Assembly (NCBI GenBank): GCA_965220135.1
Contig: OZ244802.1
Location: 2,084,239 to 2,148,238 of the forward strand
DNA length: 64,000 nucleotides
Source: Chloroflexota bacterium
Lineage (GTDB): Bacteria > Chloroflexota > UBA11872
Reading direction: 5' to 3'
Below the pieces are notes generated by a model, which worked only from the letters and a program-made list of their open reading frames with translations, was not told the origin of the DNA and did no database searches. The position numbers and the translations under genes were made by a program. Shown here one piece after another: positions 1 through 64,000 of this stretch. The stretch's first letter is position 1, and every line of letters begins with the position of its first letter.

Positions 1-877
1 GATCCAGTGATGCGCTGCTTGTGACTCGATCGAGGGCGTGATTGACATCGCGTAAGAACTCTTCGCGCCGACGAAAGGCGTCGACACGGCAAGCCGAAAA
101 GAACCCGCCGTAGCGTCCAGGCGGGTGTTCAAGCGCCATGGGCATGGCGTTGAGTGTGGCGCCCAGCAGTTCGTGAACCAGGCCCAGGCCGTAACCGCGA
201 TGCTCGGCGATGGGTAGGAAAACTCCTTCGGCCATGGCCTGAGCCGGGTCACTGAGCGGACGCCCCTTGCTGTCAACCGCCCAGCCGTCCGGCAGGGGCT
301 GGCCGTCGGCTATCAATTCCCGCATGCGGCCAGTGGAGGCGGAGACTCCGAAGTCCACGACGATCGGCGGGCGCGGGTCGGCGGGAATCGCGTAGGACAG
401 GGGATTGTTACCTAGCACCCGCGAGGCGCCGCCCACCGGGGCGAACGACGGATCGGTGTAACAGCAGCAGTAACCAATCAGGCCGGCCTCAGTTGCGCGC
501 ATGCTGTAGAAGGCCGGGATGACCCAGTGCGGCATGTCGCGCAGCGAAGCCATCGCGGATCCCTGGGTTTGTGCCTTGGCGATGCAAGCGTCCATGGCCT
601 GGACGGCTCCCACCGGTCCCAGCGCCCCGTGCGCATCCAGGGCCGTAAAGGCCGGCAGGTCGGCCAGCACTTCGACCTCCGCGTCGGCCCGGGCCCGTCC
701 GGCGTCCAGGTCGCGTATCCGCAGGGCCAGCAACACGATTCCGTGGTGGCCGTGCCCGCGCAGATCCTGCTCGAGCATGACGTCAATGACCAGCGCGGCA
801 TCGGACTCGCTGACACCGCGGGTGGCCAGTGCCGCGAGACCGAACCGCCGCAGGGCGTTCAGCGCGACGGTGGTCAC
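1..877 (-). CDS. Ldh_2 family malate/L-lactate/sulfolactate-type dehydrogenase (3' end beyond window)
   Basis: My own minus-strand translation (a frame the ORF track missed) reads VTTVALNALRRFGLAALATRGVSESDAALVIDVMLEQDLRGHGHHGI...GGASRVLGNNPLSYAIPAD...PIAEHRGYGLGLVHELL. This is typical of the Ldh_2 family. The likely start is GTG at 877 and the ORF runs off the window at position 1. Confidence 0.6.
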   Translation of the reverse strand, partial: MTTVALNALRRFGLAALATRGVSESDAALVIDVMLEQDLRGHGHHGIVLLALRIRDLDAGRARADAEVEVLADLPAFTALDAHGALGPVGAVQAMDACIAKAQTQGSAMASLRDMPHWVIPAFYSMRATEAGLIGYCCCYTDPSFAPVGGASRVLGNNPLSYAIPADPRPPIVVDFGVSASTGRMRELIADGQPLPDGWAVDSKGRPLSDPAQAMAEGVFLPIAEHRGYGLGLVHELLGATLNAMPMALEHPPGRYGGFFSACRVDAFRRREEFLRDVNHALDRVTSSASLD

Positions 878-887
878 CGCGCGGGGC

Positions 888-1541
888 TCAGGCGGCGGAC
901 CAGACCGGGCGTCCGGCCTTGAAGCAGTACTCGTGATGCGGCGGCGCCACCAGGCCGGTGGCTTCCAGGAATGCGCGCGACGTGCCGGGCCCCATGAACT
1001 TGAAAGTCTTCTTCAGCGCGTTGATCTTGGCATTCGTGCTCGTCGGCAAGCCGAGCAGAAAGCTCTCGAAAGACCCGTCGCGGTCCTGGATCTCCTGCAC
1101 GCTCCGTGCGTTCTCGATGGCCGCGACGATCTTCCGCTCGCTGCGAATCACGCTGGGATCGTCGAGCAGACGGGCAATGTCGACGGACCCGTACGCAGCC
1201 ACCGCATCGATATCGAAACCGTGATAGGCGTCGTGAAGCGCCTCGTGCTTATTCCAAATCAGCGTCCAGCTGAGTCCGGCATGAAAAATCTCGAGAAGCA
1301 TGCGCCCAAAGTAGGCCGAATCGTTCTCGGGGCGTTCGCCCCACACGTCGTCGTGGTACTGGCGAAGCCCATCGTGGCGCTGTGCCCATTCGCAGCGACC
1401 GGTTTCACCAAGGGCCTCGCGGATTCGTGCATCGGCGAGATCCTCCGGCGTCATTGGCTTACGCAGCGGTACGCGGCGCGCGGAGAGACCGGGAGGCGCT
1501 GTTGGACTGGCCATCTGGCGATCCTCGATTCGGCGTTTCAC
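888..1541 (-). CDS. tag: DNA-3-methyladenine glycosylase I
   Basis: 217-aa ORF containing RCEWAQ, YHDDVWGERP, HAGLSW and C-terminal CFKAGRP, matching the Tag family. The true start is probably the internal ATG at 1454 (MTPEDL). Confidence 0.8.
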   Translation of the reverse strand: MKRRIEDRQMASPTAPPGLSARRVPLRKPMTPEDLADARIREALGETGRCEWAQRHDGLRQYHDDVWGERPENDSAYFGRMLLEIFHAGLSWTLIWNKHEALHDAYHGFDIDAVAAYGSVDIARLLDDPSVIRSERKIVAAIENARSVQEIQDRDGSFESFLLGLPTSTNAKINALKKTFKFMGPGTSRAFLEATGLVAPPHHEYCFKAGRPVWSAA

Positions 1542-1644
1542 CGCCGAGCGTAGCGACGCGGGCGATGTGTGCCAACGCGATGTTTCACGTGAAACATTCG
1601 TTCGCGCGGCGACGTCGCCTGGAATGCGCCGCGCCGGGCCCCAC

Positions 1645-2154
1645 TCAGTCGCCGTTGGGACCGAAGGTCGTGGCTTCCAGGTGCACGGCGACCTCGGTGA
1701 AACCGAGGTCGTGCCAGAAGTCGATGCTGGCGGCCACCGTGGCGTTGGCTGGAACCGTAACGGCCATGCGCGTCACGCCGGCGTCGCGCAAGGTCCGGCG
1801 CATCTGCCGGATCATGAAGGCGCCCAGCCCATGACGGCGCGAATCGGGGGCCACCCAGACCTCGGCCACGTGCGCCACGCCGCCGTCAAGGTGGAAGTTC
1901 GTGAGCGCCAGCGTGCGTCCGTCGCGCTCGTACATCCACAGCCAGGTCGGGCGCTCGTTCAGCCGGCGTCGAACACGCTCGGTGTACAACTCGTGCCATT
2001 CCAGGTGGCTCAGTTCGCTGGGGAAACTCTCGTTCCAGTACGCCACCATGGCGGCAAGGAAGCGCTCCCAGAGCTCACCGGAGCTTTGGGCGTCCACGCG
2101 CCGGATTTCACTGGCCGACCAGTTCACGGGTGCCCTCTCCTCGTCATGAGCCAA
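1645..2154 (-). CDS. GNAT family N-acetyltransferase
   Basis: 169 aa with an acetyl-CoA binding-like motif (VAEVWVAPDSRRHGLGAFM). The start overlaps the tyrS stop by a few nucleotides. Confidence 0.65.
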   Translation of the reverse strand: MAHDEERAPVNWSASEIRRVDAQSSGELWERFLAAMVAYWNESFPSELSHLEWHELYTERVRRRLNERPTWLWMYERDGRTLALTNFHLDGGVAHVAEVWVAPDSRRHGLGAFMIRQMRRTLRDAGVTRMAVTVPANATVAASIDFWHDLGFTEVAVHLEATTFGPNGD

Positions 2155-3382
2155 TCAGGATTCGGTGGTAGCGCTTCTTGCCGGAGCGCAGCAACAACTC
2201 ACCGTCCTGGAACGCGTCCGCGTGAAAGACCGTCTCGGGGCTGTCCACGCGCTGGTCGTTGGCGTAGGCGCCGCCTTGCGTAATCAGACGCCGCGCCGCT
2301 GAACGGGACGCGGCCAGGCCGGTAGTCAAAAGGAGTTCCACGATGCCCAGACCCGCGGCCAGCTGTTCCTCGGTCACTTGTGTCTGGGGCGCGGCCGCGG
2401 TGGACCCACTGTCACGCCCGAACAGCGCCCGCGCACTGTCGCGGGCCGCGGCGGCAGCCTCTCGACCGTGGACTCTGGCCGTGACCTCGTAGGCCAGCCG
2501 CTCCTTGGCACTTCGAATCTTCGCGCCGGGTAGCGCGGCCAGCTCGCGAACCTCGTCCATGGGCAGCGGCGTCAGCAGCGCCAGGGTGCGCTCCACCGAG
2601 GCATCCTCGATGTTGATCCAGTACTGAAAGAAGTCGTAGGGCGAGGTTAGTTGAGGGTCCAGCCACAGTGCGCCGTCGGCCGTTTTACCCATCTTCTGCC
2701 CCGAACTGGTCGTGAGCAGCGGCGTCACCAGGCCGAAGGCTTCCTCGCCCTCGATCCGCCGGATCAGGTCCACCCCCGCCAGGATGTTGGCCCACTGGTC
2801 GCTGCCTCCAATCTGGAGGGTGCAGCCATGTTCCCGAAACAGGTGCAGGAAGTCGTAGGCCTGCAGCAGGCGGTAGTTGATCTCGACGAAATTCAGGCCC
2901 TGCCCGCTTTCCAGGCGCGCGCGGTACGTCTCCGTCGCCAGGATCTCGTTGACGCTGAAATAGCGTCCGATGTCCCGTAGAAACTCGAGGTAGCGCAGTT
3001 CGGTCAGCCACTCGGCGTTATCGACAATTGCGACATCGGCCTGCTCGTTCTCGAAGATTCGGTCCACCTGGTGGCGGACGGCCCGAGTGTTGGCGGCCAC
3101 GAGTTCGGCGCTGAGCAAATTACGGGTCTCGGCCCGGTCGGTCGGGTCGCCGATCAGTCCCGTGCCGCCGCCCGCCAGCAGCACCGGGTGGTGGCCGGCC
3201 TGCGCCAGGTGCGCCGCGAGCGCGAGTGGGATCAGGTGGCCGGTGTGCAAGCTCGGGGCCGTCGGATCGAATCCCACGTAAAACACGCAGGGCCGATCTA
3301 GGGCGGCGCGCAACCCATCGGCGTTTGAGACCGAATGGATGAACCCGCGGTCGGCGAGTGTCTGGTAGAGCGAAGTTTCCAC
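2144..3382 (-). CDS. tyrS: tyrosine--tRNA ligase
   Basis: 412 aa with a HIGH motif (HTGHL), a KMSKS motif (KMGKT) and a C-terminal S4-like domain. The start appears to be GTG at 3382. Confidence 0.9.
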   Translation of the reverse strand: METSLYQTLADRGFIHSVSNADGLRAALDRPCVFYVGFDPTAPSLHTGHLIPLALAAHLAQAGHHPVLLAGGGTGLIGDPTDRAETRNLLSAELVAANTRAVRHQVDRIFENEQADVAIVDNAEWLTELRYLEFLRDIGRYFSVNEILATETYRARLESGQGLNFVEINYRLLQAYDFLHLFREHGCTLQIGGSDQWANILAGVDLIRRIEGEEAFGLVTPLLTTSSGQKMGKTADGALWLDPQLTSPYDFFQYWINIEDASVERTLALLTPLPMDEVRELAALPGAKIRSAKERLAYEVTARVHGREAAAAARDSARALFGRDSGSTAAAPQTQVTEEQLAAGLGIVELLLTTGLAASRSAARRLITQGGAYANDQRVDSPETVFHADAFQDGELLLRSGKKRYHRILIGS

Positions 3383-3578
3383 GGGACCGTTCGAGGAGGG
3401 AGTGGCATCGATTGTGATGCCAGACGGACGTTGCGGGCTATCGGACCGGGTGCGGCCGGACCCGTGCGCCGGGACCGAGCCCCCAATAGCTTACGACGAG
3501 CGTACTGCCGTGCCGCGGAGTCGTTGGGACGTCGAACGCTTCATGGCGTGCCGCGGAGCCTTGCCGTGGCGCCAACGA

Positions 3579-4907
3579 TCAACTCTTGGCGATCTGGATA
3601 GCCCTTTTCACGCAGACTTCGCGGTAGAGGCGCCTGGCCAGACGTTCGATGGCCTCCGCGCCCTCCCCGGCAACCGCGGCGCGCCTGGTTTCGATGCGGA
3701 CGAGCAAGGTCTCGTGGAGCGACTGATCGGTGGCGGCAATCAGTGCGATCCAGGTCTCGGCCTCCCGTTGCAGCGCGCGTGCCTCCGCTTCCAGACAATC
3801 CTGGGCGTCGTCGCCAAGCTGGCCGAGCTTGTAGTCCTCGAAGTGTCGAAGTTCGTGCGCCAGCACCGCCGCGAGAGGGATCGGGTCTTCAGCACGTAAG
3901 CCGTCGTTGACCCGAATGCCCAGCGCGGGATTAAACGAGGCCAGCACTCCTTCGGTCATCGATTCGAATTCAATGGCGAGTTGATCACGTTCCGCCAGCT
4001 CCAGCGCGGCTGCGTTGGCGTCCACGCTCTCCAGCAGCGCCAGCGCCGTGCGCAGGAGGTGGTTGGTCGTGTTGTACGTGCGCAACGCGACCCTGGCCGG
4101 AACGAGGCCGGCCGCCTCGGGCGGATCCAGACGGACATCCAGCACCGCGCTCTGGTCCGAGGCGTGCGGCGTCGCCAGCAGATCGTCTGGCAACGCGAGA
4201 TCGCGGTAGATATCGCCCGCGTTCACCAGCACGACCGAGCCAACCGGTTGCCCTCCCTCCACCTCCTCCACCCAGTGCTGCAGCGCCGTCCGTTGGAAGC
4301 GTTGAACCACGAACGGTCCCAATCGCACCGGACGCGACATCGGCAAGCCGTGAAACTCAATGCTGGCGTCCAGATTTCCGAGCTCCAGCGGATTGTTGGC
4401 AAAGGTCTCGGCTATGGCTCGGTCCGTCAGCCAGGCCAGCCGTGCCTGTCGCGCAAACTCGGGCGGACGGGACGGTGGTGCTTCGGCCGCGGGAATGTGA
4501 CGCGCCTCGAGTTCAGCGGCAAATCCACTGCGGTTGAGGAGCTCGAAGAGGTTGGCAATCCCCACCCGATCGTCCGAGGGCGACCACTGAAGCAGGGCAC
4601 GCTGTGTCAGTTGATAGGCGAAGCCACCGTCGTCAATCCAGGGCCGCGACACCGCGGGTCCGAGCGTCCGGGCGCCGCCGAAACGAAGAAATGCATCGTA
4701 GAAGGCCGGGCCGTCGACGTAATTTCGGAGTGCGAATCCAAGGCCGTCCGTATCCCCGGGCTGGAAGAAGGCGCCGCCCGTCACCGGCGTGGCGTTCGGC
4801 GGCGGTGCGGCGGCGGCCTGTCCGGCGCCCGCCAACAGCAGCCCGACCGCCAGGGCCAATGCAATAACGCGCTGGCTGGCTCGGGCGCACGGCGACAGTG
4901 ACGGCAC
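3579..4907 (-). CDS. secreted hypothetical protein with an HExxH-like motif (putative metallopeptidase-like)
   Basis: 442 aa with an N-terminal signal peptide (MPSLSPCARASQRVIALALAVGLLLAGAGQAAA). The C-terminal region carries HELRHFED, which resembles a zinc-binding HExxH...E motif. No confident family assignment. Confidence 0.45.
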   Translation of the reverse strand: MPSLSPCARASQRVIALALAVGLLLAGAGQAAAAPPPNATPVTGGAFFQPGDTDGLGFALRNYVDGPAFYDAFLRFGGARTLGPAVSRPWIDDGGFAYQLTQRALLQWSPSDDRVGIANLFELLNRSGFAAELEARHIPAAEAPPSRPPEFARQARLAWLTDRAIAETFANNPLELGNLDASIEFHGLPMSRPVRLGPFVVQRFQRTALQHWVEEVEGGQPVGSVVLVNAGDIYRDLALPDDLLATPHASDQSAVLDVRLDPPEAAGLVPARVALRTYNTTNHLLRTALALLESVDANAAALELAERDQLAIEFESMTEGVLASFNPALGIRVNDGLRAEDPIPLAAVLAHELRHFEDYKLGQLGDDAQDCLEAEARALQREAETWIALIAATDQSLHETLLVRIETRRAAVAGEGAEAIERLARRLYREVCVKRAIQIAKS

Positions 4908-4978
4908 GGCTAAATCCTGGGGGCCTTCGAGTGCAAGAACGAAGATTCCGGGCGGCGGCGTTACGCTACCGTGCAGAG

Positions 4979-6058
4979 ATGCATAGCGAACACACGCCGC
5001 TCAAACTTACCCGGTACGCCCACGGCGCCGGCTGAGCCTGCAAGCTCAGCCCTGACGAGCTGGCGCACGTGCTGCGCCTGATGCCGCCGATGGTGTCGCC
5101 CGACCTGCTGGTCGGGGGGCAGGGCATGGACGACGCCGCCGTGTTCCGGCTTCGCGACGACCTAGCCGTTGCCCTTACGACGGACGTCTTTACGCCGATT
5201 GTGGATGACGCCTATAGCTTTGGCGCCATCGCCGCCGCGAACGCCCTGAGCGACCTCTACGCCATGGGCGCCACGCCAATCCTGGCGCTCAACATTGCCG
5301 GCTGGCCGCGCGGAACGCTGCCGCTGGATCTGCTGGCCGAGGTGCAGCAGGGCGCCGCTGACAAGGTGCGGGAAGCCGGGGCGGTGATTGGCGGCGGGCA
5401 TTCGATCGACGATCCCGAGCCCAAGTTCGGCCTGGCGGTGCTCGGAACCGTGGATCCGGACGCCGTCAGCACGAACGCGGGAGCGCGTCCGGACGATCTG
5501 CTGGTGCTGACGAAGCCGCTGGGTACCGGGATCATCACAACCGCCGGCAAGTTCGACGCCGCCAGCCAGGCCGCGCTGGATGCAGCGGTCGAGTCCATGA
5601 CCACACTCAATGCGGCAGCGGCCAGGGCCGCCAGCGATCATGGCGCGCACGCCGTAACCGACGTGACGGGCTACGGCCTGCTGGGTCACTTGCGCGAGAT
5701 GCTGAACGCCAGCGGCGTCTCGGCTGAGGTTTACGCCGACAGAATCCCAACGCTGCCGGAGGTCTGGTCGCTGATTGCCGCCGATGAGGTTCCTGGCGGA
5801 ACGGAGCGCAACTTGGCCTCGCTGGAAGGCGATGTTCGCTGGCACGCGGCGGTGGATCGGCCCGCGCGTCTTCTGCTGGCCGATGCGCAAACGAGCGGCG
5901 GGCTGCTGATTGCGATTCCGCCGGAGGACGAAGCCGCGCTGCGGCATGCCCTTGAGCACGCCGGTGCACCGGCGGCCACCGTGGGCCGGATTACCGCACG
6001 AGACACATACTTGATGTACGTTCGCCCGATGGACACCCTCGACGACAACGATGACTAA
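4979..6058 (+). CDS. selD: selenide, water dikinase (selenophosphate synthetase), selenocysteine-containing (in-frame TGA at 5033-5035)
   Basis: The track ORF 5069..6058 is SelD lacking its N-terminus. Reading upstream in the same frame gives ATG(4979) MHSEHTPLKLTRYAHGAG-U(TGA)-ACKLSPDELAHVLRLMPPMVSPDLLVGGQGMDDAAV. This aligns with E. coli SelD [30 protein letters not shown]...DPNLLVGNETRDDAAV, with the TGA at the catalytic Cys17 position. Downstream motif GYGLLGHL is also present. Confidence 0.85.
5036..5080 (+). promoter_or_regulatory. candidate bacterial SECIS hairpin downstream of the selD UGA
   Basis: A GC-rich hairpin GGCGCA-CGUGC-UGCGCC (5062-5078) lies about 27 nt 3' of the UGA, with GU in the apical loop. 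A second palindrome, GCUGAGC...GCUCAGC (5031-5050), spans the UGA itself. Confidence 0.35.
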
Positions 6059-7268
6059 GCGCTCGCCGCGCATCCTGCTCTATACCGGCAAGGGGGGCGT
6101 GGGTAAGACCAGCGTGGCCGCGGCGGCGGCGCTGCGCTGCGCCGACGCCGGCCTGCGAACCGTCGTGCTCAGCACCGACACCGCGCATAGCCTGGGCGAC
6201 TCGCTGGACACCCCGTTGGGACCGGTTCCCAAGCCCGTGGTTGACAACCTGTGGGCGCAGGAATGCGACGTGTACTACAACCTTGAAACGTATTGGGGCA
6301 CGGTGCAGAACTGGGTGGAAGCCGTGCTGACTTGGCGCGGCATGGACAACGTGCTGGCCGATGAAATTGCCGTCTTTCCGGGCATGGAGGAACTGGCCAA
6401 CCTGCTCTGGGTGAACCGGCACGCTTCCTCGGGCGAGTACGACGTGGTGGTGGTGGACTGCGCACCCACGGGCGAGACCCTGCGGTTGCTGGCGTTCCCG
6501 GAAGTCGGCCGCTGGTGGCTGGACAAACTGCTGCCCATCAACCGCCACCTGGCCCGCATGGTGCGGCCGATGGCCCGCCGCGTCACCGACCTGCCGCTGC
6601 CCGAGGACGACGTTTTCGAGGCCATGACCGACTTGGTGGACGAATTGCAGCAGCTGCACGACACCCTGACCGCCTCAAACACCACAACCGTGCGCCTGGT
6701 GGTTAACCCCGAGCGCATGGTGATCCGGGAGGCCCAGCGCAGCTACACCTACCTGACCCTGTACGACCACATCACCGACGCGGTGATTGTGAACCGCGTG
6801 GTGCCCGAGGAGGCCGAGGGGCGCTTCGCCGAGCAGCGCCGTGCCATGCAGGCGCCCTACCTGGGTGACATCCACGCCATGTTCGACCCAATCCCGATTC
6901 TGCAGGTCCATCAGTTCGCCGAGGAAGTGGTTGGGCTAGAGCGCCTTCGCGTCATGGGCGCCCAGATGCACGCCACCTGCGCACCGGCGGAGCGGCTGAT
7001 CGACTACAAGCCGTACGAAATTGCGGAGGTGAAGGGCGGCTTTGAATTCCGCATCCCCGCGCCGTTTCTGGAGAAGTCCAACGCTTCCCTCATTCGTCGC
7101 GGGGACGAGTTGGTCATCCGCATGGGCGCCGCCCGCCGCAACATCGTGCTGCCGCGCGTGCTGGCCCGGATGACCCACAGCGGCGCCCGCCTGGAGGACG
7201 GTCAACTCCGCATCCGCTTTTCGCCGCGCCAGCCAACCGCGTCGGCCGCCCGGAGCCCCAGCGACTAG
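6051..7268 (+). CDS. ArsA/GET3-family anion-transporting ATPase with C-terminal HSP20-like domain
   Basis: 405 aa with a P-loop (GKGGVGKTSVAAA) and DTAHSL, typical of the ArsA family. The C-terminal roughly 100 aa is ArsA_HSP20-like. The start ATGA overlaps the selD stop, indicating translational coupling. Confidence 0.75.
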   Translation: MTKRSPRILLYTGKGGVGKTSVAAAAALRCADAGLRTVVLSTDTAHSLGDSLDTPLGPVPKPVVDNLWAQECDVYYNLETYWGTVQNWVEAVLTWRGMDNVLADEIAVFPGMEELANLLWVNRHASSGEYDVVVVDCAPTGETLRLLAFPEVGRWWLDKLLPINRHLARMVRPMARRVTDLPLPEDDVFEAMTDLVDELQQLHDTLTASNTTTVRLVVNPERMVIREAQRSYTYLTLYDHITDAVIVNRVVPEEAEGRFAEQRRAMQAPYLGDIHAMFDPIPILQVHQFAEEVVGLERLRVMGAQMHATCAPAERLIDYKPYEIAEVKGGFEFRIPAPFLEKSNASLIRRGDELVIRMGAARRNIVLPRVLARMTHSGARLEDGQLRIRFSPRQPTASAARSPSD

Positions 7269-7292
7269 CGCGCCGCCGCCGCCCCTATCCCC

Positions 7293-7685
7293 GTGATCGC
7301 CAGGGCAATCACCAACGAGACCGTTGATCGTCGGACGGTGGCCGGGGCCACGCGGGTGTTCTCGACGCACGCGGCCGGCGCTCAGCACATGGCCTCCTAC
7401 GTACTCAAGCCCAACGTCGCCTGGGCGCTGTCGGAGTTGTTGGATGAGAAGTCCAAGGACATGACCATCGAGGAAGTGGCCATCGCGCCCGAGAGTTCAT
7501 ACGTCGGCCGAACCATTGGCGAGGTTGGGCTGCGTCAGCATGGTGTGGAAGTCTTGGCGGTTGGGCGCGACGGCGGACAGCAGTTTCTGCCGGCCCGCGA
7601 CGAGGAGCTTCAACCGGACGATGTGCTGGTGATGATTGGACCTCCACGCAACGTGCAGCAGTTTGCCGAGCAGGCCGGCGAATGA
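7293..7685 (+). CDS. TrkA-C (RCK_C) domain protein
   Basis: 130 aa; the C-terminal 70 aa (EVAIAPESSYVGRTIGEVGL...VLVMIGPPRNVQQF) matches the TrkA_C regulatory domain. The start is uncertain (alternative ATG at 7389). Confidence 0.5.
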   Translation: MIARAITNETVDRRTVAGATRVFSTHAAGAQHMASYVLKPNVAWALSELLDEKSKDMTIEEVAIAPESSYVGRTIGEVGLRQHGVEVLAVGRDGGQQFLPARDEELQPDDVLVMIGPPRNVQQFAEQAGE

Positions 7686-7730
7686 CGGTGGCGGCGATGG
7701 TGCCGCCCGCGCTGGGGACGACTCCTTCCT

Positions 7731-8747
7731 ATGCTGGCAGGCATAGGATGCGGTCAACCAAGCGAGACGGTCCGACACGCGAAGCCGGACGTGACCGTTG
7801 GGCCTCGTCGCAGAGGTCGGATGACTAGCGACCGTCCGGTCCTGACTGCCGTGCCCGTGGAAACGTCATCCAAAGCGACGTCGGACGCTGCCATTGCACG
7901 GAGTCCCCGAGCCTACGGACCGACCAATGAGTATCGCTCCAACCGACGGCGCGCCTGGGCTGCCAGCTTGCTAATCGGTCTCAGCACTGTTCTCTTCGCC
8001 TCCGGCTTGCTTGTCTTTGGTCTGATCAATGTCGGGTTAGGCATTACGTTGGCGAGGCAGGGTGTTGACGCCTACAACTCCATGGTCCTCTCGGCAGTTA
8101 CTTGGGCGGCCGAACTGGGCACGGTCATGGCCATTGGTGCGCTGGTCATGGCGGTGGCGGGGCTTGCGTTCTTGAGTTGGCTGGCTCGATCAATAAAGAA
8201 CCTGCACGCCCTTGCGGTCCCCGGCCATCGCCGGCAGGCGGCGTGGTCCGCTATCCCGTTGTTCGCACTCTCCCCGGCGCTGCTTGGGGCCTTCATCGTG
8301 GTCAGCTATGCCTACCCGGAGTCAACAGCGTTGCAAGTGGCGCTGTACGTGGCGGCGGTCGCCAGCCTCGTCAATCCTCTGATTCTGATACGACGCCTTT
8401 GGGCGGCCAGCTTCCCGGACGCCGCAGATGCGTCGGTTGCGCCGGTGTGGCGTGGCGTATGGGTTTGGTGGGGAGCCTATCTAGTTGGTTGGATCGCCGT
8501 GGGTCTCTCTCCGCTGCCGCAATCTGTGAATAGGAGCACCGCTGACGACGCAGTGATTAGTGCTATAGCCAGCGGCTTCCTTGAAATGGCAGCGGCGATG
8601 TGTCTGGTCGTAGCAGCAGTATTGATCGTTCGCATCATGTTCAGCGTCAACGCCATGCAGAAGACCCGCGCCAGCGTCGTGCCACAGCCAGATCTCAGGC
8701 GCGGCCGACGACCGGTTGCGCCCGCAAAACCCTCGGCCACGCAATGA
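7731..8747 (+). CDS. polytopic membrane protein, paralogue 1 of 3 (DUF4328-like family; family name not certain)
   Basis: Multiple TM helices. It shares motifs with the two downstream ORFs: DAYxxxV, FLxWLxRSxxN, LVNPLILIRRLWAAS/LAGPLVVIRRLWVAS, VWVWWGAY/VLVWWAAF and RIMFxxNAMQ. The likely start is the ATG at 7821. Confidence 0.6.
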   Translation: MLAGIGCGQPSETVRHAKPDVTVGPRRRGRMTSDRPVLTAVPVETSSKATSDAAIARSPRAYGPTNEYRSNRRRAWAASLLIGLSTVLFASGLLVFGLINVGLGITLARQGVDAYNSMVLSAVTWAAELGTVMAIGALVMAVAGLAFLSWLARSIKNLHALAVPGHRRQAAWSAIPLFALSPALLGAFIVVSYAYPESTALQVALYVAAVASLVNPLILIRRLWAASFPDAADASVAPVWRGVWVWWGAYLVGWIAVGLSPLPQSVNRSTADDAVISAIASGFLEMAAAMCLVVAAVLIVRIMFSVNAMQKTRASVVPQPDLRRGRRPVAPAKPSATQ

Positions 8748-8822
8748 CAGGGCCACTCCTGCGACAGCATGCATCCGACCGCCCTGCGGTTCTGTCAGAA
8801 TTGCTCGCGCGAACGGGGCTGA
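8748..8822 (+). pseudogene. decayed C-terminal zinc-ribbon tail of paralogue 1 (after an in-frame TGA)
   Basis: In frame after the TGA at 8745, the sequence reads QGHSCDSMHPTALRFCQNCSRERG*. This aligns with the paralogue-2 C-terminus QWQCGACDVMNPTALRFCQNCASERQ*. The TGA replaces the Trp codon, and the first Cys is lost. Confidence 0.45.
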
Positions 8823-9015
8823 GTGCGTAGGCGCTTGTGGGCTGTCTGACTGCGTGGCGAAGTGCTGGTCATGGAATGCTCGTTCTTAAGCTCCATCAAG
8901 GGGTTGCTACGGATGCCACCGCGGTGCCTGGGTCGTTTGCAACCGCCTCCGTTCGCGGCAAGCGAGTCCACTATCACTTGGAGGAGTCCCAACTCAGGCT
9001 CCGAGAAGCCGGCAG

Positions 9016-10011
9016 TTGTGCCAGGTTGAAGCTGCCCAGCACACGACGTCACCCTGCGAAGCAGCGAGCGTTGCTTCGACGTCGAGGCGGGCAGGGCGGA
9101 CGATGACGCGTGTCTATCGGCCCAACCGACGTCGCGCTCTTGTTACGAGCGCGCTGATTGCGCTAAGCGCCGCCCTGTTCGGGCTGGCGCTGCTTGCTTC
9201 CGGTCTGAGCCGCGCCACGTTGGGCGCGATGCTGGTGAGTCAAAAAATCGATGCCTACGAGGCAGCGGTATGGTCGATGCCCGACGGGCAGGACATGACG
9301 TTCCCGGTCGCGGCCATTGGCGCGCTCGCTATGGCTTTCGCCGGCGTCACCTTCTTTCTTTGGCTGACCCGGTCCTGGACGAACGTCGAGGCGCTGCCGG
9401 TTCAGGACGCTCGACCGCAGTCGGGAAACGCCGACGTGGGGTATCTGGTGCTCTTCCCGGCCCTGATTGTGGCTTTCTTTGTTGTCCGGTCGGCTTACCC
9501 GAGTGCCACCGCGACCCATGTTGCGCTCTTCGTAGCGGCCACCGCGAGCCTGGCCGGGCCCCTGGTGGTCATCCGACGCCTCTGGGTAGCCAGCAGCGTG
9601 CGCGTTTCCACGGCTCTGGCGCCGCCAGTCTGGACTGGGGTTCTGGTCTGGTGGGCGGCCTTCGGCGGCGCCTGGATCATCCAGGGGCTAACCATGACTG
9701 TGTTGGCCCAAAGGTGGGATTACTCCCGGTTTGCTGAGCGCGGTATCCAAATGCTGGCTGCGGGCTTCCTTGAGATATCCATGGCGGTTGCTCTGCTTGT
9801 TGCGTCCGTCTTCATCATTCGCATCATGTTTCGCATCAACGCGATGCAGAACGGGCTGGCGCGTGAACTGCCGGAGCCAAGGCCGAGGTTGGAGCGCCGA
9901 GGGGCGCCCAACGAGGCGCGCGCCGCCGCGCAGTGGCAGTGTGGGGCCTGCGACGTCATGAACCCGACCGCCCTGCGGTTCTGCCAGAACTGCGCGAGCG
10001 AACGGCAATAG
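9016..10011 (+). CDS. polytopic membrane protein with intact C-terminal zinc ribbon, paralogue 2 of 3
   Basis: 331-aa ORF (likely start ATG at 9103, MTRVYRPNRRRALV). Same motif set as paralogue 1. The C-terminus ends ...CGACDVMNPTALRFCQNCASERQ, a CxxC..CxxC zinc ribbon. Confidence 0.65.
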   Translation: MCQVEAAQHTTSPCEAASVASTSRRAGRTMTRVYRPNRRRALVTSALIALSAALFGLALLASGLSRATLGAMLVSQKIDAYEAAVWSMPDGQDMTFPVAAIGALAMAFAGVTFFLWLTRSWTNVEALPVQDARPQSGNADVGYLVLFPALIVAFFVVRSAYPSATATHVALFVAATASLAGPLVVIRRLWVASSVRVSTALAPPVWTGVLVWWAAFGGAWIIQGLTMTVLAQRWDYSRFAERGIQMLAAGFLEISMAVALLVASVFIIRIMFRINAMQNGLARELPEPRPRLERRGAPNEARAAAQWQCGACDVMNPTALRFCQNCASERQ

Positions 10012-10236
10012 GCCGCAACCGCCTCACGTGGGGTGCCCGTTGGCGCCTCAGGCCATGGTCGGCAGGGTGAGTGACGCTCAGCCACGTTGACCGGCGGGAT
10101 TGAAAGCCGCACGCCGGCTCGCACCGTCCGGGACCATTCTCGTGCATTGGCGCTGAATTGAATCACGAAACGAGTTGGCCCAACGCAGGTGTCGGGAATG
10201 CAGCGGCCGCGGCGCGTCGAGTAGTCCCCGAATCGG

Positions 10237-11151
10237 ATGCGCGAGTGCCATCATGAGGGCATCATGTCGACTTCGAGCCACGCTGCCGAAACAGCGCTCC
10301 GCGGCTATTGGCGGAACCGACAGCCGGCGCTGTTTGCCAGTTGGACAATCGGCATCTCAGTGACTCTCTTGGCGACGGCGCTGCTGATTTCAAGCGTGTT
10401 CTTCATCGCGCAGGGCGCCGCGCTGGCAGATCAGGGCGCTGAGGCCTACGAGGAGCTCCGGCTGTCCGTGTACATCTGGTTTGAAGTACTGGCCGTGGTC
10501 GGCGGATTAGGGGTGCTCGGCCTGGTCCTGGCGTGTATCGCATTCCTGATCTGGCTGTTCCAGGCGATTGGAAACCTGCGCGTGCTCCCGGCGCCCGACA
10601 TGCGACCACGATCGGAATTGCTGCTCCTTTCCCTGTTCGTTCTGTTCCCTGCGTTGGCAGTGACCTACGTTGTCGTCCGCGAAACCGATCCGAACGCTTG
10701 GCAATTACACGTCGCGCTCCATGCGGCGGCGGCCGCCAGCCTCGTGGGACCTTTTGTCGTCGTCAGTCGCCTGTGGGTTTCCAGCGGCGCACGCTCCACC
10801 AACGGGACCCTGCCGCTTGATTGGAGATCCGTGCTGGTCTGGTGGATTGCCCTTGAGATTGCCTGGATGACGCTTGGATTCGCTCCGGCTGTAATGTCGG
10901 GGGGTTGGGATTACTATCGCTTCCTTGACGGTGTCACCCAGCTGTATGCCGCCGGTGTGCTGCAGGTGATTTCAACGGCAGCCTTGGTTGTTGCGGCGGC
11001 ACGCATCATCCGGATCATGTATCGCGTCAACGAGATGCAGGACGTACTGTTTCGCCAGGTGGTGCGGACAACTTCGCCATCCGACGGACTCGAATCTGGT
11101 GCGCATGGCGCGGCGCCGCGCAGTGTCAGTGCCGGTCCTGCGACGTCATGA
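10237..11151 (+). CDS. polytopic membrane protein, paralogue 3 of 3 (zinc-ribbon tail frameshifted)
   Basis: 304-aa ORF with the same motif set (likely start 10264). The +1 frame across 11090-11216 reads ...QCQCRSCDVMNQTVMRYCQNCAGERPYG..., i.e. the zinc ribbon is present but out of frame. Confidence 0.6.
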   Translation: MRECHHEGIMSTSSHAAETALRGYWRNRQPALFASWTIGISVTLLATALLISSVFFIAQGAALADQGAEAYEELRLSVYIWFEVLAVVGGLGVLGLVLACIAFLIWLFQAIGNLRVLPAPDMRPRSELLLLSLFVLFPALAVTYVVVRETDPNAWQLHVALHAAAAASLVGPFVVVSRLWVSSGARSTNGTLPLDWRSVLVWWIALEIAWMTLGFAPAVMSGGWDYYRFLDGVTQLYAAGVLQVISTAALVVAAARIIRIMYRVNEMQDVLFRQVVRTTSPSDGLESGAHGAAPRSVSAGPATS

Positions 11152-11260
11152 ACCAGACTGTGATGCGGTATTGCCAGAACTGTGCGGGCGAACGACCCTA
11201 TGGGTGCGCGATTCACGATGGCGGCGGCTCGGTTGTCTGACCGTAGGCCATTGAGGGAGA

Positions 11261-12640
11261 TTGTCCCGCGCGCTGGACGCCGCGTGCGATGATCGGTCCA
11301 TGAGCGCGATCTGCATTGTCGGAACCGGCTATGTGGGGCTCTCGGTGGGCGCGTGCTTCGCCGACCTGGGGCACGACGTGGCGTGCCTGGATATCGACGA
11401 GGCCAAGATCGCCGGGCTGCACGCGGGGCGGGTGCCGATCTACGAGCCGGGACTCGAGTCGCTGGTTTCGCGCAACGTCACCGCCGGACGCCTGACGTTT
11501 ACCACGGACTATTCCGCCGCGGTTCCCGATCGGGAGTTTGTGTTCATCGCGGTGGATACGCCCACGGGCGCCGCCGGCGAGGCCAGCCTGCTGGCCGTGG
11601 ACAGCGCCGCGGTGGCGCTGGCGCCCGTCCTTTCGGAGGGCGCGCTGATCGTTACGAAGAGCACCGTCCCCATTGGGACCAGCGACCTGATTTCGCGGAT
11701 CATTCACGAACACCGGGCGGACGGCGCACGGTTCCCGGTGGTATCCAATCCGGAATTTCAGCGCGAGGGCACCGCGGTTCAGGACTTCCTGCACCCTGAC
11801 CGGGTGGTGATTGGATCCTCTGACGCCGACGCCGCCGAGCGTGTGGCTGAGCTGTACCGATCCTTCGACTGTCCGGTGATCGTGACGGACCTGCGGACGG
11901 CCGAGATGATCAAGTACGCCTCCAATGCATTCTTGGCCACGCGAATTTCGTTTATCAACGAGATTGCGGCGATCTGCGAGGCGCTGGACGCGGACGTGGA
12001 GGTGGTGGCGCACGGCATGGGGCTGGACGGCCGCGTGGGTCCGGCCTACCTGAATGCCGGGCTGGGTTGGGGCGGCAGTTGCTTTCCAAAGGACGTCCGC
12101 GCGCTGGAACACATGGGCTCGGTGCATGGGGCGCACCCGCAGTTGCTGCGTGCCGTGATTGAGATCAATCGCGACGCCCGGCGGTCGGCCGTTCGCAAGC
12201 TGCGCGAAGCGCTTGGCGGCCTGCGTGGCCGCGAGGTCGCGCTGCTGGGCCTCTCGTTCAAGCCGAATACCGATGACGTACGCGACGCGCCGGCCATCGA
12301 GATCGCCCACCTGCTGGCCGGCGAGGGCGCCAGCGTCCGCGCCTACGACCCCGTGGCCACCCCAAAGGCGCGGGCCGTGCTCGGGCGCTCGGTGACATTC
12401 AGCACCTCGGCGCTCGAGGCGGCGACCGGGGCGGACGCGATTGTGCTGGCTACCGAGTGGAATGAGTTTCGAGAACTGGACTGGGCAGCCGTGCGCGAGG
12501 CCATGCGCGGGGACGTGCTGGTGGACGGCCGCAATCTCTACGATCCCACCCGAATGCACGCGTTTGGATTCCGATATTTCGGCATGGGCCGACATGCGCA
12601 GGCCGCCGAAAGCCGGGCGGCGCAGCTGCTGGCCGAGTAG
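11261..12640 (+). CDS. ugd: UDP-glucose 6-dehydrogenase / nucleotide-sugar dehydrogenase
   Basis: Rossmann motif ICIVGTGYVGL, catalytic-region GGSCFPKD and the central/C-terminal UDPG_MGDP_dh domains. The likely start is ATG at 11300. Confidence 0.85.
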   Translation: MSRALDAACDDRSMSAICIVGTGYVGLSVGACFADLGHDVACLDIDEAKIAGLHAGRVPIYEPGLESLVSRNVTAGRLTFTTDYSAAVPDREFVFIAVDTPTGAAGEASLLAVDSAAVALAPVLSEGALIVTKSTVPIGTSDLISRIIHEHRADGARFPVVSNPEFQREGTAVQDFLHPDRVVIGSSDADAAERVAELYRSFDCPVIVTDLRTAEMIKYASNAFLATRISFINEIAAICEALDADVEVVAHGMGLDGRVGPAYLNAGLGWGGSCFPKDVRALEHMGSVHGAHPQLLRAVIEINRDARRSAVRKLREALGGLRGREVALLGLSFKPNTDDVRDAPAIEIAHLLAGEGASVRAYDPVATPKARAVLGRSVTFSTSALEAATGADAIVLATEWNEFRELDWAAVREAMRGDVLVDGRNLYDPTRMHAFGFRYFGMGRHAQAAESRAAQLLAE

Positions 12641-12657
12641 GCGCGGCGGGCACAGCC

Positions 12658-13071
12658 ATGCAGGACTCCGAGAGCACCTTCGCCCGCGGCGGCGAGTTGC
12701 TGGCCGGGCTGCTGGTGGTCGCTTTCATCGTGTTCCTGCTATGGGTGGTGCTGCTTCGACCGCGTGAGGACGAATCGTCGGTCGTGGCGACTACACCAAC
12801 GCCCGCCACGGCAATCACGCCGACGCCCGATACCCCCAACGCAGCCTTTGACACCGTAATTGCGACGCCTACGCCGGAACCCACCCCCACGGCTACACCG
12901 ATTCCTCGGCCCACGCCAACGCCAACCGCGACGGTCTACGTCGTCCAGCCCGGCGATACGCTCTCGGGCATTGCCGCACGCTTTAACGTGACCGTGGATG
13001 AGCTGGTGGACGCCAACCGCATCGTGAACCCCGACGCCCTGCAGGTTGGCCAGGAGATCACCATTCCCTAA
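12658..13071 (+). CDS. LysM domain protein with N-terminal TM helix and Thr/Pro-rich linker
   Basis: 137 aa: a TM segment, a TPTPxT low-complexity linker, then a C-terminal LysM (YVVQPGDTLSGIAARFNVTVDELVDANRI...GQEITIP). Confidence 0.7.
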   Translation: MQDSESTFARGGELLAGLLVVAFIVFLLWVVLLRPREDESSVVATTPTPATAITPTPDTPNAAFDTVIATPTPEPTPTATPIPRPTPTPTATVYVVQPGDTLSGIAARFNVTVDELVDANRIVNPDALQVGQEITIP

Positions 13072-13181
13072 CGGAATCGCGCCGGGGCTCGGGGCACCAT
13101 TAGCCGCCCAGTTCATAATGTCGCGACAATTCTGAATACCAGCGGGCAGCTATCAGGTACGCTTTACCGAATGCCGGACGT

Positions 13182-13751
13182 TTGTTGCGAAATTGCCGAG
13201 CTTCGACAAGCTCGTCATGCCAGGATAGCCGCAGCGATTGCGGGCAACTGAATCGGTCGCCTATGGCGCGTCGCAAGCTACAGAAGCGCGCATTCAACGA
13301 CATTGATCGCGGAATGCTCGGCGGTCTGATTTTCACCGCGCGGCGACTGCACGGCTTCACGCAGTCTCAGGTCGCCGCCGAAATCGGCCGGGACCGGCCA
13401 TGGCTGAGTGATGTCGAGACGGGCAAGATCACATTCGTGCCGGAAGATGACATTCGGGCGTTGGCCCGGACCCTTGACCTGAATACCCGGCAACTCATCA
13501 CGGCCCGTGACGGCGCACCGTCACGCCCGGGCAATCCCGCCGTCGCTGGTCGCTGGCGACGATCGTGTCAGTCTTGCGGTCACTCCAATCCGGACGATGC
13601 GAACTATTGTTCGAACTGCGGCGCACAGTTCCCTATGAGTGTGGTGTGCGCTGCCTGTGGCCGGACCAACGACTCGCCGGCAAACTTCTGCACGCACTGC
13701 GGTCGCGCCCTCGCCGCCGACTCGTCGCGGATGGCACGGACTCGGTCCTGA
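13182..13751 (+). CDS. XRE-family HTH transcriptional regulator with C-terminal double zinc ribbon
   Basis: HTH_XRE-like region (LIFTARRLHGFTQSQVAAEIGRDRPWLSDVETGK) followed by CQSCGHSNPDDANYCSNCG...CAACGRTNDSPANFCTHCG (DZR-like). The likely start is ATG at 13263. Confidence 0.65.
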   Translation: MLRNCRASTSSSCQDSRSDCGQLNRSPMARRKLQKRAFNDIDRGMLGGLIFTARRLHGFTQSQVAAEIGRDRPWLSDVETGKITFVPEDDIRALARTLDLNTRQLITARDGAPSRPGNPAVAGRWRRSCQSCGHSNPDDANYCSNCGAQFPMSVVCAACGRTNDSPANFCTHCGRALAADSSRMARTRS

Positions 13752-13852
13752 CGGCCCGTGACGTTCGAGTCACGGGCGTCCCACGGCCTCTCGTTCCGCC
13801 TTGACCATCCGGAGAATCGTCGTGCGCCACAACGCCTGGACACAAGCGTGAC

Positions 13853-14134
13853 GTGGATATACTGAAAGTTCACCTTTCCTGGAGCCAAGGACCCGGAATG
13901 ACGAGCGAAGACAAGGGCGGCGCCGGCGGTCACGTTCATGCCGGTCCAATTCGCATCACGATCGAAATCGATCGTCCGCGCGTTGGCGTGGGCAAGGCCG
14001 GCGGCCACATGCGCGGCGCGGTTCGGGAAGCTCTTATCAGCCTGCGAGAGGTCCTGGACGCCGGCATCCAGGCCGTCGACGAGCGAGACGACGGAGCGAC
14101 CAGCAGCACGTCGGAGCGTATTGACATCACCTAG
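13853..14134 (+). CDS. hypothetical small protein
   Basis: 93-aa ORF with GC-rich third positions (plausibly coding) but no recognisable family. Likely start at 13898. Confidence 0.25.
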   Translation: MDILKVHLSWSQGPGMTSEDKGGAGGHVHAGPIRITIEIDRPRVGVGKAGGHMRGAVREALISLREVLDAGIQAVDERDDGATSSTSERIDIT

Positions 14135-14143
14135 GTAGGCGGC

Positions 14144-14700
14144 CCGGCGCGCTTCGCGGAGAAGCGACCGGACGTCTTCGTGAAGCTGGAACCGGCCGCC
14201 AACCAGATCGACACCCTGCCGGACACGGACGGTGGCTGGACCTGGAACGACTGGGTTGAGTGCAACGCCAAGATGACGAGCCCCGACACCGGGGACTTCG
14301 GCGCCTGGGCCCGCGACGGCTACGAGTTCCAGTACATGCCGCAGATGTACTCCAACGGCATGCCCAAGCCGTTAAACGACCCGCTGACGAAGACCATGTA
14401 TGACCTGCCCGAAGCGCTGGAAGCCTGGGAACACCTGATCAACAAGATCCTCGTGCACGAGACCTCGCCTCCAGCCGACCAGGTCAACGAGCTGGGCGGT
14501 GAGTTTGGCAACCGGAATACCGCCGCCAAGGTCGGCATCTGGCCGTCGGGCCGGGTCTACTCGACCGGGTTCGCGGTTCCGCGGATCGAGGACTGCTGCA
14601 AATGGACATTTCCGAAGGCGTCGCCGGCGACCAGGTCGGTGCGGCTCGCTGGCCCACCGAGGGCGGGCCAAGAATCACTTGACACGACTAGGCCGCATAT
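14144..14700 (+). pseudogene. truncated duplicate fragment of the downstream ABC substrate-binding protein gene
   Basis: The nucleotides are near-identical to parts of 15152-15960 (ARFAEKRPDVFVKLEPAAN..., ...YEFQYMPQMYSNGM...VHETSPPADQV...KVGIWPSGRVYSTGFAVPRI). There is an internal deletion of about 290 bp and a frameshifted tail, and no start or N-terminus. Confidence 0.6.
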
Positions 14701-14836
14701 CGCACCGTACGCGAGCGAATGTCGCTGGCCCCTGCGTGCTTTTGGGCTGTGTAACGTGCACAGGACAATCCGAAGGTGGCGTGAGGTCAGCTAGGCCCCC
14801 AGGGGACCACGTCTGGCGGGGGCGGAGGAGAAGGGT

Positions 14837-16369
14837 ATGCATATTCCAGCCCTGACCCGTCGGCGCTTTGTCGCCGGTATGGGGATTGGCGCAACGTCGG
14901 CGGTCATGCTGGCCGCCTGCGGCGAGAGTGAGAGCGCCGCGCCAGCAGCCGCAGAGGCTCCCGCGCCGGCCGCGCCGGCCGCTGCGGCACCAGCCGCTGC
15001 GGCACCAGCCGCTGCCGCTCCGGCGGTAGCCGCGCCTGCTGCTGCAACGGCGGCTCCGGAAGCGATGATGGAACGGGAGAACGTCGAGATCCGGTTCGTC
15101 ACGGACCACACCGCCGGCCCGCGTGGCGCGGCCATGCAGTGGGGCCTGGCGCGCTTCGCCGAGAAGCGACCGGACGTCTTCGTGAAGCTGGAACCGGCCG
15201 CCAACCTGATCGACAGCTTGGCGATCCAGTTCGCCGCCGGAACGGCGCCGCACGTGGCGCTGCTCTCGCAGTCGGACTTCCTGCGCTTCCACGAAGAAGG
15301 CGCCTTCACCGAGATCTCGGGCGAGTTGGCCAAGCGTGACGACTTCGATCCGCTGGACTACTACTTCCTGCCGGACGCGTACACGTTCAACAACATCGAC
15401 CACTCGTTCCCGCAGCCGACCGAAATGACGGGCCCCCAGTTCGGGATGCCCTTCCAGTTCGCGATCAGCGGGTTCGTGGCCAACATCTCCCTGGCCGAAG
15501 CTGCCGGCGTCACCCTGCCGGACAGCGACGGTGGTTGGACTTGGGATGACTGGACGGAGTGGGACGCCAAGATGACGAACCCCGACACCGGGGAATACGG
15601 CAGCTGGGCCCGCGACGACTACGAGTTCCAGTACATGCCGCAGATGTACTCCAACGGCATGGCCAAGCCGTTCGACGACACGTTGTCGAAGACCATGTAC
15701 GACCTGCCCGAAGCTATCGAGGCTTGGGAGTACCTGATCAACAAGATCTTCGTGCACGAGACCTCGCCTCCGGCCGACCAGGTCAAGGAGCTGGGCGGTG
15801 AGTTCGGCAACCCGTTTGCTGCCGGCAAGGTCGGCATCTGGCCGTCCGGCCGGGTCTACTCGACCGGGTTCGCGGTTCCGCGAATCAAGGACCGGTTCCA
15901 GTGGACGCTGCTGCCGGAAGTGATCGCCGCTCGCGGCGGTCCGCCGGGCCACAGCACCAACGACCAGCCGGACCTGGTGACCAACAGCGCCGAGCGCGAC
16001 GGCTCAATCGAGCAGTCCACCGCGCTGGCGGTCTTCCTCGCAGGCGAGGAGTACCAGGGCCGCGTCGGGATCGACCGCGGTCACATGCCGGTTCACCGGG
16101 ACGCCATCGGCGCCCCGACCTCTGTGGCTCCACCGCCAGAGGGGATGAAGTGGCTGAAGGTCTACGCGGACCGACCGGACAACCGCAGCCTCTACCCGTT
16201 CAACACTTGGCGGGAGTGGTGGCTGCAGCACCGAGCCCTCGGCCAGAAGGGCTGGGTTGGCGAGCAGTCGCCGGCCGAGTCCCTGCAGGCCTGCCAGGAC
16301 TGGGGTGTTCGGCACCTGTCCTCGTACGACGGCCCCACGCCGTTCGTCAGCTCTCCGGTTTACCCATAG
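14837..16369 (+). CDS. ABC transporter substrate-binding protein (family-1 extracellular solute-binding, sugar type), Tat-signal lipoprotein
   Basis: 510 aa with a twin-arginine motif (TRRRFVAG), a lipobox (LAAC) and an Ala/Pro-rich linker, followed by an SBP_bac_1-like domain. No permease or ATPase genes are adjacent. Confidence 0.8.
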   Translation: MHIPALTRRRFVAGMGIGATSAVMLAACGESESAAPAAAEAPAPAAPAAAAPAAAAPAAAAPAVAAPAAATAAPEAMMERENVEIRFVTDHTAGPRGAAMQWGLARFAEKRPDVFVKLEPAANLIDSLAIQFAAGTAPHVALLSQSDFLRFHEEGAFTEISGELAKRDDFDPLDYYFLPDAYTFNNIDHSFPQPTEMTGPQFGMPFQFAISGFVANISLAEAAGVTLPDSDGGWTWDDWTEWDAKMTNPDTGEYGSWARDDYEFQYMPQMYSNGMAKPFDDTLSKTMYDLPEAIEAWEYLINKIFVHETSPPADQVKELGGEFGNPFAAGKVGIWPSGRVYSTGFAVPRIKDRFQWTLLPEVIAARGGPPGHSTNDQPDLVTNSAERDGSIEQSTALAVFLAGEEYQGRVGIDRGHMPVHRDAIGAPTSVAPPPEGMKWLKVYADRPDNRSLYPFNTWREWWLQHRALGQKGWVGEQSPAESLQACQDWGVRHLSSYDGPTPFVSSPVYP

Positions 16370-16410
16370 CGGCGTAAACCCTGCGGCGCATTAGCGTCGC
16401 CGAAGTGGCC

Positions 16411-16442
16411 CAGCCCGGCCGGAGGAATCTCCGGCCGGGCTG
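16411..16442 (+). terminator. intrinsic terminator-like hairpin after the SBP gene
   Basis: CAGCCCGGCCGGAG-GAAU-CUCCGGCCGGGCUG forms a perfect 14-bp stem 40 nt after the stop. The U tract is weak. Confidence 0.45.
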
Positions 16443-17013
16443 GTCGCTTAACCCGGCCTGGACCGCGGCCCGCGGTGCTTGGGGCCCGGGGCCGGCAAGC
16501 GCACTCTCGCGTAGGCCAATCGGACTAGTGCGTCTGTAAGCAATGTGACGGTTGTCTCATTCCGCAGGCCATACCGTGGCGCCGAAGTTACAGCCGCTGC
16601 GCCTCGGGCGAACGCAACGGATCTCTACGCGCATGACGCGCGGAGTTCAAAGGTGTTCATCCGGTGACGGGCCGTGGCATTCGCGTGGCGGGCTCATCGT
16701 TCCAACTAGGCAATCTGGAACATCACGTCACGGTCCGTGACTCCTGGGCGGAAGGGTGTGAGCCAATAGGCAGGCTTGCGCCGGTCTTCGAGCAACCTCC
16801 TGCGTTCGAAGGCATGTTGAGGTTCGCGAAGCACGCTGCGGACGCGAACTCGCACACGCTCAGCAGTTTCTGTGCGCGCGGGTTTACGGCCGTTTACGTC
16901 CTTCCTGTCGTTTACTCACCCACTGCACGGGCCGTTGGCTCTTCGGCGGCCGGCAGTTGCCCTGACATGGAGCAGCATCTCCGGGCTGCATAGGGTCGCT
17001 TCTCGCACCTCAT

Positions 17014-17058
17014 CCGGGTGCAAGGCCCCCGCCCGGCTTTGCACCCGGAACTCTTTTA
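17014..17058 (+). terminator. intrinsic terminator-like hairpin with U tract
   Basis: CCGGGUGCAA-(15-nt loop)-UUGCACCCGG, followed by AACUCUUUU. It sits inside an ORF-poor gap. Confidence 0.45.
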
Positions 17059-17534
17059 AGCTGAGGCGGGTGGCCTGTGGTGCGTGGGTGCTGACGAGGT
17101 GACGGGTCGGGGGTGGTGTTGGTCGTCACGAGGTAGGAGTTGGGAATGTTGAGCGCGGTCAGGAGTCATCAGGACTTAGCGGTCTGAAAAGGAACGCTCG
17201 AACTGGCGAAAGTGGTTTACCAGGCACGCGCCCGAATTCCAACAGACGAGCGGACTGGGATGACAGGTCAAGTTCGCCGGGCGGCGGTGTCGGTTGCGGC
17301 CATTAGTGCGGAAGGCGCAGGCCGACGCGGGTCAAGAGATTTCCTTCACATTCTCGGGATAGCCAGCAGTTCTCCGGCAGAAATGGAAACCACCTTAATC
17401 CTGGCGCGATGCTTAGGAATGGCCTCACCTGACCACGCGACCCCCCTGCTTACGCACGCGGCTGAAGTCTCTCGGACGCTTAGCGGACTCAACCGCTCGA
17501 TCAACGCTCGAATCCAGCCACTGTCCACCGGCCG

Positions 17535-18371
17535 CTACTCGCCGATTCCCCACGCACGCCTGGCGGTGTGAGAAAAAATCCATTTTCGGTCGGCTTCGCT
17601 GAGGAACGGCAGGTTCCACGCCGAATCGAACGCCTCCTTGTACGTCGCGCTGGTCAGGCACACGGGCCAGTCGGTGCCCCACATGAGTCGCTGGGGACCA
17701 AAGGCCCGGTAGACGCGCTCGATGAGGGGATGGGCCTCGCGGTATGGATAGGCGGCGCGGCTGCCGTTGGGATAGCCCGAAAGCTTGACGAACACGTTCG
17801 GCCGCTCGGACAGCGCCAACAGGTTGGTCAGTGAGTCCGGGTCGCGGTAGTCGGGCGAGCCGAGGTGGTCGATGACGACCGTCACGTCGGGATGCCGCGC
17901 AGCCATCGCGTTTGCCTGCGGGAGCTGCCGCCAGTTGATCAGGAGACCGATAGTGGCGTCCGTGGCGGCCGCCGTCTCCCACAGCGCGTCCTGCGAAGGA
18001 TCGTCCAGCCAGCGGACCTCCGGATCGGTGTTCGGTGCCAGGCGAATCCCGCGGAGTTGCGGGTGTCCCATCAGCTCGCGCAAGGCGTCGGGCGCGTCCG
18101 GCACTAGCGGATCAACCCGGCCAGCCACCACCAGCCGGTCCGGATATGCCTCCGCCGCCTGGATCAGGTACGAGTTATCCCACAGGTAGTAGCGCGGCTG
18201 GATCAACACCGTCCAGGCCACGCCGCCGATCTGCTCCTGGGCCCGGAACAGATCCTCCGGAGCCGCCTCGATATCGGGCGCGAAATCGGACTCCGGGTGA
18301 CGTCCGAACTTCGGGTCCCGGATCGTCCAAATGTGTACGTGCGACTCAACCAAATCCATAACCCACCCCAC
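17535..18371 (-). CDS. amidohydrolase-2 family metal-dependent hydrolase
   Basis: 278 aa with an N-terminal VESHVHIW motif, VIDHLG and WGTDWP, typical of Amidohydro_2 (TIM-barrel hydrolases). Confidence 0.65.
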   Translation of the reverse strand: MGWVMDLVESHVHIWTIRDPKFGRHPESDFAPDIEAAPEDLFRAQEQIGGVAWTVLIQPRYYLWDNSYLIQAAEAYPDRLVVAGRVDPLVPDAPDALRELMGHPQLRGIRLAPNTDPEVRWLDDPSQDALWETAAATDATIGLLINWRQLPQANAMAARHPDVTVVIDHLGSPDYRDPDSLTNLLALSERPNVFVKLSGYPNGSRAAYPYREAHPLIERVYRAFGPQRLMWGTDWPVCLTSATYKEAFDSAWNLPFLSEADRKWIFSHTARRAWGIGE

Positions 18372-18424
18372 TCCAGCGAACTCCCGGCATCATGCCAGCC
18401 CTGCCGGTGCGTATCGCCAGGCAG

Positions 18425-18820
18425 TCACAGAGAAACGGCGCGGATCCTGCTGCCTCTCTCGACTCGATACACGTAGGGCGGATCCGTGTCTTGAACGCAC
18501 TTGATCATCCGGGGAAGCGCCCACAGGAACACACGGGCTGTCTGCCAGGCCAGCGCATTCGCTCCCCAGAGATAGAAGACGGCGGCCTTGTGCTGGCGAA
18601 TCGCCTCCTGCGTGGCCGCCACGCGAAGAAAGCGCTAGTCCTGCGTGACCACGATCCAGCCGTCCTGCGCCACAGGCCGCATCCACTGATCATCCAGCAG
18701 CGTCGCCCGGTCCAGGCCAAAGACCTCCTGGTGATAGCGAATCTCGACGGGGAAGCGCTTGAACGCCCGCAAGGTCCGAGGGACTTGTATGCCCACGCAG
18801 CGATCGAAGAAAAAGGTCAC
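18425..18820 (-). pseudogene. VapC45-like PIN/Mut7-C (DUF5615-type) toxin gene interrupted by an in-frame amber codon
   Basis: The two short ORFs (18635..18820 and 18425..18622) are one reading frame split by TAG at 18635-18637: ...QDGWIVVTQD*RFLRVAATQEAIRQHKAAVFYLWG.... This resembles DUF5615 (IIVTQDxDF...). Confidence 0.5.
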
Positions 18821-19551
18821 GCAGCCCTGAGTTTCAGATCCTCGAACTCCAGACCGGCGATTACTTCGTGCTCCTCAAGGCCAAAGTCGTCGCCGATCTC
18901 AGAAACTGACTCGCCAGCCAGCACTCGCCCACGGATAGCCCACGTCGGAATCCCGTGCACGCTCGGGGCCCCAAATGAGATGCGCGGATCAATTTGCACC
19001 GGCGAATTCCGGCCCGCCACATGCCAGCGGAGCGCCAGACCGTGCTCGTAGTCGAATGTATGGAACTTCTCGCCAAGCAGACCGGCCCAGGCCAGTTGCC
19101 CGTGCTCATCGCCGATGACGACCTCCGTGAAGTCCGCAAGCTCCTGTCGGGCGCCCCATTCCCGCAGAACCCGGGTGCCTTCCGTGAAGAACTGCTGGGT
19201 GGCGAACGGATATTCCGTCTGGAACAGCACTTGGAAGTATGCGCGCGCCTCCCGCAGATTCCGCAGTCGGACGCCATAGCTCCGAAACGCGGCGACGAAT
19301 GCCACTTCCACAGCCTCGAAGTAGTTCAGCCGTTCCCCGGCCTTACGGCCAGGCAGTGCCGGCCCGTGCGTCGCACCACCCCGAAACCAGGAGCCAACGG
19401 TCTGCGGCTTGGCCTGCGCGTAGCGCCCCGCCTCAGCCACGGTATAGGTGGGAAGCGTGAGCCGCCTGCGCCAGAGGTCTGACCCCTCCAGCAACCCAGG
19501 TGGTCGATCCAGAGACGCCGCCACGCGCGGCTGGTCCGAGACTGACACCAC
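18817..19551 (-). CDS. DUF433-domain protein (VapB45-like antitoxin-type) with an N-terminal extension
   Basis: The C-terminal PRISFGAPSVHGIPTWAIRGRVLAGESVSEIGDDFGLEEHEVIAGLEF matches the DUF433 pattern. It overlaps the downstream toxin-like pseudogene by 4 nt. Confidence 0.55.
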   Translation of the reverse strand: MVSVSDQPRVAASLDRPPGLLEGSDLWRRRLTLPTYTVAEAGRYAQAKPQTVGSWFRGGATHGPALPGRKAGERLNYFEAVEVAFVAAFRSYGVRLRNLREARAYFQVLFQTEYPFATQQFFTEGTRVLREWGARQELADFTEVVIGDEHGQLAWAGLLGEKFHTFDYEHGLALRWHVAGRNSPVQIDPRISFGAPSVHGIPTWAIRGRVLAGESVSEIGDDFGLEEHEVIAGLEFEDLKLRAA

Positions 19552-19940
19552 GCTCCACGATCCTTCGCTACAACCCCTGCCGCCAACCCCAGACTACTCC
19601 CTCGGCATCCCGGCGTTCCCGCCTGAATCCACGCAGGGGCAATAGCACTAGACGCTCCCCGCTTGACCTCAAAGTTGTTGACATCAACCTGACGACCGAC
19701 GAGATCGTGGACCTGGTGCGTGAAGGCTAGGAACGCAGCGGCTGAGGCTAGCCCCTGAGCACAACCACTTCGCCCCCCAAGGAACCCGTGGACCTTTGCA
19801 GGTGCAATACGAGGCTGATCGCCGCACGTGTCACTTGAAATGCCAAGGAGTCGTCCTGTAACGAATTACCTCGGTTCATTTTCGGAGCATGGGTAATGCC
19901 TCTTTTCAATGAGGCGCACTGACGTGAGGCGCTCATCAGA

Positions 19941-20075
19941 ATGCGGCGTCGGGCCAACGGTCAAACACTCGCGGACGTAGCGTCGGAACTCGGCGTCAGC
20001 CAGCCGTTTCTTTCGAAGCTTGAGCGTGGCGAGGTTGTGACGTCGTCGGTTCTCGAGGATCTCGTCGAGGAGTAG
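19941..20075 (+). CDS. mini HTH (XRE-like) ORF, 44 aa, possibly a truncated regulator
   Basis: ATG at 19941: MRRRANGQTLADVASELGVSQPFLSKLERGEVVTSSVLEDLVEE*. This matches helix-turn-helix helices 2-3 (GxSQxxxSKxERGE). It is too short for the track. Confidence 0.3.
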   Translation: MRRRANGQTLADVASELGVSQPFLSKLERGEVVTSSVLEDLVEE

Positions 20076-20218
20076 GATCTAGCCGACTGCAGAATGCAGG
20101 TGCGGATCAGTGAGTCTGGTCGGCTGACGGCCACGTTGACTGAGGTGCATCTAGTAGCGCGAGCAAACTGAACGTTCGCACTTACTACATTCACTAAGGC
20201 CCCGGCCCCAATAACCCG

Positions 20219-21547
20219 CTACAGCAAGAGGTACGGCTGTTCGATCAACTCCCGGATGCGGGCGAGGAAGCGGGCGGCGGGGGCGCCGTCGATGATGCGG
20301 TGGTCGAAGGTGAGGCTGAGGGTCATGGAAAGTTCGGCGCTCACCTCGCCGTCGCGGGCCACGGCCTTCTCGCGCAGCGCGCCAACGCCCAGGATGGCCG
20401 ATTCGGGCGGGTTGAGCACCGGCGTGAAGGCGTCAATGCCGTAGACGCCCAGGTTGGAGATGGTGAAGGTGCCGCCGGTGATGTCGTCCAGGTCCAGGCG
20501 ATTGCCTTGGGCACGGTCAACCAGGCCGCGCAGGTCTCCGGCGATTTCCACCAGCGACTTGCGGTCGGCCTGCTTGACGTTGGCGACCACCAGGTCGCCG
20601 CCGGCCTCGATGGCCAGGCCCACGTTGACCACGTCGTGCAGGCGAATGGCGTCGTCTTCCAGGCTGGAGTTGGCGCGCGGGTGTTCGCGCAGCGCGTGGG
20701 CGCAGATGCGGATCAGCAGGTCGTTGTAGCTGATGCGGAAGCCAAGGGTCGACTCATGACGACTGGCCAACTCGGTGCGCAGTTCGTGGAAGCGCCGGGC
20801 GTCGGCCTCGGCGACCAGGGTGACCTGGGCACTGCCCTGCAGGCTTTGCTGCATGCGCTCGGCAATAACGCGGCGCACGCCTTCCAGCGGGATGACCTGG
20901 CCGGCGGCCACGTCGGGCGCGGCGGCGGCCGGAGCCAGCGGCGGGGCTGCGGCAACCGGCATGGGCGCGACCGCCGGAGCGGCGGCGGCGGCTGATACGT
21001 CTTTCTCGATGATGCGGCCGCCCGGGCCGGAGCCGACGACGCGTGCAAGGTCAACGCCAAGTTCGCGGGCCACGCGTTTGGCCAGCGGGGAGGCCTTGAT
21101 GCGGCCGGCGACGGCTGGCGCTGTGGCTACCGGCGCGACCGCGGCAGGCTGCGCGGCCACGGGCGCGGGGGCAGCGGCGACCGGAGTGGGTGCTGGCGCG
21201 GGCTGCGGCGCAACCGGCGCGGGGGCCGGTGGCGGAGGCGCTGCCGCAGGCGCCGCTGACGCGGCCGCGGCGGCCGGCGGGTCGGGATCCTCGGCCGGCG
21301 GGGTTTCGCCGGGTTCCAGGATCCAGGCCAGCAGGCCCTGCACTTTCACCAGGTCGCCGGGTCCGGCGGCGATGCCGCCCAGGATGCCGGCGGCCGGCGC
21401 TTCCACGCGGGCGTTGATCTTGTCGGTCTCGAACTCCAGGATTTCCTGGCCCTTCTCAACCTCGGCGCCTTCGTCAACCAGCCACTCGGTGACGGCGCCT
21501 TCTTCCATGGTCATGCCCATCAGGGGCATGCGAACCGCGGTAGCCAC
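20219..21547 (-). CDS. dihydrolipoamide acyltransferase (E2) of a 2-oxo-acid dehydrogenase complex
   Basis: An N-terminal lipoyl domain (EFETDKINARVEAP), Ala/Pro-rich linkers, an E3-binding domain and a C-terminal catalytic domain ending DHRIIDGAPAARFL. Confidence 0.85.
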   Translation of the reverse strand: MATAVRMPLMGMTMEEGAVTEWLVDEGAEVEKGQEILEFETDKINARVEAPAAGILGGIAAGPGDLVKVQGLLAWILEPGETPPAEDPDPPAAAAASAAPAAAPPPPAPAPVAPQPAPAPTPVAAAPAPVAAQPAAVAPVATAPAVAGRIKASPLAKRVARELGVDLARVVGSGPGGRIIEKDVSAAAAAPAVAPMPVAAAPPLAPAAAAPDVAAGQVIPLEGVRRVIAERMQQSLQGSAQVTLVAEADARRFHELRTELASRHESTLGFRISYNDLLIRICAHALREHPRANSSLEDDAIRLHDVVNVGLAIEAGGDLVVANVKQADRKSLVEIAGDLRGLVDRAQGNRLDLDDITGGTFTISNLGVYGIDAFTPVLNPPESAILGVGALREKAVARDGEVSAELSMTLSLTFDHRIIDGAPAARFLARIRELIEQPYLLL

Positions 21548-21550
21548 GGT

Positions 21551-22582
21551 CTAGTACACGCCCTGGAGCGACTGGCGGATGGAGTCCACTACCTGGGCCG
21601 TGCCGGGGAACGAGGCTTGTTCCAGTGGCTCGGAGAACGGGACCGGCGCATGGGCGGCGCCGACGCGCAGCACCGGCGCATCCAGGTCGTCGAAGGCCAG
21701 TTCCTGGATCTGGGAGGCGATCTCGGCACCGAATCCACCGAAACGCACAGCTTCGTAGAGCACCACCGCGCGGTGAGTCTTGCGGACCGAGCGCAGGATG
21801 GTGTCGGTGTCCAGCGGGTAGAGCGAACGGATGTCAACCACTTCGACGCTTATGCCCTCGGCCGCCAACTGCTCGGCGGCCTCGAGAGCGTGGTGGGTCT
21901 GGCGCGCGTAGGTAATGACGCTCACGTCGTCGCCTTCGCGCTTCACGTCGGCCACGCCGATGGGAACCAGGTACTCGCCTTCGGGCACGTGGCCGCGCAT
22001 GGCGTAGATGGCCTTGTGCTCGAACATGATCACCACGTTGTCTTCGCGAATGGCCGACTTCAGCAGACCCTTGGCGTCGTACGGGGTCGAGGCGGTGATG
22101 ACCTTCAGGCCGGGCACGTGGGCAAACCAGGCTTCCAGGCTCTGGGTGTGCTGCGCCGCGTTGCCGGTCCCGGCGCCGAAGGGCGCGCGGTAGGTGAGGG
22201 GCAACTTGGCCTTGCCGCCGAACATGTAGCGATTCTTCGCGGCCTGGTTAACGATCTGGTCCATCGCGATGCCCATGAAGTCGCTGTACATGAACTCGGC
22301 GATGGGCCGGCTGCCGGTGAGGGCCGCGCCGATGCCAAGGCCGGCAATGGCGGCTTCGGCGATCGGGGTGTCGACGATGCGGTCGGGGCCCCACTTTTCG
22401 AGCAGACCCTGGGTCACGGCGTAGGCGCCGCCCCAGACACCGACTTCCTCACCGACCACGAAGACGGTCGGGTCGCGGGTCATCTCCTCGTCGATGGCCT
22501 CGCGCAGGGCCTCGCTCATGAAGATCTCGCGCGTGGCGGTTTCCGGCGCGGACGCTTGGGCTGTGGTGACTGCCATGCTCAC
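21551..22582 (-). CDS. 2-oxo-acid dehydrogenase E1 component beta subunit (transketolase-like)
   Basis: 343 aa with Transket_pyr and Transketolase_C patterns. It lies immediately upstream of E2, with a 4-nt gap. Confidence 0.85.
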   Translation of the reverse strand: MSMAVTTAQASAPETATREIFMSEALREAIDEEMTRDPTVFVVGEEVGVWGGAYAVTQGLLEKWGPDRIVDTPIAEAAIAGLGIGAALTGSRPIAEFMYSDFMGIAMDQIVNQAAKNRYMFGGKAKLPLTYRAPFGAGTGNAAQHTQSLEAWFAHVPGLKVITASTPYDAKGLLKSAIREDNVVIMFEHKAIYAMRGHVPEGEYLVPIGVADVKREGDDVSVITYARQTHHALEAAEQLAAEGISVEVVDIRSLYPLDTDTILRSVRKTHRAVVLYEAVRFGGFGAEIASQIQELAFDDLDAPVLRVGAAHAPVPFSEPLEQASFPGTAQVVDSIRQSLQGVY

Positions 22583-23610
22583 TACTCCACGTAGACGTCG
22601 CGCTCGATAACGTCCACGGTCGGCCAGGGACTGGCCTCGGCGAACGCCACGGCGTGTTCGATTTCACGCTCGATCTGCCCGTCGATCGCCTGGAAGTCGT
22701 CCTCGTCGAGCCGCTCGGATTCGTTGACGGCGCGGACGAAGCGCTCGATGGGATCGCGGGCGACCCATTCGGCGATTTCTTCCTTCGTTCGGTAATTCTT
22801 CTGGTCAAGGACCGTGTGGCCCTTGTGGCGGTACGTGCGGGATTCGATGAGGGTGGGGCCTTCGCCGCGGCGGGCGCGGTCGATGGCTTTCTTGGCGGTG
22901 GCGTAGACCTCGAAGAGGTCGTTGCCGTCGATGGAGGCGCTGGGGATGCCGTAGGCCGGGCCGCGGTTGTGGATGGCGGCGGCGTTGGCGAAGTCGGCGT
23001 GGGTGGCCATGCCGTACTGGTTGTTCTCGCAGACGAAGACGGCCGGCAGGTTCATGGTGGCGGCGACGTTGACACCCTCGTGGAAGGCGCCGGTTGGGCC
23101 GGCGCCGTCGCCGAAGAAGGCGATGGTGACCTTGCCGTCCTTGCGGAGCTTGGAGCCAAGAGCCGCGCCGGTGGCGATGGGGATGCCGGCGCCGACGATG
23201 CCGTTGGCGCCCAGGTTGCCGAGCTCGATGTCGGCGATGTGCATGGAGCCGCCCTTGCCGCCGCAGTAGCCGGTGGTGCGGCCAAAGAGTTCGGCCATCA
23301 TCTTGTCCATGCGCGCGCCCTTGGCGATGCAGTGGCCGTGGCCGCGGTGGGTGCTGGTGATGAAGTCGCCGTCGTCCAGGGCGGCGCAGACGCCGGTGGC
23401 GGTGGCTTCCTCGCCGATGTAGAAGTGCAGCGCCCCGCGCATCTTGGCGGCGCGGAAGGCTTCTTCGGCGGTTTCTTCAAAGCGGCGGATGCGCCGCATG
23501 ATGAGATAAATCCAGCGGAGCTGGTCGTCGCTAAGCTGCTCCAACACGCCGTTGGAAGCGTCGTCGCCCCCAGCGCGGCCGTTGGTGGAGACAGGTGATT
23601 GCTCTGCCAA
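22582..23610 (-). CDS. 2-oxo-acid dehydrogenase E1 component alpha subunit (TPP-dependent)
   Basis: 342 aa with an E1_dh TPP-binding region (GDGAGPTGAFHEGVNVAATMNLP). Its stop overlaps the E1beta start. Confidence 0.85.
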   Translation of the reverse strand: MAEQSPVSTNGRAGGDDASNGVLEQLSDDQLRWIYLIMRRIRRFEETAEEAFRAAKMRGALHFYIGEEATATGVCAALDDGDFITSTHRGHGHCIAKGARMDKMMAELFGRTTGYCGGKGGSMHIADIELGNLGANGIVGAGIPIATGAALGSKLRKDGKVTIAFFGDGAGPTGAFHEGVNVAATMNLPAVFVCENNQYGMATHADFANAAAIHNRGPAYGIPSASIDGNDLFEVYATAKKAIDRARRGEGPTLIESRTYRHKGHTVLDQKNYRTKEEIAEWVARDPIERFVRAVNESERLDEDDFQAIDGQIEREIEHAVAFAEASPWPTVDVIERDVYVE

Positions 23611-23860
23611 GGCGCGCCTCCGTGTGCGAGCGGGCGGAATGGTGCCGCAGCCGCCGGGCCGTACCGGTTCAGGTGACCGGCGCCAGAGTATATCCGGGCG
23701 TCACCGGGATTCGCTGCGACTGTCACAGGCAAACGGAGCCCGGGACGACCTGGGAAGTCAGCGATCGGCAGGGCGTCTGCCATCGCCGCGCGAGCGTTCC
23801 CGGGGAGCGCCTGGCGGACCACCACTAGACTAGGCGCGGTCGCTTCCCGAGATTGGCTGC

Positions 23861-24883
23861 GTGAATAAAGTTGCCGTCGTCGGCTCCGGCAGTTGGGGCA
23901 CAACCCTTGCGATCCTGCTTTCTGAAGCCGGCGAACGCTGCGCGCTCTGGGTTCGTGATCCCGACGAGGCCCACGACATGGCCGCTCGTCGCGAGAATAT
24001 TCGCTTCCTGCCCGGGGTCACGCTGCCCGACACCCTGGAAATCAGCCACCACGCCGCCACGGTCCTGCGCGACGCCGATCTCGTCCTTGTCACCGTGCCC
24101 ATGCGCCAGCTGCATGACAACTGGCAGGCCGTCGCCGGCCACATCGAGCCTTACGCCGCCATTGTCAGCGGTATCAAGGGACTCGATCCGCGGACCGGCC
24201 AACGGGTCAGCGAACTCGTGGCCGGTTGGGCCGGCGACCAGATCCTGGACCGCTTGGCTGTGCTCTCGGGCCCCAACCTCGCCCGCGAAATCGCCGCCGG
24301 CGAACCGGCGACGGCCGTGGTGGCCGGGCGCATCCCGGAGGTTGCCCGTGCGGTGCAGCAGCGGCTCAGTGCGCCGACCTTTCGCACCTATATCAGCGAT
24401 GACGTCATCGGCATTGAACTCGCCGGGGCTGTGAAGAATGTCATAGCCATTGGAGCCGGCGTGGCCGACGGCATGCGCTTCGGCGACAACGCCAAGGCGG
24501 CGCTCATGACTCGCGGCCTGGCGGAAATGACGCGGCTGGGACTCACGGCGGGAGCCGATGCCCTCACCTTCGCCGGCCTGGCGGGCATGGGCGATCTCAT
24601 CGCCACCTGTGCCAGCCCCCACTCGCGCAACCACTATGTGGGCCAGGAGCTGGCTGCGGGTCGGTCGCTGGATGACATTCAATCCCGCATGGTCATGGTC
24701 GCGGAAGGCGTGGAGACCTCCCGAGGCGCCCTCGTGCTGGCGCGCCGCCTTGGGGTGGAAATGCCCATCGTCGAACTCATCAATCAGGCGCTCTTTGACG
24801 GGCTTCCGGTTGCCGAAGCTGGACGGGTGCTCATGGCCCGGGAGCTCAGCCATGAGCTGCGCGGCATCCGCCAGCAGCACTAG
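23861..24883 (+). CDS. gpsA: NAD(P)H-dependent glycerol-3-phosphate dehydrogenase
   Basis: MNKVAVVGSGSWGTTLA Rossmann motif, NLAREIA and GAVKNV, typical of GpsA. Confidence 0.9.
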   Translation: MNKVAVVGSGSWGTTLAILLSEAGERCALWVRDPDEAHDMAARRENIRFLPGVTLPDTLEISHHAATVLRDADLVLVTVPMRQLHDNWQAVAGHIEPYAAIVSGIKGLDPRTGQRVSELVAGWAGDQILDRLAVLSGPNLAREIAAGEPATAVVAGRIPEVARAVQQRLSAPTFRTYISDDVIGIELAGAVKNVIAIGAGVADGMRFGDNAKAALMTRGLAEMTRLGLTAGADALTFAGLAGMGDLIATCASPHSRNHYVGQELAAGRSLDDIQSRMVMVAEGVETSRGALVLARRLGVEMPIVELINQALFDGLPVAEAGRVLMARELSHELRGIRQQH

Positions 24884-24903
24884 GGACAGCTCCACGATCG
24901 GTT

Positions 24904-26112
24904 TTGGCGGAGGCGTCGTGTGCCAGACTCCCCCGTCGGTCCGCGGTCGGAGGTCTGACCATCACTGAATCCGTCGTTGAAACGCTCGCCGGCCTGGTCG
25001 CCATCAACAGCGTCAACGCTAGCCTTGAGGGCGGCCCCGGGGAGGCCGAGCTGGCTCACCACGTCGCCGACCTGGCTCGCGCCGCCGGCGCCGACATCGA
25101 GATGTACGAGGTCGAACCCGGCCGGCCAAACCTGCTGGCCTGGATCCGCCGCGGCAACCGCCCCATCCTCATGTTCGAGTGCCACCTGGACACCGTGGGT
25201 CTGGACCCGATGCCGGACGCCCTGAACCCCCGCATTGCCAACGGCCGGCTCTACGGCCGCGGCTCCGCCGACCCCAAGGGCTGCATGGCCGCCATGCTCC
25301 ACGTCCTTCACGCCGCCGCCAACGACCCGAACTTCCCCGTGGATGTCTGCCTGGCCGGCGCCGTCGGCGAGGAGATCGTCATGATCGGCTCACGCGTCAT
25401 GGCCGAACGGCGCCCGCAGGTCGATGCGGCAGTCGTCGGCGAACCGACCGAGCTGCAGATCATCACGTCCCAGAAGGGCGCCGTCCGCTGGCGCGTGCGA
25501 ACCCACGGCGTGGCGGCCCACAGCGCCATGCCGAAGCAGGGCCACAACGCCATCCAGGACATGGCCAGGGCGCTTCCGGCACTCGCCCGCGGCATCGAGC
25601 CCCACCTCGCCGCCCGCCCGCACCCCGTGCTTGGCAACGCCACCTGGAACGTCGGAACCATCCGCGGCGGCGCCGGAGTCAACGTCGTCCCCGACCTTTG
25701 CGAGATCGAAATCGACCGGCGTCTCGTCCCCGGCGACACCGCCCCGGAGGTGCTGGAGCACGTCGACGCCGCCCTGGACGACCTTCGCGCCAGCGACCCG
25801 CAACTCCGCGTCGACCGCGATCCACCCTTCGTGGACATCCCCCCGCTGGAAACGCCGCACAACGCCGCGGTCGTGCGAGCCGCCCAGCAGGCCGTTGCCG
25901 CCGCCGGTCTGTCGCCCGACCCGCTGGGCGTCGCCTATGCCACCGACGCCGCCATGCTCTCCGAAATCGGCGGCATCCCGTCCGTCGTCCTGGGCCCGGG
26001 CAACATTGCGCAAGCCCACACGAATGACGAGTGGATCGAGATTGACCAACTGGAGCAGGCGGTGGGCGTCTATTTGGGCGTTTGCAAGGCCTTCGGAGAA
26101 ATCGCCGCCTGA
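24904..26112 (+). CDS. M20-family metallopeptidase (ArgE/DapE-like deacylase)
   Basis: HLDTV and GRGSADPKG metal-ligand motifs, with dimerisation and C-terminal GPGN...AHTNDEW. Confidence 0.7.
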   Translation: MAEASCARLPRRSAVGGLTITESVVETLAGLVAINSVNASLEGGPGEAELAHHVADLARAAGADIEMYEVEPGRPNLLAWIRRGNRPILMFECHLDTVGLDPMPDALNPRIANGRLYGRGSADPKGCMAAMLHVLHAAANDPNFPVDVCLAGAVGEEIVMIGSRVMAERRPQVDAAVVGEPTELQIITSQKGAVRWRVRTHGVAAHSAMPKQGHNAIQDMARALPALARGIEPHLAARPHPVLGNATWNVGTIRGGAGVNVVPDLCEIEIDRRLVPGDTAPEVLEHVDAALDDLRASDPQLRVDRDPPFVDIPPLETPHNAAVVRAAQQAVAAAGLSPDPLGVAYATDAAMLSEIGGIPSVVLGPGNIAQAHTNDEWIEIDQLEQAVGVYLGVCKAFGEIAA

Positions 26113-26855
26113 TGCGCCTGACCCGGCGCGTGTACCTGGTCGGCAGCGGCGCCACCGGCGCCGACCTGTCCAACTCCTACGACTGCCACGTCTACCTCGT
26201 CGACGGCGGCGGTCCGCTGGCACTGATCGACGCCGGCGTCGGCCTTGAACCCGAGTTGATCCTGGCCAACGTCCGCGCCGCCGGCTTCGATCCCGCGAAC
26301 ATCGAAACCATCGCCCTCACCCACGCCCACGCCGACCACGGCGGCGGCGCCGGGCCACTGCAGGAGCTCACCGGCGCCGAAGTGCTGGCCCCTGGCCCCG
26401 CCGCGTACTGGCTCCAGCAGGCCGACGAGGAAGCCATCTCGCTCCCCCGCGCCAGGGCCGGCGGCACTTATCCGGCTGACTACCAGTTGGTTCCGTGTCC
26501 GTCGGCCGTCTCAATCTCGGGCGGCGACACGATCACGGTTGGCGAAGCCCGCCTGACCGCCATCGCCACTCCCGGCCACGCCCGCGAGCACCTCTCCTAC
26601 ATGCATGAAGGCGACGACCGCGTGGGTCTCTTTGGCGGCGACGTGGTCTTCCAGGGCGGCAAGATCCTGTTGCTCTCCACCCCCGACTGCTCCATCCAGG
26701 AGTTGGCCGCCACCATGCGTTGCCTGGGCGAACTTGACTTCGAGGCGCTCTATCCGGGGCATGCCGGAATCTCGCTGCGACGCGGCCGCCAACATGTGGA
26801 CGCGTCGCTGCGTGTCTTCGAGGCCGAAGAGATTCCGCCAAACTTCAATGCCTGA
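26082..26855 (+). CDS. MBL-fold metallo-hydrolase
   Basis: THAHADHGGG (HxHxDH) motif. The probable start is ATG at 26111, overlapping the upstream stop (ATGA). Confidence 0.65.
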   Translation: MQGLRRNRRLMRLTRRVYLVGSGATGADLSNSYDCHVYLVDGGGPLALIDAGVGLEPELILANVRAAGFDPANIETIALTHAHADHGGGAGPLQELTGAEVLAPGPAAYWLQQADEEAISLPRARAGGTYPADYQLVPCPSAVSISGGDTITVGEARLTAIATPGHAREHLSYMHEGDDRVGLFGGDVVFQGGKILLLSTPDCSIQELAATMRCLGELDFEALYPGHAGISLRRGRQHVDASLRVFEAEEIPPNFNA

Positions 26856-26921
26856 CGAACCAGGCTTCAAGCGACGCACTCATACAATGCCCGGAATCAC
26901 CCAGTCAGATCGGCGGACCTG

Positions 26922-28331
26922 ATGCCCCTCCAGGCAGACGTTTGTGTGATCGGCGGCGGACCCGGCGGCTACGTGGCGGCCCTCCGCGCCGCAGCTCTGG
27001 ACGCCCAGGTCGTCGTTGTGGAGAACAGCGGCCTCGGCGGCGTCTGCCTCAACCGCGGATGCATCCCATCCAAGGCGTTGCTGCGCAGCGCGGAGGTCTA
27101 TCAACTGGCCAAAAAGGCGTCCAGCTTCGGCGTCCGCGTCAAGGGCGTTGAGGCCGACTACAAGGCGATGGTTCGCCGCAAGGACCGGGTCGTACGTCAG
27201 CTCGGCCGCGGCATCGAAGGGCTCCTGAAGGCCGGCAACGTCACCGTGCTGCAGGGCACAGGGCAGCTCGCGGGCGTCGGCGCCGTGGAGGCGTCGCTGG
27301 CCGACCGCACCGAACTGATCACGGCCAAGTCGATCATTGTGGCCACCGGCTCGTCATCCGCCGCGCCGCCGATTCCCGGCGTTGACCTGCCCGGCGTCAT
27401 CGACAGCGATGGCGCGTTCGAACTCGACGAGGTTCCCGAGCACATCCTGGTGGCCGGCGCCGGAGCCGTCGGTGTCGAGTGGGCCACCCTCTTCGCCCTG
27501 CTTGGCGGTCAGGTCACCCTGGTCGAAATGCTGCCGCGCGTCGTGCCCAACGAGGACGCGGCCGTCAGCGCCGCCATGCGCAAGATCCTGGTCCAGCAAG
27601 GCGTCAAGGTCCACACCGGCACGCGAATCCAATCGATCGAGCAAGCCGACGCGCACCTCCAGGTAACGCTGGCCACCGACGACGATTCCGAGACGGTGCA
27701 AGCCTCGCATGTGCTTTTGGCAACCGGCCGCCGGCCCAACGTGGCGGACATTGGCCTGGAGTCCGCCGGCGTGCGCTTCTCCCCGCGGGGCATCAGCGTC
27801 AACGAGCATCAGCAGACCAGTCAGCCGGACATTTACGCCATCGGCGACGTGAGTGGCGACAAGCTGCTGGCGCATGTGGCGTCCCACCAGGGCGTCGTGG
27901 CCGCCGAGCACGCGCTGGGACGCCCATCCGTCTACGAGCCCAACGCCGTCCCTGCCTGCACCTTCACCCACCCCGAGATCGCCAGCGTAGGTCTTACCGA
28001 GGACGCGGCCAAAGCGGAACGCGGCGACATCCAGGTCGGCATGTTCCCCTTCCAGGCGCTGGGCCGAGCCCGCGCCTACGGCGACACGGACGGCTTTGTG
28101 AAGATCGTGGCCGGCCAGCCGCACGGCGAGATTCTGGGCATGCACGTGATCGGTCCCGGCGCCAGCGACATCATTGCCGAGGGCGTCCTGGCCATTCGCC
28201 TGGAAGCCACCGTGGACGACCTGCGCGAGACGATCCACGCGCATCCCACCTTCGCCGAAGCCACCGCCGAGTCGGCCTGGCAGGCAATCAATGCCCCCAT
28301 CCACCTCCCCCTGCCCCGGAACGGACGCTGA
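26922..28331 (+). CDS. lpdA: dihydrolipoyl dehydrogenase (E3)
   Basis: GGGPGGY FAD motif, redox-disulfide GGVCLNRGCIPSK, NAD-binding GAGAVGVE and a C-terminal dimerisation domain. Confidence 0.9.
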   Translation: MPLQADVCVIGGGPGGYVAALRAAALDAQVVVVENSGLGGVCLNRGCIPSKALLRSAEVYQLAKKASSFGVRVKGVEADYKAMVRRKDRVVRQLGRGIEGLLKAGNVTVLQGTGQLAGVGAVEASLADRTELITAKSIIVATGSSSAAPPIPGVDLPGVIDSDGAFELDEVPEHILVAGAGAVGVEWATLFALLGGQVTLVEMLPRVVPNEDAAVSAAMRKILVQQGVKVHTGTRIQSIEQADAHLQVTLATDDDSETVQASHVLLATGRRPNVADIGLESAGVRFSPRGISVNEHQQTSQPDIYAIGDVSGDKLLAHVASHQGVVAAEHALGRPSVYEPNAVPACTFTHPEIASVGLTEDAAKAERGDIQVGMFPFQALGRARAYGDTDGFVKIVAGQPHGEILGMHVIGPGASDIIAEGVLAIRLEATVDDLRETIHAHPTFAEATAESAWQAINAPIHLPLPRNGR

Positions 28332-29161
28332 AACCTTCGGCCGCGCCACCACTGAAACTCGCGATTGCCGGCCTCGGGGCGATCGGAGCCGAAGTCGCAC
28401 GCGCCGTCCGCGCCGGCGAAGCCCCGGGCGTTGAAATCGCAGCCGTTGTCGAACCGATACCGGGCCCCACCCGCGACCACCTCGCCGCCGCCGGCGTCCC
28501 CGTCCACATCGACCTCGAGACGCTCGATTGGGACAGCCTTGATGCTGTCCTGGAGGCCGCCTCCCAGGCCGCGCTACGCACCATCGCACCGCAGGTCCTG
28601 AAGCGAGGCGTCAACCTGGTCGCCCTTAGCGCGGGAGCCACTCTCGACGGCGATTTCCTCGCGTCGCTTCTGTCGGCCGCACAAGCTTCCGCGGCGCGCA
28701 TCTGGGTGCCCTCCGGCGCCATTGGCGCACTCGACGTAATTCGCGCTGCCCGCGTGGGCGACGTGGCATCGATCACCCTGACCACCACCAAGCCTCCAGT
28801 GGCCCTGGCGGACGCGCCCTGGGTCGTCGAGCAAGGCATCGATCTGACCTCCATCGACGAGCGACGCGTGATCTTCTCCGGCGGCCCCGTGGAGGCCGTA
28901 CGTGGCTTCCCGCAGAACGTCAACGTGGCGGCGCTGCTGGCGCTGGCTGCGGACGACCCGGACCGGCTGCGCGTAACCGTGGTGGCCGATCCCGCCGCGC
29001 CCGGCAACGTCCACGAGGTAGAAGCGATTGGGTCCTTCGGAAGCATGCGGCTGCGCCTCGAAAACCGGCCCAGCGAGACCAACCCCAAGACCAGCGCCCT
29101 GGCCGCCCAGAGCGTGATCGCGCTCCTCCGCCAACTCGGCTCGCCGCTCCGCTTCGCCTAA
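28328..29161 (+). CDS. nadX: L-aspartate dehydrogenase-like (NadX/DUF108 family)
   Basis: This is the 3' part of the track ORF 27479..29161; the 5' part of that ORF is an out-of-frame overlap with lpd. The Rossmann start reads LKLAIAGLGAIG, and the C-terminus reads ENRPSETNPKTSALAAQSVIALL. No ATG or GTG start is present; the candidates are CTG at 28328 (overlapping the lpd TGA) or CTG at 28352. Confidence 0.55.
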   Translation: MKPSAAPPLKLAIAGLGAIGAEVARAVRAGEAPGVEIAAVVEPIPGPTRDHLAAAGVPVHIDLETLDWDSLDAVLEAASQAALRTIAPQVLKRGVNLVALSAGATLDGDFLASLLSAAQASAARIWVPSGAIGALDVIRAARVGDVASITLTTTKPPVALADAPWVVEQGIDLTSIDERRVIFSGGPVEAVRGFPQNVNVAALLALAADDPDRLRVTVVADPAAPGNVHEVEAIGSFGSMRLRLENRPSETNPKTSALAAQSVIALLRQLGSPLRFA

Positions 29162-29269
29162 CTCCTGGTTCAGCGCGTTTCCAACAGCGAGGATCAGCCA
29201 GAGGTCGTCGCGGAAGCGCTCACTGGGGAATAGCGGCGCGTGCAGCTTCGGCGCCGTTGAGCTTGGGGC

Positions 29270-30625
29270 CTAGTTGACCAGCACTTCCAGGCGGCGCTTG
29301 CGCACGACCTCACGACCGCCCTGGTACACGGAAACCGTCCGGGCGATGTTGCAGATGTTCTCGGCCGCATCTCCGTCCACGACCAGCAGATCGGCCTGAT
29401 ACCCGGCACGAAGCGATCCCGTTAGGTTGCTCAGTCCTATGGCGTCCGCGGCGGCGCCAGTCACCAAATGCACGGCGTCCACCGGCGTGGTATCCAGCGC
29501 AACCACGGCGCTGATGACCGACAGCGGGAACTCGTGAAACGGCGTATCGATGACCCCTGCGTCCGTGGAAACAACGTGCGGCACCCCTCGCTCGCGCATG
29601 TAGCGGAAATTCGCCCCGGCGGCGCGGATGCGTTCGCGCTCATCGGCCGGCAACGCATCCAGGTGCGCCATGTCACGAAACGGCGTGCGATTCATTGCCG
29701 CCAGCGTCATGTGGACCGACTGGTGAGTCGCGTCGATACGCTCCACGGCCTCTTCATCCATCGTCGACTGCCCGCGGATCCCATCGGCTGTAAGCCACGA
29801 GCAGTGCTCCAGGGTATCCACACCCGCATCGATGGCGTCACGGCATCCATCCGCGCCCAACACGTGGGCGGCAACGTGACGCTTGAGGCGATGAGCGTCC
29901 GTGACCAACGCACGGAGGGTCGCCAGGTCGTATTGCGAGTGCCCGGCCTGCGACCCGGGCGTCATCATCCCGCCGGTGGCCATCACCTTGATGAAGTCGG
30001 CGCCGGCTTCGACCATCTGGCGAACGGCGCGAATTACCTCATCGTGCGTGTTGGCGCGCAGCCCGCACCAATTCAGATGCCCGCCCGTCGTCGTGATTGG
30101 CGCTCCGCACACGAGCAGGCGCGGACCCAGGAACATCCCGGCACGCTGCGCGTCGCGAATCAGCATGTTCAGCGCGCGGTATCCACCGGTGTCACGCATC
30201 GTGGTCACCCCGGTCGCCAGCGCCCGCTGGGCGTTCTGGATGGCCGTAATGACGCGTTCCTCATTGGAGGCGGACTTATGCACGGCCAGCGTCTGCTCGT
30301 GACTCGAATACGCGCCGAACTGCAGGTGGCAATGGCAATCGATCAGGCCGGGCATCAGCGTGGCGTCGCCGTAGTCCACAACCTCCGCGTCGTCCGCCAG
30401 CGGACGCGCCGGGCCCGCATAGGTTATGAGGCCGTCACTGACCACCACCTCGGCGTCGTAGCACGGATCCGCCCCAGTGCCGTCAATCAGCGTGGAAGCA
30501 CGCAGGACCAGATCGGGCATCGCTATTGAACTCGCGGCCATGGTCGGGCGCAGTATCTTAGCCGCCCGCCAGGGTGTCTTTTGGGCAGGCAGGCCCTTGA
30601 TCTCCCCGCTCGCGATTCGGTCCAA
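29270..30625 (-). CDS. amidohydrolase family protein (metal-dependent hydrolase, Amidohydro_1-like)
   Basis: The HxH motif is in LIDCHCHLQ, with downstream metal-ligand histidines. The start is probably an internal ATG around 30520. Confidence 0.65.
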   Translation of the reverse strand: MDRIASGEIKGLPAQKTPWRAAKILRPTMAASSIAMPDLVLRASTLIDGTGADPCYDAEVVVSDGLITYAGPARPLADDAEVVDYGDATLMPGLIDCHCHLQFGAYSSHEQTLAVHKSASNEERVITAIQNAQRALATGVTTMRDTGGYRALNMLIRDAQRAGMFLGPRLLVCGAPITTTGGHLNWCGLRANTHDEVIRAVRQMVEAGADFIKVMATGGMMTPGSQAGHSQYDLATLRALVTDAHRLKRHVAAHVLGADGCRDAIDAGVDTLEHCSWLTADGIRGQSTMDEEAVERIDATHQSVHMTLAAMNRTPFRDMAHLDALPADERERIRAAGANFRYMRERGVPHVVSTDAGVIDTPFHEFPLSVISAVVALDTTPVDAVHLVTGAAADAIGLSNLTGSLRAGYQADLLVVDGDAAENICNIARTVSVYQGGREVVRKRRLEVLVN

Positions 30626-32537
30626 GCGCCTTGAGCCTGGATCAATGACTAAGGAAGTGATGGCCTATCGGACACCACTCCGGCAAGAGAGTGTCGAATG
30701 GAGTGCTGCGATAGGGCAGTATTGGCACATGGCAATACAGACCTCCGCGCCCGTGCTTGTTGACATCGAGCACCTGCTTGACGGCGTCAAGAAGCCCGCC
30801 CAATACCTCGCGGGCGAGCACAACGCGCGCCAGAAGGACTGGGACTCGGCCCAAACCCGCCTCGCCCTTTGCTTCCCCGACGCCTACGAAATCGGCATGT
30901 CCAACCTGGCCATGGGCTTGCTCTACGAGCTGATCAACGACGACACCCCGCACCTCTGCGACCGCAGCTTCACCCCCTTGCCCGACATGGCCGACGCCAT
31001 GCGGGCCCAGAACCTCCCGCTCTTCGGCTGGGAGTCCCGCCGCCCCCTCCGCGACTTCCACATCCTCGGCTTCTCCATGAGCTATGAGAGCGGCAACACC
31101 AACGTCCTGGAAATGCTCGACCTCGCCGGCATCCCCATCGAGCGCATCGACCGTGCCGACGACGATCCAATCGTTCTCGGCGGCGGGTCCGCCGTCTCCA
31201 ACCCAGAACCCATGGCCGACTTCTTCGACCTCATCGCCGTCGGCGAAGGCGAAGACCTCCTCCAACAAGTGCTCAACCTGCACGCCGAATTCGACCGCTC
31301 CCAACCCGGCTGGCGCCACGACTTCATCGCCGCCGCCGGCCGCACCATCCCCGGCATCTACGCCCCCGGCCTTTACGAACCCCAATACGCCGCCGACGGC
31401 GCCTTCCTCGGCCACCGGTGCCTGCGGGACGACCTCCCCGAGAAAATCGCTCGCCAATACGTCGACATCGACGAATACAGCGGCCCTCGTCTCCCCGTTG
31501 TCCCCAACACCGGCGTCGTCCACGACCGCATTGCCGTCGAACTCGACCGCGGCTGCGCCCGCGCCTGCCGCTTCTGCCAGGCCGGCTACCTCTACCGCCC
31601 CGTCCGTCATCGCCGTAAGGACCTCGTCGAGCAAGCCGTCGACCGCTGCCTTACCGCCACCGGCCAGAGCGAGGTCTCCCTCCTCTCGCTCAACGCTGTC
31701 GACTACGAGGGGCTAGATGGCCTGATCAACGACGTCTACGACTCGGCCGAGGACTATGTCCGCGTCTCCATCCCCTCAACCCGCGTTGAGACCTTCAACG
31801 TCGATGTCGCCGACGCCTTGCAACGCGGCGGCAAGCGCGGCGGCAGCCTCACCTTCGCCCCCGAAGCCGCCACCGCCCGCATGCGCCGCGTCATCAACAA
31901 GGAAATCTCCGACGAAGACCTGCTGGAAACCTGCGACATGGCCTTCCAGCGCGGCTTCCGCACCATCAAGCTCTACTTCATGATCGGCCAGCCCACCGAG
32001 ACCATTGAAGACGCCCAGGCCATCGCTCACCTGGCCAACCGCGTTATGGCCATCGGCCGCCGCCACCACGGCAAGCGCGCCAAGGTCAACGTCACCGTCT
32101 CCACCTTCATCCCCAAGCCCTTCACCCCCTTCCAGTGGCACCCGCAGGACCGTAGCGACGCCATTCGCGCCAAGCAGCAGGCCTGTTTCGACATCGCCCG
32201 CGACCGCAACATCCACCTCATGTGGCACGACCCCCAGGAAAGCCACATCGAGGCCCTGCTCGCCCTCGGCGATCGCCGCGTTGGCCGCGCCATCAAGGGC
32301 GCCTGGGAACGCGGGTGCCGCTTCGACGGCTGGATGGAACACCTGGAACCCGACCGCTGGTACGAAGCCATCGAAGCCGCCGGCCTCGACCTCGATTGGT
32401 ACATCCACCGCCAGCGCGACCCCGACGAACCCCTCCCCTGGGACCTCGTCGACATCTTCGTCAGCAAGCGCCTCCTCCAGCGCGAATACCAACGCGCCCT
32501 CGCCGACGCCGCCACCGAACCAGCCCCCGCCGCCTAG
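30477..32537 (+). CDS. B12-binding-domain radical SAM protein (TIGR03960-like)
   Basis: An N-terminal B12-binding-like region followed by a radical-SAM core (CxxxCxxC: CARACRFCQAGY), in a protein of roughly 620-680 aa. The probable start is ATG at 30660, preceded by AAGGAAG. Confidence 0.7.
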   Translation: MPSISVEARRTRSGIAIELAAMVGRSILAARQGVFWAGRPLISPLAIRSKRLEPGSMTKEVMAYRTPLRQESVEWSAAIGQYWHMAIQTSAPVLVDIEHLLDGVKKPAQYLAGEHNARQKDWDSAQTRLALCFPDAYEIGMSNLAMGLLYELINDDTPHLCDRSFTPLPDMADAMRAQNLPLFGWESRRPLRDFHILGFSMSYESGNTNVLEMLDLAGIPIERIDRADDDPIVLGGGSAVSNPEPMADFFDLIAVGEGEDLLQQVLNLHAEFDRSQPGWRHDFIAAAGRTIPGIYAPGLYEPQYAADGAFLGHRCLRDDLPEKIARQYVDIDEYSGPRLPVVPNTGVVHDRIAVELDRGCARACRFCQAGYLYRPVRHRRKDLVEQAVDRCLTATGQSEVSLLSLNAVDYEGLDGLINDVYDSAEDYVRVSIPSTRVETFNVDVADALQRGGKRGGSLTFAPEAATARMRRVINKEISDEDLLETCDMAFQRGFRTIKLYFMIGQPTETIEDAQAIAHLANRVMAIGRRHHGKRAKVNVTVSTFIPKPFTPFQWHPQDRSDAIRAKQQACFDIARDRNIHLMWHDPQESHIEALLALGDRRVGRAIKGAWERGCRFDGWMEHLEPDRWYEAIEAAGLDLDWYIHRQRDPDEPLPWDLVDIFVSKRLLQREYQRALADAATEPAPAA

Positions 32538-32677
32538 CCCGCCCATTGGCGAGCCGCGGCGCCGCTCCTTCCCACGAGCGCGTACAATCACGCAGGCACG
32601 GGCGGTCGCCGATCCACCGGTCCCCCTACGCCTGAACCGAGCGGAACGGGGAACTCTCGCGAACCGAGGAATCCCAC

Positions 32678-32869
32678 ATGTCGCCGGAATTGATCGGAAT
32701 CCTTGCTGTCGGTGCTGCCGTCATTGCCGTCGTCGTGGCCGTCTGGCGCGACGTTCGAACCGACGTTCGACACCTCACCAGCCGTGTCGACCACCTCACC
32801 GAGCGCGTCGCCCGAATCGAAGGCGTCATCGAAGGCGTCCTCGCCAGCCGCACCCAACCACCGTCGTAG
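32678..32869 (+). CDS. small membrane/coiled-coil protein (63 aa)
   Basis: A GAGGA sequence sits 8 nt upstream of the ATG. It has one TM helix and then the heptad-like HLTSRVDHLTERVARIEGVIEGV. Confidence 0.35.
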   Translation: MSPELIGILAVGAAVIAVVVAVWRDVRTDVRHLTSRVDHLTERVARIEGVIEGVLASRTQPPS

Positions 32870-32945
32870 ATCGGCACCGGCCGGTCGATCGGCAGGCCGG
32901 CCAACGAGCCACGTCAACCGGTTTGAGCGGCGTCGCAGTCGAACG

Positions 32946-33857
32946 TTAGCCCCGCGCCGGCTCGCCCATCTCCTCCCGCGCCTTCGCCACCAACGCAGGC
33001 AAATGGCCGTCATTCGCCATCCGCTGCTCCAGGTGCACCATCCGGTCCGGCCCCGCTGTTCTGACCATCGCCTCACCGTAAGCGCTCTCCGCCCAGAACC
33101 GCACCAGTGAGGCGACATCGCTTCGCAGCGTGTCCAGGTCCTCGTCGTCAAAGCGCTCCGACACGTTGATCGTGAACATCCGCCGCCGCGTCCCGCCGCC
33201 GTACGAGGCGTGCTTCAGGTCCTGGTTGAACATGATCAGGTCGCCCGGCTGCGTCTCCAGCGCCACCGCCGGCACCTCGGGACCTGAGACGCCGAAGGCC
33301 TCCTCGGTCTGGTCAACCCGGCTGGTGCTCATCAAGTCGTGCAGCGTATTTGCATACCCGTCGCGCCGGTGGTGGCTGCCCGGAATCACCCGCAGGCAGC
33401 CGGATTCGGCCGTCACCGGATCCAGGTAAAACGCGAACTTCAGAAATCGGTACTTCGTCCGCGCAAACCCGTCCGAGTGCCAGCGCGTATCGCCCACGTA
33501 GAAGTTCCCGTCGCTGGATTCGTAGTTGTAGTCGTTCCCCAGCAGCGCCGCGGCCACTCCATCGATCCGTGGGTCGTCAATCAGCGCGCTCAGGTACTCG
33601 CTCTGGTCGATGAACGGCACGAACGCCGACCGTTGCTTGTGGTCGTGCTCCCGCCATTGGTGACCGCCCCCACGCTCCGCCCAGACCCGCTCGAACTCCT
33701 CGCTGATCGCCTCCGCCTCGTCCGCAAACGCCCCCGGAAAGCTCAGATACCCAAACGTCTCGAAAAACCGCACCTGCTGCTCGGCTAGCTGCATCCCACC
33801 GACCTCCCGCACCTGGAGTGGCGCCGCATCCAGTCTAGGCCCACCGCCCACCGCCAA
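32946..33857 (-). CDS. phytanoyl-CoA dioxygenase (PhyH) family Fe(II)/2-oxoglutarate oxygenase
   Basis: The HxD...H facial triad context (WHSDG ... GSHH) and the overall PhyH pattern. The likely start is ATG at 33794. Confidence 0.65.
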   Translation of the reverse strand: MAVGGGPRLDAAPLQVREVGGMQLAEQQVRFFETFGYLSFPGAFADEAEAISEEFERVWAERGGGHQWREHDHKQRSAFVPFIDQSEYLSALIDDPRIDGVAAALLGNDYNYESSDGNFYVGDTRWHSDGFARTKYRFLKFAFYLDPVTAESGCLRVIPGSHHRRDGYANTLHDLMSTSRVDQTEEAFGVSGPEVPAVALETQPGDLIMFNQDLKHASYGGGTRRRMFTINVSERFDDEDLDTLRSDVASLVRFWAESAYGEAMVRTAGPDRMVHLEQRMANDGHLPALVAKAREEMGEPARG

Positions 33858-33890
33858 CCGCCCACAGTCCGGAATTCTCAGACGTGCGGC

Positions 33891-34274
33891 CTACGCTCGC
33901 TCATAGAGAGCCGTGCCTTCGCGAAGCGCGGCGTGAAGTACCGTTCCTACGACATGCCCGCGTCGCTCAATTTCTTCCGGCGTGGCCACGATGATGTCCT
34001 TGCTAACCGGCATGTCGGCCAGTGAACGCCGTATATCGATCGCGGCCTTTCGCTTGTCCGCGACACTTGGCATTACGACGAGCAGGTCCACGTCGCTCCA
34101 CTCGCTCGCGCTGCCCCGTGCCCGCGAACCGAACAGCACGACACGCGCCGGCTGAAACCGTCCAACAATGCGGTCAACCATCGTCGAAGTTACTGCGTCG
34201 GCATTCACGTCCCAGTTTTGCTCCTCCGCCGTCACCCCACCGGCGGCAGCTTGTACTCGATCAGCGTCGGACAC
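33891..34274 (-). CDS. nucleotidyltransferase (MNT-type) domain protein
   Basis: VVLFGSRARGSASEWSDVDLLVV is the GS...DxD minimal nucleotidyltransferase motif. No HEPN partner is present. The likely start is ATG at 34181. Confidence 0.6.
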   Translation of the reverse strand: MSDADRVQAAAGGVTAEEQNWDVNADAVTSTMVDRIVGRFQPARVVLFGSRARGSASEWSDVDLLVVMPSVADKRKAAIDIRRSLADMPVSKDIIVATPEEIERRGHVVGTVLHAALREGTALYERA

Positions 34275-35848
34275 CGTCGCGCCAGCCCGCGCTCAACCGC
34301 CGCGCCCAGCGCTTCGGGCGTTTCCACACCTTCGGCCGCGGCCCCGAACGACTTCCCAAACGCCACGAAGTCCGGGTTGTGCAACCGCACGTCCACCGTG
34401 CGCCCGCCAAAATTCCCGCGGAAATTGCCGTCAATGGCTGCGTACGACGAGTCGTTGAACACCACCGCCACCACCGGCAACTGCTCCCGCACCGCCGTGG
34501 CCAGTTCCTCGGCAGTAAACAGGAACCCGCCGTCCCCGCTCAGCGACAACACCGGCCGTTCCGGGCACGCCACCTGCGCCCCGATCGCCGCCGGCAGGCT
34601 GAATCCCAGCGTCCCGAAATAGATCGGAAACATGTACGACCGCGGCTGATCCACCGGAAACAGTCCGGCTGACCGATAGCTGGTCATCGTCATGTCATTC
34701 ACCAGCACGCCGTTCTCGGGCAACACCCGCCGCAGCTCAGCCAGGATGTCTGCCGACCTCGGATCATCCGCGGCGTCATGGGGATTGCGTCGGCGCGCGC
34801 GCATGCCCTCCGCAATGTTCGGAGCCTCCGGTGGCGGCTCATCCGGCAGCGCCTCCAGCAGTTCGCTCACCGCCGCGGCGGCATCAGCCTGGATCGACAC
34901 GGCGTTCTCCCGGTGCCGGCCCAGTTCGGCCGCCGAACGATCGACTTGGATCAACGTCTCCGGCAGGGGCATTCGGTCGTCATCGGTCACCCGTGCTCCC
35001 AGGCGGCAGCCCACCACCAGCGCCACGTCCCGCGTCCGCAGCAACTCGTACAGGCTCTCGTCCAACCGGTGCTTGCAGCCCAGCGACAACGGATGCGACT
35101 CGGGGAACGCCCCCTTCCCCGTCTGGGCCGTCAGCACCGGCGCCTGCAGCCGCTCCGCCAGCGCCTCGACCTCCGACCCCGCGTCCATCGCCCCGCTGCC
35201 CAGGAAAATCAGCGGAGCATCAGCCGCCGCTAACAGCTCGGCCGCCCGATCCACGACGGCCGAATCCGGCGGGGACACCGTCGCCGCATCCGCGCCGTCT
35301 AACGCAACCTCGTCCGTCGCAATCAACAGGTCCAGCGGGATTTCGACGCTGGCTGGACCCGGCCGATCGGTTGTAATCACCTCCATGGCTCGCGTTACCG
35401 CGCCTGGGATTGCCGGAACCGTCTCCACCAATTCGTGGTGACCCACCAGGGCCCGCAGAACGCCGGACTGGTCCCGCAACTCATGCAGCTCGCCGGCTTC
35501 CGGTGTGCGCGAAGCCGGACCCAGCGCCGTCGCGATGTGCAACACCGGCGACGACTCCGCATACGCCTCACCCAACCCGGTTGCCGCGTTGGTGATTCCC
35601 GGCCCGGTAATCGTCGCTACGCAGGCCACCCGGCCCGAGGCTCGCGCATAGCCGTCCGCCATGAAGGCCGCGCCCTGCTCGTGACGCGTGATCACCACCC
35701 GCATGTCCGGCGCGTCCAGCAGCGCGTCATACAACCCGCCGTTATGCACGCCGGGAATCCCGAACAGTGTTGTCACGCCCGCCTGGCGCATCCCGGCCAC
35801 CAGGGCCTGCCCACCCGTCATCTGCGGCATCGGCGCCAACTCCCGCAA
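34232..35848 (-). CDS. thiamine-pyrophosphate-dependent enzyme (acetolactate synthase-like family)
   Basis: TPP_enzyme N, M and C domains: GIPGVHN...ITGPGITNA; GDGGF...NDSSYAAI. Confidence 0.75.
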   Translation of the reverse strand: MRELAPMPQMTGGQALVAGMRQAGVTTLFGIPGVHNGGLYDALLDAPDMRVVITRHEQGAAFMADGYARASGRVACVATITGPGITNAATGLGEAYAESSPVLHIATALGPASRTPEAGELHELRDQSGVLRALVGHHELVETVPAIPGAVTRAMEVITTDRPGPASVEIPLDLLIATDEVALDGADAATVSPPDSAVVDRAAELLAAADAPLIFLGSGAMDAGSEVEALAERLQAPVLTAQTGKGAFPESHPLSLGCKHRLDESLYELLRTRDVALVVGCRLGARVTDDDRMPLPETLIQVDRSAAELGRHRENAVSIQADAAAAVSELLEALPDEPPPEAPNIAEGMRARRRNPHDAADDPRSADILAELRRVLPENGVLVNDMTMTSYRSAGLFPVDQPRSYMFPIYFGTLGFSLPAAIGAQVACPERPVLSLSGDGGFLFTAEELATAVREQLPVVAVVFNDSSYAAIDGNFRGNFGGRTVDVRLHNPDFVAFGKSFGAAAEGVETPEALGAAVERGLARRCPTLIEYKLPPVG

Positions 35849-35965
35849 CTGCTATTGGAGCGCTGCGGCAGCGCTCCCGGCCAGCCTAGCGAACCTCCCC
35901 CCGATCGCTCAGGCCGCCCGTAGAATCCACCATCGCCCCGGGGTCCGCGCCCCGGATATCTGCTG

Positions 35966-37345
35966 ATGAACCCCAGCGCCTCCACCACTGACACCATCGC
36001 CGCCATCGCCACCCCCGTGGGTGCTGGCGGCATCGGCATTGTGCGAGTCAGCGGACCGGAATCCCTCTGGATTGCCCGTCGCCTCACCCGTCGCGCCCGC
36101 GACCCCAAACCCCGCTACGCCCACCTCGCGCGGGTCTACGACGGCAACAACGACCTGATCGACCAGGCCCTCCTGCTCTTCATGCCCGCCCCCCGCTCCT
36201 ATACCGGCGAGGACGTCGCCGAGCTCAGTTGCCACGGCGGCCCCGTGGCCCTGCGCCGCGTCCTGGACAGCGCGCTGGCGGCCGGTGCGCGTCCCGCCGG
36301 CCCCGGCGAATTCACCCTCCGCGCCTTCCTCAACGGCCGTCTCGACCTCGCTCAGGCCGAAGCCGTCGCCGACCTCGTCGCCGCCCCCACCCCCGCCGCC
36401 CTCGCCGTCGCCGCCAACCAGCTCGCCGGCCGCCTCTCCGATGCCGTTGGCGAGATGCGCTCGGCCTGCCTCGATCTCCTCGCCCAGATGGAAGCCGAAG
36501 TCGACTTCGACGAAGACGAAGTCCCGCCCATGGACCGCGCCCTCCTGGCCGCCACGTTGGACTCGTTGCAACTACGCCTCGAGGAAGCCCTGGCCACTGC
36601 CGGACGCGGAATCATGCAGCGCCACGGCGTCCGGGTTGCCCTGGTCGGCAGCCCCAACGTCGGCAAGTCCTCGCTCATGAATGCGCTGCTCAGCACCGAC
36701 CGCGCCATCGTCACCGAGATCCCGGGCACCACTCGCGACGTCCTCGAAGAGTCCTTCGACCTCGACGGCGTCCCCATCGTCCTCAACGACACCGCCGGCC
36801 TGCGCGACACCCGCGACCCCGTCGAATCCCTGGGCGTCGAACGCACTTCCCGCGCTCTCGAGGGCGCCGACGCCGTCGTCCTGGTGCTCGACGCCAGCCG
36901 CCCCCTCCTCGGCAACGACGAGACTGCGGCCGAGCGCGTCCGCCGGGCCGCCAAGCCCACCATCGTCGCCCTCAACAAGCGCGATTTGCCCCACGCGGTC
37001 CGTGCCGCCGACGTTAGCGACCTTGCTCCCAACGCCCCCGTCGTCCACACCGCCGCCATCCGCGAGGATGTCAACGAACTACGCGAAGCCCTTCGCCACG
37101 TGACTGGCCTGGCCGGCGCCGACGGCGGCCTGGCCCTCGTGGCCAGCGTCCGCCATCATGAAGCCCTCACCCGCGCCCGCGACGAGCTTGCCGGCGCCCG
37201 TCGCGCCGTCGCCGAGGACCAGCCCTCCGACCTCGTCAGCATCGGCGTCCGCGGCGCCGTCAACGCCCTCGGCGAAATCACCGGCGAATCCGCCACCGAA
37301 GACCTGCTCGACGTCATCTTCTCCAAATTCTGCATCGGCAAGTGA
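35966..37345 (+). CDS. mnmE: tRNA uridine-5-carboxymethylaminomethyl modification GTPase
   Basis: An N-terminal TrmE domain, a G domain (GSPNVGKSSLMNAL) and the family-specific C-terminal FCIGK. Confidence 0.9.
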   Translation: MNPSASTTDTIAAIATPVGAGGIGIVRVSGPESLWIARRLTRRARDPKPRYAHLARVYDGNNDLIDQALLLFMPAPRSYTGEDVAELSCHGGPVALRRVLDSALAAGARPAGPGEFTLRAFLNGRLDLAQAEAVADLVAAPTPAALAVAANQLAGRLSDAVGEMRSACLDLLAQMEAEVDFDEDEVPPMDRALLAATLDSLQLRLEEALATAGRGIMQRHGVRVALVGSPNVGKSSLMNALLSTDRAIVTEIPGTTRDVLEESFDLDGVPIVLNDTAGLRDTRDPVESLGVERTSRALEGADAVVLVLDASRPLLGNDETAAERVRRAAKPTIVALNKRDLPHAVRAADVSDLAPNAPVVHTAAIREDVNELREALRHVTGLAGADGGLALVASVRHHEALTRARDELAGARRAVAEDQPSDLVSIGVRGAVNALGEITGESATEDLLDVIFSKFCIGK

Positions 37346-37361
37346 GCCGCAGCCGCTCGGG

Positions 37362-37856
37362 CTAATCAATGCTCAGCGTCACCGAGCCGGTCGGCCCGTC
37401 ATACGTCAGCCGCGCATGACGTAGAAAGTGCCGGCCAATCAGCGCGTGGAACGGCATGCTCTCAGAGGCCAGTTGAACACCCGCAAAATACCCGGCGATC
37501 ACCCAATGTAGGCTCGGAATATATAGCTGGGCGCGATATGTGGTGACCTCGCGACTCCCCAGCACACCGGCCACGCGCTGACGTCCGGCGACCGGGAGGT
37601 AGAGCGCGTGGGCCAGATCGGCGTCGATAGAAGTCTCTTGGGCGCCTGTATCTACTAGCGCGGCGTGGCGCAACGCTGGGACCTTGGGGACGGGATCCCC
37701 GGGTTGGTAGGAATGGTCGAAACCGATCCGGACCCGCAGTGTCGGTCCGTGGCGAGCTAGATCCGCCGGGAAGTCCGCAAACCCGCACTCAACCGTCGGC
37801 AACGGGGATGACGAACTGCGGCGGAACCCACGAAGACGATGACATGTCGACGCCAA
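37362..37856 (-). CDS. retropepsin-like (clan AA) aspartic protease domain protein
   Basis: ALVDTGAQETSID contains the D-T/S-G-A active-site motif. It is about 160 aa and overlaps the 3' end of the upstream small gene. Confidence 0.6.
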   Translation of the reverse strand: MASTCHRLRGFRRSSSSPLPTVECGFADFPADLARHGPTLRVRIGFDHSYQPGDPVPKVPALRHAALVDTGAQETSIDADLAHALYLPVAGRQRVAGVLGSREVTTYRAQLYIPSLHWVIAGYFAGVQLASESMPFHALIGRHFLRHARLTYDGPTGSVTLSID

Positions 37857-38088
37857 CCTCGCGGATCAGGTACGGACCTCGCCCAAATCGCCGAGAAGCA
37901 ACAGCGGAGGCGTCCCAGAAGTCGTCGTAGGCCCCGATGAGTTGCTCGTCGTGCACGATCACCCACTTGCCCATGTGCTCGCGCTCCAGGTCGTCCTGCA
38001 TGCGCTCGTACGCCGCGATCTCAACCTCGATGTCAGCCATAGTCGTCCCAGGTGGTGCCGTCACAACAGTTATACCCCACGCCGCCAA
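37789..38088 (-). CDS. small hypothetical protein, tandem copy 1 (about 83 aa from MADIEVEIAAYERMQ)
   Basis: Paralogous to 38152..38460 (MADIEVEIAAYERMQDDLEREHMGKWVIVHDEQLIGAYDDF...RRFGRGPYLIREVG). The likely start is ATG at 38040. Confidence 0.5.
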   Translation of the reverse strand: MAAWGITVVTAPPGTTMADIEVEIAAYERMQDDLEREHMGKWVIVHDEQLIGAYDDFWDASAVASRRFGRGPYLIREVGVDMSSSSWVPPQFVIPVADG

Positions 38089-38151
38089 CCAGGCGCACGA
38101 GACCGACTGCCGGAGCCGTCGAACAACTCGGCCCGACAGCTAGAGCCGAAT

Positions 38152-38460
38152 TCAGCTGTAGGAACCGGCCTTTTGGAAAATGGTCGGAATCCACGGTTTC
38201 AACGGTTTCGCGCCAACTTGGTGAAGCAGAAACGGGCCACGCCCAAAACGTCGGACCCCAAGCTGAGCCGCGTCCTCGAAGTCCTCGAATGCCCCAATCA
38301 ACTGCTCGTCGTGCACGAGCACCCACTTGCCCATGTGCTCGCGCTCCAGGTCGCTCTGCATACGTTCGTACGCCGCGACCTCCACCTCGATGTCAGCCAT
38401 GGTCGTCCCAGATCGTGCCGGCACGACACGTATACCCCACGCCAACAACCGGGAGCTCAA
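38152..38460 (-). CDS. small hypothetical protein, tandem copy 2
   Basis: MADIEVEVAAYERMQSDLEREHMGKWVLVHDEQLIGAFEDF...RRFGRGPFLLHQVG. The likely start is ATG at 38400. Confidence 0.5.
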   Translation of the reverse strand: MSSRLLAWGIRVVPARSGTTMADIEVEVAAYERMQSDLEREHMGKWVLVHDEQLIGAFEDFEDAAQLGVRRFGRGPFLLHQVGAKPLKPWIPTIFQKAGSYS

Positions 38461-38484
38461 GACCGACTGCCCGGGCTGCGGAAG

Positions 38485-41400
38485 CTAAGTCGGTATCTCC
38501 CCCGCGTTTCTGCCGCCATCCGCCTTCCGCCGTCGCGCGACACCGACTGCCGCCAGCGCCGCAACCGCCCCCGCCAGCGTCCAGAACGTCGCCGCCAACT
38601 CCGGCAGAAAGTACGTGTGATCCACCAGCCCGTGGACAAGCGCCGCCGCCATCGCACCCGCCAGACCGAACGCCAGCGGATCGAGACCGCCGGTGCCGTC
38701 CCGCCGAATCCGCCTCCAATCCCACCAGAACAACACCAGCACCCCAAGCAGCGCCGCCAGCCCGATCACGCCCATCGAAACCCAGCCATCCAGGACCAGG
38801 TTGTGCGGGTGCGAGATGTTCGGCTCGCGCCACGCCTCCGGCCGCATGTACTCCCGGTAATGCGTCAGGAAGTTGTCCGGACCCACCCCGAACAGCCAGT
38901 TCTCGAGTCCCATCCGCCAGGCGCTGTCCCAGATCGCCAGCCGCGACACCGCCCCGCTATCCCCGATGCGCAGCAGCTGCCCGATCCGCTCAACCCCCGT
39001 GACCAGCACGATCCCCGCCAGGGCCGCAACTGATAAGCCCACCGCCGCCACCCGCCGTCTGACTCCGACCTGCGCCCACAGCGGACGCGCGGCCACCGCC
39101 AGTCCCACCAGCGCCCCCAGCCACGCCCCCCGGCTCCACGTCAGGACTAGCACGACCAGCAACACGGCCAGCGCCAGCAGCCAGAACCCGCGTGTTCTCG
39201 CCACCCGTCCCCATCCCCGACAACACCGCCCGCTGACCAGGGTGCTCGCGCCCGCGGCCAGAGCCAGGGCCAGCGCCAGCGGCGCCGCCCGTTCCAGCAC
39301 CAGCGCCAGGTTGTTCGGCGACCCGAACGTGCCCCGCACCCGCGGCGGAAATACCTCCGTGACCACCGCGCCAAACGGAATCAATACAAGCGCAACCAGC
39401 GCCGCCAGCGCCGCACCCGCCACCATCGCCGCCGCCAACCGGCGCACGTCATCCCGGTCTCGCAGAACCGAGACCAGCACCACGAAGAACGCCGCCGGCT
39501 CCAGGATCACCGTCCGCAGGTCCCGCAGCGCGAACTTCGGGTAGTCGGCCAGTGCCGCCGCCACGACCCCGGCCACGGCAAAGACGAGTACCGCCACCAG
39601 CCAGCGCACCGGCGGCGGGCGCGGCGACCCGCCCCACAGCGCCCGCACGATCCACGCGGCTACCACCGCCAGGATCAGGACTTCGCCCACGGGCCGGTCA
39701 AACACCCCCGTCCGCCCGATCACCCCCACAAACGGAATCGCCGCCACGGCCACCAATGCCGCGTCCCGCAGCCGCGCAACCGCCAGCACGCCAATGCCAA
39801 GCGCGAGCAGCATGCGAATGAGCGTCCACGCGGAGACCAATCCACCAGCCGGCAGCACCGCATACAGCACCGCCGCCACTGCCAGCACTGCCTCGCCCAT
39901 CCGCAGCGGGCCAACCCGCCGGTCCGTCCAACTCCACGACAGAGCTGTCAACGCCCGCTGAGCCCAGGACCACGTCCGGGCCGTCCACAACGCCAGCGCC
40001 GCAACCGCTGCCCACAGTCCACCAATGGCCAGCCACGGCCACGTAGGCCTCGCATTCCCCACGAGCAGCCCGTCAACAATCACAAGCCCCCCGCTCGAGG
40101 CCGGGTTGGACTCCGCCAGCACCGTCAGTTCCAGCGTGTGCAGACCCGGTGGCAACCGCGTGGCGATTGGAATCCGCGCCAGCGGCTCCACCCTCGGCGC
40201 ATATAGATCCAGGATCGACTCGCCTGCCGGGTTCCGCGGCAGCGCATCCGCCAGCGCGTCTTGCCCGTCGATCCGCGCCAGCACCCGCCCCATGTCGGGG
40301 CCCCGCCGCGTCAGTAGCCCCACGTCCGTGCCGTCAAACCGGAAACTCAAGCTCGCGCCCGCGACCCCGGTCTGCCGCTGAAGCGTCAGCGACGCCAGGT
40401 CGCTGGGCACTCGCGGCCACGGCCCCTCATAGCTCGCCGCCGCGTGCGTCTCCTGGTGCAGGCCCACACCTGCCGCCACTGGCCCGCCAAAAGCCGCCCG
40501 CACTGCTTCCAGGTTGGCCCGTGGGGTGAAGTCCTTGTCCATCAGGCGGAAGTACGGCGTGGGATCGCCTGGCCGCAAGTCCTCCGGCCAGCGCGAGGCC
40601 CAAATCACGATCGTCGGCATCCACGGCCACTGCTCGCGCGCCCGCCGGATCCCGTCCACCGTCCAGGCCGCCTGCACCTCGATCGGGTGGTTGCCCCAGA
40701 TGCCCGGGTCGCCGGTCCAGCCGGCCGGCAGCGACATCCACCCGTACTCGGTCGCCCACACCGGCGTTTGCGCGTCGCCAAACTCAACCATCACCTCTCG
40801 CCACAACACCGCCCGGGGAAAGTTGACGCGCTGATCGTCAATCAGGAAATCCCGTGGACCCGTCCACAGCCCGTACGACATGCTGGCCGCCACGTCGAAG
40901 TCGCCCTTCGCGCCCAGCAGGTACAACTGGCGCAGAAACAGCAGGTCGCTCAGGTTTTCGGGACCCGTCTCGATCGTCGGCGCCAGACCCGCCAGCACGA
41001 TGCGCGCCTCCGGGTCGGCCTCGCGAATCGCCCCGCCCACCGCCCGCAGCATCGCCAGGTAGTCGGCCGGATTCGGCGGCTGTCCACCCCACTCCCCGAA
41101 CAGGTTCGGCTCGTTCCAGACCTGGTAGTACCGGACCTTGCCCCGGTACCTCGCCGCCAACTCCCCGGCAAAGCGCGCGAAGTCCGCGTTGTCGGCCGGC
41201 GGCGCCTGCATCCACGGGTTTTCCCGTGGATCGAAGCCCGGCGTGGCCCAGCTCGGCGCCCGGTCCAGCCGCGCCAGGATCTCGATGCCTGCGTCCCGCG
41301 CCGCCTCCACGATGTGGTCGTACTTCACCCAGGCGTCCTGGCCGAGTTCCGGATGCTCGTCCGGATCCAGCGGCTCGAACTCCGCCCAGTTGAACTCCTG

Positions 41401-41607
41401 CCGTATCAGCCCCACGCCCGCCTGGCGCAACACCTCGAGTTCCCGGCGAACCTTGGCGGGATCCGGCTCCCGGTGCAGAAAGGTGTTGGCCCCGATGGCC
41501 GGCGCATCCGCGTCCCGAATCTCGCCCAGGTTCGCCGTGCCGTACGTCACCCCGCGGTTCAGCAGCGTCATGAGCGCCACCGCGCCAACCGTAACCGCGG
41601 CCGCCAC
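38485..41607 (-). CDS. fusion protein: N-terminal GH5-like (cellulase-family TIM-barrel) glycoside hydrolase domain fused to a C-terminal O-antigen ligase/polymerase-like polytopic membrane domain
   Basis: 1040 aa. The N-terminal about 450 aa are paralogous to 41669..42826 (YYQVWNEPN acid/base motif). The C-terminal about 500 aa has at least 10 TM helices with an LVLTWSRGAWLGALVG Wzy_C-like segment. Confidence 0.6.
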   Translation of the reverse strand: MAAAVTVGAVALMTLLNRGVTYGTANLGEIRDADAPAIGANTFLHREPDPAKVRRELEVLRQAGVGLIRQEFNWAEFEPLDPDEHPELGQDAWVKYDHIVEAARDAGIEILARLDRAPSWATPGFDPRENPWMQAPPADNADFARFAGELAARYRGKVRYYQVWNEPNLFGEWGGQPPNPADYLAMLRAVGGAIREADPEARIVLAGLAPTIETGPENLSDLLFLRQLYLLGAKGDFDVAASMSYGLWTGPRDFLIDDQRVNFPRAVLWREVMVEFGDAQTPVWATEYGWMSLPAGWTGDPGIWGNHPIEVQAAWTVDGIRRAREQWPWMPTIVIWASRWPEDLRPGDPTPYFRLMDKDFTPRANLEAVRAAFGGPVAAGVGLHQETHAAASYEGPWPRVPSDLASLTLQRQTGVAGASLSFRFDGTDVGLLTRRGPDMGRVLARIDGQDALADALPRNPAGESILDLYAPRVEPLARIPIATRLPPGLHTLELTVLAESNPASSGGLVIVDGLLVGNARPTWPWLAIGGLWAAVAALALWTARTWSWAQRALTALSWSWTDRRVGPLRMGEAVLAVAAVLYAVLPAGGLVSAWTLIRMLLALGIGVLAVARLRDAALVAVAAIPFVGVIGRTGVFDRPVGEVLILAVVAAWIVRALWGGSPRPPPVRWLVAVLVFAVAGVVAAALADYPKFALRDLRTVILEPAAFFVVLVSVLRDRDDVRRLAAAMVAGAALAALVALVLIPFGAVVTEVFPPRVRGTFGSPNNLALVLERAAPLALALALAAGASTLVSGRCCRGWGRVARTRGFWLLALAVLLVVLVLTWSRGAWLGALVGLAVAARPLWAQVGVRRRVAAVGLSVAALAGIVLVTGVERIGQLLRIGDSGAVSRLAIWDSAWRMGLENWLFGVGPDNFLTHYREYMRPEAWREPNISHPHNLVLDGWVSMGVIGLAALLGVLVLFWWDWRRIRRDGTGGLDPLAFGLAGAMAAALVHGLVDHTYFLPELAATFWTLAGAVAALAAVGVARRRKADGGRNAGEIPT

Positions 41608-41668
41608 CGCTACGGCCGCCGGCAGCAGCCAGGCGCGCTGCGGTCGCAGTAGGTTTCTCAGCTTCGTC

Positions 41669-42826
41669 CTATGGGAATGAAGCGCCGGTCGCGGCGCGTT
41701 GCACGGCCCGATAGACCAGCCGTGGCGTGAAGTCCGGTTCCACCATGCGGAAGTAGTACTCGCTCTCGTCCGGCTGCAGGGCCGCCAGCGGCTTACGGAA
41801 AAACCACAAATTGAATACGCCGGCCCACGGCCAGTGGGTCAGGGCGTACTGCACGCCCTCCACGGTCCACTCGGCCTGCGTCTCTTCAGTTACGCGCCGC
41901 CATACGAGCTTGGCTGGGTTCATGTCTGCCGGCGATGCATTCCAGCCATATTCATTGAACCAGATCGGCCGGTTGCGCAGACCGAATTCCACCATCAACT
42001 CGCGCACAAACTCCACGCGCCTGAAGTTCAGCACATCCGGATCCGGCGGAGCGTCCGGCGGATGCTCCAGACCAAAGGCGTTGGCTGCCTGAACATCCAG
42101 GTGGTCGCCGGCGCCGGCCTCATACAGCCGCTGCAAATAGCGAATCTCGTCCATGGCCCGGGGACTGTTCTCCAGCGTGGCGGCCATCGGCGCGGCGATC
42201 ACCACGTTTTCCCTGTCCACGCTCTTGATGGCCAGGTTGGCCGTCTCCAACATTCGTGCATAGGCGCCCGGCTGCGGCGGCGACCCGCCCCACTCGTGCG
42301 CCAGGTTCGGCTCGTTCCAAATCTGATAGTGACGTACCCGCCCGCGGTAGCGCGTGGCAAAGGCCGTAAGGAATCGTCCATAGTCGCGCAAGTCAACCGG
42401 CGGCGCCGTCGGATTGGATTGATTGCCTCGCGCCCACGCCGGCGCTCGGTCGATCCGCGCAATGATGTCGACTCCCACCTCTTCAGCCAGGTCCACGATC
42501 TGGTCGTACTTCTCCCACGTCGACCGGCGCGCCGCATCGTTGAAGTACTGCCCCCGGGCCGGAGTCTCAATGTCGGCCCAGGGCGCGTGCTGCTTGATCC
42601 AGCGGATGCCGGCGTCACGCACCATTTCCAGGGTCTGTCGACGCTTCCAGGTCTCGACCTCGAGATCTAGAAACGTGTTGGCTCCCCACGGCCAAACATT
42701 GGCCAGGGCGATTGAACTTGCCTGTGTGCGCCGCACCGACGTATCGCCGCACGCGCTGAACGCCGCCATCGCCGCCGCGGCCGCACTCCCGGCCAACAGG
42801 TCGCGGCGACCGATCCCGCGCCTCAC
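41669..42826 (-). CDS. secreted GH5-like glycoside hydrolase, Tat-signal lipoprotein
   Basis: MRRGIGRRDLLAG...AAFSAC (twin-arginine motif plus lipobox) and HYQIWNEPN. Its GTG start overlaps the upstream stop (GTGA). Confidence 0.65.
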   Translation of the reverse strand: MRRGIGRRDLLAGSAAAAAMAAFSACGDTSVRRTQASSIALANVWPWGANTFLDLEVETWKRRQTLEMVRDAGIRWIKQHAPWADIETPARGQYFNDAARRSTWEKYDQIVDLAEEVGVDIIARIDRAPAWARGNQSNPTAPPVDLRDYGRFLTAFATRYRGRVRHYQIWNEPNLAHEWGGSPPQPGAYARMLETANLAIKSVDRENVVIAAPMAATLENSPRAMDEIRYLQRLYEAGAGDHLDVQAANAFGLEHPPDAPPDPDVLNFRRVEFVRELMVEFGLRNRPIWFNEYGWNASPADMNPAKLVWRRVTEETQAEWTVEGVQYALTHWPWAGVFNLWFFRKPLAALQPDESEYYFRMVEPDFTPRLVYRAVQRAATGASFP

Positions 42827-43695
42827 GTCAGTTCCGCCTCGAGTTCCAGGCCCAACCCCACCAGGTAATCGCGCGAAATCTGAACGCTGGCCGAGGGATC
42901 GCGTCCCGGCCGGTCATGCCCAACCGCCAGCCAGCCGTCGTATTCCCGTTCCCGCAGGAGGCTCACAACGCCTTCCACGTCCACATCCCCGTCCCCCAGC
43001 TCGAGGAAGCCTCCGGCCTCCCAGAACTCTTCCAGCGAGCCCTTGGCCCACATGTGCTGTTCCAGCAAGTCCACGTCCAGGTCCTTGAGGGTCACGTACG
43101 CGATGCGGTCAGATTGCCGGCGCACGAAGTCCAGCGGGTCCACCCCCGCGTAGGTCAGGTAGCCGATGTCCGGCGCCAGTCGCAGGTTGTCCGGATCCGT
43201 CATGCCAATCAGCTGGTCCATCTCGTCGCCGGACTCGACGTACGACCCGAGTTGATTGCGGAACAGCAGCGGCAGTTCAAAGTCTCGCTGCGTGATGTAC
43301 GCCGCCTTCGTCAGCGAGTCCGCCAACTGTGTCCACTGGTAATCCAATAACCCATCCTGCCGTTCGGTTGTGACGTGACCTGCCGTGAGCATCCGCTCGG
43401 GCACCGGGCGCGACGACGTAATCAGGAAGCGCGCGCCAATGTCCGCATAAAACTCGGCCGCCCGCTGCAACTGATCGAATTCGATGTCCTGGTACATCTC
43501 CGCGAACCAGTTGGCAAAGAACCGGCCGGCCGTAACCTCCAGCCCCTCATCGGCCAACACCCGACGCGCCATCGGCACGTTCCCGGCCAGGTCGCCCACG
43601 CCCTCAATCCCCGCGTACCCCGCGTCCCGCGCCTCTTCCGCAACCTGGGCGAACGGACTCTCGCCCCAGATGGTGGCGGTGATGGCGACGCGCAC
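42823..43695 (-). CDS. sugar phosphate isomerase/epimerase (xylose-isomerase-like TIM barrel)
   Basis: 290 aa with an AP_endonuc_2-like pattern. Confidence 0.65.
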   Translation of the reverse strand: MRVAITATIWGESPFAQVAEEARDAGYAGIEGVGDLAGNVPMARRVLADEGLEVTAGRFFANWFAEMYQDIEFDQLQRAAEFYADIGARFLITSSRPVPERMLTAGHVTTERQDGLLDYQWTQLADSLTKAAYITQRDFELPLLFRNQLGSYVESGDEMDQLIGMTDPDNLRLAPDIGYLTYAGVDPLDFVRRQSDRIAYVTLKDLDVDLLEQHMWAKGSLEEFWEAGGFLELGDGDVDVEGVVSLLREREYDGWLAVGHDRPGRDPSASVQISRDYLVGLGLELEAELT

Positions 43696-44496
43696 CTAAG
43701 CCTCGTTAGATGACTTCCGTACAGACCGCCCGCTGAGCGATTCCTGCGGCAGCACCTTCACGGGAGGTCTGGCTGGCGCTGGGCCCGCGGTGTCCTGGGG
43801 CTTTTCCGGCGTGGCTTCAGGGCTGGGCGCCTTGGGAGTCGCCGGCGCCTCACTCACGGCCGCGGATGTCTCGGCCGCCTGAACGGCCTTGACAGCGTCG
43901 GGATCGGGCTTGGCCGGGGACCGTCGTCGCGACCGCCGTCGCGGCGGCGGGTCCAGGCGCGGCCGGGCGTTCCCGCGCTCCGTTGGCAGGTCGCGGCGGC
44001 CGGGGCCCTCGCTGCGCACCGATTCCAGCACACTCGCAAACTCCACCACGTCATCCGCCGCCTCCACCAGCGCCGGCGGCGCCAGTTCGCGGCTCGTCAC
44101 CAGTTCAACCCGCACCCCTCGCCGCTGCACCGCCTCAACCAGCACGGTCAGATCGGCATCGGTGGTCAGCAGGCTCAGCGCATCCACGTGCGGCGCCAAT
44201 TCCAGCGCGTCCACCGCAATGTCCACGCCCAGGCTGGCCCGGCGCACGCCATCCGCGCGCAGCCGCAGCGGCTTCGCGATCACCTTGAACCCTTCAGCCG
44301 CCAGCAGGCCCAGGCGCTGCTCCGTATCCGGGCGATCATCGTCACGCACACCATAGGCCGCCGCCCGCACCAGCCGGCGATCCCTGGTCAGCTGCTCCCG
44401 CAAGCGCGCATAGGCTACGCGCACCCCGTGATGCCCTGTCATCACGTCCAGCGACGCCAAATCAACAAAGAGCGCCCCTCGCGGCAATATTTCCAT
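43696..44496 (-). CDS. NYN (LabA-like) domain protein with a disordered Pro/Ala/Arg-rich C-terminus
   Basis: An N-terminal about 160 aa NYN/PIN-like fold (ALFVDLASLD...TTDADL) followed by a low-complexity tail. Confidence 0.55.
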   Translation of the reverse strand: MEILPRGALFVDLASLDVMTGHHGVRVAYARLREQLTRDRRLVRAAAYGVRDDDRPDTEQRLGLLAAEGFKVIAKPLRLRADGVRRASLGVDIAVDALELAPHVDALSLLTTDADLTVLVEAVQRRGVRVELVTSRELAPPALVEAADDVVEFASVLESVRSEGPGRRDLPTERGNARPRLDPPPRRRSRRRSPAKPDPDAVKAVQAAETSAAVSEAPATPKAPSPEATPEKPQDTAGPAPARPPVKVLPQESLSGRSVRKSSNEA

Positions 44497-44571
44497 TAGC
44501 AGTTCTCCTTAGCGCGGGGGCCGCCCGCGCAAAACGATAGTGGACGCCAGCGCCCGGCTCGTTGCGGACGG

Positions 44572-45609
44572 CTAGCGTTTCCTGGCTCTCAGCGTGTTCA
44601 CAACGTCCACCGTGTCCACCGTCCCCAGCACGCGCCCCTCTTCGACCACGAAGAAGAGCCGCCGGTCCGTCTCATACGCCTTGTCGATCACCACGCTCAA
44701 CTGATCGTCCGGCGCCACCACCGCCATCAGGTCAACCGGGCGCGCAATGTCCCGCAGCACTGTATACAGCCGTTCTTCCAGCGGCACGTCCCGGACGTCG
44801 TCCCCTTCCAGCATCCCGATCAGCTTCCCCGCCGAGTCCAGCACCGGCCGCAGGCCAAACCGGTCGTGATACAACCCGCGCTCGATGAACTCCTGCACGC
44901 TCCCGTCGCCCGGCACCGCCCCGGTCTCCGGTCGCACCAGGTCCCGAACCCGATACCGGTGCAGTTGCTGCCTCAAAATCGCGTCCCGATAGCCCCCGCG
45001 CGCCGCCGACCACAGAAACCACCCAATCACCCCGGTCCACAGCGACTGCACCGCCCCGCCCAGCAGCAGGAACTGGATCAGCCCAAACGCCATCAGCGCC
45101 GCGCCCAGCGCCGAGCCCACAAAGCTCGCCACCCGCGTGCCGCGCACCACGTCCCCCGTCAGCGCCCACACGATCGACCGCAAAATCCGCCCGCCGTCCA
45201 GCGGGAACCCCGGCAGCATGTTGAACACCGCCAGCGCCAGGTTCATCTCCCCCAGCCAGCGCGCCGTCACCGCCGGAATCGTCGCCGCGTCCATCTGATC
45301 GCCCAGCGCCAGGAACAGCCCGCCCAGCGCCGCGCTCGTCAACGGGCCCACCACCGTGATCAGGAACTCCTGCCCCGGCCGATCCGGCTCTCGAGCCATC
45401 TCCGCCAGCCCGCCGAAAATAAACAGCCGGATGCTCCGCACCGGAATCCCCGTCCGCACCGCCACCACCGTGTGCGCCGCCTCGTGCGCCACGATCGACC
45501 CGAAAAACAGCAGGCTCGTCACCACGCCGCCGGCCCACACCGCCGGCCACGTCACATCCAGCCGAACGCCCTCGCTCAGGCTCGCATCGATCAGCCGCAC
45601 CGGGATCAC
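44572..45609 (-). CDS. site-2 protease (M50 family) with tandem CBS domains
   Basis: HEAAH zinc motif in TM helices, and a C-terminal CBS pair. Confidence 0.7.
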   Translation of the reverse strand: MIPVRLIDASLSEGVRLDVTWPAVWAGGVVTSLLFFGSIVAHEAAHTVVAVRTGIPVRSIRLFIFGGLAEMAREPDRPGQEFLITVVGPLTSAALGGLFLALGDQMDAATIPAVTARWLGEMNLALAVFNMLPGFPLDGGRILRSIVWALTGDVVRGTRVASFVGSALGAALMAFGLIQFLLLGGAVQSLWTGVIGWFLWSAARGGYRDAILRQQLHRYRVRDLVRPETGAVPGDGSVQEFIERGLYHDRFGLRPVLDSAGKLIGMLEGDDVRDVPLEERLYTVLRDIARPVDLMAVVAPDDQLSVVIDKAYETDRRLFFVVEEGRVLGTVDTVDVVNTLRARKR

Positions 45610-45774
45610 CGACGTCGCCGTTGTCCACGTTACAAACCCAAAAATGATCAGCCAGCTGGCGTCAATGTTGAATTCCGTGCCGCCAACCTTGAATAGCCGC
45701 CATAGACCGAACGGTGTCCGCCCGCGACCGCCGGCCCGCTCTTGGGTCCGGTTCTCGCGTGAGTCGCGCAGTGC

Positions 45775-45960
45775 CTAGCCTCCGACTCCTGTGCCCAACG
45801 CGGGCGCGATCAGCGACACAATCAGCATAAGCACCGCCAGCAACGCCAGGATTGACCAGACCCCCGACAGCGTGATCCACCGCCGCGGGTTAAACCGCCG
45901 CGTTTTGCGCTCCTCGTCCGGCCGAACCCGTCGACGGCGCCGCCGGCGCCTTGCGCTCAC
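45775..45960 (-). CDS. small membrane protein with Arg-rich N-terminus (61 aa)
   Basis: MSARRRRRRRRVRP... followed by a single TM helix. It overlaps the upstream stop by 4 nt. Confidence 0.3.
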   Translation of the reverse strand: MSARRRRRRRRVRPDEERKTRRFNPRRWITLSGVWSILALLAVLMLIVSLIAPALGTGVGG

Positions 45961-46706
45961 GCCCTGGCCGCCGCGCGCCGGGGGCTCCGCGACCCGTTCC
46001 GCGAACCCATGTGCAAACCCGTCGCCGACGACAGGTCAAACCAGTCGTTCGCCGCCACCCGCAAGTCCTCCGACATCGCGTCCGCGAACGAATACGCCTC
46101 CACCCGCAGCCCGTGCTCCCGCAGGTAATCCACCATCGGCACGTAATCCCCGTCACCTGAAACCAGCGCCACCACGTCCATCGTCGGCAGCCGCCGGATC
46201 ACATCCATCACCAGCACGATATCCAGGTCCGCCTTCCGCGCCCCGTCCGCGAACACCTTGATCGGCTTCGTGACGATGTCGTACCCCTTCTCCCACACCG
46301 GCGCCACCGAGCGCTGATGCTCCAGCCGCCCCGCAAAATCAGCATAAATCGGGCAATACGCCCGTGCGTGGATCAGCCGACGGTCCGCCGTCACCTCGTC
46401 CAGCAGCTTCTTGAAATCCAGCCGGATTGGATCGTCCGGATCCCGGTCGCTCACATTCGCCGTGTCCACAAACACGCCCAGCCGCAACTGCGGCCCTGAG
46501 TGCGCCGTTCCCGACTGATTCCGCATCGCCCCCGCCATCCGCGTCAGCTCGCGCGCCGAATTCGCCAGCGCCCGCTCGCCCGGCCGTTCTTTTGAGATCA
46601 CATCCTTCAGTTCGTCCACCAGCATTCGCAGGTCCTGGCCGTCCGACGACACCTCGTCGCCCATGTCCAGGTCAATGTCTTCGGGAATAGCCGATACGCG
46701 TCGCAT
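45957..46706 (-). CDS. NYN (LabA-like) domain protein, second paralogue
   Basis: LGVFVDTANV...LVSGDGDYVPMVDYL, NYN-type. Confidence 0.6.
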   Translation of the reverse strand: MRRVSAIPEDIDLDMGDEVSSDGQDLRMLVDELKDVISKERPGERALANSARELTRMAGAMRNQSGTAHSGPQLRLGVFVDTANVSDRDPDDPIRLDFKKLLDEVTADRRLIHARAYCPIYADFAGRLEHQRSVAPVWEKGYDIVTKPIKVFADGARKADLDIVLVMDVIRRLPTMDVVALVSGDGDYVPMVDYLREHGLRVEAYSFADAMSEDLRVAANDWFDLSSATGLHMGSRNGSRSPRRAAARA

Positions 46707-47287
46707 TACTTGTCACTCTTTCGCGTGGAACCCGAGGCCGACGCCTTCCGCGGCGTTTGCTGGCCCGTGCTGTTCTTGCCCTGGTGCTCATCCGCCAGGT
46801 CCTGCAACCGTCGATCGATCTCGTTCTGCCGCGCTTCCTCGCGCTTCTCGCACTCCTCGCGCCGCCGCTTGATATCCGCCGCGTCCGGCGCAAACGACTC
46901 CAGCGCCTCCCAGATCGCGTTAATCCGGTCCGTATTCCCCCGGATCTCCAGGTTCGAGTTGAACGCCACCTCCGTCATCTCCTCAATGAACCCGGCCAGC
47001 CGCTTCTCCAGCGCCTCCACCTGGTTCCGCGTCTGGAACAGCGAGGTATCCAGCGACTTATCGCCGCGCTTGTACTGCCGCTCCGTGTCCACCACCTGCT
47101 TCCGCAATTCGCCGAAATTCTCCCGCAGCGCATTCAGATTGCGCGCGATCATCCGGTGATGCGTCAGGTGCGAGACCGTCTTATCCGAACTTCCCTTCGC
47201 GGCCGCCTCGGTTCCATTGGCCGAAGTCGCCGCGGTATCTGTTGACGCGCGCCGGCTACGCCGTGCACGCGAGCTCCTTGAAGCCAT
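46706..47287 (-). CDS. coiled-coil hypothetical protein
   Basis: 193 aa, charged, with heptad-like repeats. No recognisable domain. Confidence 0.4.
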   Translation of the reverse strand: MASRSSRARRSRRASTDTAATSANGTEAAAKGSSDKTVSHLTHHRMIARNLNALRENFGELRKQVVDTERQYKRGDKSLDTSLFQTRNQVEALEKRLAGFIEEMTEVAFNSNLEIRGNTDRINAIWEALESFAPDAADIKRRREECEKREEARQNEIDRRLQDLADEHQGKNSTGQQTPRKASASGSTRKSDK

Positions 47288-48266
47288 GAGTTAAAGCCGT
47301 CTCCATTTCGTTGGTCTTCAGGTTTCGTCCAATCACGTCGATGTACAGCGGCGCCGATCCGAACCGTCGGACCTCCCAGGCGCCCAGCACTACATCAACC
47401 AGCGCGCAGCCCTCCGCGGCGGGCATAAACCCCTTCGCGCGAACCACCTCGCCATAAACCCCCGCCGCCAGGTCGCCCACAAACGAGTCGACCCGCTCCG
47501 CGGGCAATCCACTGGTGTCCAGCACCAGCCGTTCCAATCCACTCCCAACCAAATCGTCATGCGGAACCCGCGAGTCAAGGTCCACATCATTGCCAGGTCC
47601 GGCCCTTCGCACGCCGCCTTGACGGATGGCCGCCAGCAAGACGTCCGGATGGACCTCGCAGAACGTCGTATCCACAATCGCCGCCTCGGCATTCAATCCG
47701 CGCGCCCATGCCCGCGCGTCCTGCCGCTCGGCGTCACTCGCCGCATCCGCCTTATTCACCAGCACCAGGTCCGCGTGGCGTACCTGGTTCGGAAAAAACT
47801 CACCCAGGTGATCCCGCACCAGCGCATACCGCGTCGCATCCAGCACCGTAATCACCGAATCCACGTCCACAATCGACCGCACCGCGGGACTCGCGAACAC
47901 GTGCGCCAACGTATCCGGCGAGGCCAGGCCCGTCGGTTCAATCACCAGCCGCTCCGGGCGCACCGATCGATGAATCTCATCCAGCGCCACCATCAGGTCG
48001 CCGCGCACCTCACAGCACACGCACCCGCCCACCAGTTGACGCACCGTCAGGTCATCCGAGGCCAGAACCACTTGATCCACGCCTTCAATCCCAAACTCAT
48101 TAACCAGCAGCGCCGTCGACTCCAGGGAAGCCAGTTGAGGAACCAGCGAACGCAACAGCGTCGTCTTGCCCGCCCCCAGGAACCCATACACGATGGTCGC
48201 CCTCATCGCGTGTCGGCTCCTTCGCCGGCGCCAGCCCATCCGGGGCATCCCGCCCACCCGGCGCAC
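47256..48266 (-). CDS. CobW/COG0523-family GTPase (putative metallochaperone)
   Basis: GFLGAGKTTLL P-loop, GCVCC motif and a C-terminal CobW_C-like domain. The likely start is ATG at 48206. Confidence 0.75.
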   Translation of the reverse strand: MRRVGGMPRMGWRRRRSRHAMRATIVYGFLGAGKTTLLRSLVPQLASLESTALLVNEFGIEGVDQVVLASDDLTVRQLVGGCVCCEVRGDLMVALDEIHRSVRPERLVIEPTGLASPDTLAHVFASPAVRSIVDVDSVITVLDATRYALVRDHLGEFFPNQVRHADLVLVNKADAASDAERQDARAWARGLNAEAAIVDTTFCEVHPDVLLAAIRQGGVRRAGPGNDVDLDSRVPHDDLVGSGLERLVLDTSGLPAERVDSFVGDLAAGVYGEVVRAKGFMPAAEGCALVDVVLGAWEVRRFGSAPLYIDVIGRNLKTNEMETALTHGFKELACTA

Positions 48267-48289
48267 AGCACACCAACGCCCGGCAGACC

Positions 48290-48860
48290 GTCAAAACCTA
48301 AGGGGATGATCATCCTCAAACATCACACCCCCAAGTATCGCACGCCCCCGTACGCCATCCCCGCGTCCGCATCCTCGACTTTCGTAGGGGCGGCGTCTGC
48401 GACCCGCCCGTCTTCCTCTTCTCCCCTCCCCCTCCGCCTCTCACCTCTCACTCCTCTTCGCTCACTCGTTCCCCATACCGTTCGTAGTGAGCCGGGCCAG
48501 AGTCCCCGGAGGCCCGTGTCGCCCCCCTTCCTCGTCCCGATCTTGCGTACCGGCCGGTTTCCAACCGGCCTCTTCCGCGCACCCAACCCAACCCACCCAA
48601 CCGTTCCTGGTGAGCCTGCCGAAGGGAATCTCGCCATCTCTTCCTCTTCTCCCCCCTCCGCTCTCTCTTCTCACTTCTCTGCCCTCACTCCTTCCCCACC
48701 CCGCCATCCCGGCGTCTTCGGCCGGGACCCAGCAGCAACCAACAAGCCCAGCGCCTCCTAGCTATCCCTGGCTCCCAACCCCGCAAGCGCTCGATGCCTC
48801 CTCATCCCTCCAAACCACCAGGTCACTCCTCTGCCCCTCCACCCCCTCCACCCCAAACCC
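48290..48860. repeat. CT-rich (polypyrimidine on + strand) tandem repeat array, locus A
   Basis: It shares three conserved cores with locus B: CCTGGTGAGCCTGCCGAA (48605-48622), the 33-bp identical CTCACTTCTCTGCCCTCACTCCTTCCCCACCCC (48669-48701), and ATCCCGGCGTCTTCGGCCGGGACCCAGCAGCAACCAAC (48705-48742). Confidence 0.55.
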
Positions 48861-49334
48861 ACTCTTCCCAAACGCCCGCAAACTCCGCCCGTTCTCCTCC
48901 CCCACATCCACCGCAATAAACCCATCCACCCCTTCCGCTTCAAACCCAAACCCCACCAGCAACCCGATCGCCGTCGACCCGATCCCCCGGTCCCAGAAAT
49001 CCTTCTGAATCTCGATATCGATCCGCCGGCAGTCCAGCCCCGGATTCCGCCGCAGAATCCGCTCCATGTTCATTTCCTGAAGCCAGCACTCGCCCACCGG
49101 CCGACCCTCAAACTCAATGACGAAACAGTAGGCGCTGCGAGAGATGCTGCGCATGATCTTCTTGACCTGCCCGAGGCTGTACTTCCTCTCGTTCGAGTCG
49201 CAATAGGAGGCAATCTCCGGGTCATTCCACAACCCAAGAACCAACTCCCAATCCCCCTCCGTCAATGGCCGCAGTACTACCGCCCCCGCCCGCAGCGTCA
49301 CGTTGTGGGTCCGAAGCCTCTCGCTCGCCATCAC
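48762..49334 (-). CDS. GNAT family N-acetyltransferase (C-terminal tail encoded by the CT-rich repeat)
   Basis: 190 aa with a GNAT fold pattern. The last about 30 codons (FGVEGVEGQ...) are the antisense of the repeat, so the true stop may be earlier. Confidence 0.55.
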   Translation of the reverse strand: MMASERLRTHNVTLRAGAVVLRPLTEGDWELVLGLWNDPEIASYCDSNERKYSLGQVKKIMRSISRSAYCFVIEFEGRPVGECWLQEMNMERILRRNPGLDCRRIDIEIQKDFWDRGIGSTAIGLLVGFGFEAEGVDGFIAVDVGEENGRSLRAFGKSGFGVEGVEGQRSDLVVWRDEEASSACGVGSQG

Positions 49335-49496
49335 CTACTTCCAGTCCTTCCTTGCCCCTCCGTCATTCCGTCGTCCAACCACGCACGACCTCCGATAACC
49401 CGCCCCTCGCATCCGGTCAATTCTCCGCGGTCGGGAGTCCATACGGGCGGGTGCGAATCGGATATGAGAAGCTTGTGATCTCCTACAATTCCCACC

Positions 49497-50240
49497 ATGC
49501 CCAGCTACGGCGTCACGCTCCTGTCCGGTGGACTCGACTCCACCACAGTCGCAGCGCTTGCAAGAGATCGCGTCGACAGCATGTCGGCGATCACATTCCA
49601 CTATGGCCAGAGTCACGCTAAGGAGGTTGAGTGCGCCGTGCGAATCGCCGGCATCTTGGGCATCGAACACAAGCTTCTCGATATCTCATTTCTCTCAGAC
49701 GTTGCTTGGTACTCCGCCCTGACCAATCCCGACCAGTTCGCGGTGCCGAATATCCGCTGCAGTGACGAGATTGGTCACGGCGTCCCGATAACTTACGTGC
49801 CGTTGCGAAATACCATCTTTCTGTCACTTGCAGCAGCCTACTTGGAGAGCAGTATTCTGCACGCCATTGAGGTCGAGCGCGTCGCTATATCGGAGGTTTC
49901 CGCCTACGTGTACTTGGCCCCAAACGCAATCGACTATAGCGGTTACCCAGACTGCCGCCCCGAGTTCTACGACACTATGGGACGGACGCTAGACCTGGGA
50001 AGCAAGCTTTGGACCGGGTACGGCATTTCCATTCAAGTCAAAACCCCAATCATTGACCTGTCGAAGGCTGAGATCGCCACACTCGGAATCAGTCTAAAGG
50101 CTCCATTGGAGCACAGTTGGAGTTGCTACAAGGGAGGCGAGTCTCCATGCGGCTTGTGTGACAGTTGCATCCTCCGTGCAAAGGGCTTTGCCGAAGCTGG
50201 AATCACTGACCCCCTACTTCTAAGGCTTAGTGCCGTCTGA
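49497..50240 (+). CDS. queC: 7-cyano-7-deazaguanine synthase
   Basis: LLSGGLDSTT PP-loop and a C-terminal zinc motif (CYKGGESPCGLCDSC), canonical for QueC. GC is lower than the flanking DNA. Confidence 0.85.
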   Translation: MPSYGVTLLSGGLDSTTVAALARDRVDSMSAITFHYGQSHAKEVECAVRIAGILGIEHKLLDISFLSDVAWYSALTNPDQFAVPNIRCSDEIGHGVPITYVPLRNTIFLSLAAAYLESSILHAIEVERVAISEVSAYVYLAPNAIDYSGYPDCRPEFYDTMGRTLDLGSKLWTGYGISIQVKTPIIDLSKAEIATLGISLKAPLEHSWSCYKGGESPCGLCDSCILRAKGFAEAGITDPLLLRLSAV

Positions 50241-50299
50241 CAATGCATCAAGTAGACCATCGATTGACTGGACACTGCTGTTCTCCAGCCGCAGAATGG

Positions 50300-51496
50300 T
50301 CACGGCGCAGTCGGTGCCTTGACTTGATAAGTTGCTGACTGGCCTGCCGGATTCGGACAGAAGTGCCTGAAGTCACACGCTACACATGTTGCTTCGTCCC
50401 TACAATTGGGGGACCAGGCTTGGAGAATGTTGGTACTAGCAGCTTCGGCAACAATATTCTCCTCTGCCTTACGAACCACTTGGTCGAATTCACGCAAGGC
50501 AGATTCGATACTACTGCGGGAAATTGGTATGACGCGGATTGCTCGACGTAAACGATAGGGCAACCCAAGTTGGCTTGTATCCATACCCGGTCGCCACATT
50601 CTCACAATCTGCTCGTCACGAGACCTAAGATCGGGGCACTCGTCTACGGTGCCGTCTACTAGTCCCCTTCGCAGGGCAGTCATCTCCTCCGATCCCGGCG
50701 TTAATTCGTTAACGTAGATCAGAATACCAGCTGCTACGGGCAGCGCATCGACCTGTCTCTGCCTTAACCAGGCATACGTCTGGATCTGCCAGTCTCCTTG
50801 TTCCCAGTACGGCTCGTCAAGCAGTGGGCGCCGAGTGCCCTTGTAATCCACGATGACTTCGAAGGTTCCCCTTAAATCTGGGCAAACACGGTGAACATGA
50901 TCCCGAATTACATTCCCCTCTGCTCCCTGTCTCAGAGTCATATGAGTTAGGACGTCAACAACTCCATGTACCTCATAGTTGTTACACCGAAGTGCAATAC
51001 CTCCGGTCGGCACGGCACGAGTACCGATTACTCTGCGTTCAGCCGCTGCAACCAGGGGAAATAGGTGAGGACCCAATTCGTTAACCGCGGTCTCGACGCG
51101 GTGATACGCCGAATCTCGGGCTTCGGTGCTCCGAGCTTGCTTGCCTTGTCGCCGGAGGGCATCCTCGACCGCGTTTGCAAAATAACCAATATCGTGCGTC
51201 GCCCAGTTTGGATTGGTTGCACCCCACTCGCGCGCAGTGCAAGGCCAAGGAAAAGTCGGCGGCTGGCTTCCACTCTGACGCGTCTCCGACCAGAAGCGAT
51301 AACACATTTCGAGAGTGCCGTGTATGAACTCGCCGAACCAAAGCTGCACAGGCCTTGAAGGAGGCAAAGCGCTACCATTGTGATACCGATATTGAAGTCT
51401 GCACCGCAAGTACGAAAGCAAGTCGCCAGTCAATGAGTAGGAAGGCACGATATGCTCCGGTCGCTTTACTTCAAGCTTCACGATTACATCTCCCAA
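50300..51496 (-). CDS. PD-(D/E)xK nuclease with C-terminal Fe-S cysteine cluster (Cas4/RecB-like)
   Basis: hhhDYK motif (EVIVDYKG), an N-terminal Cys and a C-terminal C-x5-C-x2-C-x5-C (CRDEATCVACDFRHFC). Confidence 0.5.
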   Translation of the reverse strand: MGDVIVKLEVKRPEHIVPSYSLTGDLLSYLRCRLQYRYHNGSALPPSRPVQLWFGEFIHGTLEMCYRFWSETRQSGSQPPTFPWPCTAREWGATNPNWATHDIGYFANAVEDALRRQGKQARSTEARDSAYHRVETAVNELGPHLFPLVAAAERRVIGTRAVPTGGIALRCNNYEVHGVVDVLTHMTLRQGAEGNVIRDHVHRVCPDLRGTFEVIVDYKGTRRPLLDEPYWEQGDWQIQTYAWLRQRQVDALPVAAGILIYVNELTPGSEEMTALRRGLVDGTVDECPDLRSRDEQIVRMWRPGMDTSQLGLPYRLRRAIRVIPISRSSIESALREFDQVVRKAEENIVAEAASTNILQAWSPNCRDEATCVACDFRHFCPNPAGQSATYQVKAPTAP

Positions 51497-53844
51497 AACG
51501 GCGGTTCAACCTTCACCGGTGCCCTTCTCGTCGCGTAGTCTTGTCTCCAGGGCCAGAACCCATCACGCCGCCAGCCAAGCGCGATATTCCTGATTTCTCT
51601 TTGCGTCGGAAAGCGAAGCAGCGCTTCGTTTCCCACTAGCATTAAAACCGACTGCGGTCGACTATAGGCAACATAGTAGAGTCTGACTAGATCATCAAAT
51701 GTACGATCCAACCCATCTCGATGTCCTCTCAGCGGAGTGGCCAGGAATGGCTCGATATCGTCCTCCGCTTGAACAATATTGGAAATGGAATCGGGAAATC
51801 TCAAGAATCTCTGCATCCGATGATTGCGACTGAAGCGGCTGCCTACATCGATGATAACTAAAGGAAACTCCAGTCCCTTCGACTGATGAATTGTCATGAA
51901 TTGAATTCGCTCCCGCGGAACACTAGGCATAATCTCCTCATCTACATCAATCTCGTCCTGTGCTATCGCTATAAGCGCATCGCGAATTAGACTCTCTCTA
52001 CTTCGCCTTACGTGAGGCCCATGGTTCTTGTCACTAGTATTCTGAAGTATCTGCATGCGGTAAGGCGATGCCTGGGCTGCACTGGCAAGGATACGAGTTA
52101 CGGCCTCCAACCATACTTGGTGTTCAGGGTCGGTCTGAAATCGCGGCATCCAAGTGACTAGAGTGAACACTAATTCTAAGGCTGGCCAATCCGCTGGAAT
52201 GTCAGCCACGACGTGGTCGGACGCTACTGCCTGCCAGTCGAGGATGAATCCCCGAAGACCACGCCCGTCGCTTGGTGTCGGATCACGGCGCAAAAATGAC
52301 TCGGCGCTCCTGCGCCATTGGTTCAGAAAGTAGGCTGCTTCCCTGGTGGGCATGACGTTGTTGACGAAATCTGAATTTGGATCGATTGATAGCAACACAA
52401 GGCCTAGTAGCGTCTGAACATCAGGAATAGACCGGAGTGAGTGGCCCCGAGGATTAAAGACTTCTATGCCCAGGCGTCCTAAGGCCGCCCTGAGTTTTCC
52501 GGGGAATCGAGCAGATTGAGTTCGACCCCACCGATCATAGGTGCTCTCTAACACCGAGTGAGACAAATACACGACATCTCCTATGGCACCTCCACTTGGA
52601 TCCAGATGGAACTCTTGGCCGTTACCTACCTCAATCTGACATCCACCTGCAAGATCCCGTAGGAAAGCTGCGAGATCATCAGCCAGCGTATCCTGATCAG
52701 GTCGAAACATACCTAGCACTGGGATATCCGAACTAGGAATAGATGCAACTACCAGAGGCTTCGCAGGGACAATACGCCCAGTTCCAAACGCAGGATCACT
52801 GGAAATATGTCGATTGAAGAACTCCACGATCTCTGGCTGTGACCGAAAGTTGCGCACCATATCGATTCGAGTTGTATGGCGCCCAGTGGCGTGACGACAG
52901 CGATCCGCAAAATCTGTGAACAACTCAACCGAACCACCACGAAAGCGATACATAGACTGATCGTCATCACCTACAATGGAAACTGCAAGATTGTCTGACT
53001 TCATCAATGCAAAATAGATTGCCTCCTGTAGTGGATTCGTGTCCTGGTACTCATCGACAAGCACGACACGCAAGCCATCGGTCCATTCGTTGAGTTGACC
53101 ACTGGCCAATTGCTCCAAGAAGTGCTCTTCAAGAGTAGCAAAGTCAAACACATTCGCCTGCGAACATTCGAGACGATATGTATCCAACATATCTACGACA
53201 ATTCGTTCCCCAGCACCACTCTGTGCATAAGCTGATGTATCCGCTCGGTCTTGAATCAGCCGCTCCATTAGACGTTTGGTCGTACGAAGCGATTCACCTT
53301 GATTTCTGGGAGGACGTCCATCAAAAGTGTAAGGCGCCAGCACCGAGTCGATGTCCTGTTTGTTGGCTCGATAAGTCTCTTGAAACACCCGACGCTTCAG
53401 AATGAGGGCACTAGCAGACGCGTCGGCCAATGTGGGAGCGATGGCGCCTACCGAACGAAACTCAGTGAGAATGTCATGTACAGTGCTGTCCAGAGTGTCA
53501 ATGCGACAGCGATTTATATCAATATGCAACACATCTTGCTTCTGAGACATAGCCTCCAGCAAGGAAGTTCCCCAATCCAACCAACGACTACGTAATTCCT
53601 GCGCCGCCTTGCGCGTGAAAGTTGTGATGAGAATGTCCTCTGGCATGATATCTTCAACAAGGACGTGACGGAGAGCACGCAACACCAGTACGGTGGTTTT
53701 GCCAGATCCCGGTCCCGCGACTATCTGCAGAACTTTATCCGAATCGTGCGTAATTGCATCTCGCTGAGCTCGATTGGCATCGTCAAATAGATTGCGATTC
53801 AGGAGATTGTCCACAAGATCCAAGAATACTGCGTCGTTAATCAT
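51484..53844 (-). CDS. UvrD/Rep-family superfamily-1 DNA helicase
   Basis: Walker A (AGPGSGKTT), motif II (VDEYQDTN) and UvrD_C-like motifs. 786 aa, lower GC. Confidence 0.75.
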   Translation of the reverse strand: MINDAVFLDLVDNLLNRNLFDDANRAQRDAITHDSDKVLQIVAGPGSGKTTVLVLRALRHVLVEDIMPEDILITTFTRKAAQELRSRWLDWGTSLLEAMSQKQDVLHIDINRCRIDTLDSTVHDILTEFRSVGAIAPTLADASASALILKRRVFQETYRANKQDIDSVLAPYTFDGRPPRNQGESLRTTKRLMERLIQDRADTSAYAQSGAGERIVVDMLDTYRLECSQANVFDFATLEEHFLEQLASGQLNEWTDGLRVVLVDEYQDTNPLQEAIYFALMKSDNLAVSIVGDDDQSMYRFRGGSVELFTDFADRCRHATGRHTTRIDMVRNFRSQPEIVEFFNRHISSDPAFGTGRIVPAKPLVVASIPSSDIPVLGMFRPDQDTLADDLAAFLRDLAGGCQIEVGNGQEFHLDPSGGAIGDVVYLSHSVLESTYDRWGRTQSARFPGKLRAALGRLGIEVFNPRGHSLRSIPDVQTLLGLVLLSIDPNSDFVNNVMPTREAAYFLNQWRRSAESFLRRDPTPSDGRGLRGFILDWQAVASDHVVADIPADWPALELVFTLVTWMPRFQTDPEHQVWLEAVTRILASAAQASPYRMQILQNTSDKNHGPHVRRSRESLIRDALIAIAQDEIDVDEEIMPSVPRERIQFMTIHQSKGLEFPLVIIDVGSRFSRNHRMQRFLRFPDSISNIVQAEDDIEPFLATPLRGHRDGLDRTFDDLVRLYYVAYSRPQSVLMLVGNEALLRFPTQREIRNIALGWRRDGFWPWRQDYATRRAPVKVEPPFWEM

Positions 53845-55610
53845 TGTTTCAAGTGCTTCGCCACATTTGTGTACATCATTAGTGTATTATGTGCTCCACG
53901 ACGCTTATTCCTATTGGAGCCACGGAAAATAAGCATGTGAATCCCTAAGCGCTTGCAGAAACTGCAGCGGCACTGTCGCCAAGGACGCTCTAGGAGTGTT
54001 CGCCTGTATTTTTCACGCATAGACTCGGTGTCGCTGGATCTCGCCAGATGCCTGTCATAGTCAAGGATTGCTTGGAGCACTTCACTCAAATTTACTCGGT
54101 CTCTATCATATTCTGAGAGCAAGCTGAGGACTTGGTGTTCCAGTGATTCGAGCCTAGCAATGTCTACGTTGATTCCTGTGAGACGACGCCTTGTGCGTCC
54201 ATCACTCGTCATTGGAACTCGGAGTGCAGCGTACCACTGGCCGTCTGGTGCCAAGTAGTTTTGGTCCGATCGCAGCCACGCCTTGCGGAAGTATGATGCG
54301 CTGTCGAAGCTGTCGACTCGCAGCTCTCGAAAGAGGGGCTGTAGTTTCGGTCTGTATATCCCAAAGAGATGAATCCAAGGTCTCTCTGGCAGTTCTTCTG
54401 CGACCTGCATGATAGCCCGTACGGTTTCTTCTATATCTGCATCCCCTCGCGGAACGAGACCGCCGACTGCTAGATGGCGATAGCCAAACTCGTAATAGGC
54501 ACGTACCGATTGAGCATACTGTGCTGGGTTCAAACCTTGGATCGTGCCCACCGGCGTGAAACGGGCCTTTCTCTCGGCAGCCGACTCAATGAATAGTCGA
54601 GCGTTCTCCTTCGTTATGGATATGCGTTCTTGTCGTTCTCCGTTGGAGAGCTCTATTCGTTCACCATTTTTTCGCGTTACGGCAACCGGGATGTGATCCA
54701 CCGATGCTCCAAAATCAAATCCATACGATTCATAGAGGGCGACTGCCTGATCAACAGAAATAGTCGGAGTCTCTTCGTTTACGTAGCTGAACGCTCCACA
54801 GTCTCCAAAGACGTATTGGTCAGCCGAGAGTCCGAAGTGCTTTCGCAAGTGTATCGGCGAGAGTGCGCTCTCCTCAGTCCCTCTCAGAGTCCGCAACGGA
54901 CCCTTCTTGGCCGCTTGTTGCGCGAGGCTAACCAGTATGCCATCGGACATGCGATTGGGCTGCATTAGCACAGAACAATGTCGATCTCCTCTTTCTGACC
55001 GAGTAGATCCGGAAAAGGAGTCGCCAGCGAAGTCGAAGCCTGGATCCAGCAAGTCATCCCAATCTGGTAGGAAATACCTGAAGCGACCAGAACCCGGCTC
55101 CACCGCAGCACTTACTCTCCGGGACGGCGATGGATGCGTAAGGAATGACTTGATTCGGTTGAGCTTTTTTCCAATGCCACCCGCAAACATTTCTAACTTC
55201 AGACCAAGCTTATCTAGGCCTGGCTGGACTGCGGGCATATAGTCCTTTCCCAATGACACATGAATCGAATGGTGGCTACCTGCCCATCCCGATAGTATTG
55301 ACGCACATGTGTCAGCGCTCGCGAGCGCCGTCGCACGATCCATCCGCCTGTCATAGTCACTAATCCCCTTGAGAATTCCGAACAAGCCGTGCTCGGCAGA
55401 AAGTACGGCTATGGATACATCCTCGGGCCACTGGTAGTCCCTTAGGAACTTTCTGACTACACGAAATGCCGGGCCGTCATACCGGTGCAATGCTGGCAGC
55501 AGGCCGTCGGAGTCAAGCTTGCGATCAGCACAACCTAGAATCAATAGCCTCTTATTCAAGCGACTCGAACCCAAACGAATATTGACGACATCTGGCTTGT
55601 GTCGAGCCAC
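53841..55610 (-). CDS. tRNA-guanine-transglycosylase-like (DpdA-type) protein with an uncharacterised ~180-aa N-terminal domain
   Basis: The C-terminal about 400 aa carry TGT-like motifs: FGDCGAFSY (compare DSGGFQ), IHLFGIYRP (compare VHLLGVGRP) and RVDSFDSASYFR (compare LFDCVLPTR). A terminal Zn-like CRCSFCKRLG...H is present. This is assigned by motif only. Confidence 0.5.
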   Translation of the reverse strand: MARHKPDVVNIRLGSSRLNKRLLILGCADRKLDSDGLLPALHRYDGPAFRVVRKFLRDYQWPEDVSIAVLSAEHGLFGILKGISDYDRRMDRATALASADTCASILSGWAGSHHSIHVSLGKDYMPAVQPGLDKLGLKLEMFAGGIGKKLNRIKSFLTHPSPSRRVSAAVEPGSGRFRYFLPDWDDLLDPGFDFAGDSFSGSTRSERGDRHCSVLMQPNRMSDGILVSLAQQAAKKGPLRTLRGTEESALSPIHLRKHFGLSADQYVFGDCGAFSYVNEETPTISVDQAVALYESYGFDFGASVDHIPVAVTRKNGERIELSNGERQERISITKENARLFIESAAERKARFTPVGTIQGLNPAQYAQSVRAYYEFGYRHLAVGGLVPRGDADIEETVRAIMQVAEELPERPWIHLFGIYRPKLQPLFRELRVDSFDSASYFRKAWLRSDQNYLAPDGQWYAALRVPMTSDGRTRRRLTGINVDIARLESLEHQVLSLLSEYDRDRVNLSEVLQAILDYDRHLARSSDTESMREKYRRTLLERPWRQCRCSFCKRLGIHMLIFRGSNRNKRRGAHNTLMMYTNVAKHLKQ

Positions 55611-55692
55611 CTCTCAAGACCAGGATAGCTTTGTCTCGTACCCGCCCGTTATTCACGATATCTATCGCCTTAGCCTGCGTGCTTCAAGTGAC

Positions 55693-56346
55693 TCATCGTA
55701 CTACCTTAATGGCCTGAGAAGTCTCCGCAAAGTTTGGCCTTGATCTGATCCAGCGGACAAGCGCGTAAACCAGAGGTGTATCTATAGCCGCGATGCCAAC
55801 CTTGACAAGGTATTGGGTGACCATCATGTTCAACAGAACTGGCCCAGGAACTGTACCGGCGAACGCAATAGATATGAATAGCGTAGTATCCACTGCTTGA
55901 GAAACCATGGTCGAGGCATTATTTCGGAACCATAGATGGCGACCGCTCGTGACTCGCCGTAGATGGTGAAAGACCAACACGTCACTATTTTGACTCACGA
56001 GGTACGCGAGCATCGATCCGAGGACAATTCGGGGAACCGCTCCTAGGATATCGTCATAAGATCCCTGACTCTCCCAAAAGCCTGCCGGCGGTAGTATTCG
56101 AGCTACATATACAAGAACCACCATAGCGACGCTTAGTGCAAAGCCATACCAAACAATGCGAGTTGCAACTTTGCGACCATAGAGCTCGGAAATCGTGTCC
56201 GTGACTAGGAACGTAAATGGGTAGGCGATCGTTCCTGCGGGAAGCACCCAGCCGTTTATATCGACTGGCTTGACGGCGACGATGTTTGCCACCACCAGCA
56301 AGGTCACGAAGCTCATCGCCAGGGCTGTTAACGTCACACGACACAT
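55693..56346 (-). CDS. YhhQ/DUF165-family queuosine-precursor (preQ0/preQ1) transporter
   Basis: AYPFTFLVTDTISELYGRK signature and 6 TM helices, at about 217 aa. Confidence 0.7.
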   Translation of the reverse strand: MCRVTLTALAMSFVTLLVVANIVAVKPVDINGWVLPAGTIAYPFTFLVTDTISELYGRKVATRIVWYGFALSVAMVVLVYVARILPPAGFWESQGSYDDILGAVPRIVLGSMLAYLVSQNSDVLVFHHLRRVTSGRHLWFRNNASTMVSQAVDTTLFISIAFAGTVPGPVLLNMMVTQYLVKVGIAAIDTPLVYALVRWIRSRPNFAETSQAIKVVR

Positions 56347-56535
56347 CCTGAGGTTGGCATCTGTCTGGCGAAGGACTCCGACGAAGAATCAAATCTCGCG
56401 ATCCGCTCTCGGAAACGACTGTGGCGAATGATGATGTGTGATGGCGTCAAGGGTCGATTCACCGCTTACGTGGAGGCTCGTGGCGCGTCCGGGATCATAT
56501 CGCGAATGGAATGTCCTTGCCGCTGGCCAACCTGG

Positions 56536-56575
56536 TAGCCCGGATGGCATTCGAACCCACGACCTCCGCAATTCG
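56536..56575 (-). other. tRNA 3'-half-like fragment (variable loop, T-arm, ACCA); not a complete tRNA
   Basis: The minus strand reads ...GAGGUCGUGGGUUCGAAUGCCAUCCGGGCUACCA. It has the GGUUCGAAU T-loop and ends in ACCA. The T-stem is mispaired and no 5' acceptor strand could be found. Confidence 0.2.
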
Positions 56576-56639
56576 CCGTTGCCTTGCCTGCCCGACGAAC
56601 TCCGGAACCCCCGCCGCGCCAAATCGGAAAAGGCACGTC

Positions 56640-57409
56640 TCAGGCTGCACCCGCTCCGTGCTGTCAGCCACCGCCCCGTCATCATCCCGGCGTCCGCGGC
56701 CCGGGCCCAGCAGCAACCAACCACCAAACCGCACCTGGCGTCCCTGGTGAGCCTGTCGAACCACACCCCTGCCAACCCACCCCGACCCAAAACCCCCAAC
56801 CCCCGCCTCCCCCGCTCACCGCTCACTCAGTCTTTCTCCGCCTCCGCCTCTCACTCCTCACTTCTCTGCCCTCACTCCTTCCCCACCCCTTCTTGCCCTT
56901 GACTCCCACTCCACCACGCTGTACTCTATATGAGTAAGACATACCGCCCCACCCCCATGCCCTTCGCCCGCTTCCCCCCGCTCCCGTCCCTCCGCCTTCC
57001 CCCGTTCCAGGCGATCCTCTCAACCCTCCTCGCAATCCTCTCCACCACAGACCGATGCCGTCGTCCCTCTTCTCACCTGACGGAAAACGCTGGAGCCTGC
57101 CCGCCGACTCGAACCGCGGGTAAGCAACCGCGCGGGGCGTCAAGTTCCGCGGGGCGCGCAGGTCGTTCCCTTCCCCTGGGAGCGATGCGGAACCCGTCCC
57201 AAGCTCGGCGAGCGATTCCGGAGTCCTCGGCGGAAATTGCTGACAAGTCTTCCGGTCAAGGCGTCAACCCGCCCACGCTGGTGCCTCGGGCCACCCCCAA
57301 CCCGCCAGAACACACCCCGCCCATCCCCCCGTCACACCCCCAACCCCAGCCCTCCACCCCCACCGCCGACACGCCCCGAACCCACCAAAAAAGCGCCCCA
57401 AATCACCTC
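56640..57409. repeat. CT-rich tandem repeat array, locus B
   Basis: ATCCCGGCGTCCGCGGCCCGGGCCCAGCAGCAACCAAC (56683-56720), CCTGGTGAGCCTGTCGAA (56743-56760) and the 33-bp identical core (56857-56889). It continues CT-rich up to the IS insertion point. Confidence 0.55.
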
Positions 57410-57447
57410 AAGAGTTTTTTAGAAACGGAGCCAGTCACTTGTGACTG
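57410..57447. repeat. IS1595-family terminal inverted repeat (left)
   Basis: See the mobile element above. Confidence 0.6.
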
Positions 57448-57486
57448 CATGGCGGATTGTACACACGTTCCACACGTTGTCCACGC

Positions 57487-59127
57487 CTACGCGTTCGGCA
57501 ATCCTGGCATCGCTGGTTGCGGCAAGTGACGACCGGCCACGGTCGGCGTATGGAACCGCTGCCCGGCCAGAATCTCCTCGACGGTGAGTATCTGCATGCG
57601 CGGGTAGTCAATCCCCGCCACGCGCATCGTGCCCGCTTCGGCCATTTCCTTGAGGAAGTTGCGCGTCTGGCCGGTGCTGCGCGGGCGCATCAGAATCAAT
57701 CCCGCCATCTGCGCGTCGTCACGCTCCAGCACGCCGCGTAGGGCGCGCACCTGCGCGATGGTGACGTGCGTTCCGCCCTTCACTTCGACCGTCATGCTTT
57801 GCAGGTCCGGCTCGCCTGGCACGTGGAAGTAGAGCCGACCGTCAATCCCGCCGTCGCCGGTGCGCTTCGCGGTCGGGAACGCGTCAACGGACTCAATCGC
57901 CCATTCCTGAAACTCGAACTTGTTATGCCGCCACTTCGCCGCGGCGGCTTCCAGCGTTTCGGGCACGCCGTCGATGGTGAAGTCGCGGTCTTCAATGAGT
58001 CCGCACCGCTCGCCTAGCCGTAGGCGCACGACGCGGTTAATGGCGTGGAACGCGCGGTCGATGCCGATCCAGCGGCGCTTGAGCTTGTGGGCCGCTTCCA
58101 GCGTGGTCGCGCATCCGCAGAACGGATCCAACACGACGTCGCCCGGGTTGCTGGATGCGCGTATCAGCCGCTCCATCAATGCCAGCGGCTTCTGGGTCGC
58201 GTAGCCCATGCGCTCTTCGGCCATGTTGTGAATGGGCCGAATGTCGGTGAGCACGTCCTGTAGTGGCGTGCCCTTGCTCTCATCCAGGTACCGCTTCAAG
58301 CGCGGCATGCCGCCCTTACGCTTCGGCCAGTGGATGCGCCCTTGCGCGTCCAGGGCGTCCAGGGCGTCCGGTGAGCGTGACCAGTGGCGACCTTTAGCCG
58401 ATACGTCAATTCCTCGCCACGGGCGCCCTGTAGCGCCGTCCTGTACGACACCGGCGCCGGTGAGGTCCGCGCGTGACCAGCGGCGGCCGTCCGGGTCTTC
58501 GTGCGGGTAGAACGTCTGCACGTACGCATCGTCGTACGCCTGGTAGACGCGGTTCCAGGTGTAGCGGTCGGACTTCGAGTAGAACAGGATGGTGTCATGC
58601 ACCGGCCCGTAGCGGCGCGCGCCACTGTGCGCGCTCGTCCGCTTCCAGATCAGCTCGTTTCGGAATTGCCCATGCCCAAACAGGCCATCCATGACGACCT
58701 TGAGGTAGTGCCCCGCCGTCGGGTCGCAGTGCAAGTAGAGCGAGCCGGTCGGCTTGAGAATCCGGTGCATCAATAGCAGCCGTTCCGTCATGTGGACGAG
58801 GTAGGCGAGTAGGCGCGGGTTCGTGTAGCGCAGCGCGCGCAGCCACAGCCGCCATAAATTCACCGTCGCGTCGTCCATGCCGGAATGCTGCATCAGGATG
58901 GGCATTTCCCGCGCGGCGCGTTCAGTCTCCGCGTTGTACTCCCACATATCCGAGAACGCGTCCACTTCGTCGGGGAGAGGCTTGCCCGTTTCGTCTCTAT
59001 ATATCGAGTTGTACTGGCGCTGCGAGTTGAATGGTGGGTCCAGGTAAATAAGGTCCACGCTGGCGAGCCGGAAGTCCTGCATCACGGTCCGGCAATCGCC
59101 GTAGTAGAGCTGGTTTGTCCAGGTCAC
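57487..59127 (-). CDS. beta-class N6-adenine/N4-cytosine DNA methyltransferase fused to a C-terminal Mrr-like PD-(D/E)xK nuclease domain (IS passenger)
   Basis: Motif IV DLIYLDPPFN comes before motif I DPFCGCATTLEAA (the beta order, PF01555-like). The C-terminal GDGGIDGRLYF...MTVEVKGG resembles Mrr_cat. The probable GTG start at 59127 overlaps the transposase stop (GTGA). Confidence 0.65.
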   Translation of the reverse strand: MTWTNQLYYGDCRTVMQDFRLASVDLIYLDPPFNSQRQYNSIYRDETGKPLPDEVDAFSDMWEYNAETERAAREMPILMQHSGMDDATVNLWRLWLRALRYTNPRLLAYLVHMTERLLLMHRILKPTGSLYLHCDPTAGHYLKVVMDGLFGHGQFRNELIWKRTSAHSGARRYGPVHDTILFYSKSDRYTWNRVYQAYDDAYVQTFYPHEDPDGRRWSRADLTGAGVVQDGATGRPWRGIDVSAKGRHWSRSPDALDALDAQGRIHWPKRKGGMPRLKRYLDESKGTPLQDVLTDIRPIHNMAEERMGYATQKPLALMERLIRASSNPGDVVLDPFCGCATTLEAAHKLKRRWIGIDRAFHAINRVVRLRLGERCGLIEDRDFTIDGVPETLEAAAAKWRHNKFEFQEWAIESVDAFPTAKRTGDGGIDGRLYFHVPGEPDLQSMTVEVKGGTHVTIAQVRALRGVLERDDAQMAGLILMRPRSTGQTRNFLKEMAEAGTMRVAGIDYPRMQILTVEEILAGQRFHTPTVAGRHLPQPAMPGLPNA

Positions 59128-59999
59128 GCTCGCACCGCGTCGCGCAGGAACACGTCGAATGCGTTCGGGATGTCCCGCGCGTTGAACTTGTAGCAGGCTT
59201 CCGTCACGTAGGCGTGCGCGTGCTTCTTCGAGTAGAAGTGGTGGCTGCCCCACCATGCCCGCTTCAGGAGCGCCCAAAAGCTCTCCATCGTGTTGACGTG
59301 AATCATGCCGTCCACGTAGCGGGCCGCGTGGTCTACGACCGCGTGGCGCATCGTCCGGCCAACGCGCCGGTAGGCCGGCCACTGGTCCGTCATGAGTACG
59401 CTGGCGTCTTTGTCCACGTTGCGCTCAATGAACGCTTGCAGGTCTTTCCCGCGCACGCGCGGGGATGGTTCGGCGGCAACGCGCCCGCCGCGCTCTACGA
59501 CGCCGATGATCGGGAGCTTGCGGGTACCACGACCGCGCGGGGCCTGCGGGTGATTGTCGTCGTCGCGCTTGTTGCGCTTGCGCGGCTTCCCGCCGATGTA
59601 GGCTTCGTCCGCTTCGACGATGCCGACCATCAGGTCCGGCTCGCCCACCATCGCGCTGCGAATCTTCATGAGCATCCGGTACGCGGTCTTCTGCGGGATG
59701 TCGAGGTCGCGCCCGAGTTGCGGGCTGCTAATGGACTTCTTCGCGTTCAGCACCAGCGAGATTGCCAGGAACCACTTGCGCAGGTCGGTTCGGGTCTTCG
59801 AGAAAATCGTGCCACTGAGCACGGTGAATGCCGCGCGGCAGGCGTGGCAATTGCGGCGGCCGATGCCGTCCGTCCGGTGCCCGACGCGCTCGGAACCGCA
59901 GTGCGGGCAGACGGGCTGCTTGCCCCAGCGGACGCGCTCCAGGTGCTCAATGCAGGCTTCCTGGTCGGGGAACTGGTCGAAGATTCGGATGAGGTCCAT
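59124..59999 (-). CDS. IS1595-family transposase
   Basis: N-terminal zinc ribbon (CPHCGSERV...CHACRAAF) and a DDE_Tnp_IS1595 core (SVLMTDQWPAY...). Confidence 0.8.
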   Translation of the reverse strand: MDLIRIFDQFPDQEACIEHLERVRWGKQPVCPHCGSERVGHRTDGIGRRNCHACRAAFTVLSGTIFSKTRTDLRKWFLAISLVLNAKKSISSPQLGRDLDIPQKTAYRMLMKIRSAMVGEPDLMVGIVEADEAYIGGKPRKRNKRDDDNHPQAPRGRGTRKLPIIGVVERGGRVAAEPSPRVRGKDLQAFIERNVDKDASVLMTDQWPAYRRVGRTMRHAVVDHAARYVDGMIHVNTMESFWALLKRAWWGSHHFYSKKHAHAYVTEACYKFNARDIPNAFDVFLRDAVRA

Positions 60000-60042
60000 G
60001 CGGTCACCTGTCTCGTTTGCCGTGCCTTAGTGTAGCACATTT

Positions 60043-60080
60043 CAGTCACAAGTGACTAGGCCCGTTTAGAAAAAACTCTT
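60043..60080. repeat. IS1595-family terminal inverted repeat (right)
   Basis: Reverse complement of the left inverted repeat (CAGTCACAAGTGACTAGGCCCGTTTAGAAAAAACTCTT). Confidence 0.6.
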
Positions 60081-60185
60081 CCCGCGCGCGAGCCCCCCAG
60101 TTCCCACGGCTCTCGCCCCCGCTCTTTTCCCCGCTTCCTCCCCGTCTGCTCTCACCGCTCACTACTCTCAGCTCACTCCTTCTTC
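60081..60185. repeat. CT-rich repeat, partial unit C (right of the IS, downstream of polA)
   Basis: CTCTCACCGCTCACTACTCTCAGCTCACTCCTTCTTCTC resembles CCGCTCACCGCTCACTCAGTC...CTCACTCCTCACTTCTC in locus B. This implies the IS inserted into a pre-existing repeat array. Confidence 0.4.
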
Positions 60186-62915
60186 TCAGATCTCCCGCAT
60201 ATCCCGCCAATTCCCCCCCGCCTTCGCATCCACCGCCAGCGGCACCTGCAACCGCACCGCCTTCGTCATCACCCCCCGCGCCACCCCCGCGAACTCCTCC
60301 AGTTCCTCCGCCGGCAACTCGAACAGCAGATCGTCATGCACCTGCAACAACATCCGCGCCGCGAACCCCTGATCCCGGATCGCCCGGTCCAGCTTCACCA
60401 TCGCCACCTTCATGATGTCCGCCGTCGTCCCCTGGATCGGCATGTTGATCGCCATCCGCTCCGCCGCCGCCCGCTCGTGAAACGCCCGCGACTGCAACTC
60501 CGGCAGATACCGCCGCCGGTGAAACAGCGTCTCCACGTACCCTCGCTCATGCGCCCGCGCGATCGTCGAGTCCATGTACCCCTTCACGCCCGGATACGTC
60601 GCGAAATACGTCTCGATAAACGCCGCCGCCTCCCGCCGCGTGAACTCCGTCCGCGACGCCAACCCCTGCGCGCTGATCCCGTACACAATCCCGAAATTCG
60701 TCGTCTTCGCCAGCCGCCGCATGTCCTCAGTCACCTCGTCCAGCCCCACGTCGTGCAGGCTGGCCGCCGTCGCCGAGTGGATGTCGTGCCCGTTCGCGAA
60801 CGCCCGGCACATCGCCGCGTCCTCGCTGATATGCGCCAGCACCCGCAGGTCGATCTGCGAGTAATCGATCGCCAGCAACGTCCACCCCTCGCGCCCCGCC
60901 ACAAACGCCCGCCGGATTTCGCGCCCGCGTTCGGTGCGGATGGGGATGTTCTGCAAATTCGGATTCGCCGACGACAGCCGCCCGGTCGCCGTCCCCGCCT
61001 GGTTGAACGTCGTATGCAGCCGCCCGGTCGAGGGATGCGCCAGGTCCGGCAGCGTGTCGATATACGTCGACTTCAGCTTGCTCAGCTCCCGGTACTCCAG
61101 CACCCGCCCCACGATCGGGTTCTCCTCCGCCAACCCCTCCAGCACCCCGCTCGCCGTCGAATACCCCGTCTTCGTTCTGCGCCCCGCCGGCAGACCCATC
61201 TCCTCAAACAGCACCGTCCCCAGTTGCTTCGGCGAGTTGACGTTGAACTCATGCCCCGCGTCCGCATAGATCCCCGATTGCAGCTCCGCGATCTCCTCCG
61301 CCATCTCCCGAGACAGCTCGCCCAGCGCCCCCGCGTCCAGCGTGATCCCGCGCCGCTCCATCTCGCTCAACACCAGCGCCAGCGGCATCTCCACGTGATG
61401 CAGGAGCTCCGTCAGCTTCAGATCGTCAATCTCCGCGTCCATCTCCTCGGCCAGCTTCAGCGCCAGCGCCGCCCGCAGCGCCGCCGGCGCCGCCACGTCA
61501 TGCGAATCCGGCCGCATCAACCCGCCCGCCACCTGGGCATCCGGCAACCCCGGCGCCGCCTCAATCCCCCGCCGCCGAAACACCAGGTCATCCAGCGTTC
61601 CGGGAATCGCATTCGGCGTCGCCACATACGCTGCCAGCAACAGGTCCGCGTCGACCCCGCGCAGCGCCACCCCCCGCGACGCCAGCGCGCTATGCAGCTC
61701 CTTCGAGTCAAACGCCGCCTTCCCCGCCTCCGCGTCCTCCAACCACCCCCGCAACTCGTCCAGCGCCGCGGCCTCGCCGTCCAGGCTCACGTACGCCGTC
61801 TCACCACCCCACGCCAGCCCCAACCCCAGCAACTCCACGCTCCATGACGATCCCCGCGTAAACGGAAACACCGCCACCCGCTCCGCGCCCGCCAGTTCCT
61901 CCGCCAGCGCCCGCGCGCCCTCCGCGTCCGTCACCACCTCCGGCTCCACCTCCGGCAAACCCGGTCCGCGTTCCTCCGACACCTCCAGGAAGCTCATCCG
62001 CTCCGCCACGTTGCGGAACTGCAACTCCTGCATCAGCCCTTGCACGGCCGCCGCGTCCGCCTGCCACAGCCGCGTCCGCTCCGCGTCGAACGCCACCGGC
62101 ACATCGCACACGATCGTCGCCAGCCGCCGCGACAGGTACGCCACCTCTTCCTGACCCTCCAGCCGCCGCCGGATCGCCGGCCGGATGTCCTCCAGGTGCG
62201 CGTAGATCTCGTCGATGTCTTCGTATTCCTTCAGCAGCGTCGAAGCCGTCTTTTCCCCCACCCCCTTCACCCCGGGAATGTTGTCCGAGCTGTCCCCCAC
62301 CAGCCCCTTGAAATCCACCACCTGCGAAGGCCTGATCCCCCACCGGTCCTGGATCGCCGCCTCGTCATATATCAGCGGCTGCCCCGTCCGCGGATTCGTG
62401 CTCAACACCCGCACGTGCGGCGTCACCAGCTGCAGCGCGTCCCGGTCCCCGGTGATCAGCCAGACCTCGAACCCTTCCGCCTCCGCCTGCCGCGCCAGCG
62501 TGCCCAGCACGTCATCGGCCTCATACGGCTCCAGGTCGTAGATCGGAATCCCCAAGACTTCGAGCAGCTCCCGGATCCGCCCAAACTGCGCAACCAGCAT
62601 GTCGTCGGGCGCTTCACGGTGTGCCTTGTAGGGCTCGTACATCTCATCCCGAAACGTCGGCCCCGGCAGATCAAACGCCGCCGCCGCGTGGTCCGGCGAG
62701 ACCTCCTCAACCACCCGCAACAGGATGTTCGTAAAGCCGAAAACCGCGTTGGTGGGTTCACCAGTCGAGGTGGCGAAGTGGCGCGGCACCGCGTGGTAGG
62801 CGCGATGAATCAGCGACATCGCGTCCAGGATTACCAGGCGGGGGCGCTCGGAAGCGTCCATACTGAACAGTCTACGCGGCCCCTCATCGCAGCCTTGTGC
62901 AGCAGCGTTCCCCAA
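60186..62915 (-). CDS. polA: DNA polymerase I
   Basis: 909 aa with 5'-3' exonuclease (LVILDAMSLIHRAYHA), 3'-5' exonuclease-like and pol A motifs (RRxAKxxNFGxxYG; QVHDELL). The likely start is ATG at 62861. Confidence 0.9.
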   Translation of the reverse strand: MGNAAAQGCDEGPRRLFSMDASERPRLVILDAMSLIHRAYHAVPRHFATSTGEPTNAVFGFTNILLRVVEEVSPDHAAAAFDLPGPTFRDEMYEPYKAHREAPDDMLVAQFGRIRELLEVLGIPIYDLEPYEADDVLGTLARQAEAEGFEVWLITGDRDALQLVTPHVRVLSTNPRTGQPLIYDEAAIQDRWGIRPSQVVDFKGLVGDSSDNIPGVKGVGEKTASTLLKEYEDIDEIYAHLEDIRPAIRRRLEGQEEVAYLSRRLATIVCDVPVAFDAERTRLWQADAAAVQGLMQELQFRNVAERMSFLEVSEERGPGLPEVEPEVVTDAEGARALAEELAGAERVAVFPFTRGSSWSVELLGLGLAWGGETAYVSLDGEAAALDELRGWLEDAEAGKAAFDSKELHSALASRGVALRGVDADLLLAAYVATPNAIPGTLDDLVFRRRGIEAAPGLPDAQVAGGLMRPDSHDVAAPAALRAALALKLAEEMDAEIDDLKLTELLHHVEMPLALVLSEMERRGITLDAGALGELSREMAEEIAELQSGIYADAGHEFNVNSPKQLGTVLFEEMGLPAGRRTKTGYSTASGVLEGLAEENPIVGRVLEYRELSKLKSTYIDTLPDLAHPSTGRLHTTFNQAGTATGRLSSANPNLQNIPIRTERGREIRRAFVAGREGWTLLAIDYSQIDLRVLAHISEDAAMCRAFANGHDIHSATAASLHDVGLDEVTEDMRRLAKTTNFGIVYGISAQGLASRTEFTRREAAAFIETYFATYPGVKGYMDSTIARAHERGYVETLFHRRRYLPELQSRAFHERAAAERMAINMPIQGTTADIMKVAMVKLDRAIRDQGFAARMLLQVHDDLLFELPAEELEEFAGVARGVMTKAVRLQVPLAVDAKAGGNWRDMREI

Positions 62916-64000
62916 CCGGGTCCGGCCGACGCTGGACCCGCTCCCTGGCCGGCCAGATCGCCATCCTGGCCGCCGTCCCCACGGCCGCCGTCCTGCTCGC
63001 CGTCGCCGTTCTCACCCTCTTCCTCAACCAGCACTCGCGCCTCGATACCCTCCTCCAGGCCGAGACCGACCGCGCCCTCTCACTCGCCACCCCCATCGAA
63101 CGCGCCCTAACCGACACCCTCCGCACCAATCTCCGCTCCACCTCCCCCACGCCACCCAACCTCTTCCTCCACCGCACCACCGACGCCAGCTCAACCCAGA
63201 CGCTCGACGAAGCCCTCCGAGCCCCAGCGACGGCAATCATTCAACAAGCTCGTTCAACCGACGCCCTCGCTCTCTCCAACGTCGTCCAAACCACCGACGG
63301 CCAATCCGCAATCGTCGCCGCCATTCCCGACGGCTCCGTCATCCGCCTCGGCGTCATCCAGGTCTCCTCGGCAGCCGCTGAATCCCCCTGGCGCACTCTC
63401 CTCCAGGACCTCATGCCCACCGCTCCCAACGCCACCCTCGGCCTCGTCGACGCCGCCGCCTACGTCGCCTTCCACCAGGACCTCGACCAATTTGGCCGCT
63501 CCGTCACGTCCTCCGGCCAACCCGGCACCCGGCTCTTCCAGACAGCCTCCGGCGCCCTCCTCCGCGGTCCACTGGTCGGCACCCAGCGCATCACCGGCTT
63601 CGCGCCCCTTGGCGCCACCGGCTGGCGCCTGATCGTCGAGCGCCCCTGGACTGCCGCCCTCGAGGCCTTCAGCGGACCCGGCCCTCTCGTGCTCATCCCC
63701 CTCCTCGGCGCCGCCTTGCTGCCGGCCGCCCTCATCGGCCTTACTGCCGTCCGCGCCACCCGCCGCTTGCGCGACCTCGCCCTGGCCGCCCGCCGTATCG
63801 CCTCCGGCGACTTCCGTCCCATTCCCACCCCGGCTCGCACCGGTGATGAGATCGAGGACCTCACCACCCAGTTCGAATCCATGGCCCGCCAGCTCCAGTC
63901 CCTGTATGGCTCACTCGAACAGCGCGTCGCCGACCGCACCCGCGAGCTCGAAATCGTCGTCCGCGTCGCCCGCTCCATCACCCAGACCCTCGACGCCCAC
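62897..64000 (+). CDS. membrane sensor protein (periplasmic sensing domain, TM, HAMP), 3'-partial; likely histidine kinase or other signalling protein
   Basis: My own translation of an open frame running to the window end, not in the track. It gives a TM helix (LAGQIAILAAVPTAAVLLAVAVLTLF), an extracellular domain of about 200 aa, a second TM and a HAMP-like region (RRLRDLALAARRIASGDFRPIP...TGDEIEDLTTQFESMARQL). The start is uncertain (GTG 62897). Confidence 0.5.
   Translation, partial: MQQRSPTGSGRRWTRSLAGQIAILAAVPTAAVLLAVAVLTLFLNQHSRLDTLLQAETDRALSLATPIERALTDTLRTNLRSTSPTPPNLFLHRTTDASSTQTLDEALRAPATAIIQQARSTDALALSNVVQTTDGQSAIVAAIPDGSVIRLGVIQVSSAAAESPWRTLLQDLMPTAPNATLGLVDAAAYVAFHQDLDQFGRSVTSSGQPGTRLFQTASGALLRGPLVGTQRITGFAPLGATGWRLIVERPWTAALEAFSGPGPLVLIPLLGAALLPAALIGLTAVRATRRLRDLALAARRIASGDFRPIPTPARTGDEIEDLTTQFESMARQLQSLYGSLEQRVADRTRELEIVVRVARSITQTLDAH

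Follow-up and report, generated by a model that had tools for sequence, protein, structure and literature searches.

Selenide, water dikinase (SelD) of Escherichia coli carries its catalytic residues, Cys17 and Lys20, in a glycine-rich loop. Native selenocysteine (Sec) enzymes of this family are found in Aquifex aeolicus and Haemophilus influenzae, and the prototype of the bacterial SECIS is the one in E. coli fdhF. SelD is described as belonging to the two bacterial selenoproteins of widest distribution and has been ranked second in this respect among prokaryotic selenoprotein families (PMC1794560, PMC13188914). Conversions from Sec to Cys have also been described in SelD, some of them leaving remnant SECIS-like structures behind (PMC1794560).

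The locus described here lies in a 64-kb stretch of DNA that was analysed as a whole and is referred to below as the window. On the comparative evidence set out in the following sections, it very probably contains a functional selD in which the catalytic residue of the N-terminal loop is selenocysteine. All features given with coordinates are on the forward strand.

The selD gene and its family

In both the window sequence and its translation, an ATG at 4979-4981 is followed by 18 sense codons and then by an in-frame TGA at 5033-5035, after which the frame stays open to a TAA at 6056-6058. The conceptual peptide from 4979-6058 reads MHSEHTPLKLTRYAHGAG*ACKLSPDELAHVL... around the stop. With the UGA taken as Sec at codon 19, the full coding sequence supported by the TIGR00476 and 3U0O alignments comprises 359 codons (4979-6058). 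A mechanical list of open reading frames gives only a shortened version (5069-6058) that starts at a GTG, encodes 329 aa and is devoid of the catalytic Gly-rich loop. An earlier note on this DNA had drawn attention to the ATG and the single TGA upstream of the listed frame and had argued that the ORF track shortens selD, and both statements agree with what is seen here.

When Cys was written for the TGA, residues 9-317 matched positions 1-310 of the SelD model TIGR00476 at 377.4 bits, far above its cut-off of 125, and the 359-residue protein scored 374.5 bits against NF002098 (cut-off 299). Each of these matches is one unbroken stretch that begins at model position 1-3 and runs through the TGA. 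In a phmmer search of the PDB, the best match was E. coli SelD (3U0O), with residues 7-338 aligned to 5-334 (E = 2.5e-83). Because PLKLTRYAHGAGCACKLSP pairs with the N-terminal segment of 3U0O, the TGA at codon 19 is the equivalent of Cys17 and K22 that of Lys20. The placement of the UGA at the catalytic Cys17 position, as well as the agreement with a SelD profile that the earlier note had anticipated, is thus upheld by the 3U0O alignment and by the TIGR00476 match through the TGA. Models for other members of the superfamily (ThiL, HypE, and PurL) gave weaker matches to the window SelD, and the PurM-like pair PF00586 and PF02769 (AIRS and AIRS_C) is precomputed on essentially all close relatives. 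A score above the equivalog cut-off, a Gly-rich loop with the Cys/Sec17 and Lys20 equivalents, and the AIRS/AIRS_C pair all place the gene product in the SelD family.

Just upstream of the gene, the motif GTTACGCTACCGT at 4960-4972 (GTTACGGTAGATT in relatives) is kept in the clade alignment, with exactly 6 nt between its end and the ATG. It was not recognised in a scan for promoters of the E. coli consensus type. Possibly, the motif serves as a promoter element resembling a -10 box, from which an mRNA with no leader or almost none would be transcribed.

Conservation of the TGA in related genomes

A search of a large protein collection listed 67 closest public clusters that are 60-97% identical to the window protein by local alignment. 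Nearly all of them are 311-330 aa long and begin with MLRLMPP or MPPMV, just past the position of the TGA. Farther matches, at about 60% identity, are labelled Actinomycetota or Acidimicrobiia, have 346-375 residues, and carry GAGCACK. The clade to which the window belongs is uncultured, GC-rich and probably a lineage of Chloroflexota, an assignment taken solely from the NCBI label "Chloroflexi" on one member that is 66% identical (P0053).

The DNA around ten of the shortened public gene calls was then compared with the window. Nine distinct relatives proved to be of the Sec type, with TGA at the same codon (L081, L083, L084, L085, L087, L089, L091, L092, and L093), and the tenth (L094) was of the Cys type. 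The window and its nine Sec-type relatives span 56-97% pairwise protein identity. The peptide before the TGA follows the pattern KLT(R/H/Q)Y(A/S)(H/P)GAG and the peptide after it A(C/S)KLS. The spacing between start codon and Sec codon is likewise kept, with an ATG exactly 18 codons 5′ of the TGA in eight of the nine relatives and 12 codons 5′ of it in L089; the first in-frame stop upstream of the ATG differs in position from one relative to another. An in-frame UGA that stands opposite Cys in homologues, together with conservation of the UGA and of both its flanks, is what would be looked for in a selenoprotein gene.

These relatives also bear on the trivial explanation that an error in sequencing or assembly turned a TGC or TGT into the TGA. 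A difference of one base would suffice for such an error, and the earlier note had conceded that finding TGC or TGT at 5033-5035 would overturn its reading. However, independent assemblies of relatives in NCBI, ENA, and Logan, some of them long-read contigs of 2-3.8 Mb, carry the identical TGA, and the chance of an error at this codon is vanishingly small.

A second alternative is that the real product is an N-terminally short protein starting at GTG 5069 or ATG 5081, with the upstream homology persisting as a relic. Start codons are indeed present at both positions, and nearly all public gene calls in the clade use such starts. Against this, the short protein would be without the Gly-rich loop that bears the Cys/Sec17 and Lys20 equivalents. 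Moreover, over the 11 codons preceding the TGA, the clade relatives differ from the window by 32 synonymous versus 16 non-synonymous changes, and this excess of the synonymous kind argues that these codons are translated. A short product leaves that excess unexplained, along with the kept ATG, TGA, and 18 upstream codons, and is accordingly judged highly improbable. The full-length, Sec-containing enzyme is the reading followed below.

The Cys-type relative is informative in its own right. L094 has TGC at the Sec codon, is 61% identical to the window protein, and shares the same gene order, and on this basis the switch between Sec and Cys is placed inside this lineage. L094 is a case of the Sec-to-Cys conversion in SelD mentioned above.

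A SECIS hairpin downstream of the UGA

The hairpin core at 5062-5078 has a 6-bp stem (GGCGCA/UGCGCC) and the 5-nt apical loop CGUGC (5068-5072), with a predicted folding energy of -9.1 kcal/mol; its stem begins 26 nt and its apical loop 32 nt past the UGA. Published bSECIS criteria (PMC13188914) call for a loop of 3-9 nt, a stem of 4-16 bp, a spacing of 16-37 nt between UGA and loop, and an MFE no higher than -7.5 kcal/mol; under the accompanying loop rule (PMC13188914), the loop has a G at its first or second position with G or U after it. With a loop that opens C-G-U, the window hairpin falls within every one of these ranges. As a single sequence it is only modestly unusual in a GC-rich background (z-scores of -2.2 for the 17-mer hairpin and -1.3 for the 66-nt region), and because these scores are weak, the case for a SECIS rests on comparative evidence.

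That evidence is of two kinds, the first of which comes from the clade itself. The hairpin is near-invariant among clade members, third codon positions included. In the alignment of the window and its nine Sec-type relatives, 132 columns hold an invariant amino acid with a degenerate codon, and only six of these columns use a single codon throughout. Five of the six cluster within the 14 codons that follow the TGA, namely Leu CTC, Glu GAG, Ala GCG, His CAC, and Val GTG, so that single-codon columns make up 5/10 in this stretch versus 1/122 elsewhere (Fisher p = 4.7e-6).

The second kind comes from a wider, cross-phylum comparison. Among the matches listed by a scan of a genome collection with the clade alignment, which were distant selD loci at 60% identity or less, 80 diverse non-clade loci were taken for comparison, with TGA at the Sec codon in 48 and TGC or TGT in 29. 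Around the TGA, 58 distinct Sec-type selD mRNAs from many phyla align ungapped, and the helix formed by alignment columns 40-48 and 52-60, corresponding to 5060-5080 of the window, shows two-sided compensatory changes in seven of its nine pairs. Variants of the helix include GGCGCAG/CUGCGCC, GGCUCAG/CUGAGUC, GGCCCAG/CUGGGCC, and GUCGCAG/CUGCGGC. Across the 58 sequences, 70% of helix cells are paired, compared with 31-48% when the partner strand is slid by 1-3 columns, and the covariation score of 0.258 exceeds those of the slid controls (0.075-0.136) and was reached by none of 500 shuffles. Folding of the segment from +22 to +52 points in the same direction, with a median of -10.3 kcal/mol for Sec-type genes versus -4.5 kcal/mol for Cys-type genes; in the Cys-type L094, the hairpin is lost (-3.6 kcal/mol). 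Covariation and frozen synonymous sites together provide the RNA-level support that a selenoprotein gene would be expected to show. The suggestion in the earlier note that 5062-5078 could be a SECIS is strengthened by the bSECIS values, the frozen synonymous sites, and the covariation in 7/9 pairs, and the identification of the hairpin as the SECIS is regarded as supported.

A search against Rfam at the gathering threshold gave no match anywhere in the window, and at a permissive threshold around the site it gave no SECIS family, with matches at chance level only. Among these, Hammerhead_II (18.6 bits against a gathering threshold of 37) was dismissed, as were mir-7143 and a flavivirus element.

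The same data bear on a third alternative, namely that the TGA is a real nonsense mutation, with selD a pseudogene or with only an 18-residue leader peptide being made. In its favour, gene callers stop or start near the TGA, and machinery for Sec is not seen in the window. The identical TGA is nevertheless found in nine relatives, with pairwise identities among the ten sequences reaching down to 56%, and purifying selection is evident on both flanks, the downstream part being a full-length SelD with every domain. In a decaying gene, moreover, the synonymous sites of a hairpin would not stay invariant. Loss of function is therefore considered extremely unlikely, and a translated gene with a recoded UGA is taken as the basis for what follows.

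A second hairpin enclosing the UGA

Another hairpin can be drawn around the UGA itself, at 5030-5051, with the sequence GGCUGAGC-CUGCAA-GCUCAGCC and a folding energy of -14.4 kcal/mol. Its positions are 80% paired across the 58 Sec-type sequences, yet the changes seen are one-sided only. The encoded peptide, G-U-A-x-K-L-(S/G)-P, dictates most of the pairing, and the sole base that is free to vary and still take part in pairing is the third base of a Leu/Ile codon. C or U occupies that position in 24 of the 48 Sec forms from outside the clade, as compared with 19 of the 30 Cys forms, and thus shows no enrichment in the Sec forms. With one-sided changes and an unenriched free position, the hairpin was rejected as a demonstrated element, and it is probably incidental to the coding of the peptide. 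The Leu codon in question is CTC in all ten clade sequences, CTC being used for 20% of the Leu codons in the window, and this leaves a small possibility of local selection on the hairpin.

Selenocysteine machinery and the genetic code

A tRNA gene search of the 64-kb window returned none, and hence no tRNA-Sec, and a Pfam scan of its approximately 50 larger ORFs returned neither SelA nor SelB. In the clade relatives, the 20-kb loci examined likewise contained none of the three components within 10 kb of selD. In nine of the non-clade loci, from Clostridium, Verrucomicrobiota, Acidobacteriota, and others, selD does lie beside selA, selB, and tRNA-SeC. Given the conservation of the TGA and the SECIS, and the published Sec-decoding trait in Chloroflexi (PMC5322559), we infer, as the earlier note had, that selA, selB, and selC are located elsewhere in the genome.

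TGA is the commonest stop codon in the window, where it ends 19 of 37 genes. Reassignment of UGA throughout the genome is thus excluded on the evidence of the window, and the recoding is local. It is still conceivable that the UGA of selD is read as a standard amino acid (Cys, Trp, or Gly) through near-cognate suppression or an altered code, since the insertion of Sec is itself deduced and the machinery for it is not seen in the window. However, the use of TGA as a stop in 19/37 genes is that of the standard code, and a SECIS-type hairpin is kept and covaries specifically in UGA-type selD and is lost in the TGC-type relative. Decoding as a standard amino acid is consequently given a very slim chance, and we infer that selenocysteine is the residue actually inserted at UGA 5033-5035.

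The earlier note had also expected that other TGA-interrupted genes would be mis-split in the annotation of this genome, and on that point the window gave no support. Three scans of the 64 kb, which looked for abutting ORFs in the same frame, for coding potential around each in-frame TGA, and for bSECIS-style structures upstream of called genes, recovered only selD. These scans were crude, would have missed Sec codons near a C terminus, and speak for the window alone.

According to the mechanism proposed here, translation would begin at ATG 4979, and SelB·GTP·Sec-tRNA(Sec) bound to the hairpin at 5062-5078 would deliver Sec at UGA 5033-5035, with no termination taking place. Translation would then run on to the TAA ending at 6058 and yield an enzyme of 359 residues whose loop reads GAG-U-AC-K. 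This enzyme would synthesise selenophosphate, which is needed for Sec-tRNA(Sec), and selD would therefore depend on its own product.

Gene neighbourhood and an ArsA-like partner

The gene order is syntenic throughout the clade and consists of a tyrosyl-tRNA synthetase and a protein of 435-453 residues, followed by the divergent selD and an ArsA-like ATPase. The 435-453-residue protein has no Pfam match, and its gene calls are shorter in two relatives. The ATPase (6051-7268) belongs to the Get3/ArsA family and carries a C-terminal HSP20-like domain (PF02374 and PF17886), with a TIGR00345 score of 259.6 bits (cut-off 135). Its start overlaps the stop of selD by 8 nt (ATGACTAA), and an overlap of 8-20 nt recurs in nearly all clade members, the Cys-type one included. 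Except in L091, the ATPase lies directly 3′ of selD in all clade relatives with sequence extending far enough to show it; by comparison, such adjacency occurs in 0 of the 80 non-clade selD loci compared. By its position and overlap, the ATPase is a predicted operon partner of selD in this clade, with translational coupling between the two genes.

A tie between ArsA and SelD was not found in the literature, in which co-mentions of the two concern arsenite stress and the genomes of sulfate reducers. The coupling of selD to the ATPase is the only clade-specific feature of the locus, and it probably reflects a conserved gene order and nothing more. It is tempting to suggest that the ATPase is a dedicated selenium-handling partner instead of a neighbour kept by descent, in which case its role might be to deliver a selenium substrate or SelD itself, or to act as a chaperone for either, but we consider this improbable.

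Significance for annotation

The most immediate consequence concerns annotation. The true product of the gene would be a protein of 359 residues with Sec19, as opposed to the fragment of 325-329 residues that ORF finders report, a mistake that recurs in nearly all of the 67 closest public clusters listed. A Sec-containing SelD would also mark the organism, and the clade as a whole, as users of the selenocysteine code, which predicts selA, selB, selC, and possibly further selenoproteins. The alignment of 58 sequences, in which the SECIS helix keeps a fixed register across phyla, could seed a covariance model of the selD SECIS, for which Rfam gave no match here. Knowledge of selenium biology as such is left unchanged by the window selD.

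Comparison with known systems

Compared with E. coli SelD (3U0O), the window enzyme is of the same family and length, and has the loop GAG-x-x-C-K in an identical register with Lys20 kept. The difference lies in the coding of the catalytic residue, as E. coli has Cys17 and no SECIS, whereas the window selD has a UGA (Sec) followed by a SECIS hairpin.

With respect to the consensus for bacterial SECIS elements, the likeness is close, both being stem-loops within the coding region just 3′ of the UGA with a small apical loop in which G is followed by U. Three departures can be named. At 32 nt, the spacing approaches the upper limit of the range. The first and last bases of the clade loop are C and C, which leaves it without the closing pair that is optional in the consensus, whereas most other selD SECIS elements close the loop with a G-C pair (CAG GUN CUG). 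Finally, the UGA of the window is covered by a separate hairpin and not by one continuous long stem.

The nearest counterparts are the bacterial SelD enzymes that themselves contain Sec. The A. aeolicus SelD chain (PDB 2YYE/2ZOD) aligns with the window SelD at 193 bits. In these enzymes, as in the window, Sec stands at the Cys17 equivalent in the flexible loop near the N terminus. SelD enzymes with Sec are well known, and the recoding mechanism here is the standard one of SelB and SECIS; relative to the known Sec-containing enzymes, only the lineage differs.

Gene neighborhood of selD

The gene immediately downstream of selD encodes an ATPase of the Get3/ArsA family that carries an HSP20-like domain at its C terminus (6051-7268, plus strand), and the start codon of this gene falls within the 3′ end of selD in a ATGACTAA overlap. 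This selD-ArsA-like ATPase pair is present in nearly all relatives of the clade, including L094, a more distant syntenic relative with a Cys-type selD, and is absent in the Sec-type relative L091. An ArsA-like ATPase gene adjoined selD in none of the 80 comparison loci fetched from other lineages, and no paper linking ArsA to SelD was found.

On the upstream side, a 442-aa ORF with a signal peptide-like N-terminus is divergently oriented from selD (3579-4907, minus strand). Every clade relative has a conserved counterpart at the corresponding location, with identities of 46-72%, and the ORF had no Pfam or NCBIfam match. A conserved motif, GTTACG(C/G)TA(G/C/A)(A/C)(T/G)T, occurs at 4960-4972 (plus strand), with an equivalent site in the relatives L081-L094, and in nearly all clade members its 3′ end lies exactly 6 nt upstream of the selD start codon. 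The motif may represent a -10-like element for a leaderless transcript; it was missed by a promoter scan with an E. coli-type consensus. Farther upstream in the relatives, a few kb 5′ of selD and at a position that lies beyond the left end of the window, a single protein of ~1100-1134 aa is encoded in which a serine hydroxymethyltransferase (SHMT) domain is fused to a glycine-cleavage T-protein (GCV_T) domain (L081 1356-4760, L083 1297-4701, and L092 1569-4874, among others).

The 5′ region of selD itself gave an Rfam match to Hammerhead_II (4984-5068, plus strand), stemming from CUGACGAG and GC-rich hairpins. At 18.6 bits (gathering score 37; E = 0.18 in 251 nt) the score is sub-threshold, and the match was judged to be due to chance.

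Possible genome plasticity in the flanking regions

In five relatives (L083, L084, L087, L092, and L093), the ArsA-like gene is followed by a full TrkA-type K+ channel gene encoding 345-361 aa with Ion_trans_2, TrkA_N, and TrkA_C domains. The sole TrkA-type part left there in the window is a 130-aa TrkA_C remnant (7293-7685), followed by ORFs at 7731-8747 and 9016-10011, both without a Pfam match, and at 10237-11151, with a DUF4328 domain only (all plus strand). Across 7293-11151, GC content is reduced and AT skew is strongly negative, and the region looks like an insertion or replacement. Unannotated ORFs likewise occur after the ArsA-like gene in L081.

At 49497-56346 lies a low-GC island (0.51-0.53 versus about 0.66 elsewhere) that resembles a Dpd-type cluster for 7-deazaguanine DNA modification gained by horizontal transfer. 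The island encodes QueC (49497-50240, plus strand) and, on the minus strand, a PD-(D/E)XK nuclease (50300-51496), a UvrD-like helicase (51484-53844), a 589-aa DpdA (53841-55610; NCBIfam NF041059, 346.5 bits, cut-off 200), and a Vut_1/YhhQ-type transporter (55693-56346). Close to this cluster is a gene for a DNA methylase (57487-59382, minus strand).

Elsewhere in the window, two minus-strand genes encode NYN-domain proteins, predicted RNases (43696-44496 and 45957-46706), with an M50 peptidase/CBS gene between them.

Truncated gene calls and variation in the Sec loop

Among the 67 closest clusters of SelD in the public protein collection (P0001-P0067), almost every one is an N-terminally truncated call of 311-330 aa, and the truncated calls lack the catalytic loop. 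This truncation is a systematic annotation error in the clade, and the L094 call (P0067) is truncated despite its Cys. In L094, the Sec codon is replaced by TGC (774-776; loop GAGCGCK) and the SECIS hairpin is gone, a reversion to Cys with loss of the SECIS. In L084 (~9965-9976), Sec is retained and the second Cys of the loop is replaced by Ser (G-U-A-S-K), a residue shared at this position by many Sec-type SelDs of other phyla.

Follow-up and report, generated by a model that had tools for sequence, protein, structure and literature searches.

We analyzed a 64,000-nt window of the genome of a Chloroflexota bacterium of the UBA11872 lineage (GCA_965220135.1, contig OZ244802.1, positions 2,084,239 to 2,148,238 of the forward strand), in which five genes form an island of low GC content. 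All five open reading frames (ORFs) of the initial annotation were present at the coordinates and on the strands given there, and the 13-nt and 4-nt overlaps between genes were real. The features of the island and its flanks are as follows.

48670..48702, plus strand: left copy of an exact 33-nt direct repeat, inside a CT-rich repeat region
49497..50240, plus strand: queC, 7-cyano-7-deazaguanine (preQ0) synthase, accessory precursor supply; homology to L034, the closest related locus, begins here
50300..51496, minus strand: Cas4/AddB-class PD-(D/E)xK nuclease with a predicted 4Fe-4S cluster, candidate restriction effector
51484..53844, minus strand: SF1A UvrD-family helicase, motor partner of the nuclease
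53841..55610, minus strand: TGT-like ORF, 589 aa at its maximal length
53841..55085, minus strand: DpdA domain (aa 176-589 of the maximal ORF), predicted DNA-guanine transglycosylase inserting preQ0 into DNA
55086..55559, minus strand: DUF6884/YaaA-fold domain, fused N-terminal to DpdA, DpdC-related
55693..56346, minus strand: yhhQ (Vut_1), queuosine-precursor (preQ0/preQ1) transporter, accessory; first gene of the minus-strand operon
56533..56564, minus strand: tRNA-3'-half-like fragment, at the right GC boundary
56857..56889, plus strand: right copy of the 33-nt direct repeat
57487-59382: N6/N4 DNA methylase
59124-59999: IS1595 transposase

The drop in GC content was confirmed, with values of 0.48-0.56 between 49.5 and 56.3 kb and 0.63-0.72 on either side; over the whole stretches, the means were 0.523 for the island and 0.672 and 0.665 for the flanks. 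DNA of L034 aligned to window positions 49495-55560 and 55744-56337 with approximately 71% nucleotide identity, and no window DNA beyond these two segments aligned to it. Because this homology runs exactly from the start of queC to the start of yhhQ, it fixes the limits of the island independently of GC. Outside the queC start, the window carries an unrelated GNAT gene, which does not recur in related loci, and repeats. The GC contrast and the limits of homology thus bear out the proposed foreign origin, and we conclude that the five-gene island was acquired horizontally.

The direct repeats, the tRNA-3'-half-like fragment and the IS1595 element described at the flanks are all real. The 33-nt repeat, CTCACTTCTCTGCCCTCACTCCTTCCCCACCCC, occurs exactly twice in the window, where the chance expectation is 0, and the repeat families around its left copy (D1-D3) are also found in the right flank, in a different order. 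The tRNA-3'-half-like fragment (minus strand, ...GGTCGTGGGTTCGAATGCCATCCGGGCTACCA) is present as a single copy in the window; ARAGORN did not call it as a tRNA and found no complete tRNA anywhere in the window. It is possibly the remnant of an integration site. No integrase is present at the island; at another related locus, L031, recombinase and integrase genes adjoin the fusion gene, and in several unrelated hosts the cassette again has a lower GC content than its flanks. These observations, together with the methylase, IS1595, repeats and tRNA-like sequence that surround the island, show that the cassette behaves as mobile DNA.

The TGT-like protein had been proposed to be a DpdA-type homologue rather than a tRNA enzyme. 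In a profile search of the 589-aa ORF against TGT, DpdA and ArcTGT models, DpdA won: NCBIfam NF041059 scored 346.5 bits (cut-off, 200) and the PADLOC DpdA model matched with an E value of 3.9e-98. Pfam detected a TGT domain, and the tRNA-TGT models remained far under their cut-offs (TIGR00449, 25.8 versus 47.6; arcTGT, 38.8 versus 350). The best solved relative is DpdA of Salmonella Montevideo (PDB 7UI4; E value, 7.9e-70), an enzyme that has been mutagenized and in which Asp95 is the general acid/base and Asp256 the nucleophile. Mapped onto this structure, D270 corresponds to Asp95, D305 to Asp130, Q358 to His181, D436 to Asp256 and W445 to Phe265. A Gln at the His181 position is what canonical TGTs have. 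The catalytic Asp residues, the base-binding Asp, the aromatic wedge and a Zn-type Cys/His motif (C-x-C-x2-C...H) are thus all found in the window protein, and alignment to S. Montevideo DpdA indicates an intact active site. Translation most likely starts at the TTG codon at 55559, with the maximal ORF reaching 55610, since the starts and lengths of homologues (570-576 aa) and the end of DNA homology agree on this position. The predicted product is a 572-aa fusion beginning MNKRLLILGC.

The N-terminal domain of the fusion, originally described as being of unknown kind, was identified as a DUF6884/YaaA-fold domain, probably related to DpdC. All 26 members of the domain family gave a DUF6884 match in Pfam, and the YaaA (DUF328) fold accompanies this profile match. 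Pfam, profile-profile comparison, fold and a Cys-x3-Lys motif group the domain with DpdC in the DUF6884/YaaA superfamily, where it appears as a remote homologue of the N-terminal half of DpdC; Y-x-G and LSA-x-x-G-L motifs are also common to both. Direct comparison by hhalign was moderate (87% probability; E value, 3.9e-6), and DUF6884 is also widespread without DpdA. A further link runs through long DpdC-DpdA fusions, annotated as DpdA, from cyanobacteria and Paenibacillus, in which a DUF6884/DpdC-like part also lies N-terminal to DpdA (examples are Allocoleopsis PCC 7113 WP_015211588, Nostoc NIES-3756 and Picosynechococcus PCC 73109). The N-domain family of the window matched that of the long fusions with 94% probability, and the latter matched DpdC with 97.8% probability over 184 aligned columns. 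On the Picosynechococcus plasmid that carries a long fusion, the helicase-nuclease pair is found as well. The long fusions differ from the window protein in that their N-terminal part is longer (approximately 290-310 aa) and covers more of DpdC, their DpdA part is only approximately 34% identical to that of the window, and they have DEAD/DEAH helicases and another TGT-like gene as neighbors.

In the literature, DUF6884/DUF328 is attributed to DpdC, which has been shown to convert preQ0-DNA to ADG-DNA. Classical DpdC is a free protein of approximately 310 aa, whereas the window has a domain of approximately 160 aa fused to DpdA, to which only approximately 110 N-terminal columns of DpdC align and in which the C-terminal half of DpdC is absent. 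The PADLOC DpdC models, on which authentic DpdC scores 287-470 bits, did not match the domain even at E<10. The view that the DpdC of known clusters has no counterpart here therefore holds for a free DpdC but not for a DpdC-like domain, which is present in fused form. Among viral loci with DUF6884, 78 of 80 lacked a DpdA or que gene nearby, and the family is therefore broader than 7-deazaguanine systems.

The SF1 UvrD-type helicase and the Cas4-like nuclease with an Fe-S cysteine motif were both upheld. The helicase has the UvrD N- and C-terminal domains (UvrD-helicase PF00580, E value 2.7e-47; UvrD_C PF13361, E value 3e-8), a Walker A motif GPGSGKT (K49) and a DEYQD motif; its closest solved structures are UvrD, AddA, PcrA, Rep, AdnB, RecB and GajB. 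It reached none of the NCBIfam equivalog cut-offs for UvrD, PcrA, Rep and AddA, and so represents a distinct UvrD subfamily. The nuclease combines the D...D/E-x-K and QxxxY motifs with one N-terminal and three C-terminal cysteines, and its fold is closest to those of ACE1, AdnA, Dna2, Cas4, RecB and AddB, with which it has the Cys ligands and QxxxY in common. The C-x5-C-x2-C-x5-C string first noted is present as C365/C371/C374/C380, but the family-invariant cysteines are C32, C371, C374 and C380. All catalytic motifs are kept in both proteins, and their folds resemble those of processive DNA-end-processing enzymes.

QueC (Pfam QueC E value, 1.1e-59; TIGR00364, 178 bits with a cut-off of 150.3) and YhhQ (Pfam Vut_1 E value, 2.4e-56; TIGR00697, 188.7 bits with a cut-off of 50.95) are canonical, as claimed, both exceeding their NCBIfam equivalog cut-offs. 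However, not every gene of the implied five-gene functional set is core. Among 67 species-level genomes or loci from many phyla that carry the fusion, queC was found in 11 and yhhQ in 7, and the two are accessory. The order fusion, helicase, nuclease on one strand was found in approximately 55-58 of these 67 genomes, with the helicase directly downstream of the fusion in 58 loci. The conserved core therefore consists of three genes, encoding the fusion, the UvrD-type helicase and the Cas4/AddB-type nuclease. Nor is the cassette an isolated odd combination, since more than 1000 fusion homologues exist and related loci occur, patchily, in dozens of phyla.

The association was also examined in reverse, from 40 nuclease-anchored metagenome loci with room upstream, in which DpdA was sought within 8 kb. 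The helicase lay directly upstream of the nuclease in 39, and 35 had a DpdA, of which 21 were of the fusion type and approximately 14-15 of the classical DpdB+DpdA type. The closer plasmid homologues of the nuclease (3/3) were on plasmids carrying dpdA. Across many bacterial phyla, the helicase-nuclease pair is thus found almost only beside DpdA-type enzymes. Searches by tblastn with two DpdB queries, which do find DpdB in classical-type loci, detected none in the window and none at the 67 fusion-type loci. A HerA gene and a 640-aa partner replace the helicase-nuclease pair in four loci and are added to it in six. L034 has the same five genes (71-79% amino acid identity) followed directly by dpdD, dpdK and dpdJ, and in a Leptolyngbya genome the pair lies beside dpdD/K/J. 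These exchanges and additions suggest that effector modules are interchangeable and stackable, by analogy with other modification-based defenses. Homologues of dpdD/K/J were detectable in only a handful of approximately 150 related loci, and most of the fusion-helicase-nuclease loci that have 10-kb flanks lacked them, indicating that the three core genes usually occur as a unit of their own.

A PADLOC scan recognized no complete system at the island, and the initial view that it matches neither a classical dpdA-K cluster nor type IV CBASS was supported. With the classical Dpd system of S. Montevideo (Thiaville 2016, Gedara 2023), the cassette shares the DpdA catalytic residues, a domain related to DpdC, mobile-island behavior, preQ0 genes and YhhQ as frequent companions, and probably self-marking with dPreQ0/dADG; dpdD/K/J also adjoin it in L034 and Leptolyngbya. 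It differs in lacking the DpdB ATPase and, in the window and most related loci, dpdD-K, with the place of the classical restriction operon taken by the UvrD and Cas4-class nuclease pair. A comparable pairing of an SF1 UvrD with a Cas4-family Fe-S nuclease, beside a DNA-modification enzyme and read as a defense component, is known from the UvrD-Cas4 fusions of Type III R-M and Dcm systems (Hudaiberdiev et al. 2017). There, however, the two are fused and accompany methylation, whereas in the window they are separate, translationally coupled genes and the predicted modification is base exchange to 7-deazaguanine. BREX-related capture systems (BRC; NAR 2026) with TGT/GNAT and HerA use a TGT/DpdA-type protein without DpdB or DpdC for what is presumed to be the self-marking part of a composite defense, and some of the loci examined here likewise have a HerA partner; unlike BRC, the window has no PglZ, BrxC-like or STAND protein, and its GNAT neighbor is not recurrent.

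Set against end-processing machines (AddAB/AdnAB/RecBCD and Dna2), the window helicase has its nearest sequence relatives in UvrD, AddA, AdnB and RecB, and the Argonaute-associated Cas4-family enzyme ACE1 is among the closest folds to the nuclease. In contrast to AddAB, AdnAB and RecBCD, the window has no second, inactive helicase subunit and no evident Chi-type regulation, and its linkage is to DpdA rather than to recombination genes or an Argonaute. The best PADLOC matches of the helicase are the GajB-type UvrD helicases of Gabija. GajA is an OLD-family ATPase-TOPRIM protein; none of the five island proteins matched it in PADLOC, and the helicase's partner here is a Cas4-class PD-(D/E)xK nuclease instead. 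Type IV CBASS and Qat were rejected, the PADLOC QatC match being negligible (E value, 0.008) and no cyclase or OGG being present among the island proteins.

On the reading that we consider reasonably probable, these five genes make up a compact and mobile DNA restriction-modification cassette of the Dpd (7-deazaguanine) type. It would most likely be a small form, not described before, of the known Dpd defense that marks DNA as self or non-self. YhhQ would import preQ0 or a related precursor and QueC would make preQ0 from CDG; as folE, queD and queE are not in the 64-kb window, the remaining pathway would come from the host or from salvage. The 572-aa fusion would mark the cell's own DNA, its DpdA domain swapping particular guanines for preQ0 by the TGT-type double-displacement reaction that the conserved catalytic residues suggest. 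The least certain step is that of the N-terminal domain, which may act like DpdC and form dADG by hydrating the nitrile, or may stand in for the absent DpdB ATPase by helping DpdA to engage duplex DNA. The co-translated helicase and Fe-S nuclease would, as gene association alone suggests, attack unmarked DNA; since dpdD-K are absent, the pair is the only candidate effector in this genome. In vitro as well as in vivo, bacterial DpdA has depended on the DpdB ATPase, and the absence of DpdB from the window and the 67 loci therefore counts against this model, as does the fact that no domain for reading the modification was recognized.

The absence of DpdB from every fusion-type locus also favors an explanation that we regard as unlikely but by no means negligible, in which the helicase and nuclease serve, or clean up after, modification and do not restrict foreign DNA. 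They might open DNA in place of DpdB, in line with the suggestion by Gedara et al. that ATP hydrolysis gives helicase-like DNA opening for DpdA, or deal with intermediates that are abasic, nicked or covalent. Classical repair proteins include UvrD and enzymes of the RecB/AddB/AdnAB class, and an unfused UvrD and Cas4-like operon in Clostridiales was read as possibly repair-related (Hudaiberdiev et al.). In L034 and Leptolyngbya, the pair is found together with a complete candidate restriction set, dpdD/K/J, and so its role could be auxiliary or in repair instead of that of the restriction effector. However, the pair also occurs with classical modules that possess one or two DpdB genes of their own, so that it is not simply a DpdB substitute, and classical DpdA/B/C modify DNA in vitro without helicase or nuclease. 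The replacement of the pair in some loci by one based on HerA, a type of ATPase listed by PADLOC as a defense component, and the known role of UvrD-Cas4 fusions as accessories of Type III R-M and Dcm systems likewise argue against this explanation. Rather less probable is that a larger, L034-like Dpd island was truncated here, losing dpdD-K, and that what is left modifies DNA but restricts only weakly, through an auxiliary effector, or not at all. The direct continuation of the five genes into dpdD, dpdK and dpdJ in L034, the abrupt end of homology at the queC start with an unrelated GNAT gene and repeats instead, and the missing integrase would fit such a loss. Against it, the three core genes usually occur by themselves, none of the five window genes is disrupted and their catalytic residues are conserved, and searches with DpdD/K/J queries from L034, Leptolyngbya and E. 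cloacae found no relics across the 64 kb, even at E<10.

The earlier suggestion of a prophage- or phage-derived anti-restriction cassette, which would hypermodify mobile-element DNA to escape host restriction enzymes, was not sustained and we hold it to be very improbable. Phage DpdA enzymes do function without DpdB and protect phage DNA, the island is foreign, and a viral-labelled contig of 143 kb (L161) carries the full three-gene set. Yet a tblastn search of 50,697 phage records with the fusion gave one weak partial match (32% identity), and the island carries no integrase and no genes for phage structure or replication. In more than 60 species the loci lie on the chromosome, and a constant helicase-nuclease partner is foreign to phage 7-deazaguanine clusters. 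We give still less credence, indeed almost none, to housekeeping queuosine/tRNA genes, with QueC and YhhQ supplying precursor to a TGT homologue that modifies tRNA. The canonical queuosine-pathway character of QueC and YhhQ and the Pfam TGT domain are compatible with such a role, but the tRNA-TGT models fall below cut-off while DpdA scores 346 versus 200, and the best solved relative is 7UI4. The foreign GC content and patchy distribution across many phyla also speak against it, and the fusion gene is strictly linked to the DNA helicase and nuclease.

Five open reading frames claimed in the initial annotation were reproduced exactly and make up the low-GC island as follows:

queC, plus strand
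50300..51496, minus strand, Cas4-class PD-(D/E)xK nuclease
51484..53844, minus strand, UvrD-type helicase
53841..55610, minus strand, fusion of an N-terminal DUF6884/YaaA-fold domain to DpdA (maximal frame)
yhhQ, minus strand

The overlaps of 13 nt between nuclease and helicase and of 4 nt between helicase and DpdA were confirmed, as was the drop in GC content (0.48-0.56 across 49.5-56.3 kb vs 0.63-0.72 on either side); taken as whole stretches, the island has a GC content of 0.523 and its flanks 0.672 and 0.665. The closest relative found was a locus in a Dehalococcoidia MAG (L034). Positions 49495-55560 aligned with L034 as a single 6,079-nt stretch of DNA at 70.6% identity and positions 55744-56337 in a second alignment at 71% identity, with no alignment elsewhere in the window; this places the limits of the island at the start codons of queC and yhhQ. 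In several unrelated hosts, too, the GC content of the cassette core is below that of its flanks (e.g., 0.53 vs 0.69 and 0.67 in the related locus L003). No Rfam match at E<=1 within 47.5-58 kb pointed to a preQ1 riboswitch ahead of either yhhQ or queC, and promoter and terminator scans of the operon gave no excess over shuffled sequence.

QueC, a member of the AANH superfamily, and YhhQ both exceeded their curated equivalog thresholds (TIGR00364, 178 bits vs 150.3; TIGR00697, 188.7 bits vs 50.95). The TGT-like protein had been proposed to be a DpdA rather than a tRNA enzyme, and profile searches bore this out: it scored 346.5 bits on NF041059, against an equivalog cut-off of 200, matched the PADLOC DpdA model (E 3.9e-98) and fell far short on the models for tRNA-TGTs. 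Canonical TGTs carry Gln at the position equivalent to His181 of DpdA. When the protein was aligned with its sole solved relative by sequence, S. Montevideo DpdA (PDB 7UI4, E 7.9e-70), the residues shown or proposed to be essential by Gedara et al. corresponded to D270 (Asp95), D305 (Asp130), Q358 (His181), D436 (Asp256, the nucleophile) and W445 (Phe265), and the C-terminal C-x-C-x2-C...H motif was retained; by sequence, the DpdA active site is intact. The helicase belongs to the UvrD family of SF1A (Pfam E 2.7e-47), with UvrD, AddA, PcrA, Rep, AdnB, RecB and GajB as its nearest structures, and it fell under every named NCBIfam equivalog cut-off. Judged by their sequences, helicase and nuclease are intact and QueC and YhhQ canonical.

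The lack of a match to known systems was upheld for classical Dpd and for type IV CBASS (type IV CBASS/Qat was ruled out), and Gabija was also rejected as the identity of the island. Like classical Dpd, the island has DpdA and a probably DpdC-related domain and would work in the same way; unlike it, the island has neither DpdB nor dpdD-K, each of which was tested for. We conclude with high confidence that the island is a Dpd-type modification module. The initial interpretation holds in its main point but has to be corrected elsewhere, one correction being that the island is not a phage cluster, the phage-derived origin having been offered as an option.

The maximal fusion frame encodes 589 aa, whereas homologues are 570-576 aa long and begin MDKRLLILGC or MNKRLLVLGC. 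Since translation from a TTG at 55559 begins MNKRLLILGC, and homology with L034 DNA stops at 55560, the fusion protein is most likely 572 aa long. The public models of both proteins are shorter: that of the nuclease (P0121) has 382 aa, less than the conserved protein, and that of the fusion (P0001) has 465 aa and lacks most of the DUF6884 domain, and the fusion is therefore invisible in the annotation.

The N-terminal domain, initially described as unknown, is by Pfam a DUF6884 domain and, by profile-profile comparison, probably related to DpdC. DUF6884 was described as the domain of DpdC in the GATOR-GC paper, and earlier work had assigned DpdC to DUF328/YaaA. On its own, the window domain gave a sub-threshold DUF6884 match and no match to the PADLOC DpdC models; in the sampled family, DUF6884 was detected in 26/26 members (best E 3.4e-11) and YaaA in 21/26. 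Authentic DpdC proteins, taken from annotated dpd clusters on plasmids, scored 287-470 bits on the PADLOC DpdC models yet just 23.6 bits on DUF6884. In profile-profile comparison the N-terminal domain matched DpdC with 87% probability (E 3.9e-6) and the longer N-termini of cyanobacterial and Paenibacillus DpdA fusions with 94% probability, and these longer N-termini matched DpdC with 97.8% (E 7.5e-13). Residues invariant in the family include C27, K31, Y44, G46 and S71, and a strand-Cys-x3-Lys motif is common to the domain and to DpdC once the RefSeq DpdC models are extended by ~36 codons. The match covers the N-terminal half of DpdC only, and the DUF6884 family is broad (1173 representative clusters, a good number of which are ~150-aa proteins consisting of the domain on its own; common on viral contigs, where 78/80 loci had no DpdA or que gene nearby). 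DpdC-type chemistry in the fusion is therefore plausible, not established. Profiles of the N-terminal domain and of the nuclease found no match in a sequence search of the PDB.

Four RefSeq DpdC models, annotated as hypothetical proteins, appear to start at least ~36 codons late (L068:10965-11921, L070:6978-7886, L072:3888-4892 and L071:3912-4883). The in-frame DNA upstream carries a conserved hhhTxCTxxK(R/H) motif, and the PADLOC DpdC profiles match the RefSeq proteins from profile position 37 onward; in Skermanella, the annotated ORF covers no more than the last 160 aa of a frame of 323 aa. On IMG/VR contigs (L161-L240), DUF6884-like domains with a retained Cys-x3-Lys motif are common. They are often C-terminal in large proteins, the maximal ORF having a median of ~670 aa, and neither DpdA nor que genes lie within 6 kb; one 143-kb contig (L161) alone combines fusion, helicase and nuclease in full.

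The fusion has relatives in 67 species-level genomes, from Chloroflexota, Latescibacterota, Binatia, Acidobacteriota, Planctomycetota, Nitrospira, Clostridia, Thiosymbion and others. By tblastn, a UvrD helicase lies directly downstream of the fusion in 58/67 loci and the nuclease follows it in 55/67; ORF clustering agreed, and core gene order and strand were identical throughout. QueC was present in 11/67 loci and YhhQ in 7/67, and neither DpdB nor QueE was found in any of the 67 or in the window. For the reverse test, metagenome contigs were searched with the nuclease profile, and from the best 80 of 485 relatives the 40 loci were taken in which the contig extends 4.3 kb or more upstream of the nuclease. 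The helicase was present in 39 of these 40, and DpdA lay within 8 kb of the nuclease in 35; contig ends account for four of the five exceptions. The DpdA-bearing loci comprised 21 of the fusion type and ~14-15 of a classical DpdB+DpdA type, the latter usually also with QueC/D/E. On plasmids, the closer nuclease homologues were carried by dpdA-bearing replicons in 3/3 cases; Bradyrhizobium pB41S5 encodes orthologues of the nuclease (51% identity to the window) and helicase (45%) divergently beside dpdC-dpdB-dpdA-dpdB-queE-queD-queC. By forward synteny, reverse synteny and plasmid linkage, the helicase-nuclease pair is thus a dedicated partner of two architecturally different kinds of 7-deazaguanine DNA-modification module. 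Homologues number >1000 for the fusion and >1800 for the nuclease, the majority in MAGs of Chloroflexota, Latescibacterota, Acidobacteriota, Planctomycetota and further groups. Their annotation reads just "DpdA" or "PD-(D/E)XK nuclease" from often truncated gene models, and defence-system finders therefore miss the system.

The fusion also has other partners. In 10 loci it is directly followed by a HerA ATPase (607 aa; E 2e-77 on the PADLOC HerA model) together with a protein of ~640 aa that has no annotation; the two replace the UvrD/nuclease pair in 4/10 and precede it in 6/10. The ~640-aa protein had no Pfam or PADLOC match and is a candidate new effector. The loci are:

L005, L007, L008, L011, L012, L014, L032, L037, L040 and L054 (e.g., L011:11610-13544, L012:13535-15361), HerA pair

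Inside a classical cluster of Leptolyngbya sp. GGD, the helicase-nuclease pair is flanked to one side by DndB/DpdB and to the other by DpdD, a PLD protein (DpdK) and a DEAD helicase of 1526 aa (DpdJ), and in L034 the five-gene block is followed by dpdD, dpdK and dpdJ beyond queC. These three genes occurred in just a handful of ~150 loci examined and left no trace within the 64-kb window. Loci without either pair yielded no third effector type: an Armatimonadota MAG (L031:11532-14243) has the fusion, then a serine recombinase and a tyrosine integrase and no effector genes, which suggests carriage on an integrative element, and the genes of L045 and L056 are either unrelated or without annotation.

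Two further variations recurred. An unannotated ~317-aa protein with no Pfam or PADLOC match lies immediately beside the three-gene core, on either side, and may be a further accessory component; a second, divergent helicase-nuclease subtype (23-31% identity to the window pair; nuclease of ~300 aa vs ~393 aa) follows the same fusion:

L020, L022, L025, L038, L041, L042, L044, L053, L060, L061 and L067 (e.g., L067:8973-9926), and further L084, L108, L109, L129, L149, L152 and L154, ~317-aa protein
L002, L003, L004, L006, L007, L011, L017, L022, L024, L038, L050, L051, L053 and L065, divergent pair subtype

Plasmids of Nostoc NIES-3756 (L069) and Picosynechococcus PCC 73109 (L075) share another conserved order, in which a long DpdC-DpdA fusion and a small hypothetical gene are followed by a DEAD/DEAH helicase, a short second TGT-like gene and a further DEAD/DEAH helicase. 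The latter strain additionally has, 10 kb away, a UvrD + PD-(D/E)xK pair and a 384-aa unannotated gene.

From what is known of the families, QueC would convert CDG to preQ0, YhhQ would import preQ0/preQ1, DpdA would exchange G for preQ0 in DNA, and, in systems that have it, DpdC converts preQ0-DNA to ADG-DNA. Phage DpdA2 functions without DpdB, and in the island either the fused N-terminal domain or the helicase could be responsible for DpdB-less action. The pair would restrict unmarked DNA, a role for which gene association is the evidence and which we assign with moderate confidence, making it the restriction arm of the module. A helper or repair role would agree with the repair-type families of both proteins, with the occurrence of the pair together with dpdD-K in two loci and with the absence of an identified modification-sensing element. 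However, the pair is also found with modules that already have DpdB, and classical DpdA/B/C needed no helicase or nuclease in vitro. Moreover, it is exchangeable with the HerA pair, whose HerA type is a defence-system component in PADLOC, and fusions of UvrD with Cas4 are established accessories of Type III R-M and Dcm systems. We therefore favor restriction over a helper or repair role. A more far-reaching proposal, which we advance tentatively and regard as rather doubtful in its entirety, is a self-contained three-gene 7-deazaguanine R-M system, widespread in uncultivated phyla. Here the fusion alone would insert preQ0 in duplex DNA without the DpdB ATPase and convert it to dADG via a minimal Cys-Lys DpdC-like domain, and the UvrD/Cas4-class pair would discriminate marked from unmarked DNA; the same pair would be the unrecognised restriction module of many dpdA-C-only islands, such as those of the alphaproteobacterial plasmids examined.

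Comparable dpdA-C-only islands were grouped as lacking a restriction operon in the GATOR-GC work. The bidirectional association suggests that some modification-only dpd islands do have a restriction module, namely the helicase-nuclease pair. DpdC-DpdA fusions are already in RefSeq under the name "DpdA", and a 2016 review drew one, from Allocoleopsis PCC 7113; the idea of a fusion is therefore not wholly new. A full-text literature search, whose coverage did not extend to Thiaville 2016 and Yuan 2018, returned no paper making such a link between DpdA and either a UvrD/Cas4-type pair or HerA. A 2017 phylogenomic study of Cas4 described an unfused UvrD + Cas4-like operon in Clostridiales as "not indicative of defence", and the figure legend lists an AANH-superfamily gene; this operon may be the same system, seen yet unrecognised. 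The system is an extension of a known principle, not a new principle. Among known R-M systems, Dpd has been called the largest as well as the most complex, and a three-gene version would give far simpler experimental access to the writing of 7-deazaguanine marks in the absence of the DpdB ATPase, to the actual role of the DpdC/DUF6884 fold and to the way in which a nuclease senses such a mark. The system is widespread, unannotated, experimentally tractable and informative on Dpd and the working of its restriction half.

The surroundings of the island contain CT-rich intergenic stretches (48250-49000, 56500-57250, 60000-60500 and 63000-63500; GC skew, -0.40 to -0.55), and repeat families D1-D3 are common to both flanks. 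A simple att pair was rejected because the repeats differ in order between the sides, and they look like a dispersed repeat element of the genome. A tRNA integration site was also rejected, as ARAGORN called no tRNA anywhere in the window and there is no second copy of the tRNA-like fragment. The neighboring genes include the following:

48762-49334, minus strand, GNAT acetyltransferase between the left repeat and queC, with an intermediate GC content (~0.60)
57487-59382, minus strand, N6/N4 DNA methylase ORF
59124-59999, minus strand, IS1595 transposase ORF

The GNAT gene was considered as a system component on account of GNAT-TGT links in BRC systems and of GNAT genes upstream of the cassette in L158 and L159, which are unrelated to that of the window; it was rejected because no homologue occurs in any related locus. 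The methylase and transposase ORFs overlap by ~260 nt on the same strand, and the true methylase start therefore probably lies downstream. Its C-terminal ~180 aa, initially taken for a putative nuclease part, had no Pfam match. Weak homologues of the methylase lie within 10 kb of a DpdA cassette in L013, L015, L022 and L152. Just left of the repeats, upstream of a CobW-type GTPase, positions 45957-47287 (minus strand) encode a 249-aa protein with a NYN domain and a coiled-coil-like protein of 193 aa that lacks annotation, with no evident relation to the island.
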